A stretch of DNA of 32,274 bases from Patescibacteria group bacterium (GTDB taxonomy: Bacteria; Patescibacteriota; Patescibacteriia; UBA2591; CALHIP01). Made by a program: the position numbers and the translations under genes. Under the pieces are notes generated by a model, which ran no database searches, had not been told where the DNA came from, and was given only the letters and a program-made list of their open reading frames with translations. This document shows, one piece after another, positions 1 to 32,274 of the stretch (the stretch's first letter is position 1; each line of letters begins with the position of its first letter). The stretch is taken from contig JBKBVX010000002.1 in NCBI GenBank assembly GCA_046289355.1, forward strand, positions 1 to 32,274, given 5' to 3'.

Positions 1-2
1 AA

Positions 3-278
3 ATAAAAGAAAAAGATGCTAAAGGAAAAGAAAAAGAGAGGATTCAAATTTTTGAAGGAATAGTTATTAAAAGACGCGGTGGTAATACTCCAGGAGCAAC
101 TTTTACTGTTCGAAAAATTGGCGCTGATGGAATTGGTATTGAAAAAATTTATCCTCTTCATTCACCAACAATTATTAAAATAGAACTTTTAAAAAGATAT
201 AAAGTCAGAAGGGCAAAGTTGTATTATTTGAGAAGATATAAAAAGAAAATGAAAGAAATGAAAAGTAAGGAGATATAA
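3..278 (+). CDS. rplS: 50S ribosomal protein L19, C-terminal part (5' end lies outside the window)
   Basis: Frame-3 translation reads ...[66 protein letters not shown]... and ends at TAA 276-278. This matches the conserved L19 core ([24 protein letters not shown]). It is not in the ORF track because there is no start codon in the window. Confidence 0.85.
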
Positions 279-304
279 AATTATTATAAAATTTTCAATG
301 GCCT

Positions 305-1036
305 ATGAAAAACTCTTTGTTTATATTAATAATTTTTGTTATTTTCTTTTTTCTCTATTATCTAATTCAAATTCCTCCTCTCTTAAATATTGATGATATA
401 AAACTTTTTCTTACAATCTCAACTTTCATCTTTGCTATTTTTGCTGGATTCTTTATTTCTAAACAGAGCCTCAGATATAGTCAAATTCGAGATACTATCT
501 CAAAATTTGATGGAAATATGTCTTTCATCTATCGATGTTTTCAGCATTTTGATCAAGCCCAAATTGAAGTAGGAAAAATTCTAAAAGCACATTATCAACC
601 TATTTTAAAAGAAAAAAAATGGTATTATCCTTTCACTCGAAAAACAACTACTCTTACTTCAATTCACAATCTTATTGAAAAAATTTCTCAAGAAAAAAGT
701 CTTTCTGATTTACATAAAGCAGTATTAGCAAGAATTATGGCTTCATTACAAGAAGCCCAAAGACTGAGAAAAGAAATGATTGCTCTTTATCAAGAACGAT
801 ATCCTAAACTACAATGGGTACCTATTTATCTTTTTACTCTTATTATTTTTATTAATCTTTCTTTTGTCCAATCTTATCAATCTTTTTTAACTTCTCTTTT
901 TAAATCTATCTTTATAACAGGAATCTTTTTTGTCATCATTTTACTTTATAAACTTGATCAACTTGAATTTTTTGAAGGAATGGTAGGAGAAAATTCTGCT
1001 CGCGATGTTTTAGAAATAATTGAAGGAAAAAAATAA
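305..1036 (+). CDS. hypothetical integral membrane protein (two N-terminal and two C-terminal hydrophobic segments around a soluble helical core)
   Basis: 243-aa ORF with an ATG start. Hydrophobic stretches are LFILIIFVIFFFLYYLI, ISTFIFAIFAGFFI, IYLFTLIIFINLSF and ITGIFFVIILLY. I recognise no family motif. Confidence 0.55.
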   Translation: MKNSLFILIIFVIFFFLYYLIQIPPLLNIDDIKLFLTISTFIFAIFAGFFISKQSLRYSQIRDTISKFDGNMSFIYRCFQHFDQAQIEVGKILKAHYQPILKEKKWYYPFTRKTTTLTSIHNLIEKISQEKSLSDLHKAVLARIMASLQEAQRLRKEMIALYQERYPKLQWVPIYLFTLIIFINLSFVQSYQSFLTSLFKSIFITGIFFVIILLYKLDQLEFFEGMVGENSARDVLEIIEGKK

Positions 1037-1067
1037 ACCTTAAACAGTTTGAAATTTAGATAAGAGG

Positions 1068-1095
1068 TTTACAGTTTATAAAGGAATAATATAAT
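1068..1095 (+). promoter_or_regulatory. sigma70-type promoter candidate for the tRNA trio (TTTACA-16 nt-TATAAT)
   Basis: TTTACA at 1068-1073, a 16-nt spacer, and a perfect TATAAT at 1090-1095. The -10 ends 11 nt before the tRNA-Leu 5' end (1107). Confidence 0.5.
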
Positions 1096-1106
1096 ATTAT
1101 AAAGAA

Positions 1107-1193
1107 GCCCAGGTGGTGGAATTGGTATACACACAGGCCTGAGGAGCCTGGCCATATTTTTATGGCGTGCGGGTTCAAGTCCCGCCCTGGGCA
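1107..1193 (+). tRNA. tRNA-Leu (anticodon GAG), class II with long variable arm; no encoded CCA
   Basis: Hand-folded cloverleaf. Acceptor GCCCAGG/CCTGGGC, anticodon stem CAGGC/GCCTG with loop CTGAGGA, long variable arm GCCATATTTTTATGGCG, T arm GCGGG-TTCAAGT-CCCGC. Confidence 0.9.
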
Positions 1194-1197
1194 ATTA

Positions 1198-1271
1198 GGG
1201 CCGGTAGCTCAGTTGGTTAGAGCGCTACGATGGCATCGTAGAGGTCGTGGGTTCAAATCCCATCCGGTCCA
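1198..1271 (+). tRNA. tRNA-Ala (anticodon GGC); no encoded CCA
   Basis: Acceptor GGGCCGG/CCGGTCC gives the G3:U70 alanine identity pair. Anticodon stem CTACG/CGTAG with loop ATGGCAT, T arm GTGGG-TTCAAAT-CCCAT. Confidence 0.9.
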
Positions 1272-1278
1272 ATTTATT

Positions 1279-1352
1279 GGGCTCGTAGCTCAGTTGGTTA
1301 GAGCGTTACGTTGACATCGTAAAGGTCGCCCGTTCGAATCGGGCCGAGCCCA
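1279..1352 (+). tRNA. tRNA-Val (anticodon GAC); no encoded CCA
   Basis: Acceptor GGGCTCG/CGAGCCC, anticodon stem TTACG/CGTAA with loop TTGACAT, T arm GCCCG-TTCGAAT-CGGGC. Confidence 0.9.
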
Positions 1353-1360
1353 TTTTTTAT

Positions 1361-1388
1361 TTGTCAAAAAATAAAAATATTATAAAAT
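1361..1388 (+). promoter_or_regulatory. promoter candidate TTGTCA-16-TAAAAT, with the -10 ending 6 nt before the mpg ATG (leaderless geometry)
   Basis: TTGTCA at 1361-1366 and TAAAAT at 1383-1388, with the ATG at 1395. It sits in the only non-coding gap between tRNA-Val and mpg. Confidence 0.5.
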
Positions 1389-1394
1389 TTAAAG

Positions 1395-1991
1395 ATGATT
1401 GGACGATTAAAAAGAAAATTTTTTACTAGACCAACATTGATTGTAGCAAAAGATTTATTAGGAAAAATCTTGATTAGAAAATATAGAAAGAAAATTATTG
1501 CTGGAAAAATTGTTGAAACAGAAGCCTATATTGGACCACAAGATAGAGCCTCTCATGGTTATAAAATGAAAAAAACATTAAGAAATAGAGCTGAATATTT
1601 AGTCGGTGGCCACATTTATATCTATTTAGTTTATGGAATGTATTATCAATTAAATATCTCAACTGAAAAAGAAGGATTACCAAGGTGTGTTTTGATCAGA
1701 GCCTTAGAGCCAATATCTTTTAAAATTAAAAAAAATAAGTATAATAAATTGAAATTTCAGTTAGCCAATGGACCAGGAAAATTATGTCGCTATCTAAAAT
1801 TAGATAAATCATTTTACGGGGAAGATTTAGTCAAAAGTAAAAGAATTTGGTTAGAAGATAGGGGGATAAAAATAAAAAAATCAGAAATTGTTGCCAGTAA
1901 AAGAATTGGTATTGATTATGCTGGAAAATATTGGGCAAATAAAAAATGGAGATTTTATCTTAAAAATAATCCTTGTGTTTCTAAAAAATAA
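1395..1991 (+). CDS. mpg: DNA-3-methyladenine glycosylase (Mpg/AAG family)
   Basis: 198 aa carrying family hallmarks: FFTRPTLIVAKDLLGK, VETEAYIGPQDRASHGY, GHIYIYLVYGMYYQLNI, VLIRALEP, NGPGKLC. Confidence 0.85.
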   Translation: MIGRLKRKFFTRPTLIVAKDLLGKILIRKYRKKIIAGKIVETEAYIGPQDRASHGYKMKKTLRNRAEYLVGGHIYIYLVYGMYYQLNISTEKEGLPRCVLIRALEPISFKIKKNKYNKLKFQLANGPGKLCRYLKLDKSFYGEDLVKSKRIWLEDRGIKIKKSEIVASKRIGIDYAGKYWANKKWRFYLKNNPCVSKK

Positions 1992-1993
1992 AT

Positions 1994-3631
1994 ATGAGTC
2001 GTTACATTTTTGTCATTGGTGGTGTTCTTTCTGGTGTTGGTAAAGGAACAGCCACCGCTTCAATTGGGAGAATTTTAAAATCTTACGGTTATAAAGTCAC
2101 AGCTATTAAGATTGATCCTTATATCAATGTTGATGCTGGAACAATGAATCCTATTGAACATGGTGAAGTTTTTGTCACAGAAGATGGTGATGAAACAGAT
2201 CAGGATATTGGCACCTATGAAAGATTCTTAGATGAAAATATTTACTCAGATAATTATATGACAACAGGTCGAGTTTATGAGGCAGTTATTCATCGAGAAA
2301 GAAGATTAGAATATGGTGGCAAATGTGTTGAGGTTGTTCCCCATATTCCTGAGGAAGTAATTAGTCGAATCAAAAGGGTTAGTCAAAAAACAAAGGCTGA
2401 TTTTGTTTTAGTCGAAATCGGCGGAACAGTTGGTGAATATCAAAATGCTTTATTTTTAGAAGCAGCTAGAATGATGCACTTAGAGAATCCAAAAAATGTT
2501 CTTTTTATTTTAGTTTCTTATCTACCTATCCCAGAAAAATTGGGTGAGATGAAAACTAAACCTACTCAGCAGGCAACTCGTCTTTTAAATGAAGCTGGTA
2601 TCCAGCCAGATTTAATTATCGCTCGGGCTGCCCTTCCTCTTGATCAGCCACGGAAAAGGAAAATTTCTATTTTTTGCAATATTTCGGAAGAAGATGTCAT
2701 TTCTGCACCAGATGTTGACTCAATTTATGAAATTCCTTTAAATTTTGAAAAGGAAGGGTTAGGTAAAAAAATTTTGAAAAAATTTAATCTCCCAATAAAA
2801 AAGAGGAACCTAAAAGATTGGGCTGGCTTAGTTAAAACTATTAAGAAAGCAAGGAAAGAAGTAAAAATTGGGATTATTGGTAAATATTTTGCCAGTGGTA
2901 AATTTACTTTATCTGATTCTTATCTTTCAGTCATTGAAGCAATCAAACATGCAGTCTGGTTCTTTAAAAGAAATCCAAAAATCTTTTGGCTTGAATCAGA
3001 AAGATATGAGAAAAATCCACGTTTATTAAAGGAGTTAAGAAATTTTGATGGTATCATTGTTCCTGGTGGCTTCGGAAAAAGGGGTACAGAGGGAAAAATC
3101 AAAGCTATTGGTTATGCCCGGAGAAATAAAATTCCTTTCTTTGGACTTTGTTTCGGTTTACAACTGGCAGTTGTTGAATTTGCTAGAAATGTCGCTGGTC
3201 TTAAAAATGCTCACTCAACAGAAATTAATCCAAAAACTAAATATCCAGTTGTTGATTTAATACCTGAACAATTAAAAAATATCCAAAAGGCCCACTATGG
3301 AGGAAGTATGAGATTAGGCGCTTATCCTTGTCTATTGAAAGAAAAAACTTTAGCTTATCATGCTTATTTTGGTGAAAAAAAAGTAAAAATACCAATTGTC
3401 TTTGAAAGACATCGTCATCGCTATGAAGTCAATAATCAATTTAAAGAAATTTTGGAAAAGAAAGGTTTAGTTTTTTCTGGTATCAATCCAAAATCAAATT
3501 TGGTTGAAATTATTGAATTGAGGAATCATCCATTTTTCTTAGCTACTCAGTTTCATCCAGAATTTAAATCTCGACCACTCTCACCTCATCCACTTTTTAA
3601 GGAATTTATCAAAGCAGCCATAAAAAAATGA
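1994..3631 (+). CDS. pyrG: CTP synthase
   Basis: 545 aa. N-terminal synthetase motif IFVIGGVLSGVGKG, and a glutaminase domain with GLCFGLQ (nucleophile Cys) and HRHRYEVN. The start lies 2 nt after the mpg stop. Confidence 0.95.
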   Translation: MSRYIFVIGGVLSGVGKGTATASIGRILKSYGYKVTAIKIDPYINVDAGTMNPIEHGEVFVTEDGDETDQDIGTYERFLDENIYSDNYMTTGRVYEAVIHRERRLEYGGKCVEVVPHIPEEVISRIKRVSQKTKADFVLVEIGGTVGEYQNALFLEAARMMHLENPKNVLFILVSYLPIPEKLGEMKTKPTQQATRLLNEAGIQPDLIIARAALPLDQPRKRKISIFCNISEEDVISAPDVDSIYEIPLNFEKEGLGKKILKKFNLPIKKRNLKDWAGLVKTIKKARKEVKIGIIGKYFASGKFTLSDSYLSVIEAIKHAVWFFKRNPKIFWLESERYEKNPRLLKELRNFDGIIVPGGFGKRGTEGKIKAIGYARRNKIPFFGLCFGLQLAVVEFARNVAGLKNAHSTEINPKTKYPVVDLIPEQLKNIQKAHYGGSMRLGAYPCLLKEKTLAYHAYFGEKKVKIPIVFERHRHRYEVNNQFKEILEKKGLVFSGINPKSNLVEIIELRNHPFFLATQFHPEFKSRPLSPHPLFKEFIKAAIKK

Positions 3632-4398
3632 ATTCTAAAGGAGAAAAAATAAAGAAATTTTTTATTATCTTTGCTGCTTTTTGTTTGGTATTAATGACCG
3701 GTTATCAAATCATTCTCCCATTTTTTGAAAAAATCCCAAAAAAGCAAGAAGTAAAACAAAATCAAATAATTAACAATGAAGAATTAGAAAATAAAAGTGA
3801 ATTTAAAGAAAATCAGCTATCAGAAATTAAAGAAGATGTTTTTTTAGAAGTTCCTTTTATGCCACAAGCACCTTATGGAATTTGGGATGATCTTCATAAC
3901 AATGCCTGTGAAGAAGCAGCTCTTATTATGGTTCATTATTTTCTTTTAGGAAAGAATTTAGATAAAGAAACAATGGAAAGAGAAATTCAGAATTTAGTCA
4001 ATTGGCAGATAAAAAATTGGGGAGAACATAAAGATTTGACTTTAGAGGAAGTAGGTAAATTAGCTAAAGAATATTATGGCTGGCAAAAAATAAGAATATT
4101 AGATAGAATCACAATTGAAGAAATTAAAAAAGAACTTTCTAAAGGCAATCCAGTTATTGTTCCGGCAGCTGGCCGGCTCCTTGGCAATCCTTATTATCGA
4201 AGACCAGGTCCTTATTATCATATGCTTGTGATTCGAGGTTATAAGAAAAATAAAATCATTACTAATGATCCAGGAACGCGTCGAGGCGAAAAATTTCTTT
4301 ATTCATCAGAAATACTTTATCAAGCAATCCATGATTGGCCAGGGGAAGGTAAAGATATTTTGGAAGGAGAAAAAAGAGGATTGATTATTGAAAAATAA
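3628..4398 (+). CDS. secreted or membrane-anchored C39-like cysteine peptidase domain protein
   Basis: 256 aa with an N-terminal hydrophobic anchor (FFIIFAAFCLVLM). VPFMPQAPYGIWDDLHNNACEEAALIMV places a Cys in a C39_2-like context, with later YYHMLVIRGY and ITNDPG. The ATG overlaps the pyrG TGA (ATGA). Confidence 0.6.
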   Translation: MNSKGEKIKKFFIIFAAFCLVLMTGYQIILPFFEKIPKKQEVKQNQIINNEELENKSEFKENQLSEIKEDVFLEVPFMPQAPYGIWDDLHNNACEEAALIMVHYFLLGKNLDKETMEREIQNLVNWQIKNWGEHKDLTLEEVGKLAKEYYGWQKIRILDRITIEEIKKELSKGNPVIVPAAGRLLGNPYYRRPGPYYHMLVIRGYKKNKIITNDPGTRRGEKFLYSSEILYQAIHDWPGEGKDILEGEKRGLIIEK

Positions 4399-4416
4399 TC
4401 AAAATCTAATTAGAAT
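4388..4416 (+). promoter_or_regulatory. promoter candidate TTGAAA-17-TAGAAT, with the -10 ending 6 nt before the ATG at 4423 (leaderless geometry)
   Basis: TTGAAA at 4388-4393, a 17-nt spacer, TAGAAT at 4411-4416, then AAAATT and the ATG. Confidence 0.5.
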
Positions 4417-4422
4417 AAAATT

Positions 4423-4863
4423 ATGTTAACAACAGGACAAATTATTTTAAGACTAATTTTATCAGTAATTTTTAGTAGCCTTATCTACTGGTTTAGAAAA
4501 GATAAAGAAAAATTTTTGGAAATGAAATCTTATCTTTTATCTTCTTTAGCTGGTACCTCCCTTTCTTTGTTATCTTTAAAAATTTTTCTCACTTATTACT
4601 CAAAAACTGATTTGGTTATTTTACCAGCAGTCCTTATTTTAGGAGTCTTTGTCATTAGTATAAATTTTATTCAAAAAGGGGAAGCAAAAGAAGCAATAAG
4701 CTCTCTTTTTTCTCTTTTGTTTGTTTCCTTAATTGGTCTAATAATCGGTTTTGGGTTTTATCCTTTAGCTATTTTTCTTACTTTGTTATTGTTAATTATT
4801 ATTTTTTTAACTGGTCTTTCTTTTAATTATCTTTTAAAAAAGATATGGAAAAAGCAAAAATAA
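4423..4863 (+). CDS. small polytopic membrane protein, MgtC/SapB-like (tentative)
   Basis: 146 aa with 4-5 hydrophobic helices. The N-terminus IILRLILSVIFSSLIYWFRKDKE...SYLLSSLAGTSLSLLS resembles the MgtC-family opening (LRL..A...G..IG.ERE...G.RT..LV..GS). The family assignment comes from memory of that motif only. Confidence 0.4.
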   Translation: MLTTGQIILRLILSVIFSSLIYWFRKDKEKFLEMKSYLLSSLAGTSLSLLSLKIFLTYYSKTDLVILPAVLILGVFVISINFIQKGEAKEAISSLFSLLFVSLIGLIIGFGFYPLAIFLTLLLLIIIFLTGLSFNYLLKKIWKKQK

Positions 4864-5327
4864 AGTCATCTTTTTGGAGTAAAATTACTAAATTATCAGA
4901 AGAAGATTTAAAGAAAACAGGTAAAGAAATTGAAGCTGTTAAAAAAGAAGAAAAGGAAGAAAAAAAAGAATTGTGGCTACCAGAAACTTCAGAAGGAAAA
5001 CTTTCTTTAGATATCTATCAAAAAGGGGAAGAAATTATTGTTAAATCTGCCTTAGCTGGTGTTAAACCAGAAGATTTAGAAATAACAATTGATAAAGATA
5101 TTTTAACTATCAAAGGTAAAAGAGAGAGGGAAGATTCAGAAAAGTTAGAAGAAATTAAATATTTCCACCAGGAATGTTTTTGGGGACATTTTTCCCGGAC
5201 AGTTATTTTACCAGCTGAAGTAAAAATCGAAGAAGTTAAAGCCACTCTTAAAAATGGTATCTTAACTATTAATTTACCAATTAAGAAAAAAGAGGAGGGG
5301 GTAAAAAAAGTAAAAATAAAAAAATAA
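4845..5327 (+). CDS. Hsp20/alpha-crystallin family small heat-shock protein
   Basis: 160 aa with an alpha-crystallin domain: LSLDIYQKGEEIIVKSALAGVKPEDLEITIDKDILTIKGKRE...FSRTVILPAEVKIEEVKATLKNGILTINLPIKK. It overlaps the previous ORF by 19 nt. Confidence 0.9.
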   Translation: MEKAKIKSSFWSKITKLSEEDLKKTGKEIEAVKKEEKEEKKELWLPETSEGKLSLDIYQKGEEIIVKSALAGVKPEDLEITIDKDILTIKGKREREDSEKLEEIKYFHQECFWGHFSRTVILPAEVKIEEVKATLKNGILTINLPIKKKEEGVKKVKIKK

Positions 5328-5328
5328 A

Positions 5329-7074
5329 ATGAGTTGGAAAAAAACATTTTTTTCTATCTTTTTTATTTTTCTTTTAATCGGAATGCTTTTTTATTTCTTC
5401 GTTTTTTATCAAAAAAAATATGCCAATCAAGTAATAACCAATCTTTATCTGGGAAAATATAACCTAAAAGGGCTATCAAAAGAAGAGGTTGAAAATTTTT
5501 TAGAAGAGAAAGTTCTTCAAATAGAAAGAGAAGGAATAAAACTTTCTGCCTTAGGAAAAGAAATGACTCTTTATCCAATGGTTATTGCTTTGTCTGATCC
5601 AGATTTGACCAGAAGGATTATCCATTTCAAAATTGATGAAGTAATTGAAGAAATTTTTCTTTTACCACAAAGAAAAAATCCTTTTTCTTATTTCAAAGAA
5701 AAAAGAATCTATTTACCAGTTGATTTTTCTTCCGAAGAAATTTTAAAAATTCTTAAAGAAAAATTTTCCTCTTTAGAAGAAGCACCAAAAGATGCTTCTC
5801 TAAAATATGAAGCCGGTGAATGGAAAATCATCCCAGAAAAAGAAGGTTTTAGTTTCAATTACCAAAAGGCTATAGAAGATTTAAAAAATCGTTTAGCTAA
5901 TTTAAATTTAGAACCTATTCAACTTGAAACTATCATTTTAAAACCAAAAATTTATAGACAAGAAATTGAAGTTTCTTTATCTGAAATAGAAAAAATCATT
6001 GACACAGCACCAATTTATCTAATTTATGGTAAAAAGAAGTGGACAATTTCTAAGGAACTTCTTAAAAAATGGATAGATTTTAAGAAAGAGAATGGAAAAA
6101 TTGAATTTGACCTAAATCAAGATAAAATTGTTGATTTTTTAAAAAATATTGCCAAAGAAATCGATCAACCAGTTAAAGAAGCAAAATTTAAAATAGAAAA
6201 TGAAAAAGTTGTTGAATTCCAAATTTCCCAAGAAGGAAAAAAATTGAAAATTGAAGAAAATGTTAAAAAAATAAAAGAATATATTTTTTTGAAATTTAAA
6301 GAGATCGAACTCGAAGTGGAAACTATTAAGCCAACAATTCTTATTAGTGATATCAATGAATTAGGAATTAAAGAATTAGTTGGTCGAGGTGAATCAGATT
6401 TTAAAGGTTCACCAAAAAATAGAATTAATAACATTAAAATTGGGGCAAAAAATTTAAATGGAATTTTAATTAAACCAGGTGAAGAATTTTCTTTGCTCAA
6501 AGCTTTAGGGGAAATAAATGAAAGTAAAGGTTATTTACCAGAATTAGTGATAAAAGGGGATAGAACTATTCCTGAATTAGGGGGTGGTCTTTGCCAGATT
6601 GGAACAACCGCTTTCCGTGTTGCTTTATCTGCCGGCTTACCTATTACCCAAAGAACGCCCCATGCCTTCCGAGTCATCTATTATGAACCAGCTGGTGTTG
6701 ATGCCACAATTTATAATCCCTGGCCTGATTTTCGTTTCATCAATGATTATCAAAGTTGGCTTTTACTCCAAACAAAAATTGAAGGAACAAAATTGATTTT
6801 TGAATTATATGGCACCTCTGATGGTCGAAAAGTTGAGATTACACCGCCAAAAATTTTCAATATCGTTCCGCCCGGACCACCAAGGTATATTGAAACTGAA
6901 GAGTTAAAACCAGGCGAAAAGAAAAAAGTTGAAAAGGCAGTAGCAGGGGCTGATACAGAATTCACCCGTATCATCACTTATCCTAATGGTGAAAGAAAAG
7001 AGGAGGTTTGGAAATCTCATTATCGACCTTGGCCAGAAGTTTGGTTGATCGGTAAAGAATCTATTTCTCATTGA
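5329..7074 (+). CDS. VanW family protein with N-terminal membrane anchor
   Basis: 581 aa. The C-terminal VanW core reads GGGLCQIGTTAFRVALSAGLPITQRTPHAFRVIYYEPAGVDATIY. The N-terminal TM segment is FFSIFFIFLLIGMLFYFFVF. Confidence 0.85.
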   Translation: MSWKKTFFSIFFIFLLIGMLFYFFVFYQKKYANQVITNLYLGKYNLKGLSKEEVENFLEEKVLQIEREGIKLSALGKEMTLYPMVIALSDPDLTRRIIHFKIDEVIEEIFLLPQRKNPFSYFKEKRIYLPVDFSSEEILKILKEKFSSLEEAPKDASLKYEAGEWKIIPEKEGFSFNYQKAIEDLKNRLANLNLEPIQLETIILKPKIYRQEIEVSLSEIEKIIDTAPIYLIYGKKKWTISKELLKKWIDFKKENGKIEFDLNQDKIVDFLKNIAKEIDQPVKEAKFKIENEKVVEFQISQEGKKLKIEENVKKIKEYIFLKFKEIELEVETIKPTILISDINELGIKELVGRGESDFKGSPKNRINNIKIGAKNLNGILIKPGEEFSLLKALGEINESKGYLPELVIKGDRTIPELGGGLCQIGTTAFRVALSAGLPITQRTPHAFRVIYYEPAGVDATIYNPWPDFRFINDYQSWLLLQTKIEGTKLIFELYGTSDGRKVEITPPKIFNIVPPGPPRYIETEELKPGEKKKVEKAVAGADTEFTRIITYPNGERKEEVWKSHYRPWPEVWLIGKESISH

Positions 7075-7099
7075 CAAAATTAAAAATTTTGCCTATTAT
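7071..7099 (+). promoter_or_regulatory. promoter candidate TTGACA-17-TATTAT for infB, with the -35 overlapping the vanW-family TGA stop
   Basis: A perfect TTGACA at 7071-7076 and TATTAT at 7094-7099. The ATG at 7131 would give a leader of roughly 25 nt without an SD. Confidence 0.4.
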
Positions 7100-7130
7100 T
7101 AAACCAATCTTTTTTTATTTATCAACTAAT

Positions 7131-9104
7131 ATGAACATTTCTGAATTGGCCAGAAAATTAAAAGTCACTACCAAGGAGCTTAAAGAAAAATTACCTGAGC
7201 TCGGATTTGACATTGGTATGAAAGCAATTCAGATTCCTGATGAACAGGCAAAGAAAGTAATAGAAGCTTGGCAAGCAAAAAAGAAAGAAGAAGAGAAAAA
7301 AAGATATTTGGCTGAACTCAAAGAAAAATTAACTAAAAAAGAAGTTTTAAAAGAAAGAAAAATCACTATTCCTGAAGTTATTACTGTCCATCAGTTGGCA
7401 GAAAAATTAAATTTACCTGTAACTAAAGTTATTCAACAATTAATTAAAAATGGTGTCTTAGCCACCATTAATGATAATTTAGATTTTGAAATTGCTGTCA
7501 TTATCGCTGAACAACTTGGCTTTAAAGTTGAAAAAGAAACAGAAGAAAAAATTGAAATAGAAAAAGCATCTAAATTAAAAGAAAAATTAGAAAAATTATT
7601 AAAAGAGGAAAATAAAAAATTGTTAGAACCAAGACCTCCGATAATTGTAGTGATGGGCCATGTTGATCATGGTAAAACTTCCCTTCTTGATTTTATTCGC
7701 CAGACTCAAATTGCCTCTCAAGAACCAGGGGCAATTACTCAACATATTGGTGCCTATCAGGTCTCTAAAAATAATCGTCTTATTACTTTTATTGATACAC
7801 CAGGCCATGAAGCTTTCAAAACATTAAGAATGCGAGGTGGTCAAGTAGCAGATTTAGCTATTTTAGTCATAGCGGCTGATGATGGTGTCCAAGAACAAAC
7901 AATTGAATCTCTAAAAATTATCCAGAAGGAAAATTTACCTTTTATTGTAGCCATTAATAAAATCGACAAACCAGAAGCAGATCCAGAAAAAATAAAAAAA
8001 CAATTGGCTGAATTGAATCTTACTCCTGAAGAATGGGGTGGAAAGACAATTTGTCAAGAAGTCTCAGCTAAAACAGGGCAAGGAATTGATAAACTTTTAG
8101 ATTTAATTCTGTTAGTCGCTGATTTAGAAAAAGAAAAATTGATGGCTAATTTAAATCGACCAGCCATTGGAACAATCATTGAGGCCCATTTAGATAAAGG
8201 GGAGGGGCCAGTTGCTACAGCAATTATTCAAACCGGTAAATTAAAAATTAAAGATTTTATTATAGCTGGCGAAAGTTATGGCCGAGTTAGGGCTCTTCGC
8301 AATTGGCAAGGAAAAGATGTCAAAGAAGCTGTGCCAGGAATGCCTGTGAAAATAATTGGGTTTAAAACTTTACCAATAGTCGGAGAAATCTTAGAAGTAA
8401 AAAGTGAAAATGAATTTAAAAAAATAAAAAAAGAAATAAAAATAAGAAAAGAAATTTTAAAAAAGGGGTCTATTCTCCAACAAACTGAAAAAGAAGAGAC
8501 AATTAAATCATTAAATTTAATTTTAAAAGCTGATGTTTTAGGTTCATTAGAATCTTTAATTGAAGGAATCAAAAAATTAGAAATACCAACGGTAAAGATA
8601 AATATTGTTAAAAGTAGACTTGGTCCAATTAATGAAATTGAGGTCATTGAAGGAAAAAATCTATCAGCTATTATTGTTGGCTTTAATGTTGGGATTTTAA
8701 AAGAAGCAAAAAAGATTGCTGAAAAAGAAGGGGTGAAAATCTATCTTTCGAATGTTATCTATGATCTCCTGGAAAAAATAAAGAAGGAGATAGAAAAAAT
8801 AAGTGGACCAAAAATTAAAGAAATTCTTTTAGGAAAATTAAAAATTTTAGCTACCTTCAGAAAAGGAGATAATTTTTCTATTGTTGGTGGTAAGGTCTTA
8901 GAAGGAAAGATAAAACCAAATTCAAAAATAAGAATTTGGCGGAATAAAGAAATTATTGGTGAAGGGATATTGGCTGAATTACAGATCAATAAAATAAAAG
9001 CAAAAGAAGCATCTGAAGGAGAAGAGTGTGGAATAAAATATCAAGGAAGTGAAGAAATAAAAATAGGAGATATCTTCGAAGTTTATATAGAAGAAGTAAA
9101 GTAG
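7131..9104 (+). CDS. infB: translation initiation factor IF-2
   Basis: G-domain motifs VVMGHVDHGKTSLLD, DTPGHEAF and NKIDK, followed by C-terminal IF-2 domains. I prefer ATG 7131 (MNISELARKL...) over the track's TTG at 7071. The 20 extra residues are hydrophobic junk and overlap the promoter-like sequence. Confidence 0.9.
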   Translation: MNISELARKLKVTTKELKEKLPELGFDIGMKAIQIPDEQAKKVIEAWQAKKKEEEKKRYLAELKEKLTKKEVLKERKITIPEVITVHQLAEKLNLPVTKVIQQLIKNGVLATINDNLDFEIAVIIAEQLGFKVEKETEEKIEIEKASKLKEKLEKLLKEENKKLLEPRPPIIVVMGHVDHGKTSLLDFIRQTQIASQEPGAITQHIGAYQVSKNNRLITFIDTPGHEAFKTLRMRGGQVADLAILVIAADDGVQEQTIESLKIIQKENLPFIVAINKIDKPEADPEKIKKQLAELNLTPEEWGGKTICQEVSAKTGQGIDKLLDLILLVADLEKEKLMANLNRPAIGTIIEAHLDKGEGPVATAIIQTGKLKIKDFIIAGESYGRVRALRNWQGKDVKEAVPGMPVKIIGFKTLPIVGEILEVKSENEFKKIKKEIKIRKEILKKGSILQQTEKEETIKSLNLILKADVLGSLESLIEGIKKLEIPTVKINIVKSRLGPINEIEVIEGKNLSAIIVGFNVGILKEAKKIAEKEGVKIYLSNVIYDLLEKIKKEIEKISGPKIKEILLGKLKILATFRKGDNFSIVGGKVLEGKIKPNSKIRIWRNKEIIGEGILAELQINKIKAKEASEGEECGIKYQGSEEIKIGDIFEVYIEEVK

Positions 9105-9106
9105 TT

Positions 9107-10021
9107 TTATTTTCGGTAAAACTGAGCTGCTTTTTCCGGTGGCAAAGAATTGACAATAATCCCTGAACCAAGTTCAACACCAGCCCAAATTGATTCACGT
9201 GGCTGGATTTTTAAATAAAAGTGTTGATCTGGATCATGAACAATTTGATGGAAGAAAAAATTGTATTCCAAATTTAAAATAAAAATTTTAACTAAAATTT
9301 TTTTTAAAACTTTAGCAAAAGAAATAGTTTCTTTTTTTGTTAATTCAGTAATATTATCAACATGTCTTCTTGGTAAAATCCAGGCTTCATAATGATATTC
9401 AGAAGCATAAGGACAAAAGGCAACTATTTCTTTATTTGAAAAAATTTTTCTTGGTCCTTTTTCTTCTTTTTTTAAGATTTGACAATAAGGACAAACTCCT
9501 TTTTCTGATTTATATTTTCTCGCCGCTGACTGTTCCTCAACAACTTCCGGTGGTAAAATCTTTGAGGCAAAAACTTGAGAATGGGCATGAATTAAAGTAG
9601 CACCGGCTTTAGAACCTTCATTTTTAAAGACCAAGATGTATTCAATATCTTTAATTTTGGAAAGATTTTTAATTCGATCTTTGTAAACCTCAAGAAGACC
9701 AACTATTTCTTCTAATTTAAATTGGGCTAATTGTTTAAAATGATCAGGAGTATCAATCAAAACTTCATGTTGACCATAGGCTTTTGGATTATCTAAGGTG
9801 ACAATTGGATATTTATTTTTTAAAGCCAAATATTGCCAATTTTTTAAAGAAGGATAGGCTTTAATAACTAAATTTTTCTCAATATGAGAAGGGCAAAATG
9901 GACAACTTTTTTCAGGAATAATAATAGCCTTAGCAATTGTCCCTCGTGGTCTTTTTGCCCGACCTGGAGTAATAATGACATATTTATCTAAGAAATAATG
10001 TTTACGAATTTCTGATTTCAT
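9107..10021 (-). CDS. galT: GalT-superfamily hexose-1-phosphate nucleotidyltransferase / NDP-sugar phosphorylase-like enzyme
   Basis: 304 aa with a CPFCP zinc motif, HEVLIDTPDH and the His-x-His-x-Gln active site (IHAHSQV). Its start lies 20 nt inside the end of the upstream glgA-like gene. It is the last gene of the glucan operon. Confidence 0.75.
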   Translation of the reverse strand: MKSEIRKHYFLDKYVIITPGRAKRPRGTIAKAIIIPEKSCPFCPSHIEKNLVIKAYPSLKNWQYLALKNKYPIVTLDNPKAYGQHEVLIDTPDHFKQLAQFKLEEIVGLLEVYKDRIKNLSKIKDIEYILVFKNEGSKAGATLIHAHSQVFASKILPPEVVEEQSAARKYKSEKGVCPYCQILKKEEKGPRKIFSNKEIVAFCPYASEYHYEAWILPRRHVDNITELTKKETISFAKVLKKILVKIFILNLEYNFFFHQIVHDPDQHFYLKIQPRESIWAGVELGSGIIVNSLPPEKAAQFYRK

Positions 10022-11480
10022 AATTTAAGAGTTTTTTATAAAGGGATAAATATTTTTTAGCAGAAATCTGCCAAGAAAAATTTTTCCTCATTGCTTTCTT
10101 TTGAATGATTCGCCAGATCTTTTTATTTTGAAAAATTTTAATCGCCTTTTTAAGAGTAATCAACAATTCATCAGAACTGTATTTTTTAAAAACAAAGCCA
10201 GTTCCTTTAACTTTATTGTTTATTACTTTAACATTTTCGACGGTATCTTTCAAGCCACCGACTGCTCGAACAACAGGAATTGTTCCATATTTCATAGAGA
10301 TCATTTGACCTAAACCACAAGGTTCAAAACGAGATGGCATTAAAAATAGATCTGCTCCAGCATAAATTTTTTGGGCCAGTTTTGCGTCAAAACCAATTTT
10401 GGTATAGACATTTTTTGGATATTTTCTGGCCAAATCTAAAAGTTGATTTTCGTAAAAATCTTGTCCCTGCCCTAAAAAAACAAACTGAACACCAATTTTT
10501 ATTAGCTCCGGAGCAATTTGGACAATCAATTCAGAACCTTTTTGATCAGTCAGTCGCCCGACAAAACCAAAAATTGGAGAAGAAGAAATTGGTAAATGAC
10601 AATTTTCTTGTAAATCTTTTTTGTTAATTTCTTTTCTCTCTAAAGTTTTGATTGAATAATTAATTTTAATTTCTTTATCATTTTCTGGTGAAAACCTTTC
10701 TTCATCAATACCATTTAAAATGCCAAATAAATCTTTTTTTCTTTTTTTCAATGTCTTTTCTAAACCTTCGCCAAATTCTTGAGTCAAAATTTCTTTAGCA
10801 TAAGATGGGCTGACTGTATTAATCAAATCAGCATTAAGAATTCCTTGTTGGAGAAGATTAAGATCTAATTGTTCTGGACCAAATTTTATTTTTAAAGATT
10901 CATTTTCATTACCTTTTAGTCCAAGGAAATCAAAAATTTTTTCGGCCTGCCATCTCCCCTGATTAGCTAGGTTATGAATGGTCAATAAACTTCGAATTTT
11001 GAATTTTAAATTTTGGCTTGGTAATTTTATCAAAAGTGGCAAAATTGCGCAGTGCCAATCCTGACAATGAATAATTTCCGGTTGCCAATTTAAGAGAGGC
11101 AAAATTTCTAAAATTGATTTTGAGAAAAATAAAAAACGCTCTATTTCGATAAATTTCTCAACGAAGGCAGTTTTTTCAAAATAAATATCACCACTGCTTA
11201 AGTATTTCTTATTTTCAATTAAATAAACTAAAACCTCAGATTGAGGAATTTTTGTTTTATAAATTTTTATCAATTCATCAACTTGGCCGAATCTGATCCT
11301 TTTTTCATTTAAAAATTTAAGCGGATATTTTTTCTCATCAATAATCTCATAACGGGGTAAAACAACTCTAATATCAACACCTAATTTTTTTAAAGCTTTT
11401 GGTAAGGCACCGGATACATCCCCTAAACCACCAACTTTAGCTAAAGGAGTTAATTCAGAAGTAGCAAAAAGGACTTTCAT
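10002..11480 (-). CDS. glgA: glycogen/starch synthase (GT5, GlgA-like), paralog 1
   Basis: 492 aa. N-terminal KVLFATSELTPLAKVGGLGDV (K-x-GGL motif), HCQDWH, TIHNLANQG and C-terminal PSRFEPCGLGQM. Confidence 0.9.
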   Translation of the reverse strand: MKVLFATSELTPLAKVGGLGDVSGALPKALKKLGVDIRVVLPRYEIIDEKKYPLKFLNEKRIRFGQVDELIKIYKTKIPQSEVLVYLIENKKYLSSGDIYFEKTAFVEKFIEIERFLFFSKSILEILPLLNWQPEIIHCQDWHCAILPLLIKLPSQNLKFKIRSLLTIHNLANQGRWQAEKIFDFLGLKGNENESLKIKFGPEQLDLNLLQQGILNADLINTVSPSYAKEILTQEFGEGLEKTLKKRKKDLFGILNGIDEERFSPENDKEIKINYSIKTLERKEINKKDLQENCHLPISSSPIFGFVGRLTDQKGSELIVQIAPELIKIGVQFVFLGQGQDFYENQLLDLARKYPKNVYTKIGFDAKLAQKIYAGADLFLMPSRFEPCGLGQMISMKYGTIPVVRAVGGLKDTVENVKVINNKVKGTGFVFKKYSSDELLITLKKAIKIFQNKKIWRIIQKKAMRKNFSWQISAKKYLSLYKKLLNYEIRNS

Positions 11481-11486
11481 AGAAAA

Positions 11487-12368
11487 CTATCTTTTAATTT
11501 TTGACAATAATTTTTTAATTTCTTTGTCAATGCCAATTTTAAAATATTGCCAAAGACTTCTAATAGGAAAACCCCATTCTTCTGGTAAATCACCATGGAA
11601 ATCAGAGCCAATACTGACAAGAAATCCTAATTCTTTAGCTATTTTTTGATAATGCTCAATATTAGCCCAATTATGATGAGAAGAAATAGCTTCAATACCA
11701 TCTAATCCTTTTTTCTTTAAAATTGGAAAAAGCCAATCATCTCGCCAACTAAGTTGTTGAACTGGATGAGCCAGCACAACTAAACCACCAGCTTTTTTAA
11801 TCAAATCAATAGCTGTAGGAAGAAAAATTTCACTTTTTTGCCAAATTTTCTGAGCAGATTCAAGAAAATAACGCTTAAGAATTTCTCCAGAAGTAATAAT
11901 TTCTTTATTTTTGAAATCTTTTCTTATTTTTTTAAAATTAATAGGGTTATCCTTAATTAATTCCACTATCCAACTGATTCCTAAATAGGAAGGTAAAAAT
12001 TTGTCCTTTCTTTTTTCTATTATCCAACCATCTTTTTCTATTTCTTTGAGATACTGAGCAACTCTTTGAGCATGTTTAATCTGATTTTCTTTAAAGAAAA
12101 GATTGATTTTTTTATCTTTCGGATCAAAATTATATCCCAAAATATGAAGGTGATAATTTCTAAAAAAAGTATAAATTTCCACTCCAGGAATAACCTTTAT
12201 CCCAAACTTTTTACCAAAATCAATTGCTTCTTTTATCCCATCAAGACAATGGTGATCAGTTAAGGAAATAACAGAAAAACCATTTTTCTTTGCTTTTTTT
12301 ATTAATTCTTGAGGCGAATAAATACCATCAGAATAAAAAGAATGAAGATGAAGATCAATATATTTCAT
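11487..12368 (-). CDS. PHP-domain metal-dependent phosphoesterase (COG0613/TrpH-like)
   Basis: 293 aa with YIDLHLHSFYSDG, ISLTDHH, VIPGVEI, LAHP and GSDFHG, the histidine/aspartate clusters of the PHP fold. Its ATG overlaps the kinase TGA (ATGA). Confidence 0.8.
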   Translation of the reverse strand: MKYIDLHLHSFYSDGIYSPQELIKKAKKNGFSVISLTDHHCLDGIKEAIDFGKKFGIKVIPGVEIYTFFRNYHLHILGYNFDPKDKKINLFFKENQIKHAQRVAQYLKEIEKDGWIIEKRKDKFLPSYLGISWIVELIKDNPINFKKIRKDFKNKEIITSGEILKRYFLESAQKIWQKSEIFLPTAIDLIKKAGGLVVLAHPVQQLSWRDDWLFPILKKKGLDGIEAISSHHNWANIEHYQKIAKELGFLVSIGSDFHGDLPEEWGFPIRSLWQYFKIGIDKEIKKLLSKIKR

Positions 12369-13405
12369 AGTTTTAGATTGATTAATTCTTTTTCTGCCAA
12401 ATCAAGACTCTTTTTGACAGCTAAAATTTTGTCTTTTGGTGGCCAGATCACAAAAGATAAAATACCAGCCATTTGTAAAAAGTTTCTTATTTTAAAGAAT
12501 TTTATTCTTATCCACTCACTTTTTCCTATCTTTTTTTTAAAATAGTTTTTTAAAAAGATATTTTCTATATTTTTTTGGTAAAGTAAAAATTTCTTAGGAA
12601 GATAATATCTTAACATTGATTCAGTTTGAGCTAAAAATGAGGCAACGTCATTTAATGGATCATAGAGATCACTTTCGCTAAAATCAAGAATTTTTATTTT
12701 CTTTCCACTAAGAATAAGATTGCCAAAATGAAAGTCACCATGGGTTAAGATATAATCATTTTCTTTAAGAAAAAAGTTTTTGTTTCTTTCCCTAAATTTT
12801 TTCAATGAATAATAAATTTTTTTCATTCTTTTTTCAAAAGAAGGTAAACATTTTCTTATTAGAAAAAACCAATGACGATGTTCTTTTTCTTCTTCTTTTT
12901 TATTTTTAATAATAGGAAAATCTTTAATTTTCAAAGAATGGAATTTCTTAAGGAGAAGACCAATTTGAGGAATAATTTTTAAAATCTTAGAAATCCTTTT
13001 TTCTTGAAGAATATCTTGTAAAGATTTACCTTTTATTTCTTTATAAAATACTACATTAAAAGAAGGAAGATAATCTAAAATAACTGGTATTTCTTTAAAA
13101 CAATTTTTCTTTAAAAGTTTTGCCACTAAAAACCATCTTTTTGGCACTGTTGTTAAAGCATTGATTTTAGCTAAAACATTTTCTTTTCTTTTATATCTTC
13201 CAAAATTTAAAAATAATTTATATCTAATGGTCAAATTTTTAAATTTGCCTAAAAAATTTCTTAATATCTCAATTTCAAGATCATCTATTTTCGCCCCAGG
13301 AAAATATTTTTTTATTTTCCGATTAAAAAGGTTAATTACCCAATCTTTATCTAAAAACTTTTTTATCTTTTTTTTGCTGATTTTCTTTTTCAACTTAATA
13401 AACAT
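12365..13405 (-). CDS. APH-fold (aminoglycoside/choline/maltose-kinase-like) phosphotransferase
   Basis: 346 aa with the catalytic loop THGDFHFGNLIL and the metal-binding segment ILDFSESDLYDPLNDVASFL. The substrate cannot be read from the sequence. Confidence 0.7.
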   Translation of the reverse strand: MFIKLKKKISKKKIKKFLDKDWVINLFNRKIKKYFPGAKIDDLEIEILRNFLGKFKNLTIRYKLFLNFGRYKRKENVLAKINALTTVPKRWFLVAKLLKKNCFKEIPVILDYLPSFNVVFYKEIKGKSLQDILQEKRISKILKIIPQIGLLLKKFHSLKIKDFPIIKNKKEEEKEHRHWFFLIRKCLPSFEKRMKKIYYSLKKFRERNKNFFLKENDYILTHGDFHFGNLILSGKKIKILDFSESDLYDPLNDVASFLAQTESMLRYYLPKKFLLYQKNIENIFLKNYFKKKIGKSEWIRIKFFKIRNFLQMAGILSFVIWPPKDKILAVKKSLDLAEKELINLKL

Positions 13406-13407
13406 AT

Positions 13408-15357
13408 CTAATTTATAAGTTTAAATCCAGTGATTTTGAATTTAAAGGCAAAAAATTGACGATAAGGAATTTCAACTCTTTTATTTTTGAAAAATTTTTC
13501 TTTCCATCCATTATCTTCTATCAAAATTGATAAACTGATTTTTTTCCCTTTATTTTTATCAAGAGATTTTAATAAATTCAAGAACCAAAAAATAAAGGAA
13601 TTTTCAGTAAGATTAATTATTATTTTTTTGCCTTTTACTTTATATTGACATTGATTTTTATTGCCATAAATTCCTTCTTGAGGAAAACAAGCACCGGAAA
13701 AACTATTCCATCCATCATTTAAATAAAATTTTATCTCTTTTGAAGGAAACTCACTAAGATAGAGATTACCATTTTTATCCTGAGATAAACCTAATGGACC
13801 TAATTTCTTTTGTAAAAGAGATCTTTTAATTGCCTCTTTTAGTTTTAATCTTTGTTCTTTTAAAAATTTTTTCTCTGAAAAATCCTCGAAAGATTTTTTA
13901 ACTAATGGAGAAAATTCATCAATCGAATGTTCATAAAAAGATTTTAGAGATGGAAGTTGACGGACAATTCTTAAATCATCAACAACATGTAAAACATCAT
14001 AGATATCAGTTCCTTCTTTTAATTTATAAATTGCATCTCGCCATTTAATTGCTTTTTCAAATTCTAAATTTTCAATTGCTTTTCTCATTTCATCTTCAAA
14101 TTCTAAAATCATTAGATTATACCAATCAGTTGGTGTTCTTCTTTTAAAAGGGATCTTTTCCTTAGTTTTATAAAAATTTCGATAAATTTCTCTAATTTTC
14201 CCACTTCTTTGCCAATCAAAGGCAATTTTTAAAATATCTTGGTAATATTTTTCAGCTCTTTTTTTCGCTTTTTCATCTGGCATCAAAAAAATTATTTTTT
14301 TCAAATTATAGGCACCTTGCTCAATCATTTCTAAACTCCACCAAGGCATAGCTGAGGCCCACCAATACTGATCAGAAGAAATTGCTTTATCTAATTCATC
14401 TCTAATTTTTTGATAATTTTTAAGTTTTTTATTTTTTTCTACTTCATTAATAACAAAATAAGTAAATTCCCATTGGAGTTGATGAATTGGATTCTTTGGA
14501 TGTTGCCAAAGAATAAAAGGAGAAAATTCTCCTTTTTCTTTTTCTTTTATCAACCAGAAATCTTGTTCTTCTGAAGACCAAGTAGAGGGGCGAGGAATAA
14601 TTTTTTCCTTGCTCTTAAATTTTTCTAAAATTTCAGAAATTTTTACTTTCTTAATAGATTTGTCTTTAAAAATTTCTTGGAAAAATTTCTCTAAACCTGG
14701 ACGATGATGTCCAAAAGTCTCTGCATCCATGACAGTTAAAAGATATCGATTTTTTCTTAGATCATCTTTTAATTCAATTTTTAATGAATTTATATTTCTG
14801 ATAATAGCTGAAAGAATCAAAACACTAATTCTTTTATCGCGGAAAATAATATAAAAATTAGAAAGATTTTTAATTTGATAAATTTTTTGAAAATCTGGTT
14901 TTTGTGGAGAGGCTAATTCCTCAGCTAAAATATATTTAAAACCTAATTTTTTAGCTATCTGAGCAACTTTAAAATCATAAGCCAATTCTGGTGAGAAAAA
15001 ACCTTTTGGCTGATAAAGATTACCAAAATATTTTCTACTTGTTTTATTATTAATTAAAATCTGACGCTTAATTTCTGACTCTGGTAAAAGAGGCAAAAAA
15101 GGATGATATTTGGCTGAACCAGTGAATTCAATCTGACTGCGTTTTGCCAAAAACCTAAAGTCATCAATCACATCTTTATAACCATTTTTTTCTAAAATTT
15201 CTAAAAGACCAGCATTGATATTAACTGTCATTTTAGCCTTTGGGTTATCTTTTAAGATTTTTAATAATTTCCGATAACTTTCATTAACAACTCTTTCTAA
15301 GATATCTTTTTGCTGAAAATATGGTTGATAGAAATGGAGGAAAATAGACCAGAGCAT
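13408..15357 (-). CDS. GH57 family glycoside hydrolase/transferase, long form with a UVR-like motif and an unassigned C-terminal domain
   Basis: 649 aa. The five GH57 conserved regions are recognisable: HFYQP, QIEFTGSAKYHPFLP, GFFSPELAY (nucleophile-position Glu), MDAETFGHH (acid/base-position Asp) and SSDQYWWAS. Residues about 413-446 (MILEFEDEMRKAIENLEFEKAIKWRDAIYKL) look like a UVR motif. The last ~135 aa are beta-rich and unassigned. Confidence 0.85.
   Translation of the reverse strand: MLWSIFLHFYQPYFQQKDILERVVNESYRKLLKILKDNPKAKMTVNINAGLLEILEKNGYKDVIDDFRFLAKRSQIEFTGSAKYHPFLPLLPESEIKRQILINNKTSRKYFGNLYQPKGFFSPELAYDFKVAQIAKKLGFKYILAEELASPQKPDFQKIYQIKNLSNFYIIFRDKRISVLILSAIIRNINSLKIELKDDLRKNRYLLTVMDAETFGHHRPGLEKFFQEIFKDKSIKKVKISEILEKFKSKEKIIPRPSTWSSEEQDFWLIKEKEKGEFSPFILWQHPKNPIHQLQWEFTYFVINEVEKNKKLKNYQKIRDELDKAISSDQYWWASAMPWWSLEMIEQGAYNLKKIIFLMPDEKAKKRAEKYYQDILKIAFDWQRSGKIREIYRNFYKTKEKIPFKRRTPTDWYNLMILEFEDEMRKAIENLEFEKAIKWRDAIYKLKEGTDIYDVLHVVDDLRIVRQLPSLKSFYEHSIDEFSPLVKKSFEDFSEKKFLKEQRLKLKEAIKRSLLQKKLGPLGLSQDKNGNLYLSEFPSKEIKFYLNDGWNSFSGACFPQEGIYGNKNQCQYKVKGKKIIINLTENSFIFWFLNLLKSLDKNKGKKISLSILIEDNGWKEKFFKNKRVEIPYRQFFAFKFKITGFKLIN
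14338..14395. repeat. 58-nt block, 56/58 identical to 15580-15637 (copy 1, inside the long GH57 gene)
   Basis: Direct reading: ccaccaaggcAtagctgaGgcccaccaatactgatcagaagaaattgctttatctaat versus the same string with G and A at the two capitalised positions. The last 39 nt are identical. Confidence 0.9.
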
Positions 15358-15360
15358 ATT

Positions 15361-16575
15361 TTATTTTAATATCTTACCACCAAAATATCTAATTGGTTCA
15401 TTTTTAAGATAACTTTCTTTTAACTTTTTGGCATAACCAGAATTTTGCCATTCTTTAGCCATTAAAATTATTTTATTTTTCAATTTTTCTGCTTTTTTAA
15501 AAATTTTTTCATCTAAATTTTTTAATTTTTTTAACACTTCAATAAACATTTCTGCTCCTTGTGAAATAATTTCTACTGACCACCAAGGCGTAGCTGAAGC
15601 CCACCAATACTGATCAGAAGAAATTGCTTTATCTAATAATTTTTTTGCTTTTTTATAATTTATATCTTTCTTTGAATTTTCAATTTCCTTTATTACTAAA
15701 TAAGTCAATTGCCATTGAGCTTGATGAATAGGATTTTCTGGATGTTGCCAGAGATTAAAGAAAATTTTTCTTTTTAATTCCTCTTTTTTTGACGCCCAAG
15801 AACAATTTAATGGTTCAATAATTTCTTCTCTTTGATAAATTTTTAATAATTCAGAGATAGTTATAGTTTTTATTTTTTTTATTAATTTTTCAAAGATTTT
15901 TTCAGTTCCTGGTTTATGATGACCTAAATTTTCACCATCGAAAGCAGTAATAAGAAAATTATCACAGCGACCATCGTGTCTTAAAGCTTGCCAAAATTTT
16001 TCTTCTGAATCAAGCCAGCCAGTGAAAAAAATATCGGAAAGACCTCGATTACGGAAGACAACTTTTAATCTACTTCTTTTAATTCGATAATTTTTTTCAA
16101 AACTTACTTCACCAATCCTACCTTGATAAGCAATTTCATCTAAAATCAGCCATTTATAACCTAAAGATTGAATAATTTTGGCTATCTTTTTATTATAGGC
16201 CATCTCTGGAGGAAAAAAACCTTTTGGTCGCCAGACTTCCTCAAAATATTTCTTATTTATATTTTCATTTAATCTGATTTGGCGAATAATTTCTTTTTGA
16301 GGAATAAGGGGTAAAAGAGGATGATAGATAGCTGAACCAACAAGTTCAATCTGACCATTTTCAACTAATTTTTTTATTCTTTTTAAAATTTCTTTAAAAT
16401 CATTTTTTACTAAAAGTTCAGTTAAACTTCCACAAATATTTAAAGTAATTCTTGCTTTTTGATTCTTTTCTAATATTTTAAGAATAGGTGAATAAGATTC
16501 TCGAACAACCTTTACAATAATTTCTTTTTTTTGCCAGTGAGGTTGATAAAAATGAAGGAAAGGGGACCAAAGCAT
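15361..16575 (-). CDS. GH57 family glycoside hydrolase/transferase, short form
   Basis: 404 aa, a paralog of the N-terminal 400 aa of the neighbouring gene: HFYQP, GQIELVGSAIYHPLLP, GFFPPEMAY, FDGENLGHH, SSDQYWWAS. Confidence 0.85.
   Translation of the reverse strand: MLWSPFLHFYQPHWQKKEIIVKVVRESYSPILKILEKNQKARITLNICGSLTELLVKNDFKEILKRIKKLVENGQIELVGSAIYHPLLPLIPQKEIIRQIRLNENINKKYFEEVWRPKGFFPPEMAYNKKIAKIIQSLGYKWLILDEIAYQGRIGEVSFEKNYRIKRSRLKVVFRNRGLSDIFFTGWLDSEEKFWQALRHDGRCDNFLITAFDGENLGHHKPGTEKIFEKLIKKIKTITISELLKIYQREEIIEPLNCSWASKKEELKRKIFFNLWQHPENPIHQAQWQLTYLVIKEIENSKKDINYKKAKKLLDKAISSDQYWWASATPWWSVEIISQGAEMFIEVLKKLKNLDEKIFKKAEKLKNKIILMAKEWQNSGYAKKLKESYLKNEPIRYFGGKILK
15580..15637. repeat. 58-nt block, 56/58 identical to 14338-14395 (copy 2, inside the short GH57 gene)
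   Basis: See copy 1. Both copies encode the GH57 region-5 peptide AISSDQYWWASA(M/T)PWW. Confidence 0.9.
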
Positions 16576-16581
16576 ATAAAA

Positions 16582-18069
16582 TTAATTAAGATGGCTAACT
16601 TTTTCGATGGCTTTTTTATATAGCTCAATATATTTGTTGGCTGGTAAATCCCAAGAAAAAACTTGGCGCATTGCTTTTTTAACTAACTTTTTCCATTTTT
16701 CTTTATATTTGAAAGCTTCAATAGCTCGAGCAATAGCAACTAAAAGATCATTCTCATGCCAATCAGAAAAAACAAAACCATTACCCTCTTCTTTTTGAGG
16801 ATCCCAATCTTTAATAGTATCAGCCAAACCACCAACTTTCCTAACAATAGGAATTGAACCATATCTCAAACTTTTAAGTTGAGAAATACCACAAGGTTCA
16901 AAGCGAGATGGAAGAAGAAAAAGATCACTCCCTGCATCAATTTTAGACTCCCAAACTTCAGAAAATGGGGTAATGTAAGCAAGTTTTTTAGGATATCTTT
17001 CTGCATTGCGGGCAAAATATTTTTCATATTCTTTTTTCCCGCTACCAACCATTATAATTTGTAAATCCATCTTTAAAAGTGTTGGTAAAATTTTGATAAT
17101 CAAATCAAAACCCTTTTGTTCAGTTAAACGGTGAGCCAAGCCAATCAAAGGAATTTTTAAATTTTCTTCTAAACCAACTTCTTTCTGCAAAGCCAATTTA
17201 TTCTTCTCTTTTTTCTCTAAAGATTGCCAGTCATAGTTAAAATAGATATTCTTGTCAAATTTTGGATTATGAACCGAGTAATCAATGCCATTAATAATTC
17301 CATAGAGATCATTTTTTCTTATCTGACAATATTTTTCTAGACCTTCGCCAAACTCAGGTGTGAGAATTTCTTCGCGATATCTCTCACTAACAGTATTGAT
17401 GATATCAGCAAATAGAATTCCTCTTTTTAAGAAATTTATAAGATTCCATTTTTCTTTCTCATTTATCTTGGGTAAAGGATTTCGACCGTTATCTCTTTTT
17501 TCTGGAGGAACAAAGCGATTATTTAATCCATGAGGACCTTGATAAGCCATATTATGGATTGTCAAAAGAGTAGGTACTTTTTTATCCTTAAAGAAAAATT
17601 TATTTTTTATCAAAAATGGGATCAGAGCAGTGTGCCAGTCATGACAATGGATAACTGAAGGATTAAGATTTAATTTTTCAATAAAAAAGAGGGAAGTAAA
17701 ACAAAAAAAATAAAAAACCTGGCCGTCGTTTTGATAACCATATAATTTTTCTCTTTTCCCAAAAAAAGAAGGTTCGGAAATTAAAAAAATAACTAATGGC
17801 TTAGGTAGTCTTTTAGTAATTTCTGTTCGATAAACTGATGATAAAAAAGATTCTCCATCAATTTCTATTTTTTCTTCTAAAATTTTTTCAATTTTATTTT
17901 CAAAAGAAGATGGCGAAATAAATCCATAAAAAGGAAGAAAAGAAAAAACCTCTTGCCCTTTTCTGATTAATTCTTTTGGCAAATGAAGAGCCACATCGCC
18001 TAAACCACCTGTCTTGGCGAACGGACTCATCTCTGCTGAAAGAGAAATAATTCTTAATTTTTTTATCAT
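16582..18069 (-). CDS. glgA: glycogen/starch synthase (GT5, GlgA-like), paralog 2
   Basis: 495 aa with LSAEMSPFAKTGGLGDV, HCHDWH, TIHNMAYQG and PSRFEPCGISQL. It is the first gene of the operon. Confidence 0.9.
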   Translation of the reverse strand: MIKKLRIISLSAEMSPFAKTGGLGDVALHLPKELIRKGQEVFSFLPFYGFISPSSFENKIEKILEEKIEIDGESFLSSVYRTEITKRLPKPLVIFLISEPSFFGKREKLYGYQNDGQVFYFFCFTSLFFIEKLNLNPSVIHCHDWHTALIPFLIKNKFFFKDKKVPTLLTIHNMAYQGPHGLNNRFVPPEKRDNGRNPLPKINEKEKWNLINFLKRGILFADIINTVSERYREEILTPEFGEGLEKYCQIRKNDLYGIINGIDYSVHNPKFDKNIYFNYDWQSLEKKEKNKLALQKEVGLEENLKIPLIGLAHRLTEQKGFDLIIKILPTLLKMDLQIIMVGSGKKEYEKYFARNAERYPKKLAYITPFSEVWESKIDAGSDLFLLPSRFEPCGISQLKSLRYGSIPIVRKVGGLADTIKDWDPQKEEGNGFVFSDWHENDLLVAIARAIEAFKYKEKWKKLVKKAMRQVFSWDLPANKYIELYKKAIEKVSHLN

Positions 18070-18087
18070 ATTAAGGAAATTTTTAAA

Positions 18088-18116
18088 ATTCTAACTCTTT
18101 TTAAATAATTCTTCAA
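18088..18116 (-). promoter_or_regulatory. promoter candidate TTGAAG-17-TAGAAT for the seven-gene glucan operon
   Basis: On the minus strand, TTGAAG is the reverse complement of 18111-18116 and TAGAAT of 18088-18093, with a 17-nt spacer. The -10 ends 18 nt before the ATG at 18069. Confidence 0.4.
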
Positions 18117-18130
18117 GTAAAATTAGGTTA

Positions 18131-18163
18131 TTGACATTTTTTAAATTTTTGAGAAAATAATAT
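18131..18163 (+). promoter_or_regulatory. weak promoter candidate for the LysM-CHAP gene (perfect TTGACA, poor -10 at canonical spacing)
   Basis: TTGACA at 18131-18136. At a 17-nt spacing the -10 is only AAAATA. The better TAATAT (18158-18163) needs a 21-nt spacer. Confidence 0.25.
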
Positions 18164-18172
18164 TGGAAGAAA

Positions 18173-19327
18173 ATGAAAAATAGCTTATCTAAAATTAAGA
18201 TTCTTCTTATTTTAATCAATTTTTTAAAAAAAGCGGTTTTTTCTGTTTTTTGGTTTTTAGAAAAAATCGCTAAATTATTAATAAACTTCCTTTTTATTAT
18301 TGTAAAAATATTTGCTTTCTTAATTGCTCCTTTTTATTTTAAAATAAAGAAATCAATTAAAGAGTTCTTATCAAATTTTCATTATCAAAAAGAGTTATTT
18401 TCTCTCTTTATTCAAAAAGGGATAATTTTTATTTCATTGTTTTTGATTGTTATTTTTATTTTTTTTGAAGAAAAAACTACTTTTGAAGAAAAATTTTTTG
18501 CTCAAGCACTTGCTGTTGAAGAGAAGGGTAGTAAAAACATCTCTTTTGAAATAGCATCAGAAACTGAAGAAGCAATACCTAAGCCAAGTCTTACTTTTGA
18601 AAAAGAATTCATTCCAACAAGAACAGAAATTGAAAAATATATAGTTAAGCCAGGAGATACTATTTCTTCAATCGCTAAAGATTTTGATGTCTCTATTAAT
18701 ACCATCCTTTGGGAAAATAAATTGACCATTAATTCAATTATTAAACCGGGTCAGATTTTAAAAATTCTTCCTGTTTCTGGTGTCTCCCATAAAGTAAAAC
18801 AAGGAGATACAATAGAAAAAATCGCTCAACTTTATCGAGCTAACATTGAAGATATTATTAGATTTAACAACTTAGAGGAAGAACCATTAAAGGTAGGAGA
18901 TGTTATTATTATTCCTGAAGGAAAAATCCCACCTCCTCCGCCTAGACCAAGGATCTATAAAAGTCAAGATAAAATTTGGCTGACAAAAGAAGAAGGAAAA
19001 AGAAGGCAAGGAACAAATTGTCGCGATTTTTATCCTGGTCAATGTACTTGGTATGTTGCTCAAAGATATTGTATAACTTTTTCTGGTCATGCTAAATCTT
19101 GGTTAGCTAATGCTGCCCGGGCTGGTTATAAAATTGGCAATACACCACAGGTTGGAGCTATTATTTCTTTAAAAGAAACATGGTATGGTCATGTAGGAAT
19201 TGTTGAGGAGGTAAAAGAAAATACAATTGTTATCTCTGAAATGAACCATCTTGGGCCATGGATTGTCAATAAAAGAGAGTTGAATATCAATGATTGGCGA
19301 ATCAATGGCTATATTTATCCCTTTTAA
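18173..19327 (+). CDS. membrane-anchored peptidoglycan hydrolase with two LysM repeats and a C-terminal CHAP domain
   Basis: 384 aa. LysM repeats are YIVKPGDTISSIAKDFDVSINTILWENKL and HKVKQGDTIEKIAQLYRANIEDIIRFNNL. There is a PPPPPRP linker, then a CHAP domain with GQCTWYVAQR (Cys) and GHVGIVEEV (His). Confidence 0.85.
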   Translation: MKNSLSKIKILLILINFLKKAVFSVFWFLEKIAKLLINFLFIIVKIFAFLIAPFYFKIKKSIKEFLSNFHYQKELFSLFIQKGIIFISLFLIVIFIFFEEKTTFEEKFFAQALAVEEKGSKNISFEIASETEEAIPKPSLTFEKEFIPTRTEIEKYIVKPGDTISSIAKDFDVSINTILWENKLTINSIIKPGQILKILPVSGVSHKVKQGDTIEKIAQLYRANIEDIIRFNNLEEEPLKVGDVIIIPEGKIPPPPPRPRIYKSQDKIWLTKEEGKRRQGTNCRDFYPGQCTWYVAQRYCITFSGHAKSWLANAARAGYKIGNTPQVGAIISLKETWYGHVGIVEEVKENTIVISEMNHLGPWIVNKRELNINDWRINGYIYPF

Positions 19328-20862
19328 TAATTGAATATCTCTTCTTCTTTTCTCAAGCGATATTGAATAGCTTCAGCAATATGAGTTAGGGCTATTTTTT
19401 CTTCATTGGCTAAATCAGCAATAGTTCTGGCAACTTTTAAGATTCGATAATAGGCTCGGGCAGAAAGATAAAATTTTTCTACTGCTTCTTTAAGCAATTC
19501 TTGACCTTCTTTTGAAATTTGACAGAATTTTTTTATCTCTTTTTGCCCCATCTCTGAATTAGTTAAAATTTTTAATCCTTTAAATCTTTCCCTTTGAATC
19601 TCTCTGGCTTTTTCAATTCTTTTTTTAATTTCTTTTGAACTCTCTCCTAATTTTTCTTCAGATAATTTTTCAAATTCCAGACGTGGAACTTCTAAATATA
19701 AATCAATTCTATCTAAAAGAGGGCCAGAGATTTTTTTATGATATTTAATAATCTGAGTGGGTGTACAGATACATGGTTTATGAGGGTCACCATAATAACC
19801 ACAAGGACAAGGATTTTTTGAGGCAATAAAAATGAACCGAGCTGGAAAAGTTAAAGAACCTTTAGCTCGGGAAATAGTAATAAAACCCTCTTCTAAAGGT
19901 TGACGAAGAGTCTCTAAAACATGCCGAGAAAATTCTGGTAGTTCATCTAAAAATAAAACACCCCGATGGGCTAAACTAATTTCACCTGGTTTAGGTAATT
20001 GACCACCACCAATTAAAGCAATATCAGAAATAGTATGATGAGGAGAACGAAATGGTCGCTGAATAACATAGGGTTTTTCCTCAGAGAGAAGGCCAGCAAT
20101 TGAATAAATTTTACTCACTTCTAAAATTTCTTCCTCAGTTAATCTTGGTAAAATCGAGGGAAGAGTTTTAGCCAAAAGAGTCTTACCTGCTCCTGGTGGT
20201 CCTGACATAAGGAGATTGTGAGCACCAGCAGCAGCAATTTCTAAAGCACGTTTTGCTTTTTCCTGACCTTTAATATAAGCCATGTCAATTTCAAAATTTT
20301 CTTCTTCAATTTTTATACCTTGACCAATAACTGGTGAAATTGATTTTACCCCGGAAATATGAGTCAAAAAATCACGAAGTCTTTCCAAAGGATAAATTTT
20401 AAGGTTCTTTACCAAACTGGCCTCTTTAAGATTCGCCTTTGGGAGAAAAATACCATCAAGGTTTTTTTCTTTAGCTAAAATCGCCAATGGTAAAACTCCT
20501 TTGGTATGTTTTAAATCTCCATTAAGAGAAAGTTCACCAAGAAAAAGAGAGTTTTTAGGAAATAAATTTTCTGGAATTTGCTGGGAGGCAAAAAGAATGC
20601 CCAAAGCTATTGGTAAATCATAAATTGGACCTTCTTTCTTAAGATCAGCCGGTGCTAAATTGATAACAATTTTCTTCTGACTTGGAAATTTTAGTCCAGA
20701 ATTTTTAATAGCTAACTTTACCCTTTCTTTTGATTCCTCAATAGCCCGATCTGCTAAACCAATAATTTCAAAACCTGGGAAACCTGAAGAAATATCTGTC
20801 TCTACCTCAATAATCTGAGAAGAAAGACCGAAATTAGCGCCAGAAAGAATTTTCACTAACAT
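19324..20862 (-). CDS. comM: YifB/ComM family Mg-chelatase-like AAA+ ATPase
   Basis: 512 aa with an N-terminal Lon-like domain, Walker A MSGPPGAGKT, Walker B VLFLDELPEF and a CPCGYYGDPHKPCIC zinc-ribbon-like insert. Confidence 0.9.
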   Translation of the reverse strand: MLVKILSGANFGLSSQIIEVETDISSGFPGFEIIGLADRAIEESKERVKLAIKNSGLKFPSQKKIVINLAPADLKKEGPIYDLPIALGILFASQQIPENLFPKNSLFLGELSLNGDLKHTKGVLPLAILAKEKNLDGIFLPKANLKEASLVKNLKIYPLERLRDFLTHISGVKSISPVIGQGIKIEEENFEIDMAYIKGQEKAKRALEIAAAGAHNLLMSGPPGAGKTLLAKTLPSILPRLTEEEILEVSKIYSIAGLLSEEKPYVIQRPFRSPHHTISDIALIGGGQLPKPGEISLAHRGVLFLDELPEFSRHVLETLRQPLEEGFITISRAKGSLTFPARFIFIASKNPCPCGYYGDPHKPCICTPTQIIKYHKKISGPLLDRIDLYLEVPRLEFEKLSEEKLGESSKEIKKRIEKAREIQRERFKGLKILTNSEMGQKEIKKFCQISKEGQELLKEAVEKFYLSARAYYRILKVARTIADLANEEKIALTHIAEAIQYRLRKEEEIFNY

Positions 20863-20868
20863 AAGGTG

Positions 20869-21270
20869 TTACTCTATTCTAACAAATTTTAAAAAATAAA
20901 AAAGCAAACCAGCAAAGATCATTAAATCAGCTAAGTTTAATGTCAAAAGATTGAAAAAAGAAAAATAATCAATAACAAAACCATTGAAAAGATGATCAAA
21001 AAAATTACTCAAGCCACCGATAAAAATTAGGATCAAAGAAAACATTTTAAGATATTCTTTTTGTCGATAATTTTTGACTATATAAAAAATGAGAAGAAAA
21101 AGAACGATTGGTATTAAAAAATAAAATATCTTTCCTTTAAAGAAAAAAATAAAATAGGGATTAGGAGTTAATTTAAAAAATAAAAATTCTTCTTTGATGA
21201 AAAGAATCTTTTTTATCAGGCGGTCTAAAATAAAAAGAAATAAAGAAAGAAAATAAATTTTATTTTTCAT
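20869..21270 (-). CDS. lspA: lipoprotein signal peptidase II, short and divergent
   Basis: 133 aa with four hydrophobic segments. GGLSNFFDHL and LNLAD keep the two catalytic-Asp contexts (GN..DR and FN.AD), and VIDYF is present. The usual N.GAAF motif is degenerate. Confidence 0.6.
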   Translation of the reverse strand: MKNKIYFLSLFLFILDRLIKKILFIKEEFLFFKLTPNPYFIFFFKGKIFYFLIPIVLFLLIFYIVKNYRQKEYLKMFSLILIFIGGLSNFFDHLFNGFVIDYFSFFNLLTLNLADLMIFAGLLFYFLKFVRIE

Positions 21271-21632
21271 TTTAATTTTTTGTCTTTACAATTGAGGCAA
21301 ACTCTAGCAGTTGGAAAAGCCCGTAGTCTTTCTTCAGAAATTTTCCCTTGGCAGATTTCACAAATACCATAAGTTCCCTTTTTAATCTTTTCTAAAGCGA
21401 GATTTACTTCTTTAAGTCTTTTTTCGAGATTAAAAGATAAAGAAAAACGGTCCCCGAAAGCAGAAACTTCATCAGCATTTTCATCTTCTTTATCGCCAAA
21501 TTTTGGGAAATTCACTTCAAAACCATTATGAAGTCTTTTACTCCGTTCTCCAAGTTTTTCTAATTGGGTCTCTAATTCTTCTTTCTGTTTGATCAATTCT
21601 TTTTCTATTTCTTTTAAAAAATTTCTAAACAT
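21267..21632 (-). CDS. DksA/TraR family C4 zinc-finger protein
   Basis: CEICQGKISEERLRAFPTARVCLNCK (CxxC-17-CxxC) follows a coiled-coil region. I prefer ATG 21632 (MFRNFLKEI...) over the track's TTG at 21644. Confidence 0.8.
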   Translation of the reverse strand: MFRNFLKEIEKELIKQKEELETQLEKLGERSKRLHNGFEVNFPKFGDKEDENADEVSAFGDRFSLSFNLEKRLKEVNLALEKIKKGTYGICEICQGKISEERLRAFPTARVCLNCKDKKLK

Positions 21633-21659
21633 AGTCAATAACAAAAACCACGCCGACTA

Positions 21660-21689
21660 ATTATAAAAAATAAAAAAGGCAGTGGTCAA
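21660..21689 (-). promoter_or_regulatory. promoter candidate TTGACC-18-TATAAT for the dksA-like/lspA/comM unit
   Basis: On the minus strand, TTGACC is the reverse complement of 21684-21689 and a perfect TATAAT of 21660-21665. It lies in the largest intergenic gap of the window. Confidence 0.45.
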
Positions 21690-21738
21690 TTTTTTGCAAA
21701 AGCAGATTAGCATTTTAAAAAGAAACAGTCAAGAAAAG

Positions 21739-21747
21739 TTATCCACA
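21739..21747 (+). promoter_or_regulatory. perfect DnaA-box 9-mer TTATCCACA
   Basis: An exact match to the consensus DnaA box, in the 117-nt spacer between rnpA and the dksA-like gene. It lies about 50 nt upstream of the predicted -35. Confidence 0.5.
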
Positions 21748-21761
21748 GTCGCTAAATTTGC

Positions 21762-22106
21762 TTACTCCTTTAAAAAAGCCAATTTTTTAAAAATTCCTTC
21801 TAATTTTTCTTTCATTGACCAAAAATCAAGATTTTTAATTTCAGGTTTAGCTATCACTAAAACATCAAAGCCAGGTTTAATAATTTTTAAATTTTGATGA
21901 ACAATTTCTCTTAACCTTCTTTTAATTTTATTCCTTGCTGTAGATCTTTTATCAACCTTTGTTGAAACAATAAAGGCGAAGCGAGAATAATCTAAATTGT
22001 TTTTTCGGTATTTTACTCCCATCTCGTTAATAAAAAAAGATCTCCCCTCTTCAGCTAAAATTTCAAAATCCCTCTTTTTAGTTAAACGAAATTTCTTTGC
22101 CAACAT
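21762..22106 (-). CDS. rnpA: ribonuclease P protein component
   Basis: 114 aa with KKFRLTKKRDF and the RNR motif ARNKIKRRLRE. It lies immediately downstream of rpmH. Confidence 0.9.
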   Translation of the reverse strand: MLAKKFRLTKKRDFEILAEEGRSFFINEMGVKYRKNNLDYSRFAFIVSTKVDKRSTARNKIKRRLREIVHQNLKIIKPGFDVLVIAKPEIKNLDFWSMKEKLEGIFKKLAFLKE

Positions 22107-22112
22107 ATAATT

Positions 22113-22250
22113 TCAAACTGTCAATCTCTTTCTCTTTTTTCTTCTCCTTCTTTTTAAAATATTCCGGCCAGATTTTTTCCTCATTCTTTTTAGAAAACCA
22201 TGAACTCTTTTTTTTCTCAATTTTTTAGGTTGGTAGGTTCTTTTAGGCAT
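22113..22250 (-). CDS. rpmH: 50S ribosomal protein L34
   Basis: [45 protein letters not shown] (45 aa) from ATG 22250. The track's longer ORF adds 17 non-conserved residues that overlap yidD. Confidence 0.9.
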
Positions 22251-22258
22251 ATGATAAT

Positions 22259-22510
22259 TTATTTTAAAGGATCCCATCCTCCTTTGCTTAAAGGATGACA
22301 ACGAAGAATTCGACCGATAGTTTTAATTCCTCCTTTTAAAATTCCATATTTTTCAATTGCTTGATAAGCATATTCAGAACAAGTGGGGCGAAATTTACAG
22401 ACGCCCGGCCAAGGATGAAAGAAAGATAAAAAACCATGATCAGGTGAAAAATATTTCTGATAAAAATTGATAAATTTTAGTATAATTTGACGAAAAAAAT
22501 ATTCAATCAT
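22259..22510 (-). CDS. yidD: membrane protein insertion efficiency factor YidD
   Basis: 83 aa with [27 protein letters not shown] and [12 protein letters not shown]. The start overlaps the pnp stop by 4 nt. Confidence 0.9.
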
Positions 22511-24660
22511 TTTTTAAAATAAATTTTTTTCCTTTTTTTATAAAAATCTAAAGGAACAGCTCGTTTTAAAGAACAATAAATTCTTCCTTGTTCATCGATC
22601 CTAATAATTTTAGCTGGAATAATCTCGCCAACTGATAAAATTTCAGAAGGATGTCTAATTCGAAAAGGTGCAATTTCAGAGATATGAATTAAAGCAGATT
22701 CTTTAAGAGGGAAGAAATCAACAAAAACACCAAAATCCACAATTTTATTAACCTTAACTTGAAAAATTTCACCAACTTTAAATTCTTTAGCTAAACCTTT
22801 AACCCATTCTTTAGCTCTTTCTAAAGATTCTTGAGAAGTTGAAGTAATAAAAACTAAACCATCTTTTTCAATGTCAATCGTTACACCAGTTTGAGCAATA
22901 ATCTCATTGATGACTTTACCACCAGAACCAATGACATTACTAATTTTATCTGGATTAATCCGGAAAGAAGTAATTAATGGTGCATACTTAGAAACATGAG
23001 GTCGGGGTTGGGGAAGAATTTCTTTCATAAAATTTAGAATTTTTATTCTTCCTTCTCGGCCTTTTTTAAGTGCATCCTCGATAATTTCTAAAGAAAGGCC
23101 ATGGGTTTTAGTATCCATTTGAATGGCAGTAATCCCAATTTCAGAACCAATAATTTTGAAATCCATGCCACCTGGTCCATCTTCTAAATCTTGAAGATCA
23201 ATGAAAGTTTTAAAATTTTTAATTCCTTCTTCATCTTCTTCTGAAGCTAAGCCAATAGCAATACCTGCTACTGGTCTAATAATTGGAACACCTGCATCCA
23301 TTAAAGCCAAAGAGGAGGCGCAAGCTGAAGCCATCGAGGTTGAACCATTTGAAGAAAGAACTTCAGAAACAACACGAATAGTATAAGGAAATTTTTCTTG
23401 CTCGGGCATAACTACTAAAAGACCTCTTTCAACTAACATACTATGACCAGTTTCTCGACGACCAGTTGCTTTTAAAGGTGAGACTTCTCCTGAGGAAAAT
23501 GGTGGAAAATTATAATGATGCATAAAGCGTTTACGACCAGATTCTTCCATTGTATCTAAATATTGTTCCATACCTGGTGCTCCTAAAGTAACAGTTGATA
23601 AAACTTGTGTCTCGCCTCGTTGAAAAAGGGCAGAACCATGAACACGAGGTAAAACACTCACACAAGCAGATAAAGGTCTAATTTCATCGAGACCTCGACC
23701 ATCGATTCTTCTTCCTTCCTTTAAAATAGCTTGGCTAATCCGACGATAAATCATTTTATTAACTTCTTCTATTGCCTTAGTTCTTTCTTCTTTGTTGATA
23801 TTCTTTTCAATTAAAATTTTCTCTAAATCTTGACGAATTTTTTCTGCTGCATTAAGGCGTTCTTCTTTGGTTAAAAGTTTTTTCTCAAATAAATATTTAT
23901 CAGCCTCCTTTTCAAAAAACTCATTAATAATTTGCTTAACTTTTTCATTTTCTATATTTTTTTCTAATTTAATTTTTTCTTTTCCAATTTCTTTTTGGAT
24001 TTTTCTAAAAAAATTATTAATCTTATTAAGATAAGGAGTAGCAAATCTAATTCCCTCTAAAATCATTTCTTCAGAAACTTCATAAGCACTGGCTTCAATC
24101 ATAATTATTCTTGAATCAGGACCACAAACAACCAAATCTAATTTACTTTTTGCTCGCATCTCATAAGTTGGATTTAAAACCCATTGGCCATCGACTTGAC
24201 CAATTCTTAGACCAGCTACTGGACCATCCCAAGGAATATCAGAGACAACTAAGGCGCCTATTGCCGCATAAAAAGCAACCATATCTGGATCATTTTCTTG
24301 ATCAATAGCTAAAACTGTAGTGATAATCTGAACTTCTCGCCGAAAATCTTGATTAAATAAAGGTCGAATAGCCCGATCAATTAATCGAGCAGCTAAAATT
24401 GCTTCATCTGGCGGTCGCGTTTCTCTTTTGATAAAACGCGAACCTTTAATTTTACCAGCGGCATAAAATCTTTCTTCATAATCAACAAGTAAAGGAAAAT
24501 AATCAATTTCTGGATGTTCTTCGCCCATCACTGCTGTGGCTAAAACAACTGTCTCACCATATTGAGCAACAACAGAGCCATTTGCCTGAGTAGCCAGTTC
24601 ACCAGTTTTAATAATTAATTTTCGACTACCGATTTCTGTCTCAAAAATTTTTTCAGCCAT
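22507..24660 (-). CDS. pnp: polyribonucleotide nucleotidyltransferase (PNPase)
   Basis: 717 aa with two RNase PH-like domains (for example RIDGRGLDEIRPL and GGMDFKI). The C-terminal KH domain contains IGSGGKVINEII and the S1 domain contains VGEIFQVKVNKIVDFGVFVDF. Confidence 0.95.
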   Translation of the reverse strand: MAEKIFETEIGSRKLIIKTGELATQANGSVVAQYGETVVLATAVMGEEHPEIDYFPLLVDYEERFYAAGKIKGSRFIKRETRPPDEAILAARLIDRAIRPLFNQDFRREVQIITTVLAIDQENDPDMVAFYAAIGALVVSDIPWDGPVAGLRIGQVDGQWVLNPTYEMRAKSKLDLVVCGPDSRIIMIEASAYEVSEEMILEGIRFATPYLNKINNFFRKIQKEIGKEKIKLEKNIENEKVKQIINEFFEKEADKYLFEKKLLTKEERLNAAEKIRQDLEKILIEKNINKEERTKAIEEVNKMIYRRISQAILKEGRRIDGRGLDEIRPLSACVSVLPRVHGSALFQRGETQVLSTVTLGAPGMEQYLDTMEESGRKRFMHHYNFPPFSSGEVSPLKATGRRETGHSMLVERGLLVVMPEQEKFPYTIRVVSEVLSSNGSTSMASACASSLALMDAGVPIIRPVAGIAIGLASEEDEEGIKNFKTFIDLQDLEDGPGGMDFKIIGSEIGITAIQMDTKTHGLSLEIIEDALKKGREGRIKILNFMKEILPQPRPHVSKYAPLITSFRINPDKISNVIGSGGKVINEIIAQTGVTIDIEKDGLVFITSTSQESLERAKEWVKGLAKEFKVGEIFQVKVNKIVDFGVFVDFFPLKESALIHISEIAPFRIRHPSEILSVGEIIPAKIIRIDEQGRIYCSLKRAVPLDFYKKRKKIYFKK

Positions 24661-24665
24661 AATTT

Positions 24666-25178
24666 TTATTCATATTTTTTAATTAAAAATTTTCTTTTTT
24701 GACTAGAAAGATCAATAAATTCATCAGCCGATTCAATAAGTTTTCCCGAGGTTGTTTCTTTAAAAGCCATAATTTCAACTCGACAACCTTTATTTTCTTT
24801 TAAATAATTAACCAGTGGTAAAAAATCGCCATCGCCAGAAACTAAAACAACAGTATCTAATTTATCAGCCAATTTAATTGCATCAACAGCAATCCCTACA
24901 TCCCAATCTGCCTTTTTTGCTCCTCCAAAAAAAACTTGTAAATCTTTTAGCTTTACCTCAAAACCTTGTTTTTCCAAAGCCTCAAAAAATGCTTCTTCTT
25001 CAAGAGTCTTAGATCGAATAACATAGGCAATAGCTCTAATCAATTGACGATTTCTGACAGCTTCTTCTAAAAGTTTACGGAAATTAATCCTTGCTCCATA
25101 TAAATTTTTCGCCGAATGATAAATATTTTGAGTATCAACAAAAACACCAACTCTTTGGAATTTATAATTTAAAACCAT
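24666..25178 (-). CDS. NYN-domain (LabA-like) predicted ribonuclease
   Basis: 170 aa with VGVFVDTQNIYHSAKNL, WDVGIAVDA and VVLVSGDGDFLPLV, the acidic residues of the NYN/PIN-like fold. It sits between rpsO and pnp with 17-nt and 5-nt gaps. Confidence 0.8.
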   Translation of the reverse strand: MVLNYKFQRVGVFVDTQNIYHSAKNLYGARINFRKLLEEAVRNRQLIRAIAYVIRSKTLEEEAFFEALEKQGFEVKLKDLQVFFGGAKKADWDVGIAVDAIKLADKLDTVVLVSGDGDFLPLVNYLKENKGCRVEIMAFKETTSGKLIESADEFIDLSSQKRKFLIKKYE

Positions 25179-25195
25179 GGTAAAATAAAAAACAA

Positions 25196-25462
25196 TTATT
25201 TTTTTCTTATTTTTTTAATAATCTTTTGGTAATTTTTTGGGTTTGATTTTTCTAAATAGCGAAGGAGTCTTCTTCTTTTAGCAACCTTTCTTAAAAGTCC
25301 CCTTTTTGAAGAAAAATCATGGCGATGAGTTGCTAAATGGCGAACCAATTCTTCTATCTCTTTAGTTAAAAGTCCAATCTGAACTTCCACTGAACCAGAA
25401 TCTTTTTCATGAATTTTGTATTCATCTTTTACTGCTTTTTTTAATTCTTTTTTAAGGACCAT
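25196..25462 (-). CDS. rpsO: 30S ribosomal protein S15
   Basis: 88 aa with DSGSVEVQIGLLTKEIEELVRHLATHRHDFSSKRGLLRKVAKRRRLLRYL. Confidence 0.95.
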   Translation of the reverse strand: MVLKKELKKAVKDEYKIHEKDSGSVEVQIGLLTKEIEELVRHLATHRHDFSSKRGLLRKVAKRRRLLRYLEKSNPKNYQKIIKKIRKK

Positions 25463-25470
25463 AATAATTT

Positions 25471-25498
25471 ATTTTAATAAAGATTTGATTTTTGTCAA
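25471..25498 (-). promoter_or_regulatory. promoter candidate TTGACA-16-TAAAAT for rpsO, with the -10 ending 8 nt before the ATG (leaderless geometry)
   Basis: On the minus strand, a perfect TTGACA is the reverse complement of 25493-25498 and TAAAAT of 25471-25476. The ATG starts at 25462. Confidence 0.5.
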
Positions 25499-25519
25499 AT
25501 AAAAAGAATATGATAAAAT
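25492..25519 (+). promoter_or_regulatory. promoter candidate TTGTCA-16-(TGa)TAAAAT for the GT4 gene, with the -10 ending 6 nt before the ATG (leaderless geometry)
   Basis: TTGTCA at 25492-25497, an extended -10 TGATAAAAT at 25511-25519, and the ATG at 25526. Its -35 shares 5 nt with the -35 of the divergent rpsO promoter. Confidence 0.5.
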
Positions 25520-25525
25520 ATCTTT

Positions 25526-26671
25526 ATGCGAATTGGCTTTTTCACTGATACTTATCTACCTATTACTTTTGGGACTGAAATTTCTATTGAAACTTTTAGA
25601 ATATTTTTAGAAAAGTTTGGTCACCAGGTTTTTGTTTTCGCGCCAAAATATAATCTGAATTTAGAAGAAAAAAATGTTTTTCGTTTCCCTTCAATTCGTC
25701 TTTTTAGAAGTCCGGAAAATAGACTGATGTTTTTTGGTCCAAAAGATATTAAAAAAATTATTGCTTTAAAATTAGATCTTGTCCATGCCCATACTCCTTT
25801 TTCAGCTGGTTGGTTAGCAAAAATTATTGCTAAAAAATCAAAAATTCCTCTTTTTTATACTTCCCATATTCTTTATCCAGAATATGCTCGGTATTGGATT
25901 TTAAAAGAAAATAAAATTTTGCCAAGTTTAATGAAAATCTATTTAAAAGTTTATGGTAACAGTTGTTCAGCTTTAATTGCCCCTTCTTTAAAAATGAAAA
26001 GGCTGCTTGAAGAATATGGGGTTAAAAAAAAGATTTTTGTTTTGCCTACCGGACTTGATTTTGAAAGATTTAAAAAAGTTCAAGAAAAAGATGCAGAAAT
26101 AAGAAAAAAATTTGGCATTCCTTTTGAAGCTAAAATTTTACTTTATGTTGGTAGATTAACTCAAGAAAAAAATGTTTCTTTTCTCCTTGATGCTTTTTAT
26201 GAAATCCAGAAAAAAAGAAAAAATGTCTATTTTGTTTTAGTTGGCGAAGGATATTTAATGAAAGAATTAAAAGAAAAGGTAAAAAAATGGGGGATTGAAT
26301 CAAAAGTAATTTTTACTGGAAGAATTAGTTGGGAAGAAGTAATAAAAATCTATAGACAGGCAAATATTTTTCTTTTTGCTTCTCTCACTGATACCCAAGG
26401 TTTGATTATTATTGAGGCAAGTTTTTTTGGTCTACCAATCATTGCCTTAAAAGATGACTGTTATGCCGGAATGCTTATTGATGGGAAAAATGGCTATACA
26501 GTCTATCCCTATCAAGTTTCTCTATTTGCTGAAAAGGTTTTAAATGTTTTAAATAATGAAAATCTTTATCGATTTTTTTCAGAAAATGCTAAAGAAATAG
26601 CTAAAAATTTCTCCGCTGAGAATCAGGCAAAAAAATTGATAGAAATATATCAAAAATTTATTAAAAATTGA
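25526..26671 (+). CDS. GT4 (GT-B, group 1) glycosyltransferase, glycosyl-diacylglycerol-synthase-like
   Basis: 381 aa. The N-terminus MRIGFFTDTYLPITFGTEISIETF resembles glucosyl-DAG synthases of Firmicutes/Mollicutes as I remember them. The C-terminal half has the retaining GT4 pattern (VGRLTQEKN ... LFASLTDTQGLIIIEA). Confidence 0.7.
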   Translation: MRIGFFTDTYLPITFGTEISIETFRIFLEKFGHQVFVFAPKYNLNLEEKNVFRFPSIRLFRSPENRLMFFGPKDIKKIIALKLDLVHAHTPFSAGWLAKIIAKKSKIPLFYTSHILYPEYARYWILKENKILPSLMKIYLKVYGNSCSALIAPSLKMKRLLEEYGVKKKIFVLPTGLDFERFKKVQEKDAEIRKKFGIPFEAKILLYVGRLTQEKNVSFLLDAFYEIQKKRKNVYFVLVGEGYLMKELKEKVKKWGIESKVIFTGRISWEEVIKIYRQANIFLFASLTDTQGLIIIEASFFGLPIIALKDDCYAGMLIDGKNGYTVYPYQVSLFAEKVLNVLNNENLYRFFSENAKEIAKNFSAENQAKKLIEIYQKFIKN

Positions 26672-26695
26672 CAAAAATAAAAAAATTGATAAATT
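26668..26695 (+). promoter_or_regulatory. promoter candidate TTGACA-16-(TGa)TAAATT for tRNA-Arg, with the -35 overlapping the GT4 TGA stop
   Basis: A perfect TTGACA at 26668-26673 and TGATAAATT at 26687-26695. The tRNA 5' end is at 26707. Confidence 0.45.
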
Positions 26696-26706
26696 AAAAT
26701 TAAAAT

Positions 26707-26778
26707 GCCCCCATAGTTCAACGGATAGAACACCAGTCTTCTAAACTGGATATAGAGGTTCGACTCCTCTTGGGGGCA
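26707..26778 (+). tRNA. tRNA-Arg (anticodon TCT); no encoded CCA
   Basis: Acceptor GCCCCCA/TGGGGGC, D arm GTTC-AACGGATA-GAAC, anticodon stem CCAGT/ACTGG with loop CTTCTAA, T arm AGAGG-TTCGACT-CCTCT. Confidence 0.9.
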
Positions 26779-26802
26779 ATAATTGCCACTCTTAGAAGAA
26801 AT

Positions 26803-27204
26803 TTATTTTCCTTTTTCTAAATTAAATATCTCTTCCCAAATTCTTGAATCCCAGAAATCTTGAGAAATCTTTTTTAATTGAGGTATATTTTCTGCATCAA
26901 TTATATCTTTCTCAAATTGATTTATTTTTTCTTTCAAGATTTCAATCTCTTCAAAAGAAAGATTTTTTTTCTTATATTTTCTTTCTAAATCTGACAATTC
27001 TTTCTTTAATAATTTAATTTGAAATAAAACCTCGTAACCTTCTCTCAAATTTTCTTTTTCTTCATTGGTTAAATTTCTAATTTCTATTTTTATTCTCGGT
27101 TCATTTACTCTTTTAATAATTTCAAAAAAAATAATTCCCATCACCAAAAAAAAGATAATGATGGGAATAATAAAAAATTCCAATTTTAATTTATTTTTTT
27201 TCAT
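26803..27204 (-). CDS. hypothetical membrane-anchored coiled-coil protein
   Basis: 133 aa with one N-terminal TM ([18 protein letters not shown]), then a charged heptad-like region ([37 protein letters not shown]). The start overlaps the recA stop by 4 nt. Confidence 0.5.
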
Positions 27205-28211
27205 TCTTGTCCTTCTTTCTTTACTTCCTCTAAAATTTTCTTTTTAATCTCTTCTTTTATAGCTGGATGCTCTTTAAGAAATTTTTTTGCCTGTTCCATT
27301 CCAACACCAAGTTTTGTTTCATTAAAAGAAATGGTATTACCTGATTTTTTTACTACTTTATGAAGCAAGCCAAGCTCAATTAAATCACCAACTGTTGAAA
27401 TACCTTCATTATACATAATATCAAATTCAGTCACTTTAAATGGTGGGGCTACTTTATTTTTCACAATTTTTGCTTTAATCCGATTGCCAATAATTTCTTC
27501 GCCTTTTTTTATTTGGCCAATTCTTTTTAATTCAATTCTAACTGAAGAATAAAACTTTAGGGCTGTGCCCCCAGTTGTCGTTGTTGGTGAAGCCCAAATC
27601 ATTCCACCAATTTTCTGACGGGTCTGATTTAAAAAAATAATTATTGTTTTACTTTTAGCAACAATGCCAGCTAATTTTCTTAAAGCTTGACTCATTAATC
27701 TAGCTTGAAGTCCAACGAATTGATCGCCCATTTCACCTTCAATTTCTGCTTTTGGAGTTAAGGCTGCTACTGAATCAATAACAATAGCATCAACTGCATT
27801 AGAACGAGTTAGAGTTTCAACAATCTCAAGAGCCTGTTCGCCAGTATCAGGTTGAGAAATTAATAGATCTTCAACTTTAACACCAATTTTTTTAGCATAT
27901 TCTGGGTCAAGAGCATGTTCAGCGTCAACAAAAGCAGCTATCCCGCCCATTTTTTGAACCTCAGCTAAAACATGAAGAGCCAAAGTTGTTTTACCTGAAG
28001 CTTCTTCACCAAAAATTTCAATAATTCGACCCCGAGGAAAACCTCCGCCAATAGCTAAATCTAAAGAAAGACAACCACTTGGAATTGTTTCAACTTCCAT
28101 TCTTTTTGCTTCGCCAAGTCGCATAATTGAGCCATCACCAAATTTTTCTTTAATTTGACGAATTGCCTCTTCAGCAGCTTTTATTTTTTCATCCTTTTTT
28201 TCTTTAGCCAT
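27201..28211 (-). CDS. recA: recombinase RecA
   Basis: 336 aa with Walker [32 protein letters not shown] and the L2 loop region QTRQKIGGM. Confidence 0.95.
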
Positions 28212-28218
28212 AATTTAA

Positions 28219-28248
28219 AATTTATGAACTATTCTTTTATTATATCAA
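28219..28248 (-). promoter_or_regulatory. promoter candidate TTGATA-18-TAAATT for recA, with the -10 ending 7 nt before the ATG and the -35 overlapping the ymdB TGA stop
   Basis: On the minus strand, TTGATA is the reverse complement of 28243-28248 and TAAATT of 28219-28224. The ATG starts at 28211. Confidence 0.4.
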
Positions 28249-29045
28249 ACAGTTGTTTCTAAATCAATCCTTTTGATTTTTTTAGTTTTTTTTGTTTGAG
28301 GATCAATTTCTAAATAAACAGCATTAATAATAACTTGACCATTTTCCGGTGGTTCAAAAGGTTGTGATTCTTGTTCTAAAAATACAGCTATTGGTCCTTC
28401 TTTTTTTACGCCAATAACAGAATCTTTAGCTCCAACCATTCCAATATCGGTAATATAGGCTGTACCTTGTGGTAAGATTTTAGCATCAACTGTACCAACA
28501 TGAGTATGAGTACCTAAAATAGCACTGACTCGACCATCAGCGTACCAACCAAGCGCTACTTTTTCTGAAGTTGCTTCAGCATGAATATCAACTAAAATAG
28601 CATTTATTTTCTCCTTTTTATATTGAACCAAAATTTCATCTAATTTTTTAAAAGGACAATCAAGGTTAGGATCAATAAAGACTCTGCCTAATAAATTTAT
28701 TACTAAAATCGAAAATTTTCCTACTTTTAAAAGTTTAGCACCATCACCTATCTCTATTAGTTGGTTAGCTGGCCGGATAATAAAATCTTTCCATTGTTGA
28801 TCAATAAAAATCTCTTCTATTTCTTTATTTTCAAAGATATGATTTCCAGAAGTTAGAAAATCAATACCTATCTTTTTCATTTCCGCTAAAATTTTTTTAG
28901 TTACCCCTGTCCCATGGGCAAGATTTTCGCCATTAGCTATAGTTAAATTTGGCTGATATCTTTTTTTAAGTATTGGTAAAATTTTCTTTAAACCTTGTCG
29001 GCCAATTTTACCAACAACATCTCCAAAGAATATTATTTTTATCAT
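28245..29045 (-). CDS. ymdB: YmdB-family metallophosphoesterase (2',3'-cyclic-nucleotide phosphodiesterase-like)
   Basis: MIKIIFFGDVVGKIGR, ANGENLAHG, SGNH and GTHTHV motifs. I prefer ATG 29045, which matches the usual M-x-I-L-F-I-GD-V-VG N-terminus. The track starts at TTG 29063, and ATG 29057 is another option. Confidence 0.85.
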   Translation of the reverse strand: MIKIIFFGDVVGKIGRQGLKKILPILKKRYQPNLTIANGENLAHGTGVTKKILAEMKKIGIDFLTSGNHIFENKEIEEIFIDQQWKDFIIRPANQLIEIGDGAKLLKVGKFSILVINLLGRVFIDPNLDCPFKKLDEILVQYKKEKINAILVDIHAEATSEKVALGWYADGRVSAILGTHTHVGTVDAKILPQGTAYITDIGMVGAKDSVIGVKKEGPIAVFLEQESQPFEPPENGQVIINAVYLEIDPQTKKTKKIKRIDLETTV

Positions 29046-29046
29046 A

Positions 29047-30573
29047 TTACCTCGCATATTCAATTATTCTTTTTTCTCGAATAACATTGACTCTGATTTC
29101 ACCAGGATATTGAAGTTCTTTTTCTATCTTTTTAGCAATTTCTTTAGCCAATTTTGTTGCTTCTAAATCATCAATTTCTTCAGTATTAACAAAAACTCTT
29201 ATTTCCCTGCCTGCCTCAATAGCATAAGCTTTTTCAACTCCAGGAAAAGAAGTGGCAATTTTTTCTAATTCTTCAAGTCTTTTAAGATATTCTTCATAAG
29301 TATCAACTCTTGCTCCAGGCCGAGCACCAGAAATAGCGTCAGCAACTTTGACAATAATTGCTTCAAGGGTTGGTGGCTTATCTTGATGGTGGGTAGCAAT
29401 ACAAGTAATTATTTCTGGATCAAGATTATATTTCTCGGCTAATTCTTTCCCAATTTCTGGATGAGTTCCGCTTACTTCCTGATCAACTGCTTTGCCAATA
29501 TCATGAAGGAGGCCAGCTTTTTTTACTATTGAAACATCAGCTTTTAACTCAGAAGCAATAGCGGCAGCTAAATTTGCCACCTCAATCGAATGTTGAAGAA
29601 CATTTTGACCATAACTTGTCCGATATAAAAGTCTGCCTAAAAGTTGAACAATTTCTTGGGGTAATCCAACAATACCTAATTTATAAACAGCTTCTTCACC
29701 AGCCTCTTTAATTTCTCGGGCCAACTCTTTTTTAGTCTCTTCAAAAAATCTTTCTATTCGAGCTGGTTGAATTCGACCATCAACAATCAATTTCTCAAGT
29801 AGTTTTTTAGCTAAAACTCTTCTTAAAGGAGAAAAACTTGAGATAACAATTACTCCAGGTGTATCATCGATAATAATTTCCACTCCTGTTAAATTTTCAA
29901 TTGTCCTGATATTCCTCCCTTCTCGGCCAATAATCCTTCCTTTGATTTCATCGGATGGTAAATTGACAACTGAAGTCATCCTCTCTGATGAAACTTTGCC
30001 GGCATATCTTTCTATTGCTGAGACAAGAAGTTCTTGTGCTTTTTTTTCTATTTCCTCTTCTTTTTCTTTTTCCAATTTTTTTATCCTTAAAAGAATTTCT
30101 TCTTTATTTTCATCCTCAATTTTCTTTAAAAGAAGTGATTTTGCCTCCTCAGTTGACAAACCAGCAATTTCTTTAAGTTTCTCTTCTGCTTCTTTATATT
30201 TCTTTAATGTCTCTTTTTCCATTTCTTCAATTTTTTTTGCTTTGACTATTAATTTTCCCTTTTCTTCTTCAAATTCAAGAAGCTTTTTGTCAAAAAGAGC
30301 CCTTCTTTCTTCTAATTTTTTCTCTATTAATTTTAACTCTTTTCTTCTTGAAATTTCTTCTTTTTTTGCTTCCTCAATAATTTTTAAGGCCTCTTCTTTA
30401 GCATTAATTAAAATTTCTTGAGCGGTCCGTTTAGCTTTCTCTTCAATATCTTTAACTTTAGACTCCAAACTCTCAAAATAGCGACCGACGATAAATTTTC
30501 TAAAATAATAACCAACTAAAAGGCCTACAATAATCCCAATAAAAGTAATAATTGGAACAAAATCTTTAATCAT
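29047..30573 (-). CDS. rny: ribonuclease Y
   Basis: 508 aa with an N-terminal TM helix and a long K/E-rich coiled coil. The KH domain contains GREGRNIRTIENLTGVEIIID and the HD domain contains HSIEV...LLHDIGK. Confidence 0.95.
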   Translation of the reverse strand: MIKDFVPIITFIGIIVGLLVGYYFRKFIVGRYFESLESKVKDIEEKAKRTAQEILINAKEEALKIIEEAKKEEISRRKELKLIEKKLEERRALFDKKLLEFEEEKGKLIVKAKKIEEMEKETLKKYKEAEEKLKEIAGLSTEEAKSLLLKKIEDENKEEILLRIKKLEKEKEEEIEKKAQELLVSAIERYAGKVSSERMTSVVNLPSDEIKGRIIGREGRNIRTIENLTGVEIIIDDTPGVIVISSFSPLRRVLAKKLLEKLIVDGRIQPARIERFFEETKKELAREIKEAGEEAVYKLGIVGLPQEIVQLLGRLLYRTSYGQNVLQHSIEVANLAAAIASELKADVSIVKKAGLLHDIGKAVDQEVSGTHPEIGKELAEKYNLDPEIITCIATHHQDKPPTLEAIIVKVADAISGARPGARVDTYEEYLKRLEELEKIATSFPGVEKAYAIEAGREIRVFVNTEEIDDLEATKLAKEIAKKIEKELQYPGEIRVNVIREKRIIEYAR

Positions 30574-30585
30574 ATTTTTAATAAT

Positions 30586-30616
30586 AAAACCGAGAATTGA
30601 CCTTGTTCTCGGTTTT
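30586..30616 (-). terminator. intrinsic terminator hairpin downstream of clpP
   Basis: The minus strand reads AAAACCGAGAA-CAAGGTCAA-TTCTCGGTTTT followed by ATTATTAAAAAT. That is an 11-bp stem with a GC core and a U-rich tail, 21 nt after the clpP stop. An A-tract upstream makes it potentially bidirectional. Confidence 0.6.
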
Positions 30617-30637
30617 AAAAATCAGTTCTATTAGATT

Positions 30638-31213
30638 TTATTTGATAATTTTATCAATAATCCCGTAATTTTTTGCTTCTTCAGCAGACATAAAAAACTC
30701 ACGATCTGTATCTTTTTCTATTTTTTCAAGAGATTGACCAGTATGGAAAGAAAGAATTCTATTGATTCTTTCTCTAATTTTAAGAATATGTTCAGCTCTA
30801 ATTTTTATATCAATAGCTGGCCCTTCAGCACCACCCATTACTTGATGAAGCATTACCTCAGAATTTGGTAAAGCAAATCTTTTCCCTTTTGCTCCAGCTG
30901 ACAATAAAACAGCAGCCATACTTCCAGCCAAGCCAACGCAAATGGTCATTACATCAGGTTTAACATATTGCATTGTATCATAGATAGCTAAACCAGCTGT
31001 CACTGAGCCACCCGGTGAGTTAATATAAAGTTTAATATCTTTTTCTTTATCTTCAGATTCTAGAAATAGAAGTTGGGCAATGACTGTATTAGCTACCCTA
31101 TCATCAATGACATCACCTAAAAAAATTATTCTTTCTTTCAAAAGTCGAGAATAAATATCATAAGCTCTTTCACCAAAAGCAGATTTTTCAATAACCGTAG
31201 GAACAAGGTACAT
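30638..31213 (-). CDS. clpP: ATP-dependent Clp protease proteolytic subunit
   Basis: 191 aa with [18 protein letters not shown] (active-site Ser), MLHQVMGG (His) and [18 protein letters not shown]-like C-terminal sequence ([21 protein letters not shown]). Confidence 0.95.
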
Positions 31214-31221
31214 ATTTTATA

Positions 31222-31250
31222 AGTTTATTAATTTTCAATTTATTAGTCAA
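31222..31250 (-). promoter_or_regulatory. promoter candidate TTGACT-17-TAAACT for clpP, with the -10 ending 8 nt before the ATG (leaderless geometry)
   Basis: On the minus strand, TTGACT is the reverse complement of 31245-31250 and TAAACT of 31222-31227. The ATG starts at 31213. The -35 begins 2 nt after the dnaN stop. Confidence 0.4.
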
Positions 31251-31252
31251 TA

Positions 31253-32274
31253 TTAAGTTTTAATAGGCATAACAAGATAGAGAAAATTTCCTTCAGGAAA
31301 TGGTTTCAAAACAGCTGGGGAAGAATCATCAATTACTTCTAAAATTACCTCATTGGTTGGAATGCTTGCTAATCCTTCTAAAAGATAACGGTAATTAAAA
31401 GATAAAGAATTTTTTTCTCCTGAAATTTCCCCTTCTAAATTTAATTTTACTTCACCGGCTTGGGGATTTAAAGAGGAGATAATCACTAATTGTCTTTGTG
31501 GTAAAAATTCAAGAGAAATGTCATTGATGCCTGTTTTAGAAAAAGGCGAAGCTCCTCTAATTGTTTTTATTAAAACTTCTCTACTAGTTAAAACTTTTGT
31601 CTTAAAATTTTGGGGAATAATTTCTTCATAATTCGGAAATTCAGCTTGAATAACTCGAGAAATAAGAGTAGTTGGTCCTTGAGAAAAAAGAATTTGATTT
31701 TGAGAAAGAAATATCTCTATTTCTCCTTCTTCAATAATTCGAATAAGTTCTTGACAAGTTTTGATAGGAATAATGGCTTTTCTAATCTTTACTGACTCTA
31801 AACTTTCTTTTAACTCAATAGTTTTTTCTGCCAATCGATAACTATCAGTTGCGACAAGAGTTATTTTTTTATCTTTTTGCTTAAAAAAAACACCACTTAT
31901 CTCTGGTCTTGTTTCAGAAGGAGAGGCAGCAAAAATTACTTGACTTAGAGATTTTTTAAAATCTTGGCCGGGAATTTTTATTCCATCTTTTTTCTCTAAA
32001 TAAGGAATAATCGGAAAGTCTTCTGCTGGCAATCCTTTTATCCTTGTTTCTCCTTTTTTATATTTTAGAAAAATTTCACCACCTTTAACTTCTAAGTTTA
32101 TAGATTCATCAGAAAGAAAATTAAGATGGGAAGAAAATAAATCAGCTGGAACAGTAAAAGATCCACTTTCTTCGATTTTCCCTCTAATATAAGTTTCAAT
32201 AGCTATCTCTAAATTTGTGGAAACAAGATAAAGAAGTCCTTTTTCTGCTTTAAGCAAAATGTTTCCTAAAATTG
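31253..32274 (-). CDS. dnaN: DNA polymerase III beta sliding clamp (N-terminus lies outside the window)
   Basis: The reading frame stays open to the window edge (...ILGNILLKAEKGLLYLVSTNLEIAIE...). It has three-domain clamp length, VATDSYRLAEK (compare ATDGHRLA) and C-terminal YLVMPI. The true start is beyond 32274. Confidence 0.9.
   Translation of the reverse strand, partial: ILGNILLKAEKGLLYLVSTNLEIAIETYIRGKIEESGSFTVPADLFSSHLNFLSDESINLEVKGGEIFLKYKKGETRIKGLPAEDFPIIPYLEKKDGIKIPGQDFKKSLSQVIFAASPSETRPEISGVFFKQKDKKITLVATDSYRLAEKTIELKESLESVKIRKAIIPIKTCQELIRIIEEGEIEIFLSQNQILFSQGPTTLISRVIQAEFPNYEEIIPQNFKTKVLTSREVLIKTIRGASPFSKTGINDISLEFLPQRQLVIISSLNPQAGEVKLNLEGEISGEKNSLSFNYRYLLEGLASIPTNEVILEVIDDSSPAVLKPFPEGNFLYLVMPIKT

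Follow-up and report, generated by a model that had tools for sequence, protein, structure and literature searches.

A cluster of seven genes on the minus strand of a contig from an uncultivated Patescibacteria (CPR) bacterium can tentatively be interpreted as an operon for the synthesis and turnover of cytoplasmic glycogen (alpha-1,4/alpha-1,6-glucan), representing a 'hydrolase + kinase' variant of a gene cluster that is widespread in CPR bacteria. The window, i.e. the whole stretch of DNA analysed, is the complete contig (32 kb, ~30% GC). Recomputed coordinates agree with the initial annotation in placing seven ORFs on this strand with junctions of 6, 3, 2, -4, 6 and -20 nt (negative values denote overlap; Table 1), and its family calls (two GT5, two GH57, APH, PHP and GalT-type) are borne out by profile-HMM searches. 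Catalytic motifs are intact in all seven proteins, none of which has a signal peptide. The sole non-coding gap at the cluster borders presumably carries the operon promoter. As originally reported, glgC, GH13 glgB and glgP are missing; no glgC, GH13, glgP, pgm or malQ gene was found anywhere in the 32-kb window.

Table 1. Features of the alpha-glucan cluster and its upstream border.
Feature	Position	Strand	Details
GlgA1, GT5 glycogen/starch synthase	16582..18069	-	495 aa, KTGGLGDV
GH57a, short GH57	15361..16575	-	404 aa, catalytic domain + helical bundle only
GH57b, long GH57	13408..15357	-	649 aa, catalytic domain + UVR-type coiled-coil + C-terminal region
APH/choline-kinase-fold kinase (predicted small-molecule or glycan)	12365..13405	-	346 aa, HGDFHFGN
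PHP-family metal-dependent phosphoesterase, TrpH/YciV-like	11487..12368	-	293 aa
GlgA2, second GT5 glycogen synthase	10002..11480	-	492 aa, KVGGLGDV
GalT-like HIT-family nucleotidyl transferase or NDP-sugar phosphorylase (predicted)	9107..10021	-	304 aa, HAHSQ
Divergent intergenic region, common to LysM-CHAP gene	18070..18172	.	103-nt gap

Signal-based arguments for an operon, namely a lone upstream promoter candidate and the lack of internal terminators, do not hold up, with both scans performing at chance level. The sigma-70-like match at 18116-18088 fits 9/12 positions, promoter-like matches in 8800-18400 number 44 (44.8 +/- 6.9 expected), many minus-strand sites inside the cluster equal or better this match, and three weak minus-strand terminator-like hairpins lie within it. 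Tight junctions also occur elsewhere in the window (MPG/CTP synthase, 2 nt; VanW/IF-2, -4 nt) and, given that they are found genome-wide here, spacing alone does not prove a functional unit. Rather, the cluster is more than a chance arrangement because it is conserved across diverged genomes. The earlier proposal of a coherent alpha-glucan unit is supported.

This conservation was assessed across 90 fetched loci, 44 of which were non-redundant and informative (>=3 kb of downstream sequence each). GlgA1 and GH57b, the GH57 enzyme with the UVR motif, form the ancient core of these loci, while GH57a or another second GH57, the kinase, PHP or a histidine phosphatase, GlgA2, the GalT-like HIT enzyme and a GH15 enzyme are recurrent accessories. 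The kinase follows the core in 25/44 loci and an alpha-glucan phosphorylase (GlgP; TIGR02094, 454 bits) occupies the same position in 5/44, with the two never present in the same locus (0/44). GlgA2 occurs in 17/25 kinase loci and GalT in 11 of the 44, 17/19 loci with two GH57 genes carry the kinase, and all five loci with an upstream GH15 gene (L001, L004, L009, L028 and L029, counting all fetched loci) are of the kinase type. Statistical support for these associations (Fisher p about 0.01) is indicative only, as the loci are phylogenetically related. The seven-gene order is identical even at GH57 identities as low as 42–51%, and close relatives have the same cluster with or without the upstream GH15 gene and the PHP-GlgA2 pair. 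More distant arrangements include GH15-GlgA-GH57-GH57x-GH57-APH-PHP (L009, kinase 37% identical) and GlgA-GH57-GH57-APH-APH-GlgA-GalT (L010, kinase 22% identical). The clusters are repeatedly flanked by glucose-6-phosphate isomerases, which belong to two unrelated folds, and no recurrence of glgC, GH13 glgB, GlgX or GlgP families was detected in the +/-4 kb flanks. The composition is not unique but one version of a modular cluster found widely among CPR bacteria. No functional description of the cluster was found in a 2024 comprehensive review or through literature searches; the original observation is therefore not refuted by the wide occurrence of the gene order.

Both synthases score above the TIGR02095 cutoff of 328 bits (GlgA1, 491 bits, also PF08323 at E 2.7e-59; GlgA2, 526 bits) and share 39% identity. 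In a neighbour-joining tree of 80 GlgA sequences (54 upstream and 26 downstream copies), 26/26 downstream copies group in one clade and 54/54 upstream copies fall outside it. Members of the GlgA1 clade are always located 5' of GH57, and the lone GlgA of L005 and L007 is of the GlgA2 type, which is a separate, old orthologous group. GlgA1/GlgA2 and GH57a/GH57b are ancient paralogue pairs in separate old clades.

GH57 comprises branching enzymes, 4-alpha-glucanotransferases, amylopullulanases and amylases. The two GH57 proteins (PF03065; GH57a, E 2.2e-39; GH57b, E 4.1e-33) are 44% identical. GH57a lacks a signal peptide, with conserved region CSR-1 beginning at residue 7, conserves the nucleophilic Glu and the proton-donating Asp, and has the T. 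litoralis 4-alpha-glucanotransferase 1k1w as its top PDB match (E 3e-10). GH57b contains a UVR motif (aa 419-448, nt 14014-14103; PF02151, E 6e-6) and a C-terminal region of ~190 aa without family assignment; Glu124 and Asp211 are invariant among its relatives, of which at least 514 occur in metagenome contigs, nearly always immediately 3' of a GlgA. Against the GH57 branching-enzyme equivalog models the pair score 23-30 bits (GH57a 27-30; cutoffs 920-1000), and in both proteins CSR-5 terminates in WW, an amylopullulanase-like fingerprint; these two features count against the pathway proposed below. Absence of GH13 GlgB or GlgP is in itself not unusual: some GH57 members are established branching enzymes, and GlgP is present in sister clusters.

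The kinase (PF01636, 37 bits) has intact Asp241 and HGDFHFGN, with H222, D224, N229 and D241 invariant in 28 relatives, and is a single domain in its AF2 model (pLDDT 89). Best profile matches are to aminoglycoside 2''-kinases, the ACAD11 kinase domain and choline kinases; overall, Foldseek and profile matches are generic (APH(2''), choline-kinase, MTR-kinase), and neither maltokinase nor NahK is among the top matches in PDB sequence, Foldseek fold or profile searches. The enzyme is without specific kinship to any known sugar kinase. Its family (621 representatives at E<=1e-3 among 1.84 billion) includes proteins of ~670 aa, and tandem or fused double kinases occur in L010 and L079. The PHP protein (PF02811, 65 bits) scores 138 bits against the NCBIfam nucleoside-bisphosphate phosphatase model (cutoff 400) and matches 2yb1, 9etk and 7ug9 in the PDB. 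A PHP or histidine phosphatase is present in 12 of 44 loci, all 12 with the kinase, and L018 encodes a non-homologous His_Phos_1 protein in place of PHP; PHP is found only in two-GH57 clusters, and about half of kinase loci have no adjacent phosphatase. PHP is an accessory partner of the kinase. The kinase and PHP, singled out initially as odd members, do belong to the unit: the kinase keeps adjoining GH57 genes where its identity is only 22-37%, and PHP occurs only beside it.

The GalT-like enzyme (PF01087, 55 bits) has two Cys-x-x-Cys metal sites in addition to its HAHSQ motif. It aligns over its full length with its top PDB match, the ADP-glucose phosphorylase At5g18200 of Arabidopsis (1z84, E 6.6e-37), followed by Pyrobaculum GalT (6k5z, E 2e-33). 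Its gene overlaps GlgA2 by 20 nt, and the pair moves as a unit, its adjacency kept in at least seven different downstream contexts. L002 has a GalT gene next to the kinase gene but no GlgA2. Relatives number >1000 in Patescibacteria, with copies in L005, L006 and L007 outside any glg operon.

In the glycogen pathway tentatively proposed here, GlgA1 and GlgA2 would extend alpha-1,4 chains with ADP- or UDP-glucose as donor, and GH57b, the universal partner of GlgA1, would stand in for GH13 GlgB, branching or trimming the polymer. GH57a, with GH15 glucoamylase in sister genomes, may hydrolytically release glucose or malto-oligosaccharides, to be re-phosphorylated at the expense of ATP by the kinase in the slot held by alpha-glucan phosphorylase in sister clusters; an APH-fold maltokinase is known to take part in alpha-glucan synthesis (PMC11046441). 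For the kinase, PHP and GalT-like enzyme, we infer the substrates. The GalT-like enzyme, whose gene immediately follows GlgA2, would interconvert glucose-1-phosphate and NDP-glucose, either by acting as an ADP-glucose phosphorylase or through nucleotidyl exchange, and would thereby link the synthase to the hexose-1-phosphate pool in a cluster that has no GlgC. PHP may strip phosphate from the kinase product or a phosphorylated glucan end. Several considerations weigh against this scheme. An adjacent phosphatase is superfluous for a catabolic sugar kinase, yet one belonging to either of two unrelated folds is present in 12 loci, and a purely catabolic kinase does not account for the correlation with the second synthase. 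By thermodynamic reasoning, ADP-glucose formation from glucose-1-phosphate and ADP followed by GlgA amounts to the reverse phosphorylase reaction, and this route would consequently need a high glucose-1-phosphate/phosphate ratio to be favourable.

Alternatively, the kinase would phosphorylate hydroxyls of the glycogen polymer or its outer chains and PHP or histidine phosphatase would remove the phosphate, opening the polymer for GH57 hydrolases, as a bacterial functional analogue, with unrelated folds, of the plant GWD/PWD-SEX4/LSF2 cycle. The phosphatase is found only beside the kinase (12/12), with His_Phos_1 substituting in L018, PHP is restricted to two-GH57 clusters, the double kinases recall two site-specific dikinases, the closest kinase relatives, e.g. 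APH(2''), act on ring hydroxyls of pseudo-oligosaccharides, and a remote APH relative lies among glycosyltransferases in L091. This is nonetheless unlikely: the single-domain kinase and PHP have no carbohydrate-binding module, roughly half of kinase loci lack the phosphatase, neither protein is homologous to GWD, PWD, SEX4 or laforin, and bacterial glycogen is not known to be phosphorylated physiologically. Less likely still is that the GlgA2-GalT pair replaces the missing glycogen phosphorylase, with GlgA2 running in reverse (glucan + ADP -> ADP-glucose), the GalT-like enzyme pulling the reaction (+ Pi -> glucose-1-phosphate + ADP) and GlgA1 remaining the biosynthetic synthase. The coupling of the two genes, the nearest solved structure, the absence of GlgP from every GlgA2/GalT or kinase locus while it fills the same position in sister clusters, and a net reaction reasoned to be thermodynamically that of GlgP all point in this direction. 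However, GlgA2 is the more canonical synthase by TIGR02095 score and must synthesize in L005 and L007, where it is the only GlgA; moreover, GalT lacks a GlgA2 partner in L002, and the GalT-like enzyme resembles 6k5z, deposited as a galactose-1-phosphate uridylyltransferase, about as closely.

It is very improbable that the cluster encodes a counterpart of the GlgE pathway built on GH57 enzymes, in which the kinase would produce maltose-1-phosphate, one GH57 polymerize and the other branch. Mak/Pep2 of that pathway also has the APH fold, GlgE is a transferase from a retaining glycoside-hydrolase family (PMC11046441), and the kinase always follows a GH57; but the sole maltokinase signal, a faint TreS_Cterm 'putative maltokinase' match in the L010 homologue, reaches 21 bits (TIGR02457 cutoff, 375 bits), maltokinase is absent from the top PDB sequence and fold matches, TreS and GlgE are absent from the window and related loci, and two bona fide NDP-glucose-type synthases make a second polymerase unnecessary. 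Similarly improbable is a passenger role for the kinase, PHP and/or GalT-like genes, as functionally unrelated housekeeping or regulatory genes in a compact co-directional gene string of the kind usual in CPR genomes. While tight or overlapping junctions link unrelated genes throughout the window, GalT-like proteins are widespread in Patescibacteria, including outside glg operons, and known PHP proteins of this kind are pAp phosphatases or RNases, chance neighbours would hardly show kinase-GH57 adjacency down to 22% kinase identity in many flanking contexts, PHP only with the kinase, GlgA2 and GalT travelling as a pair, and mutual exclusivity of kinase and GlgP.

Textbook bacterial glycogen loci contain glgC, glgA, glgB (GH13), glgP and glgX. 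The CPR cluster shares with them an ADP-glucose-type GlgA and, presumably, an intracellular glycogen product, but GlgC, GH13 GlgB, GlgX and GlgP are absent from the window, and sister CPR clusters have a short alpha-glucan phosphorylase replacing the kinase module. At5g18200 and class I GalT (HIT superfamily, GalT branch) share the HxHxQ nucleophile motif and both Cys-x-x-Cys/His metal sites with the GalT-like enzyme, though identity is low, the archaeal 6k5z is equally close, and the CPR enzyme is translationally coupled to a glycogen synthase. By the same logic, the GNB/LNB and Leloir pathways pair an (APH-fold) sugar kinase with a GalT-family enzyme in one locus; however, the CPR kinase is no NahK/GalK relative, there is no GalE or pathway phosphorylase, and the context is one of glycogen enzymes. 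The GlgE pathway (TreS-Mak, GlgM, GlgE, GlgB) likewise combines an APH-fold kinase, a GlgA-like transferase and retaining GH-family enzymes, whereas the CPR locus lacks GlgE (GH13_3), TreS and GT4 GlgM and its kinase fails maltokinase models. Plant starch phosphorylation also sets a kinase (two in some CPR loci) and a phosphatase alongside glucan-degrading enzymes, but with folds entirely different, no carbohydrate-binding modules in the CPR proteins and a phosphatase that is not universal, the likeness would be one of analogy only. Archaeal-type clusters (GT5 GlgA, GH57 'amylase' and GH15 glucoamylase, e.g. in Sulfolobales/Thermoplasmatales; PMC11046441) share GT5 polymerization, GH57 processing, GH15 (in the five sister loci) and the lack of GH13 GlgB; an amylase-like GH57 has been raised as the missing branching enzyme (PMC11046441). 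Unlike these, the CPR locus is bacterial, carries GlgA and GH57 enzymes from two orthologue groups each, and adds an APH-fold kinase, a PHP/histidine phosphatase and a GalT-like HIT enzyme, types not mentioned for alpha-glucan metabolism in PMC11046441 save for the maltokinase Mak/Pep2. The cluster would give such a kinase, phosphatase and GalT-like enzyme roles in glycogen metabolism not previously described in the literature found.

The alpha-glucan cluster of the window is conserved, modular and cytoplasmic, with the GT5 synthase GlgA1 and the glycoside hydrolase GH57b as its core. A kinase (with or without a phosphatase), a second synthase (GlgA2, with or without a GalT-like enzyme), GH57a and a GH15 upstream of GH57 form accessory modules, which occur where alpha-glucan phosphorylase is absent. 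The cluster is very probably a conserved glycogen operon of which these accessory genes are genuine members. The seven minus-strand ORFs of the initial annotation, with junctions of 6, 3, 2, -4, 6 and -20 nt, reappear in the ORF listing, and profile searches agree with every one of its family calls (two GT5, two GH57, an APH-fold kinase, a PHP protein and a GalT-like protein with the motif HAHSQ).

Coordinates, strand and product length of the seven ORFs of the alpha-glucan cluster
Feature	Position	Strand	Length
GlgA1 ORF	16582-18069	-	495 aa
GH57a ORF	15361-16575	-	404 aa
GH57b ORF	13408-15357	-	649 aa
APH-fold kinase ORF	12365-13405	-	346 aa
PHP ORF	11487-12368	-	293 aa
GlgA2 ORF	10002-11480	-	492 aa
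GalT-like ORF	9107-10021	-	304 aa

The initial annotation also argued for a single operon from a promoter candidate found only upstream of the first gene and from the lack of an internal terminator, and neither argument survives. Promoter-like sites number 44 against 44.8 +/- 6.9 expected, many of them within the cluster, which also contains three weak terminator-like hairpins on the minus strand; such scans are uninformative in AT-rich DNA (GC of the window about 30%). Functionally unrelated genes outside the cluster are likewise joined at distances of -20 to +6 nt, so spacing alone says little and the case rests on conservation. Of the earlier interpretation, a coherent and conserved alpha-glucan operon thus stands, whereas its promoter, terminator and spacing arguments do not.

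The 32-kb window, which is the entire contig, contains none of the components of the classical system (GlgC, GH13 branching and debranching enzymes, GT35 phosphorylase GlgP), nor pgm or malQ; that annotation had stated the absence of glgC, GH13 glgB and glgP. Its remaining ORFs are housekeeping genes, including those for MPG, CTP synthase, HSP20, VanW, IF-2, LysM-CHAP, a ComM-like ATPase, RNase P protein, PNPase, RecA, RNase Y, ClpP and DnaN. The window proteins have their closest relatives in 'Patescibacteria group' MAGs; the contig is of CPR/Patescibacteria origin. A tRNA cluster, Leu(GAG)-Ala(GGC)-Val(GAC), lies at 1107-1353 and a separate tRNA-Arg(TCT) at 26706-26779; besides tRNAs, an Rfam scan of the window found no family at gathering score. 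A single GT4-family glycosyltransferase (381 aa; 25526-26671, plus strand) is encoded opposite to its neighbours with gaps of 347 and 131 nt, and is outside the glycogen cluster.

Conservation was assessed with a metagenome scan queried with a GH57b alignment, which yielded at least 514 relatives; 80 loci were kept and annotated with profiles of the window proteins together with Pfam and NCBIfam checks. GlgA precedes nearly every GH57b in these metagenome loci. Kinase identity reaches 63-74% in close relatives. Two loci (L001 and L004) read GH15-GlgA1-GH57a-GH57b-APH-PHP-GlgA2-GalT beside IF-2, and another pair (L002/L008) holds five genes only, GlgA1-GH57a-GH57b-APH-GalT. More remote arrangements are GH15-GlgA-GH57-GH57x-GH57-APH-PHP (L009; kinase identity 37%) and GlgA-GH57-GH57(UVR)-APH-APH-GlgA-GalT (L010; 22%). 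The exact seven-gene order of the window is found again in L001, L004, L028 and L076, and with small insertions in L053 and L088, with GH57b identity of just 42-51% in L028, L076, L053 and L088. The gene order that the initial annotation had read as a self-contained system recurs across related loci, and the cluster is widespread in CPR. The record of L009 (CAZMJP010000001.1, 1-21017) names an 'uncultured Gammaproteobacteria bacterium', and its synteny is of the Patescibacteria type (PGI-YebC-RuvC-GH15-GlgA-GH57-APH-PHP-LysM/CHAP); the MAG contig has probably been mis-binned or mislabelled.

Modules were counted in the 44 non-redundant loci whose downstream sequence extends for 3 kb or more. 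An APH kinase follows GH57 in 25 of the 44, and alpha-glucan phosphorylase (TIGR02094, 454 bits) occurs in five, directly 3' of GH57 or 5' of GlgA1; no locus has both (0/44) and 14 have neither. A second GlgA continues 17 of the 25 kinase loci, GalT is present in 11/44, and the kinase accompanies two GH57 genes in 17 of the 19 loci having such a pair. Among all fetched loci, GH15 was found in five, all of the kinase type. The flanks consist of housekeeping genes, with glucose-6-phosphate isomerase as the sole recurrent sugar-related neighbour, in two unrelated folds: a cupin form directly 5' in GPI-GlgA-GH57-GlgP clusters and an SIS-type PGI 5' of kinase-type clusters. NTP-transferase, GH13, GH77 and PGM families were not recurrent in the flanks of related loci. 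Four loci (L033, L041, L058 and L063) comprise the four genes cupin-type glucose-6-phosphate isomerase-GlgA-GH57-short alpha-glucan phosphorylase (about 565 aa), and this arrangement is a second, phosphorolytic flavour of CPR glycogen cluster.

Both synthases belong to GT5 GlgA, scoring 491 (GlgA1) and 526 bits (GlgA2) against the TIGR02095 cutoff of 328, with the motifs KTGGLGDV/KVGGLGDV, RLT(E/D)QKG and PSRFEPCG; residues including G21, G22, R314, K319 and E391 (GlgA1 numbering) are identical in at least 97% of 80 GlgA sequences. The two are 39% identical to each other, and both groups keep all catalytic motifs, with two alignment columns alone telling them apart. In a neighbour-joining tree of the 80 sequences, the 26 downstream copies group without exception in a single clade, from which all 54 upstream copies are excluded, and the sole GlgA of two loci from genomes lacking the GH57 cluster (L005 and L007) is of the GlgA2 type. 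GH57a and GH57b are 44% identical, and 23 GH57a sequences cluster together, separate from GH57b and single-copy GH57. Recent duplication of either pair was rejected on these identities and separate clades; the GlgA and GH57 doublings are ancient.

The two GH57 proteins match PF03065 at 136 and 115 bits (gathering score 21.2) and carry the conserved regions HFYQP, GQIE, F(P/S)PE(M/L)A, (F/M)D(G/A)E..GHH and AISSDQYWW, with the Glu nucleophile of CSR-3 in 107/107 sequences and the Asp proton donor of CSR-4 in 106/107. The GH57 branching-enzyme models NF041133 and NF041566 gave only 23-30 bits over about 70 residues, against cutoffs of 920-1000. CSR-5 of both proteins ends in WW, not in the Phe plus non-aromatic residue of the branching-enzyme subfamily; the WW ending is an amylopullulanase-like fingerprint (Martinovicova and Janecek; PMC6037648). 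Neither protein thus belongs to the branching-enzyme subfamily as characterised so far. The best solved relative of both is the 4-alpha-glucanotransferase of T. litoralis (E about 1e-10). Both begin with CSR-1 at the very start and have no signal peptide, indicating that they are cytoplasmic, and extracellular starch degradation was rejected on these grounds. GH57b carries a UVR motif (UvrB/UvrC-type coiled-coil; aa 419-448, window 14014-14103) inserted after the GH57 helical bundle, which Pfam also detects in GH57b of the five related loci that have precomputed tables (L001, L002/L003, L004 and L010), including the shorter 460-aa homologue of L010. The C-terminal region of GH57b (about 190 aa) has no family match, and a single-sequence AlphaFold model of the protein has a pLDDT of 41.8.

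The kinase is APH/choline-kinase-like, exceeding the gathering score of PF01636, with an invariant HGDFHFGN loop and metal-binding D241. Its AF2 model (pLDDT 89) is a single kinase domain without a carbohydrate-binding module and resembles choline and aminoglycoside kinases at TM 0.55-0.65. Fold and profile relatives are generic (APH(2'') aminoglycoside kinases, the ACAD11 kinase domain, and choline, MTR and amicoumacin kinases), so the Foldseek matches allow no substrate to be inferred; neither maltokinase nor NahK ranks among the best matches, maltokinase being absent from the top 50 by fold and the top 60 by profile. The family is small, with 621 representatives at E<=1e-3 and 23 at E<=1e-30 of 1.84 billion in an exhaustive HMM search; a word-index search with the Lys-rich kinase gave 13-16 proteins among the matches listed, and a contig scan queried with the single sequence gave no relatives. 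APH-fold kinase genes stand in tandem in L010 (10001-12057) and L079 (1972-3943), and double-length proteins (about 670 aa, each matching the kinase twice; P0156, P0160, P0165 and others) correspond to these tandem loci, which suggests that the module has a duplicated or fused version with two kinases. A further case of a kinase placed among glycosyltransferases is L091 (Ga0072682_119115, 2128-10002), an unrelated glycan locus where a remote APH-fold relative (P0284) has a ROK kinase, two DUF218 proteins and four GT4 glycosyltransferases as neighbours.

The PHP protein is TrpH/YciV-like with intact metal ligands (PF02811, 65 bits against 26.4; motifs HLHSFYSDG, DHH, GVE and GSDFHG), and falls well below the equivalog cutoffs for 3',5'-nucleoside bisphosphate phosphatase and RNase RNM (138 vs 400 and 109 vs 375). 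L018 (12869-14916) encodes a 341-aa protein with an N-terminal His_Phos_1 domain directly 5' of the APH kinase, unlike PHP, which in other loci stands directly after the kinase; it looks like a non-orthologous replacement of the PHP phosphatase partner. The GalT-like protein aligns over residues 3-303 with chain residues 23-346 of 1z84 (Arabidopsis At5g18200, ADP-glucose phosphorylase), with HAHSQ on HSHSQ, SCPFC on SCPFC and CPYC on the second CxxC, keeping both metal sites. It has the motifs of class I GalT/ADP-glucose phosphorylase (PF01087, 55 bits against 22.1), scores below TIGR00209 (96.2 vs 102.1 bits) and NF008724 (110 vs 448), and is almost equally close to Pyrobaculum 6k5z, deposited as galactose-1-phosphate uridylyltransferase. 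Its relatives in Patescibacteria exceed 1000, and certain genomes place it some 8 kb 3' of GlgA2, beside HSP20-VanW-IF2. In L005 (3196-7104), a Patescibacteria GyrA (1302 aa), interrupted by an intein that carries a LAGLIDADG homing-endonuclease domain, sits between GlgA2 and the GalT-like gene.

In the proposed mechanism, both synthases would elongate glucan from NDP-glucose and GH57b would branch or trim the polymer, replacing GH13 GlgB; the same idea, an amylase-like GH57 as branching enzyme in archaea lacking one, appears in a 2024 Chem Rev review (PMC11046441). Degradation would be hydrolytic, through GH57a and GH15, and the kinase would send the freed sugar back to the phosphorylated pool, the job of phosphorolysis in GlgP-type clusters. 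Next to GlgA2, the GalT-like enzyme would connect glucose-1-phosphate and NDP-glucose. The recurring PGI neighbours fit a link to hexose phosphates, and the GNB/LNB pathway already offers an example of an APH-fold anomeric kinase paired with a GalT-family enzyme. This detailed hydrolase-plus-kinase model is tentative, falling somewhat short of probable: it leaves the kinase-GlgA2 correlation without explanation, and, by our own reasoning, ADP-glucose formation of the phosphorylase type is thermodynamically glycogen phosphorylase in reverse, also a weak point.

Glucan phosphorylation and dephosphorylation by kinase and phosphatase is an unlikely alternative that accounts better for one feature: the phosphatase (PHP, or in L018 the His_Phos_1 protein) is present in 12/44 loci, all 12 with the kinase and two GH57, and a phosphatase that comes in two unrelated folds and is found only with the kinase agrees better with such a cycle than with the hydrolase-plus-kinase model. 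The plant starch phosphorylation cycle resembles it by analogy only. That GlgA2 and GalT act as a two-step phosphorylase is quite improbable; the GlgA2-GalT pair is kept in at least seven other contexts and hence moves as a unit. These contexts also led to the rejection of GalT adjacency as mere synteny inherited with HSP20-VanW-IF2, and the view that kinase, PHP and GalT-like genes are passengers has very little probability. A GH57-based GlgE-like route, for which an APH-fold kinase would be the familiar partner, is just as remote: GlgE and TreS are absent from the window and related loci, and the maltokinase model TIGR02457 does not match the window kinase and gives 21 bits against a cutoff of 375 for the L010 homologue, which argues against membership in Mak/Pep2. 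A Patescibacteria glycogen cycle with no need of GlgC or GlgP is conceivable and rather doubtful; in it, the APH-fold kinase would act on glucose, malto-oligosaccharides or glucan together with a PHP or histidine phosphatase, while NDP-glucose supply and mobilisation of the polymer would fall to a HIT-family ADP-glucose phosphorylase-like enzyme coupled to a dedicated second synthase, a chemistry so far not assigned to glycogen metabolism in bacteria.

Among described systems the closest are glycogen clusters of the archaeal type (GT5, GH57 and GH15), the classical glg operon, the GlgE pathway (whose Mak has the APH fold), the Leloir and GNB/LNB pathways, which combine an anomeric kinase with GalT, and the plant ADP-glucose phosphorylase. 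Five of the seven cluster genes are unremarkable by homology, and their combination in the window is found in none of these systems. The comprehensive 2024 review of prokaryotic alpha-glucan enzymes makes no mention of Patescibacteria, of a GalT-type enzyme or of APH-fold kinases except Mak (PMC11046441). The CPR literature mentioning glycogen does not describe the cluster, a provisional absence given incomplete literature coverage. It is thus apparently undescribed despite its spread in CPR, with three members lacking an assigned role.

Patescibacteria/CPR represent a large share of bacterial diversity with minimal metabolism, and their carbon storage and recovery are poorly understood. With the cluster, their glycogen metabolism can be tied to a defined and conserved set of genes, among them three families that had no assigned role in bacterial alpha-glucan metabolism (an orphan APH-fold kinase, a GalT-like HIT enzyme and a PHP phosphatase). 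It also delimits old orthologue groups open to biochemical comparison, two of GlgA and two of GH57. Specific hypotheses on glycogen metabolism independent of GlgC and GlgP become testable through the orphan kinase family, its pairing with a phosphatase, the coupling of GlgA2 to GalT and an apparent mutual exclusion with GlgP. If the kinase and GalT-like module does replace GlgP and/or GlgC, it would constitute a new route of NDP-glucose supply or glucan mobilisation, and would also have a bearing on the question of which members of GH57 perform branching in the absence of GH13 GlgB.

Follow-up and report, generated by a model that had tools for sequence, protein, structure and literature searches.

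A GH57-linked APH-fold kinase and PHP phosphoesterase pair in a Patescibacteria α-glucan operon: a possible bacterial glucan phosphorylation cycle

The window analyzed here, a stretch of 32,274 nucleotides, carries on its minus strand a seven-gene α-glucan operon, GlgA–GH57–GH57–kinase–PHP–GlgA–GalT-like, with a kinase and a PHP phosphoesterase in its middle. We found that the linkage of this pair to glucan genes is not accidental. We also tentatively propose that the second GH57 protein (GH57b), the APH-fold kinase, and the PHP protein work together as a single functional module within the α-glucan cluster of Patescibacteria, with a glucan phosphorylation cycle as its mechanism.

The kinase ORF (12365-13405, minus strand) encodes 346 aa and the PHP ORF (11487-12368, minus strand) 293 aa. 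The pair described in the first-pass annotation is real: the genes are translationally coupled through an ATGA at 12365-12368 on the minus strand, where the kinase ends ...AAA CTA TGA and the next gene's ATG overlaps the stop. Every motif quoted in that annotation was recovered in the two sequences. Locus coordinates place the same 4-nt overlap in seven related loci (L001, L011, L013, L014, L015, L050, and L053). In gene order, the operon has gaps of 6, 3, and 2 nt, the 4-nt overlap, a 6-nt gap, and a 20-nt overlap, and this tight packing predicts that the GH57b, kinase, and PHP genes are co-transcribed. An Rfam scan of the operon returned no riboswitch and no other RNA family, and a scan for promoters and terminators gave matches at chance level only.

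The remaining genes are all on the minus strand. The operon starts with GlgA1 (16582-18069), a GT5 glycogen/starch synthase (Pfam Glyco_transf_5, 2.7e-59; TIGR02095, 490.7 bits vs. a cut-off of 328), and the gene after PHP encodes a second GT5 glycogen synthase, GlgA2 (10002-11480; TIGR02095, 526 bits), which is 39% identical to GlgA1. Between GlgA1 and the kinase lie GH57a (15361-16575; 404 aa; Pfam GH57, 2.2e-39), a GH57 protein that belongs to an uncharacterized subfamily and resembles GH57 enzymes of known structure only remotely (1k1w, E 3e-10), and GH57b (13408-15357; 649 aa; Pfam GH57, 4.1e-33), which is 44% identical to GH57a and carries a UVR-like helical motif at aa 419-448 (UVR, 6e-6) and a C-terminal extension. 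Both paralogues have the catalytic Glu and Asp intact, and those of GH57b align with E123 and D214 of 1k1w. Manual motif reading and weak branching-enzyme matches give both paralogues branching enzyme (BE)-like catalytic motifs. The last gene (9107-10021) encodes a GalT-like (HIT-fold) hexose-1-phosphate nucleotidyltransferase or phosphorylase (Pfam GalP_UDP_transf, 1.7e-14; DUF4931_N, 3.6e-9) that scores 96.2 bits against TIGR00209, slightly under the cut-off of 102.1.

The APH-fold identity of the kinase, proposed earlier from its motifs, holds. Pfam APH (PF01636) matches it with E 3.9e-9 and 37.1 bits (cut-off 23.2), as it does 29 of the 29 family members scanned, and the AF2 model (pLDDT 89.1) has a bilobal kinase fold that Foldseek matches with probability 1.0 to choline kinases, APHs, and MTR kinase (TM about 0.55-0.65). 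The catalytic motif LTHGDFHFGNLIL at aa 220-232 includes the loop H222-G-D224-F-H-F-G-N229, which together with the metal-binding D241 makes up the Brenner motif (HxDxxxxN plus Asp); the kinase also carries the segment ILDFSESDLYDPLNDVASFL. H222, D224, N229, and D241 are invariant in kinase alignments A2 and A3, and 104 of 110 single-domain relatives carry the HxDxxxxN...D motif. The 60 best PDB profile matches and the 50 best Foldseek matches place the kinase nearest to the ACAD11 kinase domain, APH(2''), choline kinase, amicoumacin kinase, and macrolide kinases. Many of the characterized near relatives phosphorylate hydroxyls of small molecules, including sugar hydroxyls, namely APH(2''), macrolide 2'-kinase, the kinases for hygromycin and spectinomycin, and methylthioribose kinase. 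Protein kinases appear among the PDB profile matches only at E about 1e-5 and over the catalytic-loop stretch, and weak matches extend to Bud32, RIO, Pkinase, and a spore-coat kinase (YtaA, 2q83). These Foldseek and profile matches are compatible with several substrate classes, and neither fold nor motif tells a glucan kinase apart from one that acts on free sugars.

Maltokinase (Mak), the lead behind one of the two alternatives in the first-pass annotation, gained no specific backing: Mak_N_cap (Pfam) has no match in the window kinase or in 29 relatives, and maltokinase is absent from the same 60 profile and 50 Foldseek matches. The kinase shares its fold and Brenner motif with aminoglycoside and macrolide O-phosphotransferases, choline kinase, and the ACAD10/11 kinase domain, but its identity to these PF01636 kinases is only 10-17%, and the NCBIfam resistance models score far under their cut-offs (APH_3p, 24.6 bits vs. 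205; APH(3')-I, 17.6 vs. 400). Unlike them, it sits in a glucan context, and its family shares a conserved N-terminal extension and an RNFLGKF motif of its own. On sequence comparison, the kinase founds a distinct family of its own, with about 180 clusters at E ≤ 1e-10; a word-indexed homologue search with the diverse alignment A2 added next to no further sequences. Public databases name the module proteins "aminoglycoside phosphotransferase family protein," "Bud32," and "3',5'-nucleoside bisphosphate phosphatase."

The PHP protein was confirmed as TrpH-type. It matches Pfam PHP (PF02811) with E 1.1e-17, and its best solved relatives are all of this type: 2yb1 (Cv1693), 9etk, and 3e0f align over the full length with E about 1e-35 to 1e-33, and 7ug9 (RNase AM) aligns in two stretches (2e-34). 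The AF2 model (pLDDT 94.8; TM 0.66-0.77 to 9etk, 3e0f, and 2yb1) shows the distorted (β/α)7 barrel with insertion domain of TrpH/YciV. The motifs HLHSFYSDG (aa 7-15), TDHH (37-40), GVEI (62-65), AHP (200-202), and GSDFHG (254-259) are present, and the ligands of the trinuclear site, H7, H9, D14, H39, E64, H75, H201, D256, and H258, are invariant or nearly so. The protein thus has the fold, the insertion domain, and the nine metal-ligand residues of Cv1693 and RNase AM. Its NCBIfam scores are well under the cut-offs: the best match, nside_bi_sphtase (E 2.9e-40), reaches 138.2 bits vs. 400, and RNaseRnm reaches 109.3 vs. 375; Cycl_ph_dihydrol matches with E 2.6e-21. A score gap separates a clade of about 59 clusters around this protein from generic TrpH proteins.

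This clade keeps the metal centre, but its 5'-phosphate/adenine pocket has been replaced. The 5'-phosphate pocket is formed by R107, R110, and R141 in RNase AM, equivalent to R99, R102, and R134 of Cv1693, and F161 is the Phe that stacks on the adenine (PMC9410882). To map R134 onto PHP position 131, we aligned the GRxH[IF]A motif with HMMER and MAFFT. Generic TrpH proteins (n = 61) have Arg in 58 at position 99 and in 54 at position 102, Arg in 47 and Lys in 8 at position 131, and Phe in 49 at position 164. In the clade (n = 59), by comparison, position 99 is His (31), Arg (16), or Lys (10); position 102 is Trp (17), Arg (13), or Asn (9); position 131 is Phe (20), Leu (19), Ile (6), or Val (6) and never Arg; and position 164 is Ile in 42. 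The window protein has H99, R102, I131, and L164, and basic residues are kept at positions 99, 104, and 105. An Arg three residues after the AHP histidine (R201 of RNase AM) was dropped as a discriminator, as it is variable in generic TrpH proteins too. Conserved residues gained in the clade are N40, Y66, Y128, W208, W234, W273, Y275, and a QQLSW after AHPG, and the gained aromatics would fit a pattern typical of sugar-binding sites. The clade therefore differs from Cv1693 and RNase AM in the replaced Arg/Arg/Arg pocket and stacking Phe, in its new conserved residues, and in its glucan-cluster context (3/3 looked up). Because the nucleotide pocket is lost, the pAp or RNA 5'-end chemistry raised in the first-pass annotation probably no longer applies to this protein. 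Pfam detected no carbohydrate-binding module on either the PHP protein or the kinase.

We compared the neighbourhoods of 16 kinase lineages that are mutually <75% identical and 21-70% identical to the window kinase. The order GlgA–GH57–GH57(UVR)–APH–PHP recurs across them, and the linkage of GH57, kinase, and PHP still holds at a kinase identity of about 22%. In 15/16 lineages the gene immediately upstream of the kinase encodes a GH57 protein, which makes it the kinase's tightest partner, and PHP lies directly downstream of the kinase or is fused to it in 13/16. The other 3 lineages have no PHP next to the kinase: L003 lacks it, and in L008 and L049 a second APH gene or domain takes its place. 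The phosphatase, dispensable or replaced in these lineages, is therefore not obligatory for the kinase. The second APH of L008 is degenerate and resembles a pseudokinase partner. Seen from the PHP side, 3/3 clade members checked sit after the kinase in a glucan cluster.

Natural fusions join the same partners. One (P0082) combines GH57 with APH and has four full-length members from independent sources, one of them NCBI-annotated, and another (P0101) combines APH with PHP and occurs on three contigs. Given these members and contigs, genetic-code or read-through artefacts were rejected as an explanation. The APH–PHP fusion of L056/L057 stands away from GH57 and GlgA genes. As controls we used 10 generic-APH loci of about 8-20 kb, which have no GH57, GlgA, or PHP neighbours; they came from a 40-locus related-locus search with kinase alignment A3, in which most of the 40 are generic APH kinases. 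A scan of genome contigs for related loci yielded only 2. The first-pass annotation had allowed that the pair might be equally frequent away from glucan genes; the locus comparison instead ties it to α-glucan genes, both through the upstream GH57 and through the PHP-clade members found in the cluster.

Other glucan-related genes are less evenly distributed. The GalT-like gene ends the operon in the window and in six loci (L001, L002, L008, L049, L051, and L054), directly follows the kinase in L003, is non-adjacent in L006, L013, L015/L053, and L050, and lies 7 kb off in L056. In L056/L057 no other glucan-related gene lies less than 10 kb from the APH–PHP fusion. The sampled flanks of related loci contain no GlgC, PGM, GlgB (GH13), or GlgP, and neither the window operon nor the Pfam-annotated flanks of these loci yielded a GH13 (Alpha-amylase family) gene. 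Several clusters have a ROK-family sugar kinase (putative glucokinase) nearby, and in some lineages the cluster includes an exo-acting GH15 glucoamylase, which is outside the window.

The reading we prefer, though only tentatively, is a cycle of phosphorylation and dephosphorylation on the α-glucan or on an oligosaccharide handled by GH57. The kinase would act beside GH57b with ATP as the phosphate source, and its target would be a hydroxyl of an α-1,4-glucan chain or of a malto-oligosaccharide bound or released by GH57b. The PHP protein, descended from nucleotide bisphosphate phosphatases but with the nucleotide pocket lost, would strip off the same phosphate. In this way the cycle would govern how soluble the stored glucan is, or how readily the GH57 enzymes and the GH15 glucoamylase reach it. 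It would be a functional analogue, with unrelated folds, of plant GWD/PWD with SEX4/LSF2. Operon packing with the ATGA overlap, conserved order, the fusions, the cluster position of the PHP clade, the intact kinase motif, the near relatives that phosphorylate small-molecule hydroxyls, the PHP pocket exchange, and the generic-APH controls count for it. Counting against it are the missing or replaced PHP in L003, L008, and L049; the fusion of L056/L057 away from GH57 and GlgA; the absence of a carbohydrate-binding module; and the fact that a fused kinase–phosphatase with one shared target site would, if left unregulated, amount to a futile ATPase. The BE-like motifs of the GH57 paralogues also imply that the glucan may be ordinary soluble glycogen, for which no solubilizing phosphate would be needed.

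The proposed logic resembles that of GWD/PWD with SEX4/LSF2, and of laforin: an ATP-dependent phosphate ester on a storage α-glucan and a dedicated phosphatase, alongside glucan hydrolases. Tandem and double kinase variants of the module recall the GWD plus PWD pair. The enzymes themselves differ, with a PPDK-type dikinase in GWD/PWD and an APH/eukaryotic-like kinase here, and a dual-specificity phosphatase (DSP) in SEX4, LSF2, and laforin and a trinuclear-metal PHP barrel here. The module is also bacterial; Pfam finds only APH and PHP in the pair, with no CBM20, CBM45, CBM48, or DSP domain, so any relation would be by analogy only.

Other roles for the pair have to be weighed against this cycle. 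The chief rival, possible if doubtful, is sugar-phosphate supply for NDP-glucose, in which the kinase would be an anomeric (C1) kinase like the APH-fold NahK, MtnK, and Mak. It would convert glucose from GH57/GH15 to glucose-1-phosphate; alternatively, it would convert glucose-6-P to glucose-1,6-bisphosphate, from which PHP would make glucose-1-P, paralleling the order of kinase, phosphatase, and nucleotidyl transfer in ADP-heptose synthesis (HldE/GmhB). The GalT-like enzyme would then make NDP-glucose for GlgA, bypassing PGM and/or GlgC. The position of the GalT-like gene in the window and six loci, after the kinase in L003, and near the L056/L057 fusion favors such a route, as does the lack of GlgC, PGM, GlgB, and GlgP in the sampled flanks. 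So do the basic residues retained at PHP positions 99, 104, and 105, and TrpH-type enzymes typically act on sugar bisphosphates (pAp; phosphoribosyl cyclic phosphate, matched here by Cycl_ph_dihydrol). The APH–PHP fusion, too, makes more sense if kinase and phosphatase act in sequence than if they oppose each other. A precedent exists in the Bifidobacterium lnpABCD operon, which pairs the APH-fold sugar kinase NahK with the GalT-like nucleotidyltransferase LnpC, but our comparisons revealed no closeness in sequence between the kinase and NahK, and neither NahK nor Mak is among its best structural or profile matches. Moreover, the GH57b–APH–PHP trio is kept without adjacent GlgA2 and GalT in L006, L015/L053, L050, and L013; a simple glucose-1-kinase leaves PHP no role; the bisphosphate variant breaks down in L003, L008, and L049, which lack PHP; and the ROK-family putative glucokinase is nearby in several clusters.

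We consider it improbable that the operon follows a maltokinase-like route, in which GH57b would free maltose or a short malto-oligosaccharide, the kinase would make the α-1-phosphate, a GH57 paralogue would use this donor in a GlgE-like manner, and PHP would clear toxic sugar-1-phosphate made in excess, or a phosphate at the reducing end. The fused and adjacent GH57–APH pairs do mirror the GH13–APH-fold TreS–Mak (Pep2) fusions and complexes of the GlgE pathway (review PMC11046441). Here, however, the kinase is not a Mak relative and lacks the N-terminal cap, its partner is GH57 rather than GH13, GH13/GlgE occurs in no locus, and a phosphatase is added. The two uncharacterized GH57 paralogues with intact Glu and Asp are candidate transferases, but two NDP-glucose-type GlgA synthases already explain chain elongation, and we know of no GH57 enzyme that uses a sugar-1-phosphate donor. 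There is little to recommend a regulatory pair, in which the kinase would phosphorylate a cluster protein (GH57b or GlgA) and PHP, as its cognate protein phosphatase, would switch glucan synthesis or degradation. The APH fold is a eukaryotic-like kinase fold with the weak Bud32, RIO, Pkinase, and YtaA matches noted above, the degenerate second APH of L008 is like a pseudokinase partner, and kinase–phosphatase fusions acting on one protein exist (AceK and HprK/P). Yet every one of the top profile and fold matches is a small-molecule kinase; PHP is TrpH-type with an insertion domain, not of the type of CpsB and YwqE, which are PHP-family protein tyrosine phosphatases; and a regulatory kinase fused to its own glycosidase target would be unusual. 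That an antibiotic- or choline-type kinase and a housekeeping pAp phosphatase or RNase AM are merely accidental neighbours is very unlikely and largely refuted. The public names and the nside_bi_sphtase match of PHP point that way, but the linkage persists at low kinase identity and in gene fusions, the scores lie far under the equivalog cut-offs (138 vs. 400, 109 vs. 375, and 24.6 vs. 205 for APH(3')), the nucleotide-binding residues of PHP are lost, and PADLOC gave no defence-system matches.

Reversible glucan phosphorylation is central to plant starch turnover and to human Lafora disease. To our knowledge, no dedicated bacterial enzymes for it have been described, and we found none in the literature. 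Nor did we find a paper describing a GH57–kinase–PHP module, in keeping with the novelty claimed earlier for this enzyme pairing. It is conceivable, though we hold this part more loosely, that Patescibacteria carry out reversible covalent phosphorylation of storage α-glucan, with an APH-fold "glucan kinase" docked on or fused to GH57 and a PHP-fold "glucan phosphatase" derived from nucleotide bisphosphate phosphatases, as a convergent counterpart of GWD/SEX4 and laforin. What is defined here is the kinase family, the PHP clade, and their GH57 partner, within a bacterial radiation that is among the largest still uncultured. These assignments correct the database names "3',5'-nucleoside bisphosphate phosphatase," "aminoglycoside phosphotransferase," and "Bud32," and the PHP clade is a clear case of substrate-pocket exchange with the metal centre retained. 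The components are all small soluble proteins, which makes the question directly testable. Whatever the substrate, be it glucan, oligosaccharide, or a hexose en route to NDP-glucose, the module marks an unannotated conserved step of α-glucan metabolism that current pathway reconstructions of Patescibacteria miss.

Seven closely packed ORFs lie head to tail on the minus strand of the window (G+C ∼30%), in the gene order of Patescibacteria metagenome-assembled genomes. They encode a GT5 glycogen synthase (GlgA1, 16582-18069), two GH57 proteins (GH57a, 15361-16575; GH57b, 13408-15357), a 346-aa kinase (12365-13405; Pfam APH, PF01636), a 293-aa PHP phosphoesterase (11487-12368; Pfam PHP, PF02811), a second GT5 synthase (GlgA2, 10002-11480), and a GalT-like protein (9107-10021). 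From GlgA1 down to the kinase, the genes are 6, 3, and 2 nt apart; the kinase and PHP genes overlap by 4 nt, a further 6 nt separates PHP from GlgA2, and GlgA2 runs 20 nt into the GalT-like ORF. The first-pass annotation had described the kinase and PHP genes as a pair inside a glucan operon, joined by an ATGA overlap at 12365-12368. We saw this overlap in the sequence, found every quoted kinase and PHP motif in the ORFs, and confirmed with Pfam and TIGR02095 that the pair is flanked by two GT5 synthases (both exceeding the TIGR02095 cut-off), two GH57 proteins, and the GalT-like protein. The GlgA paralogues are 39% identical and the GH57 paralogues 44%.

The cluster, as seen in the window (9107-18069, minus strand) and in the related loci L001, L002, and L049-L055, comprises two GlgA, two GH57, a GalT-like protein, and a ROK kinase, often with a GH15 glucoamylase; at these loci, no GH13 branching enzyme, GlgC, or GlgP was found within 10 kb. 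Its layout looks archaeal, the comparison being a glycogen cluster reportedly described in Sulfolobus. GH57b carries a UvrB/UvrC-type helical motif (amino acids 419-448; Pfam UVR, 6e-6), also present in its orthologues at L006, L008, and L049-L055, and a C-terminal extension of ∼200 aa without a Pfam match that is limited to some lineages (642-684 aa vs. 452-495 aa). Two terminator-like hairpins, one readable on both strands, fall within its coding region (14515-14536 and 14586-14616); such hairpins are in only modest excess in the region (8 observed vs. 4.1 ± 2.3 in shuffled sequence). Elsewhere on the plus strand are three clustered tRNA genes, for Leu(GAG), Ala(GGC), and Val(GAC) in that order (1107-1353), and a lone tRNA-Arg(TCT) (26706-26779), beyond which Rfam found nothing over the window, and a GT4 glycosyltransferase gene (Glycos_transf_1/Glyco_transf_4; 25526-26671), ∼7 kb off the operon, with PNPase (22507-24660) and RNase Y (29047-30573) as neighbors.

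All contigs encoding kinase homologues of 63-74% identity are of the Patescibacteria type and show an operon like that of the window, in some cases with the GH15 glucoamylase ahead. We gathered the context of distant members, annotated every locus with the window proteins as queries, and collapsed the kinases at ≥75% identity into 16 lineages, 21-70% identical to the window kinase. A GH57 gene lies directly upstream of the kinase in 15 of these, and PHP is directly downstream or fused in 13, in many of which the 4-nt overlap recurs. One lineage (L003-L005) has the order GlgA–GH57–GH57–kinase–GalT, without PHP and GlgA2. At L008 (10001-12057), the PHP slot is occupied by a separate second APH gene with a degenerate catalytic loop, HYEPYASH; at L049, it is held by a fused double APH of 674 aa (8001-10025) whose second domain retains HNDFQASN. 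Proteins of 600-700 aa, the class into which double-APH proteins fall, made up 19 of the 149 matches listed that were not already known. None of ten generic-APH control loci (∼8-20 kb, same metagenome scan) had a GH57, GlgA, or PHP neighbor. The co-occurrence of the pair with glucan genes, proposed earlier as a check, thus turned out to be real, and the linkage is not accidental. At two loci, the TrpH-like PHP gene is separated from that of GlgA2 by one for a second PHP protein, 364-365 aa long and of PolX/HisJ type (L054:10867-11961; L055:10867-11964), followed at L054 by a 221-aa ORF without a family match. L006 (CAZMJP010000001.1), from a genome labeled “uncultured Gammaproteobacteria,” carries a Patescibacteria-type glucan cluster with LysM/CHAP and LeuRS neighbors as in L053; the label is probably wrong.

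Some homologues join these activities in one protein. In P0082 (735 aa), a GH57 domain precedes the kinase. Four full-length copies, HPT08493.1 among them, fall within its cluster at 90% identity and come from separate sources (NCBI, JGI, Logan, and ENA), which rules out an assembly or genetic-code artifact. P0101 (640 aa), found on three contigs, consists of the kinase followed by PHP. It is not near GH57 or GlgA genes, and the GalT-like gene there is 7 kb off. The fusions and the conserved gene order show that, as judged from gene architecture, GH57, kinase, and PHP act together. A generic TrpH protein, P0272, is instead fused to an APS-kinase/AAA_33 domain (PF01583, PF13671), an arrangement in keeping with the role that ordinary TrpH enzymes have in pAp/PAPS metabolism and unlike the fusion to APH seen in the glucan clade.

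When 1.84 billion representatives were searched exhaustively with the kinase profile, 621 clusters matched with E ≤ 1e-3; of these, 182 reached 1e-10 or lower and 23 reached 1e-30 or lower. Most are 330-365 aa long and align over the whole profile; the loop H222-x-D224-x4-N229 and D241 are invariant in the family alignments, in which an N-terminal extension and the motif RNFLGKF are conserved as well. Searching the PDB with the confident AlphaFold2 model (pLDDT 89; Foldseek) and the family profile returned only generic superfamily members (10-17% identity, TM ∼0.55-0.65), among them choline kinases, the ACAD11 kinase domain, APH(2''), methylthioribose kinase, and amicoumacin, macrolide, hygromycin, and spectinomycin kinases. 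The APH fold proposed at first pass was borne out, whereas the suggested likeness to maltokinase (Mak) was not: Pfam detected no Mak_N_cap domain, and Mak was absent from the 60 best profile and 50 best fold matches. Scores against NCBIfam resistance-kinase and Bud32 models were far under the cut-offs. Because the motif is intact, the PDB matches are generic, Mak_N_cap is missing, and the NCBIfam scores are low, the kinase is a predicted active APH-superfamily member of its own family and not a Mak orthologue.

PHP belongs firmly to the TrpH/YciV subfamily, as first annotated: its profile aligned over the entire length with 2yb1, 9etk, and 3e0f, and with 7ug9 in two segments (E ∼1e-35 to 1e-33), its model (pLDDT 94.8) gave TM values of 0.66-0.77 to TrpH-type structures, and all metal ligands are conserved. 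Homologue searches delimited a discrete clade of 59 clusters (≥40% identity, ≥181 bits); a gap in score sets it off from the generic TrpH proteins that other phyla have. For all three members examined for context, 40-49% identical to PHP of the window, the gene comes after that of the kinase in this same gene cluster. In RNase AM, R107, R110, R141, and F161 bury the 5′-phosphate and stack the adenine, as do their counterparts in Cv1693 (PMC9410882). We compared the pocket of the clade column by column with that of 61 generic TrpH proteins. Position 99 (window numbering) is Arg in 58 generic proteins but His in 31, Arg in 16, and Lys in 10 clade clusters; position 102 is Arg in 54 vs. Trp in 17, Arg in 13, and Asn in 9; position 131 is Arg in 47 and Lys in 8 vs. 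Phe in 20, Leu in 19, Ile in 6, and Val in 6, never Arg; and position 164 is Phe in 49 vs. Ile in 42. The clade signature is TDHN, EIY66, Y128, AHPGQQLSW208, W234, W273, and Y275. With these replacements, and with scores well under the cut-offs of NCBIfam equivalogs, the pAp or RNA 5′-end chemistry initially attributed to PHP probably does not carry over; the enzyme is predicted to retain the metal chemistry and fails to match the residues defining the pAp phosphatase/RNase AM group. Six conserved aromatics gained in the clade are as would be expected of a carbohydrate site.

No paper on this kinase, on the PHP clade, or on any glucan kinase/phosphatase of bacteria came up in literature searches. 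A survey of prokaryotic α-glucan enzymes in Chemical Reviews (2024) names APH only as the maltokinase fold, and the names given to both proteins in public databases are either generic or misleading. The concept is already known, as are the superfamilies; the module, the enzyme family, and the substrate pocket are undescribed in the literature searched.

The α-glucan cluster thus contains a conserved, co-translated, and at times fused GH57–kinase–PHP module in which both catalytic centers are intact, and we infer that its phospho-substrate is a carbohydrate of the α-glucan pathway. The main rival to the reading we prefer, somewhat less probable than it, is that the module would supply the GalT-like enzyme with sugar phosphate, on the model of NahK–LnpC and HldE–GmhB. 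The kinase would phosphorylate C1 either of glucose or of glucose 6-phosphate, and in the latter case PHP would then take off the 6-phosphate. Such a supply line accounts well for the association with GalT and for the fusion of APH to PHP, but leaves the GH57 fusion and the PHP-less lineages unexplained. A Mak/GlgE-like route, which would run through a GH57 transferase, is improbable, regulation at the protein level more doubtful still, and chance linkage hardly credible.

Our tentative preference is a cycle of phosphorylation and dephosphorylation acting on the glucan chain or on a malto-oligosaccharide handled by GH57b. Against it, three lineages do without PHP, a fused kinase and phosphatase of opposing action would be futile unless regulated, and the GH57 paralogues carry branching enzyme-like catalytic motifs in our own reading, so the polymer may be ordinary glycogen. 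We nevertheless favor such a cycle because the closest partner of the kinase is a polymer-active GH57 enzyme, a dedicated phosphatase accompanies it, and many of its nearest characterized relatives esterify sugar hydroxyls of oligosaccharide-like molecules. The kinase would add phosphate to the glucan or malto-oligosaccharide, and PHP would take it off again. In plants, β-amylase depends on phosphate removal by SEX4. The exo-acting GH15 glucoamylase in the cluster of some lineages would have the same need for dephosphorylated glucan, which further favors the cycle.
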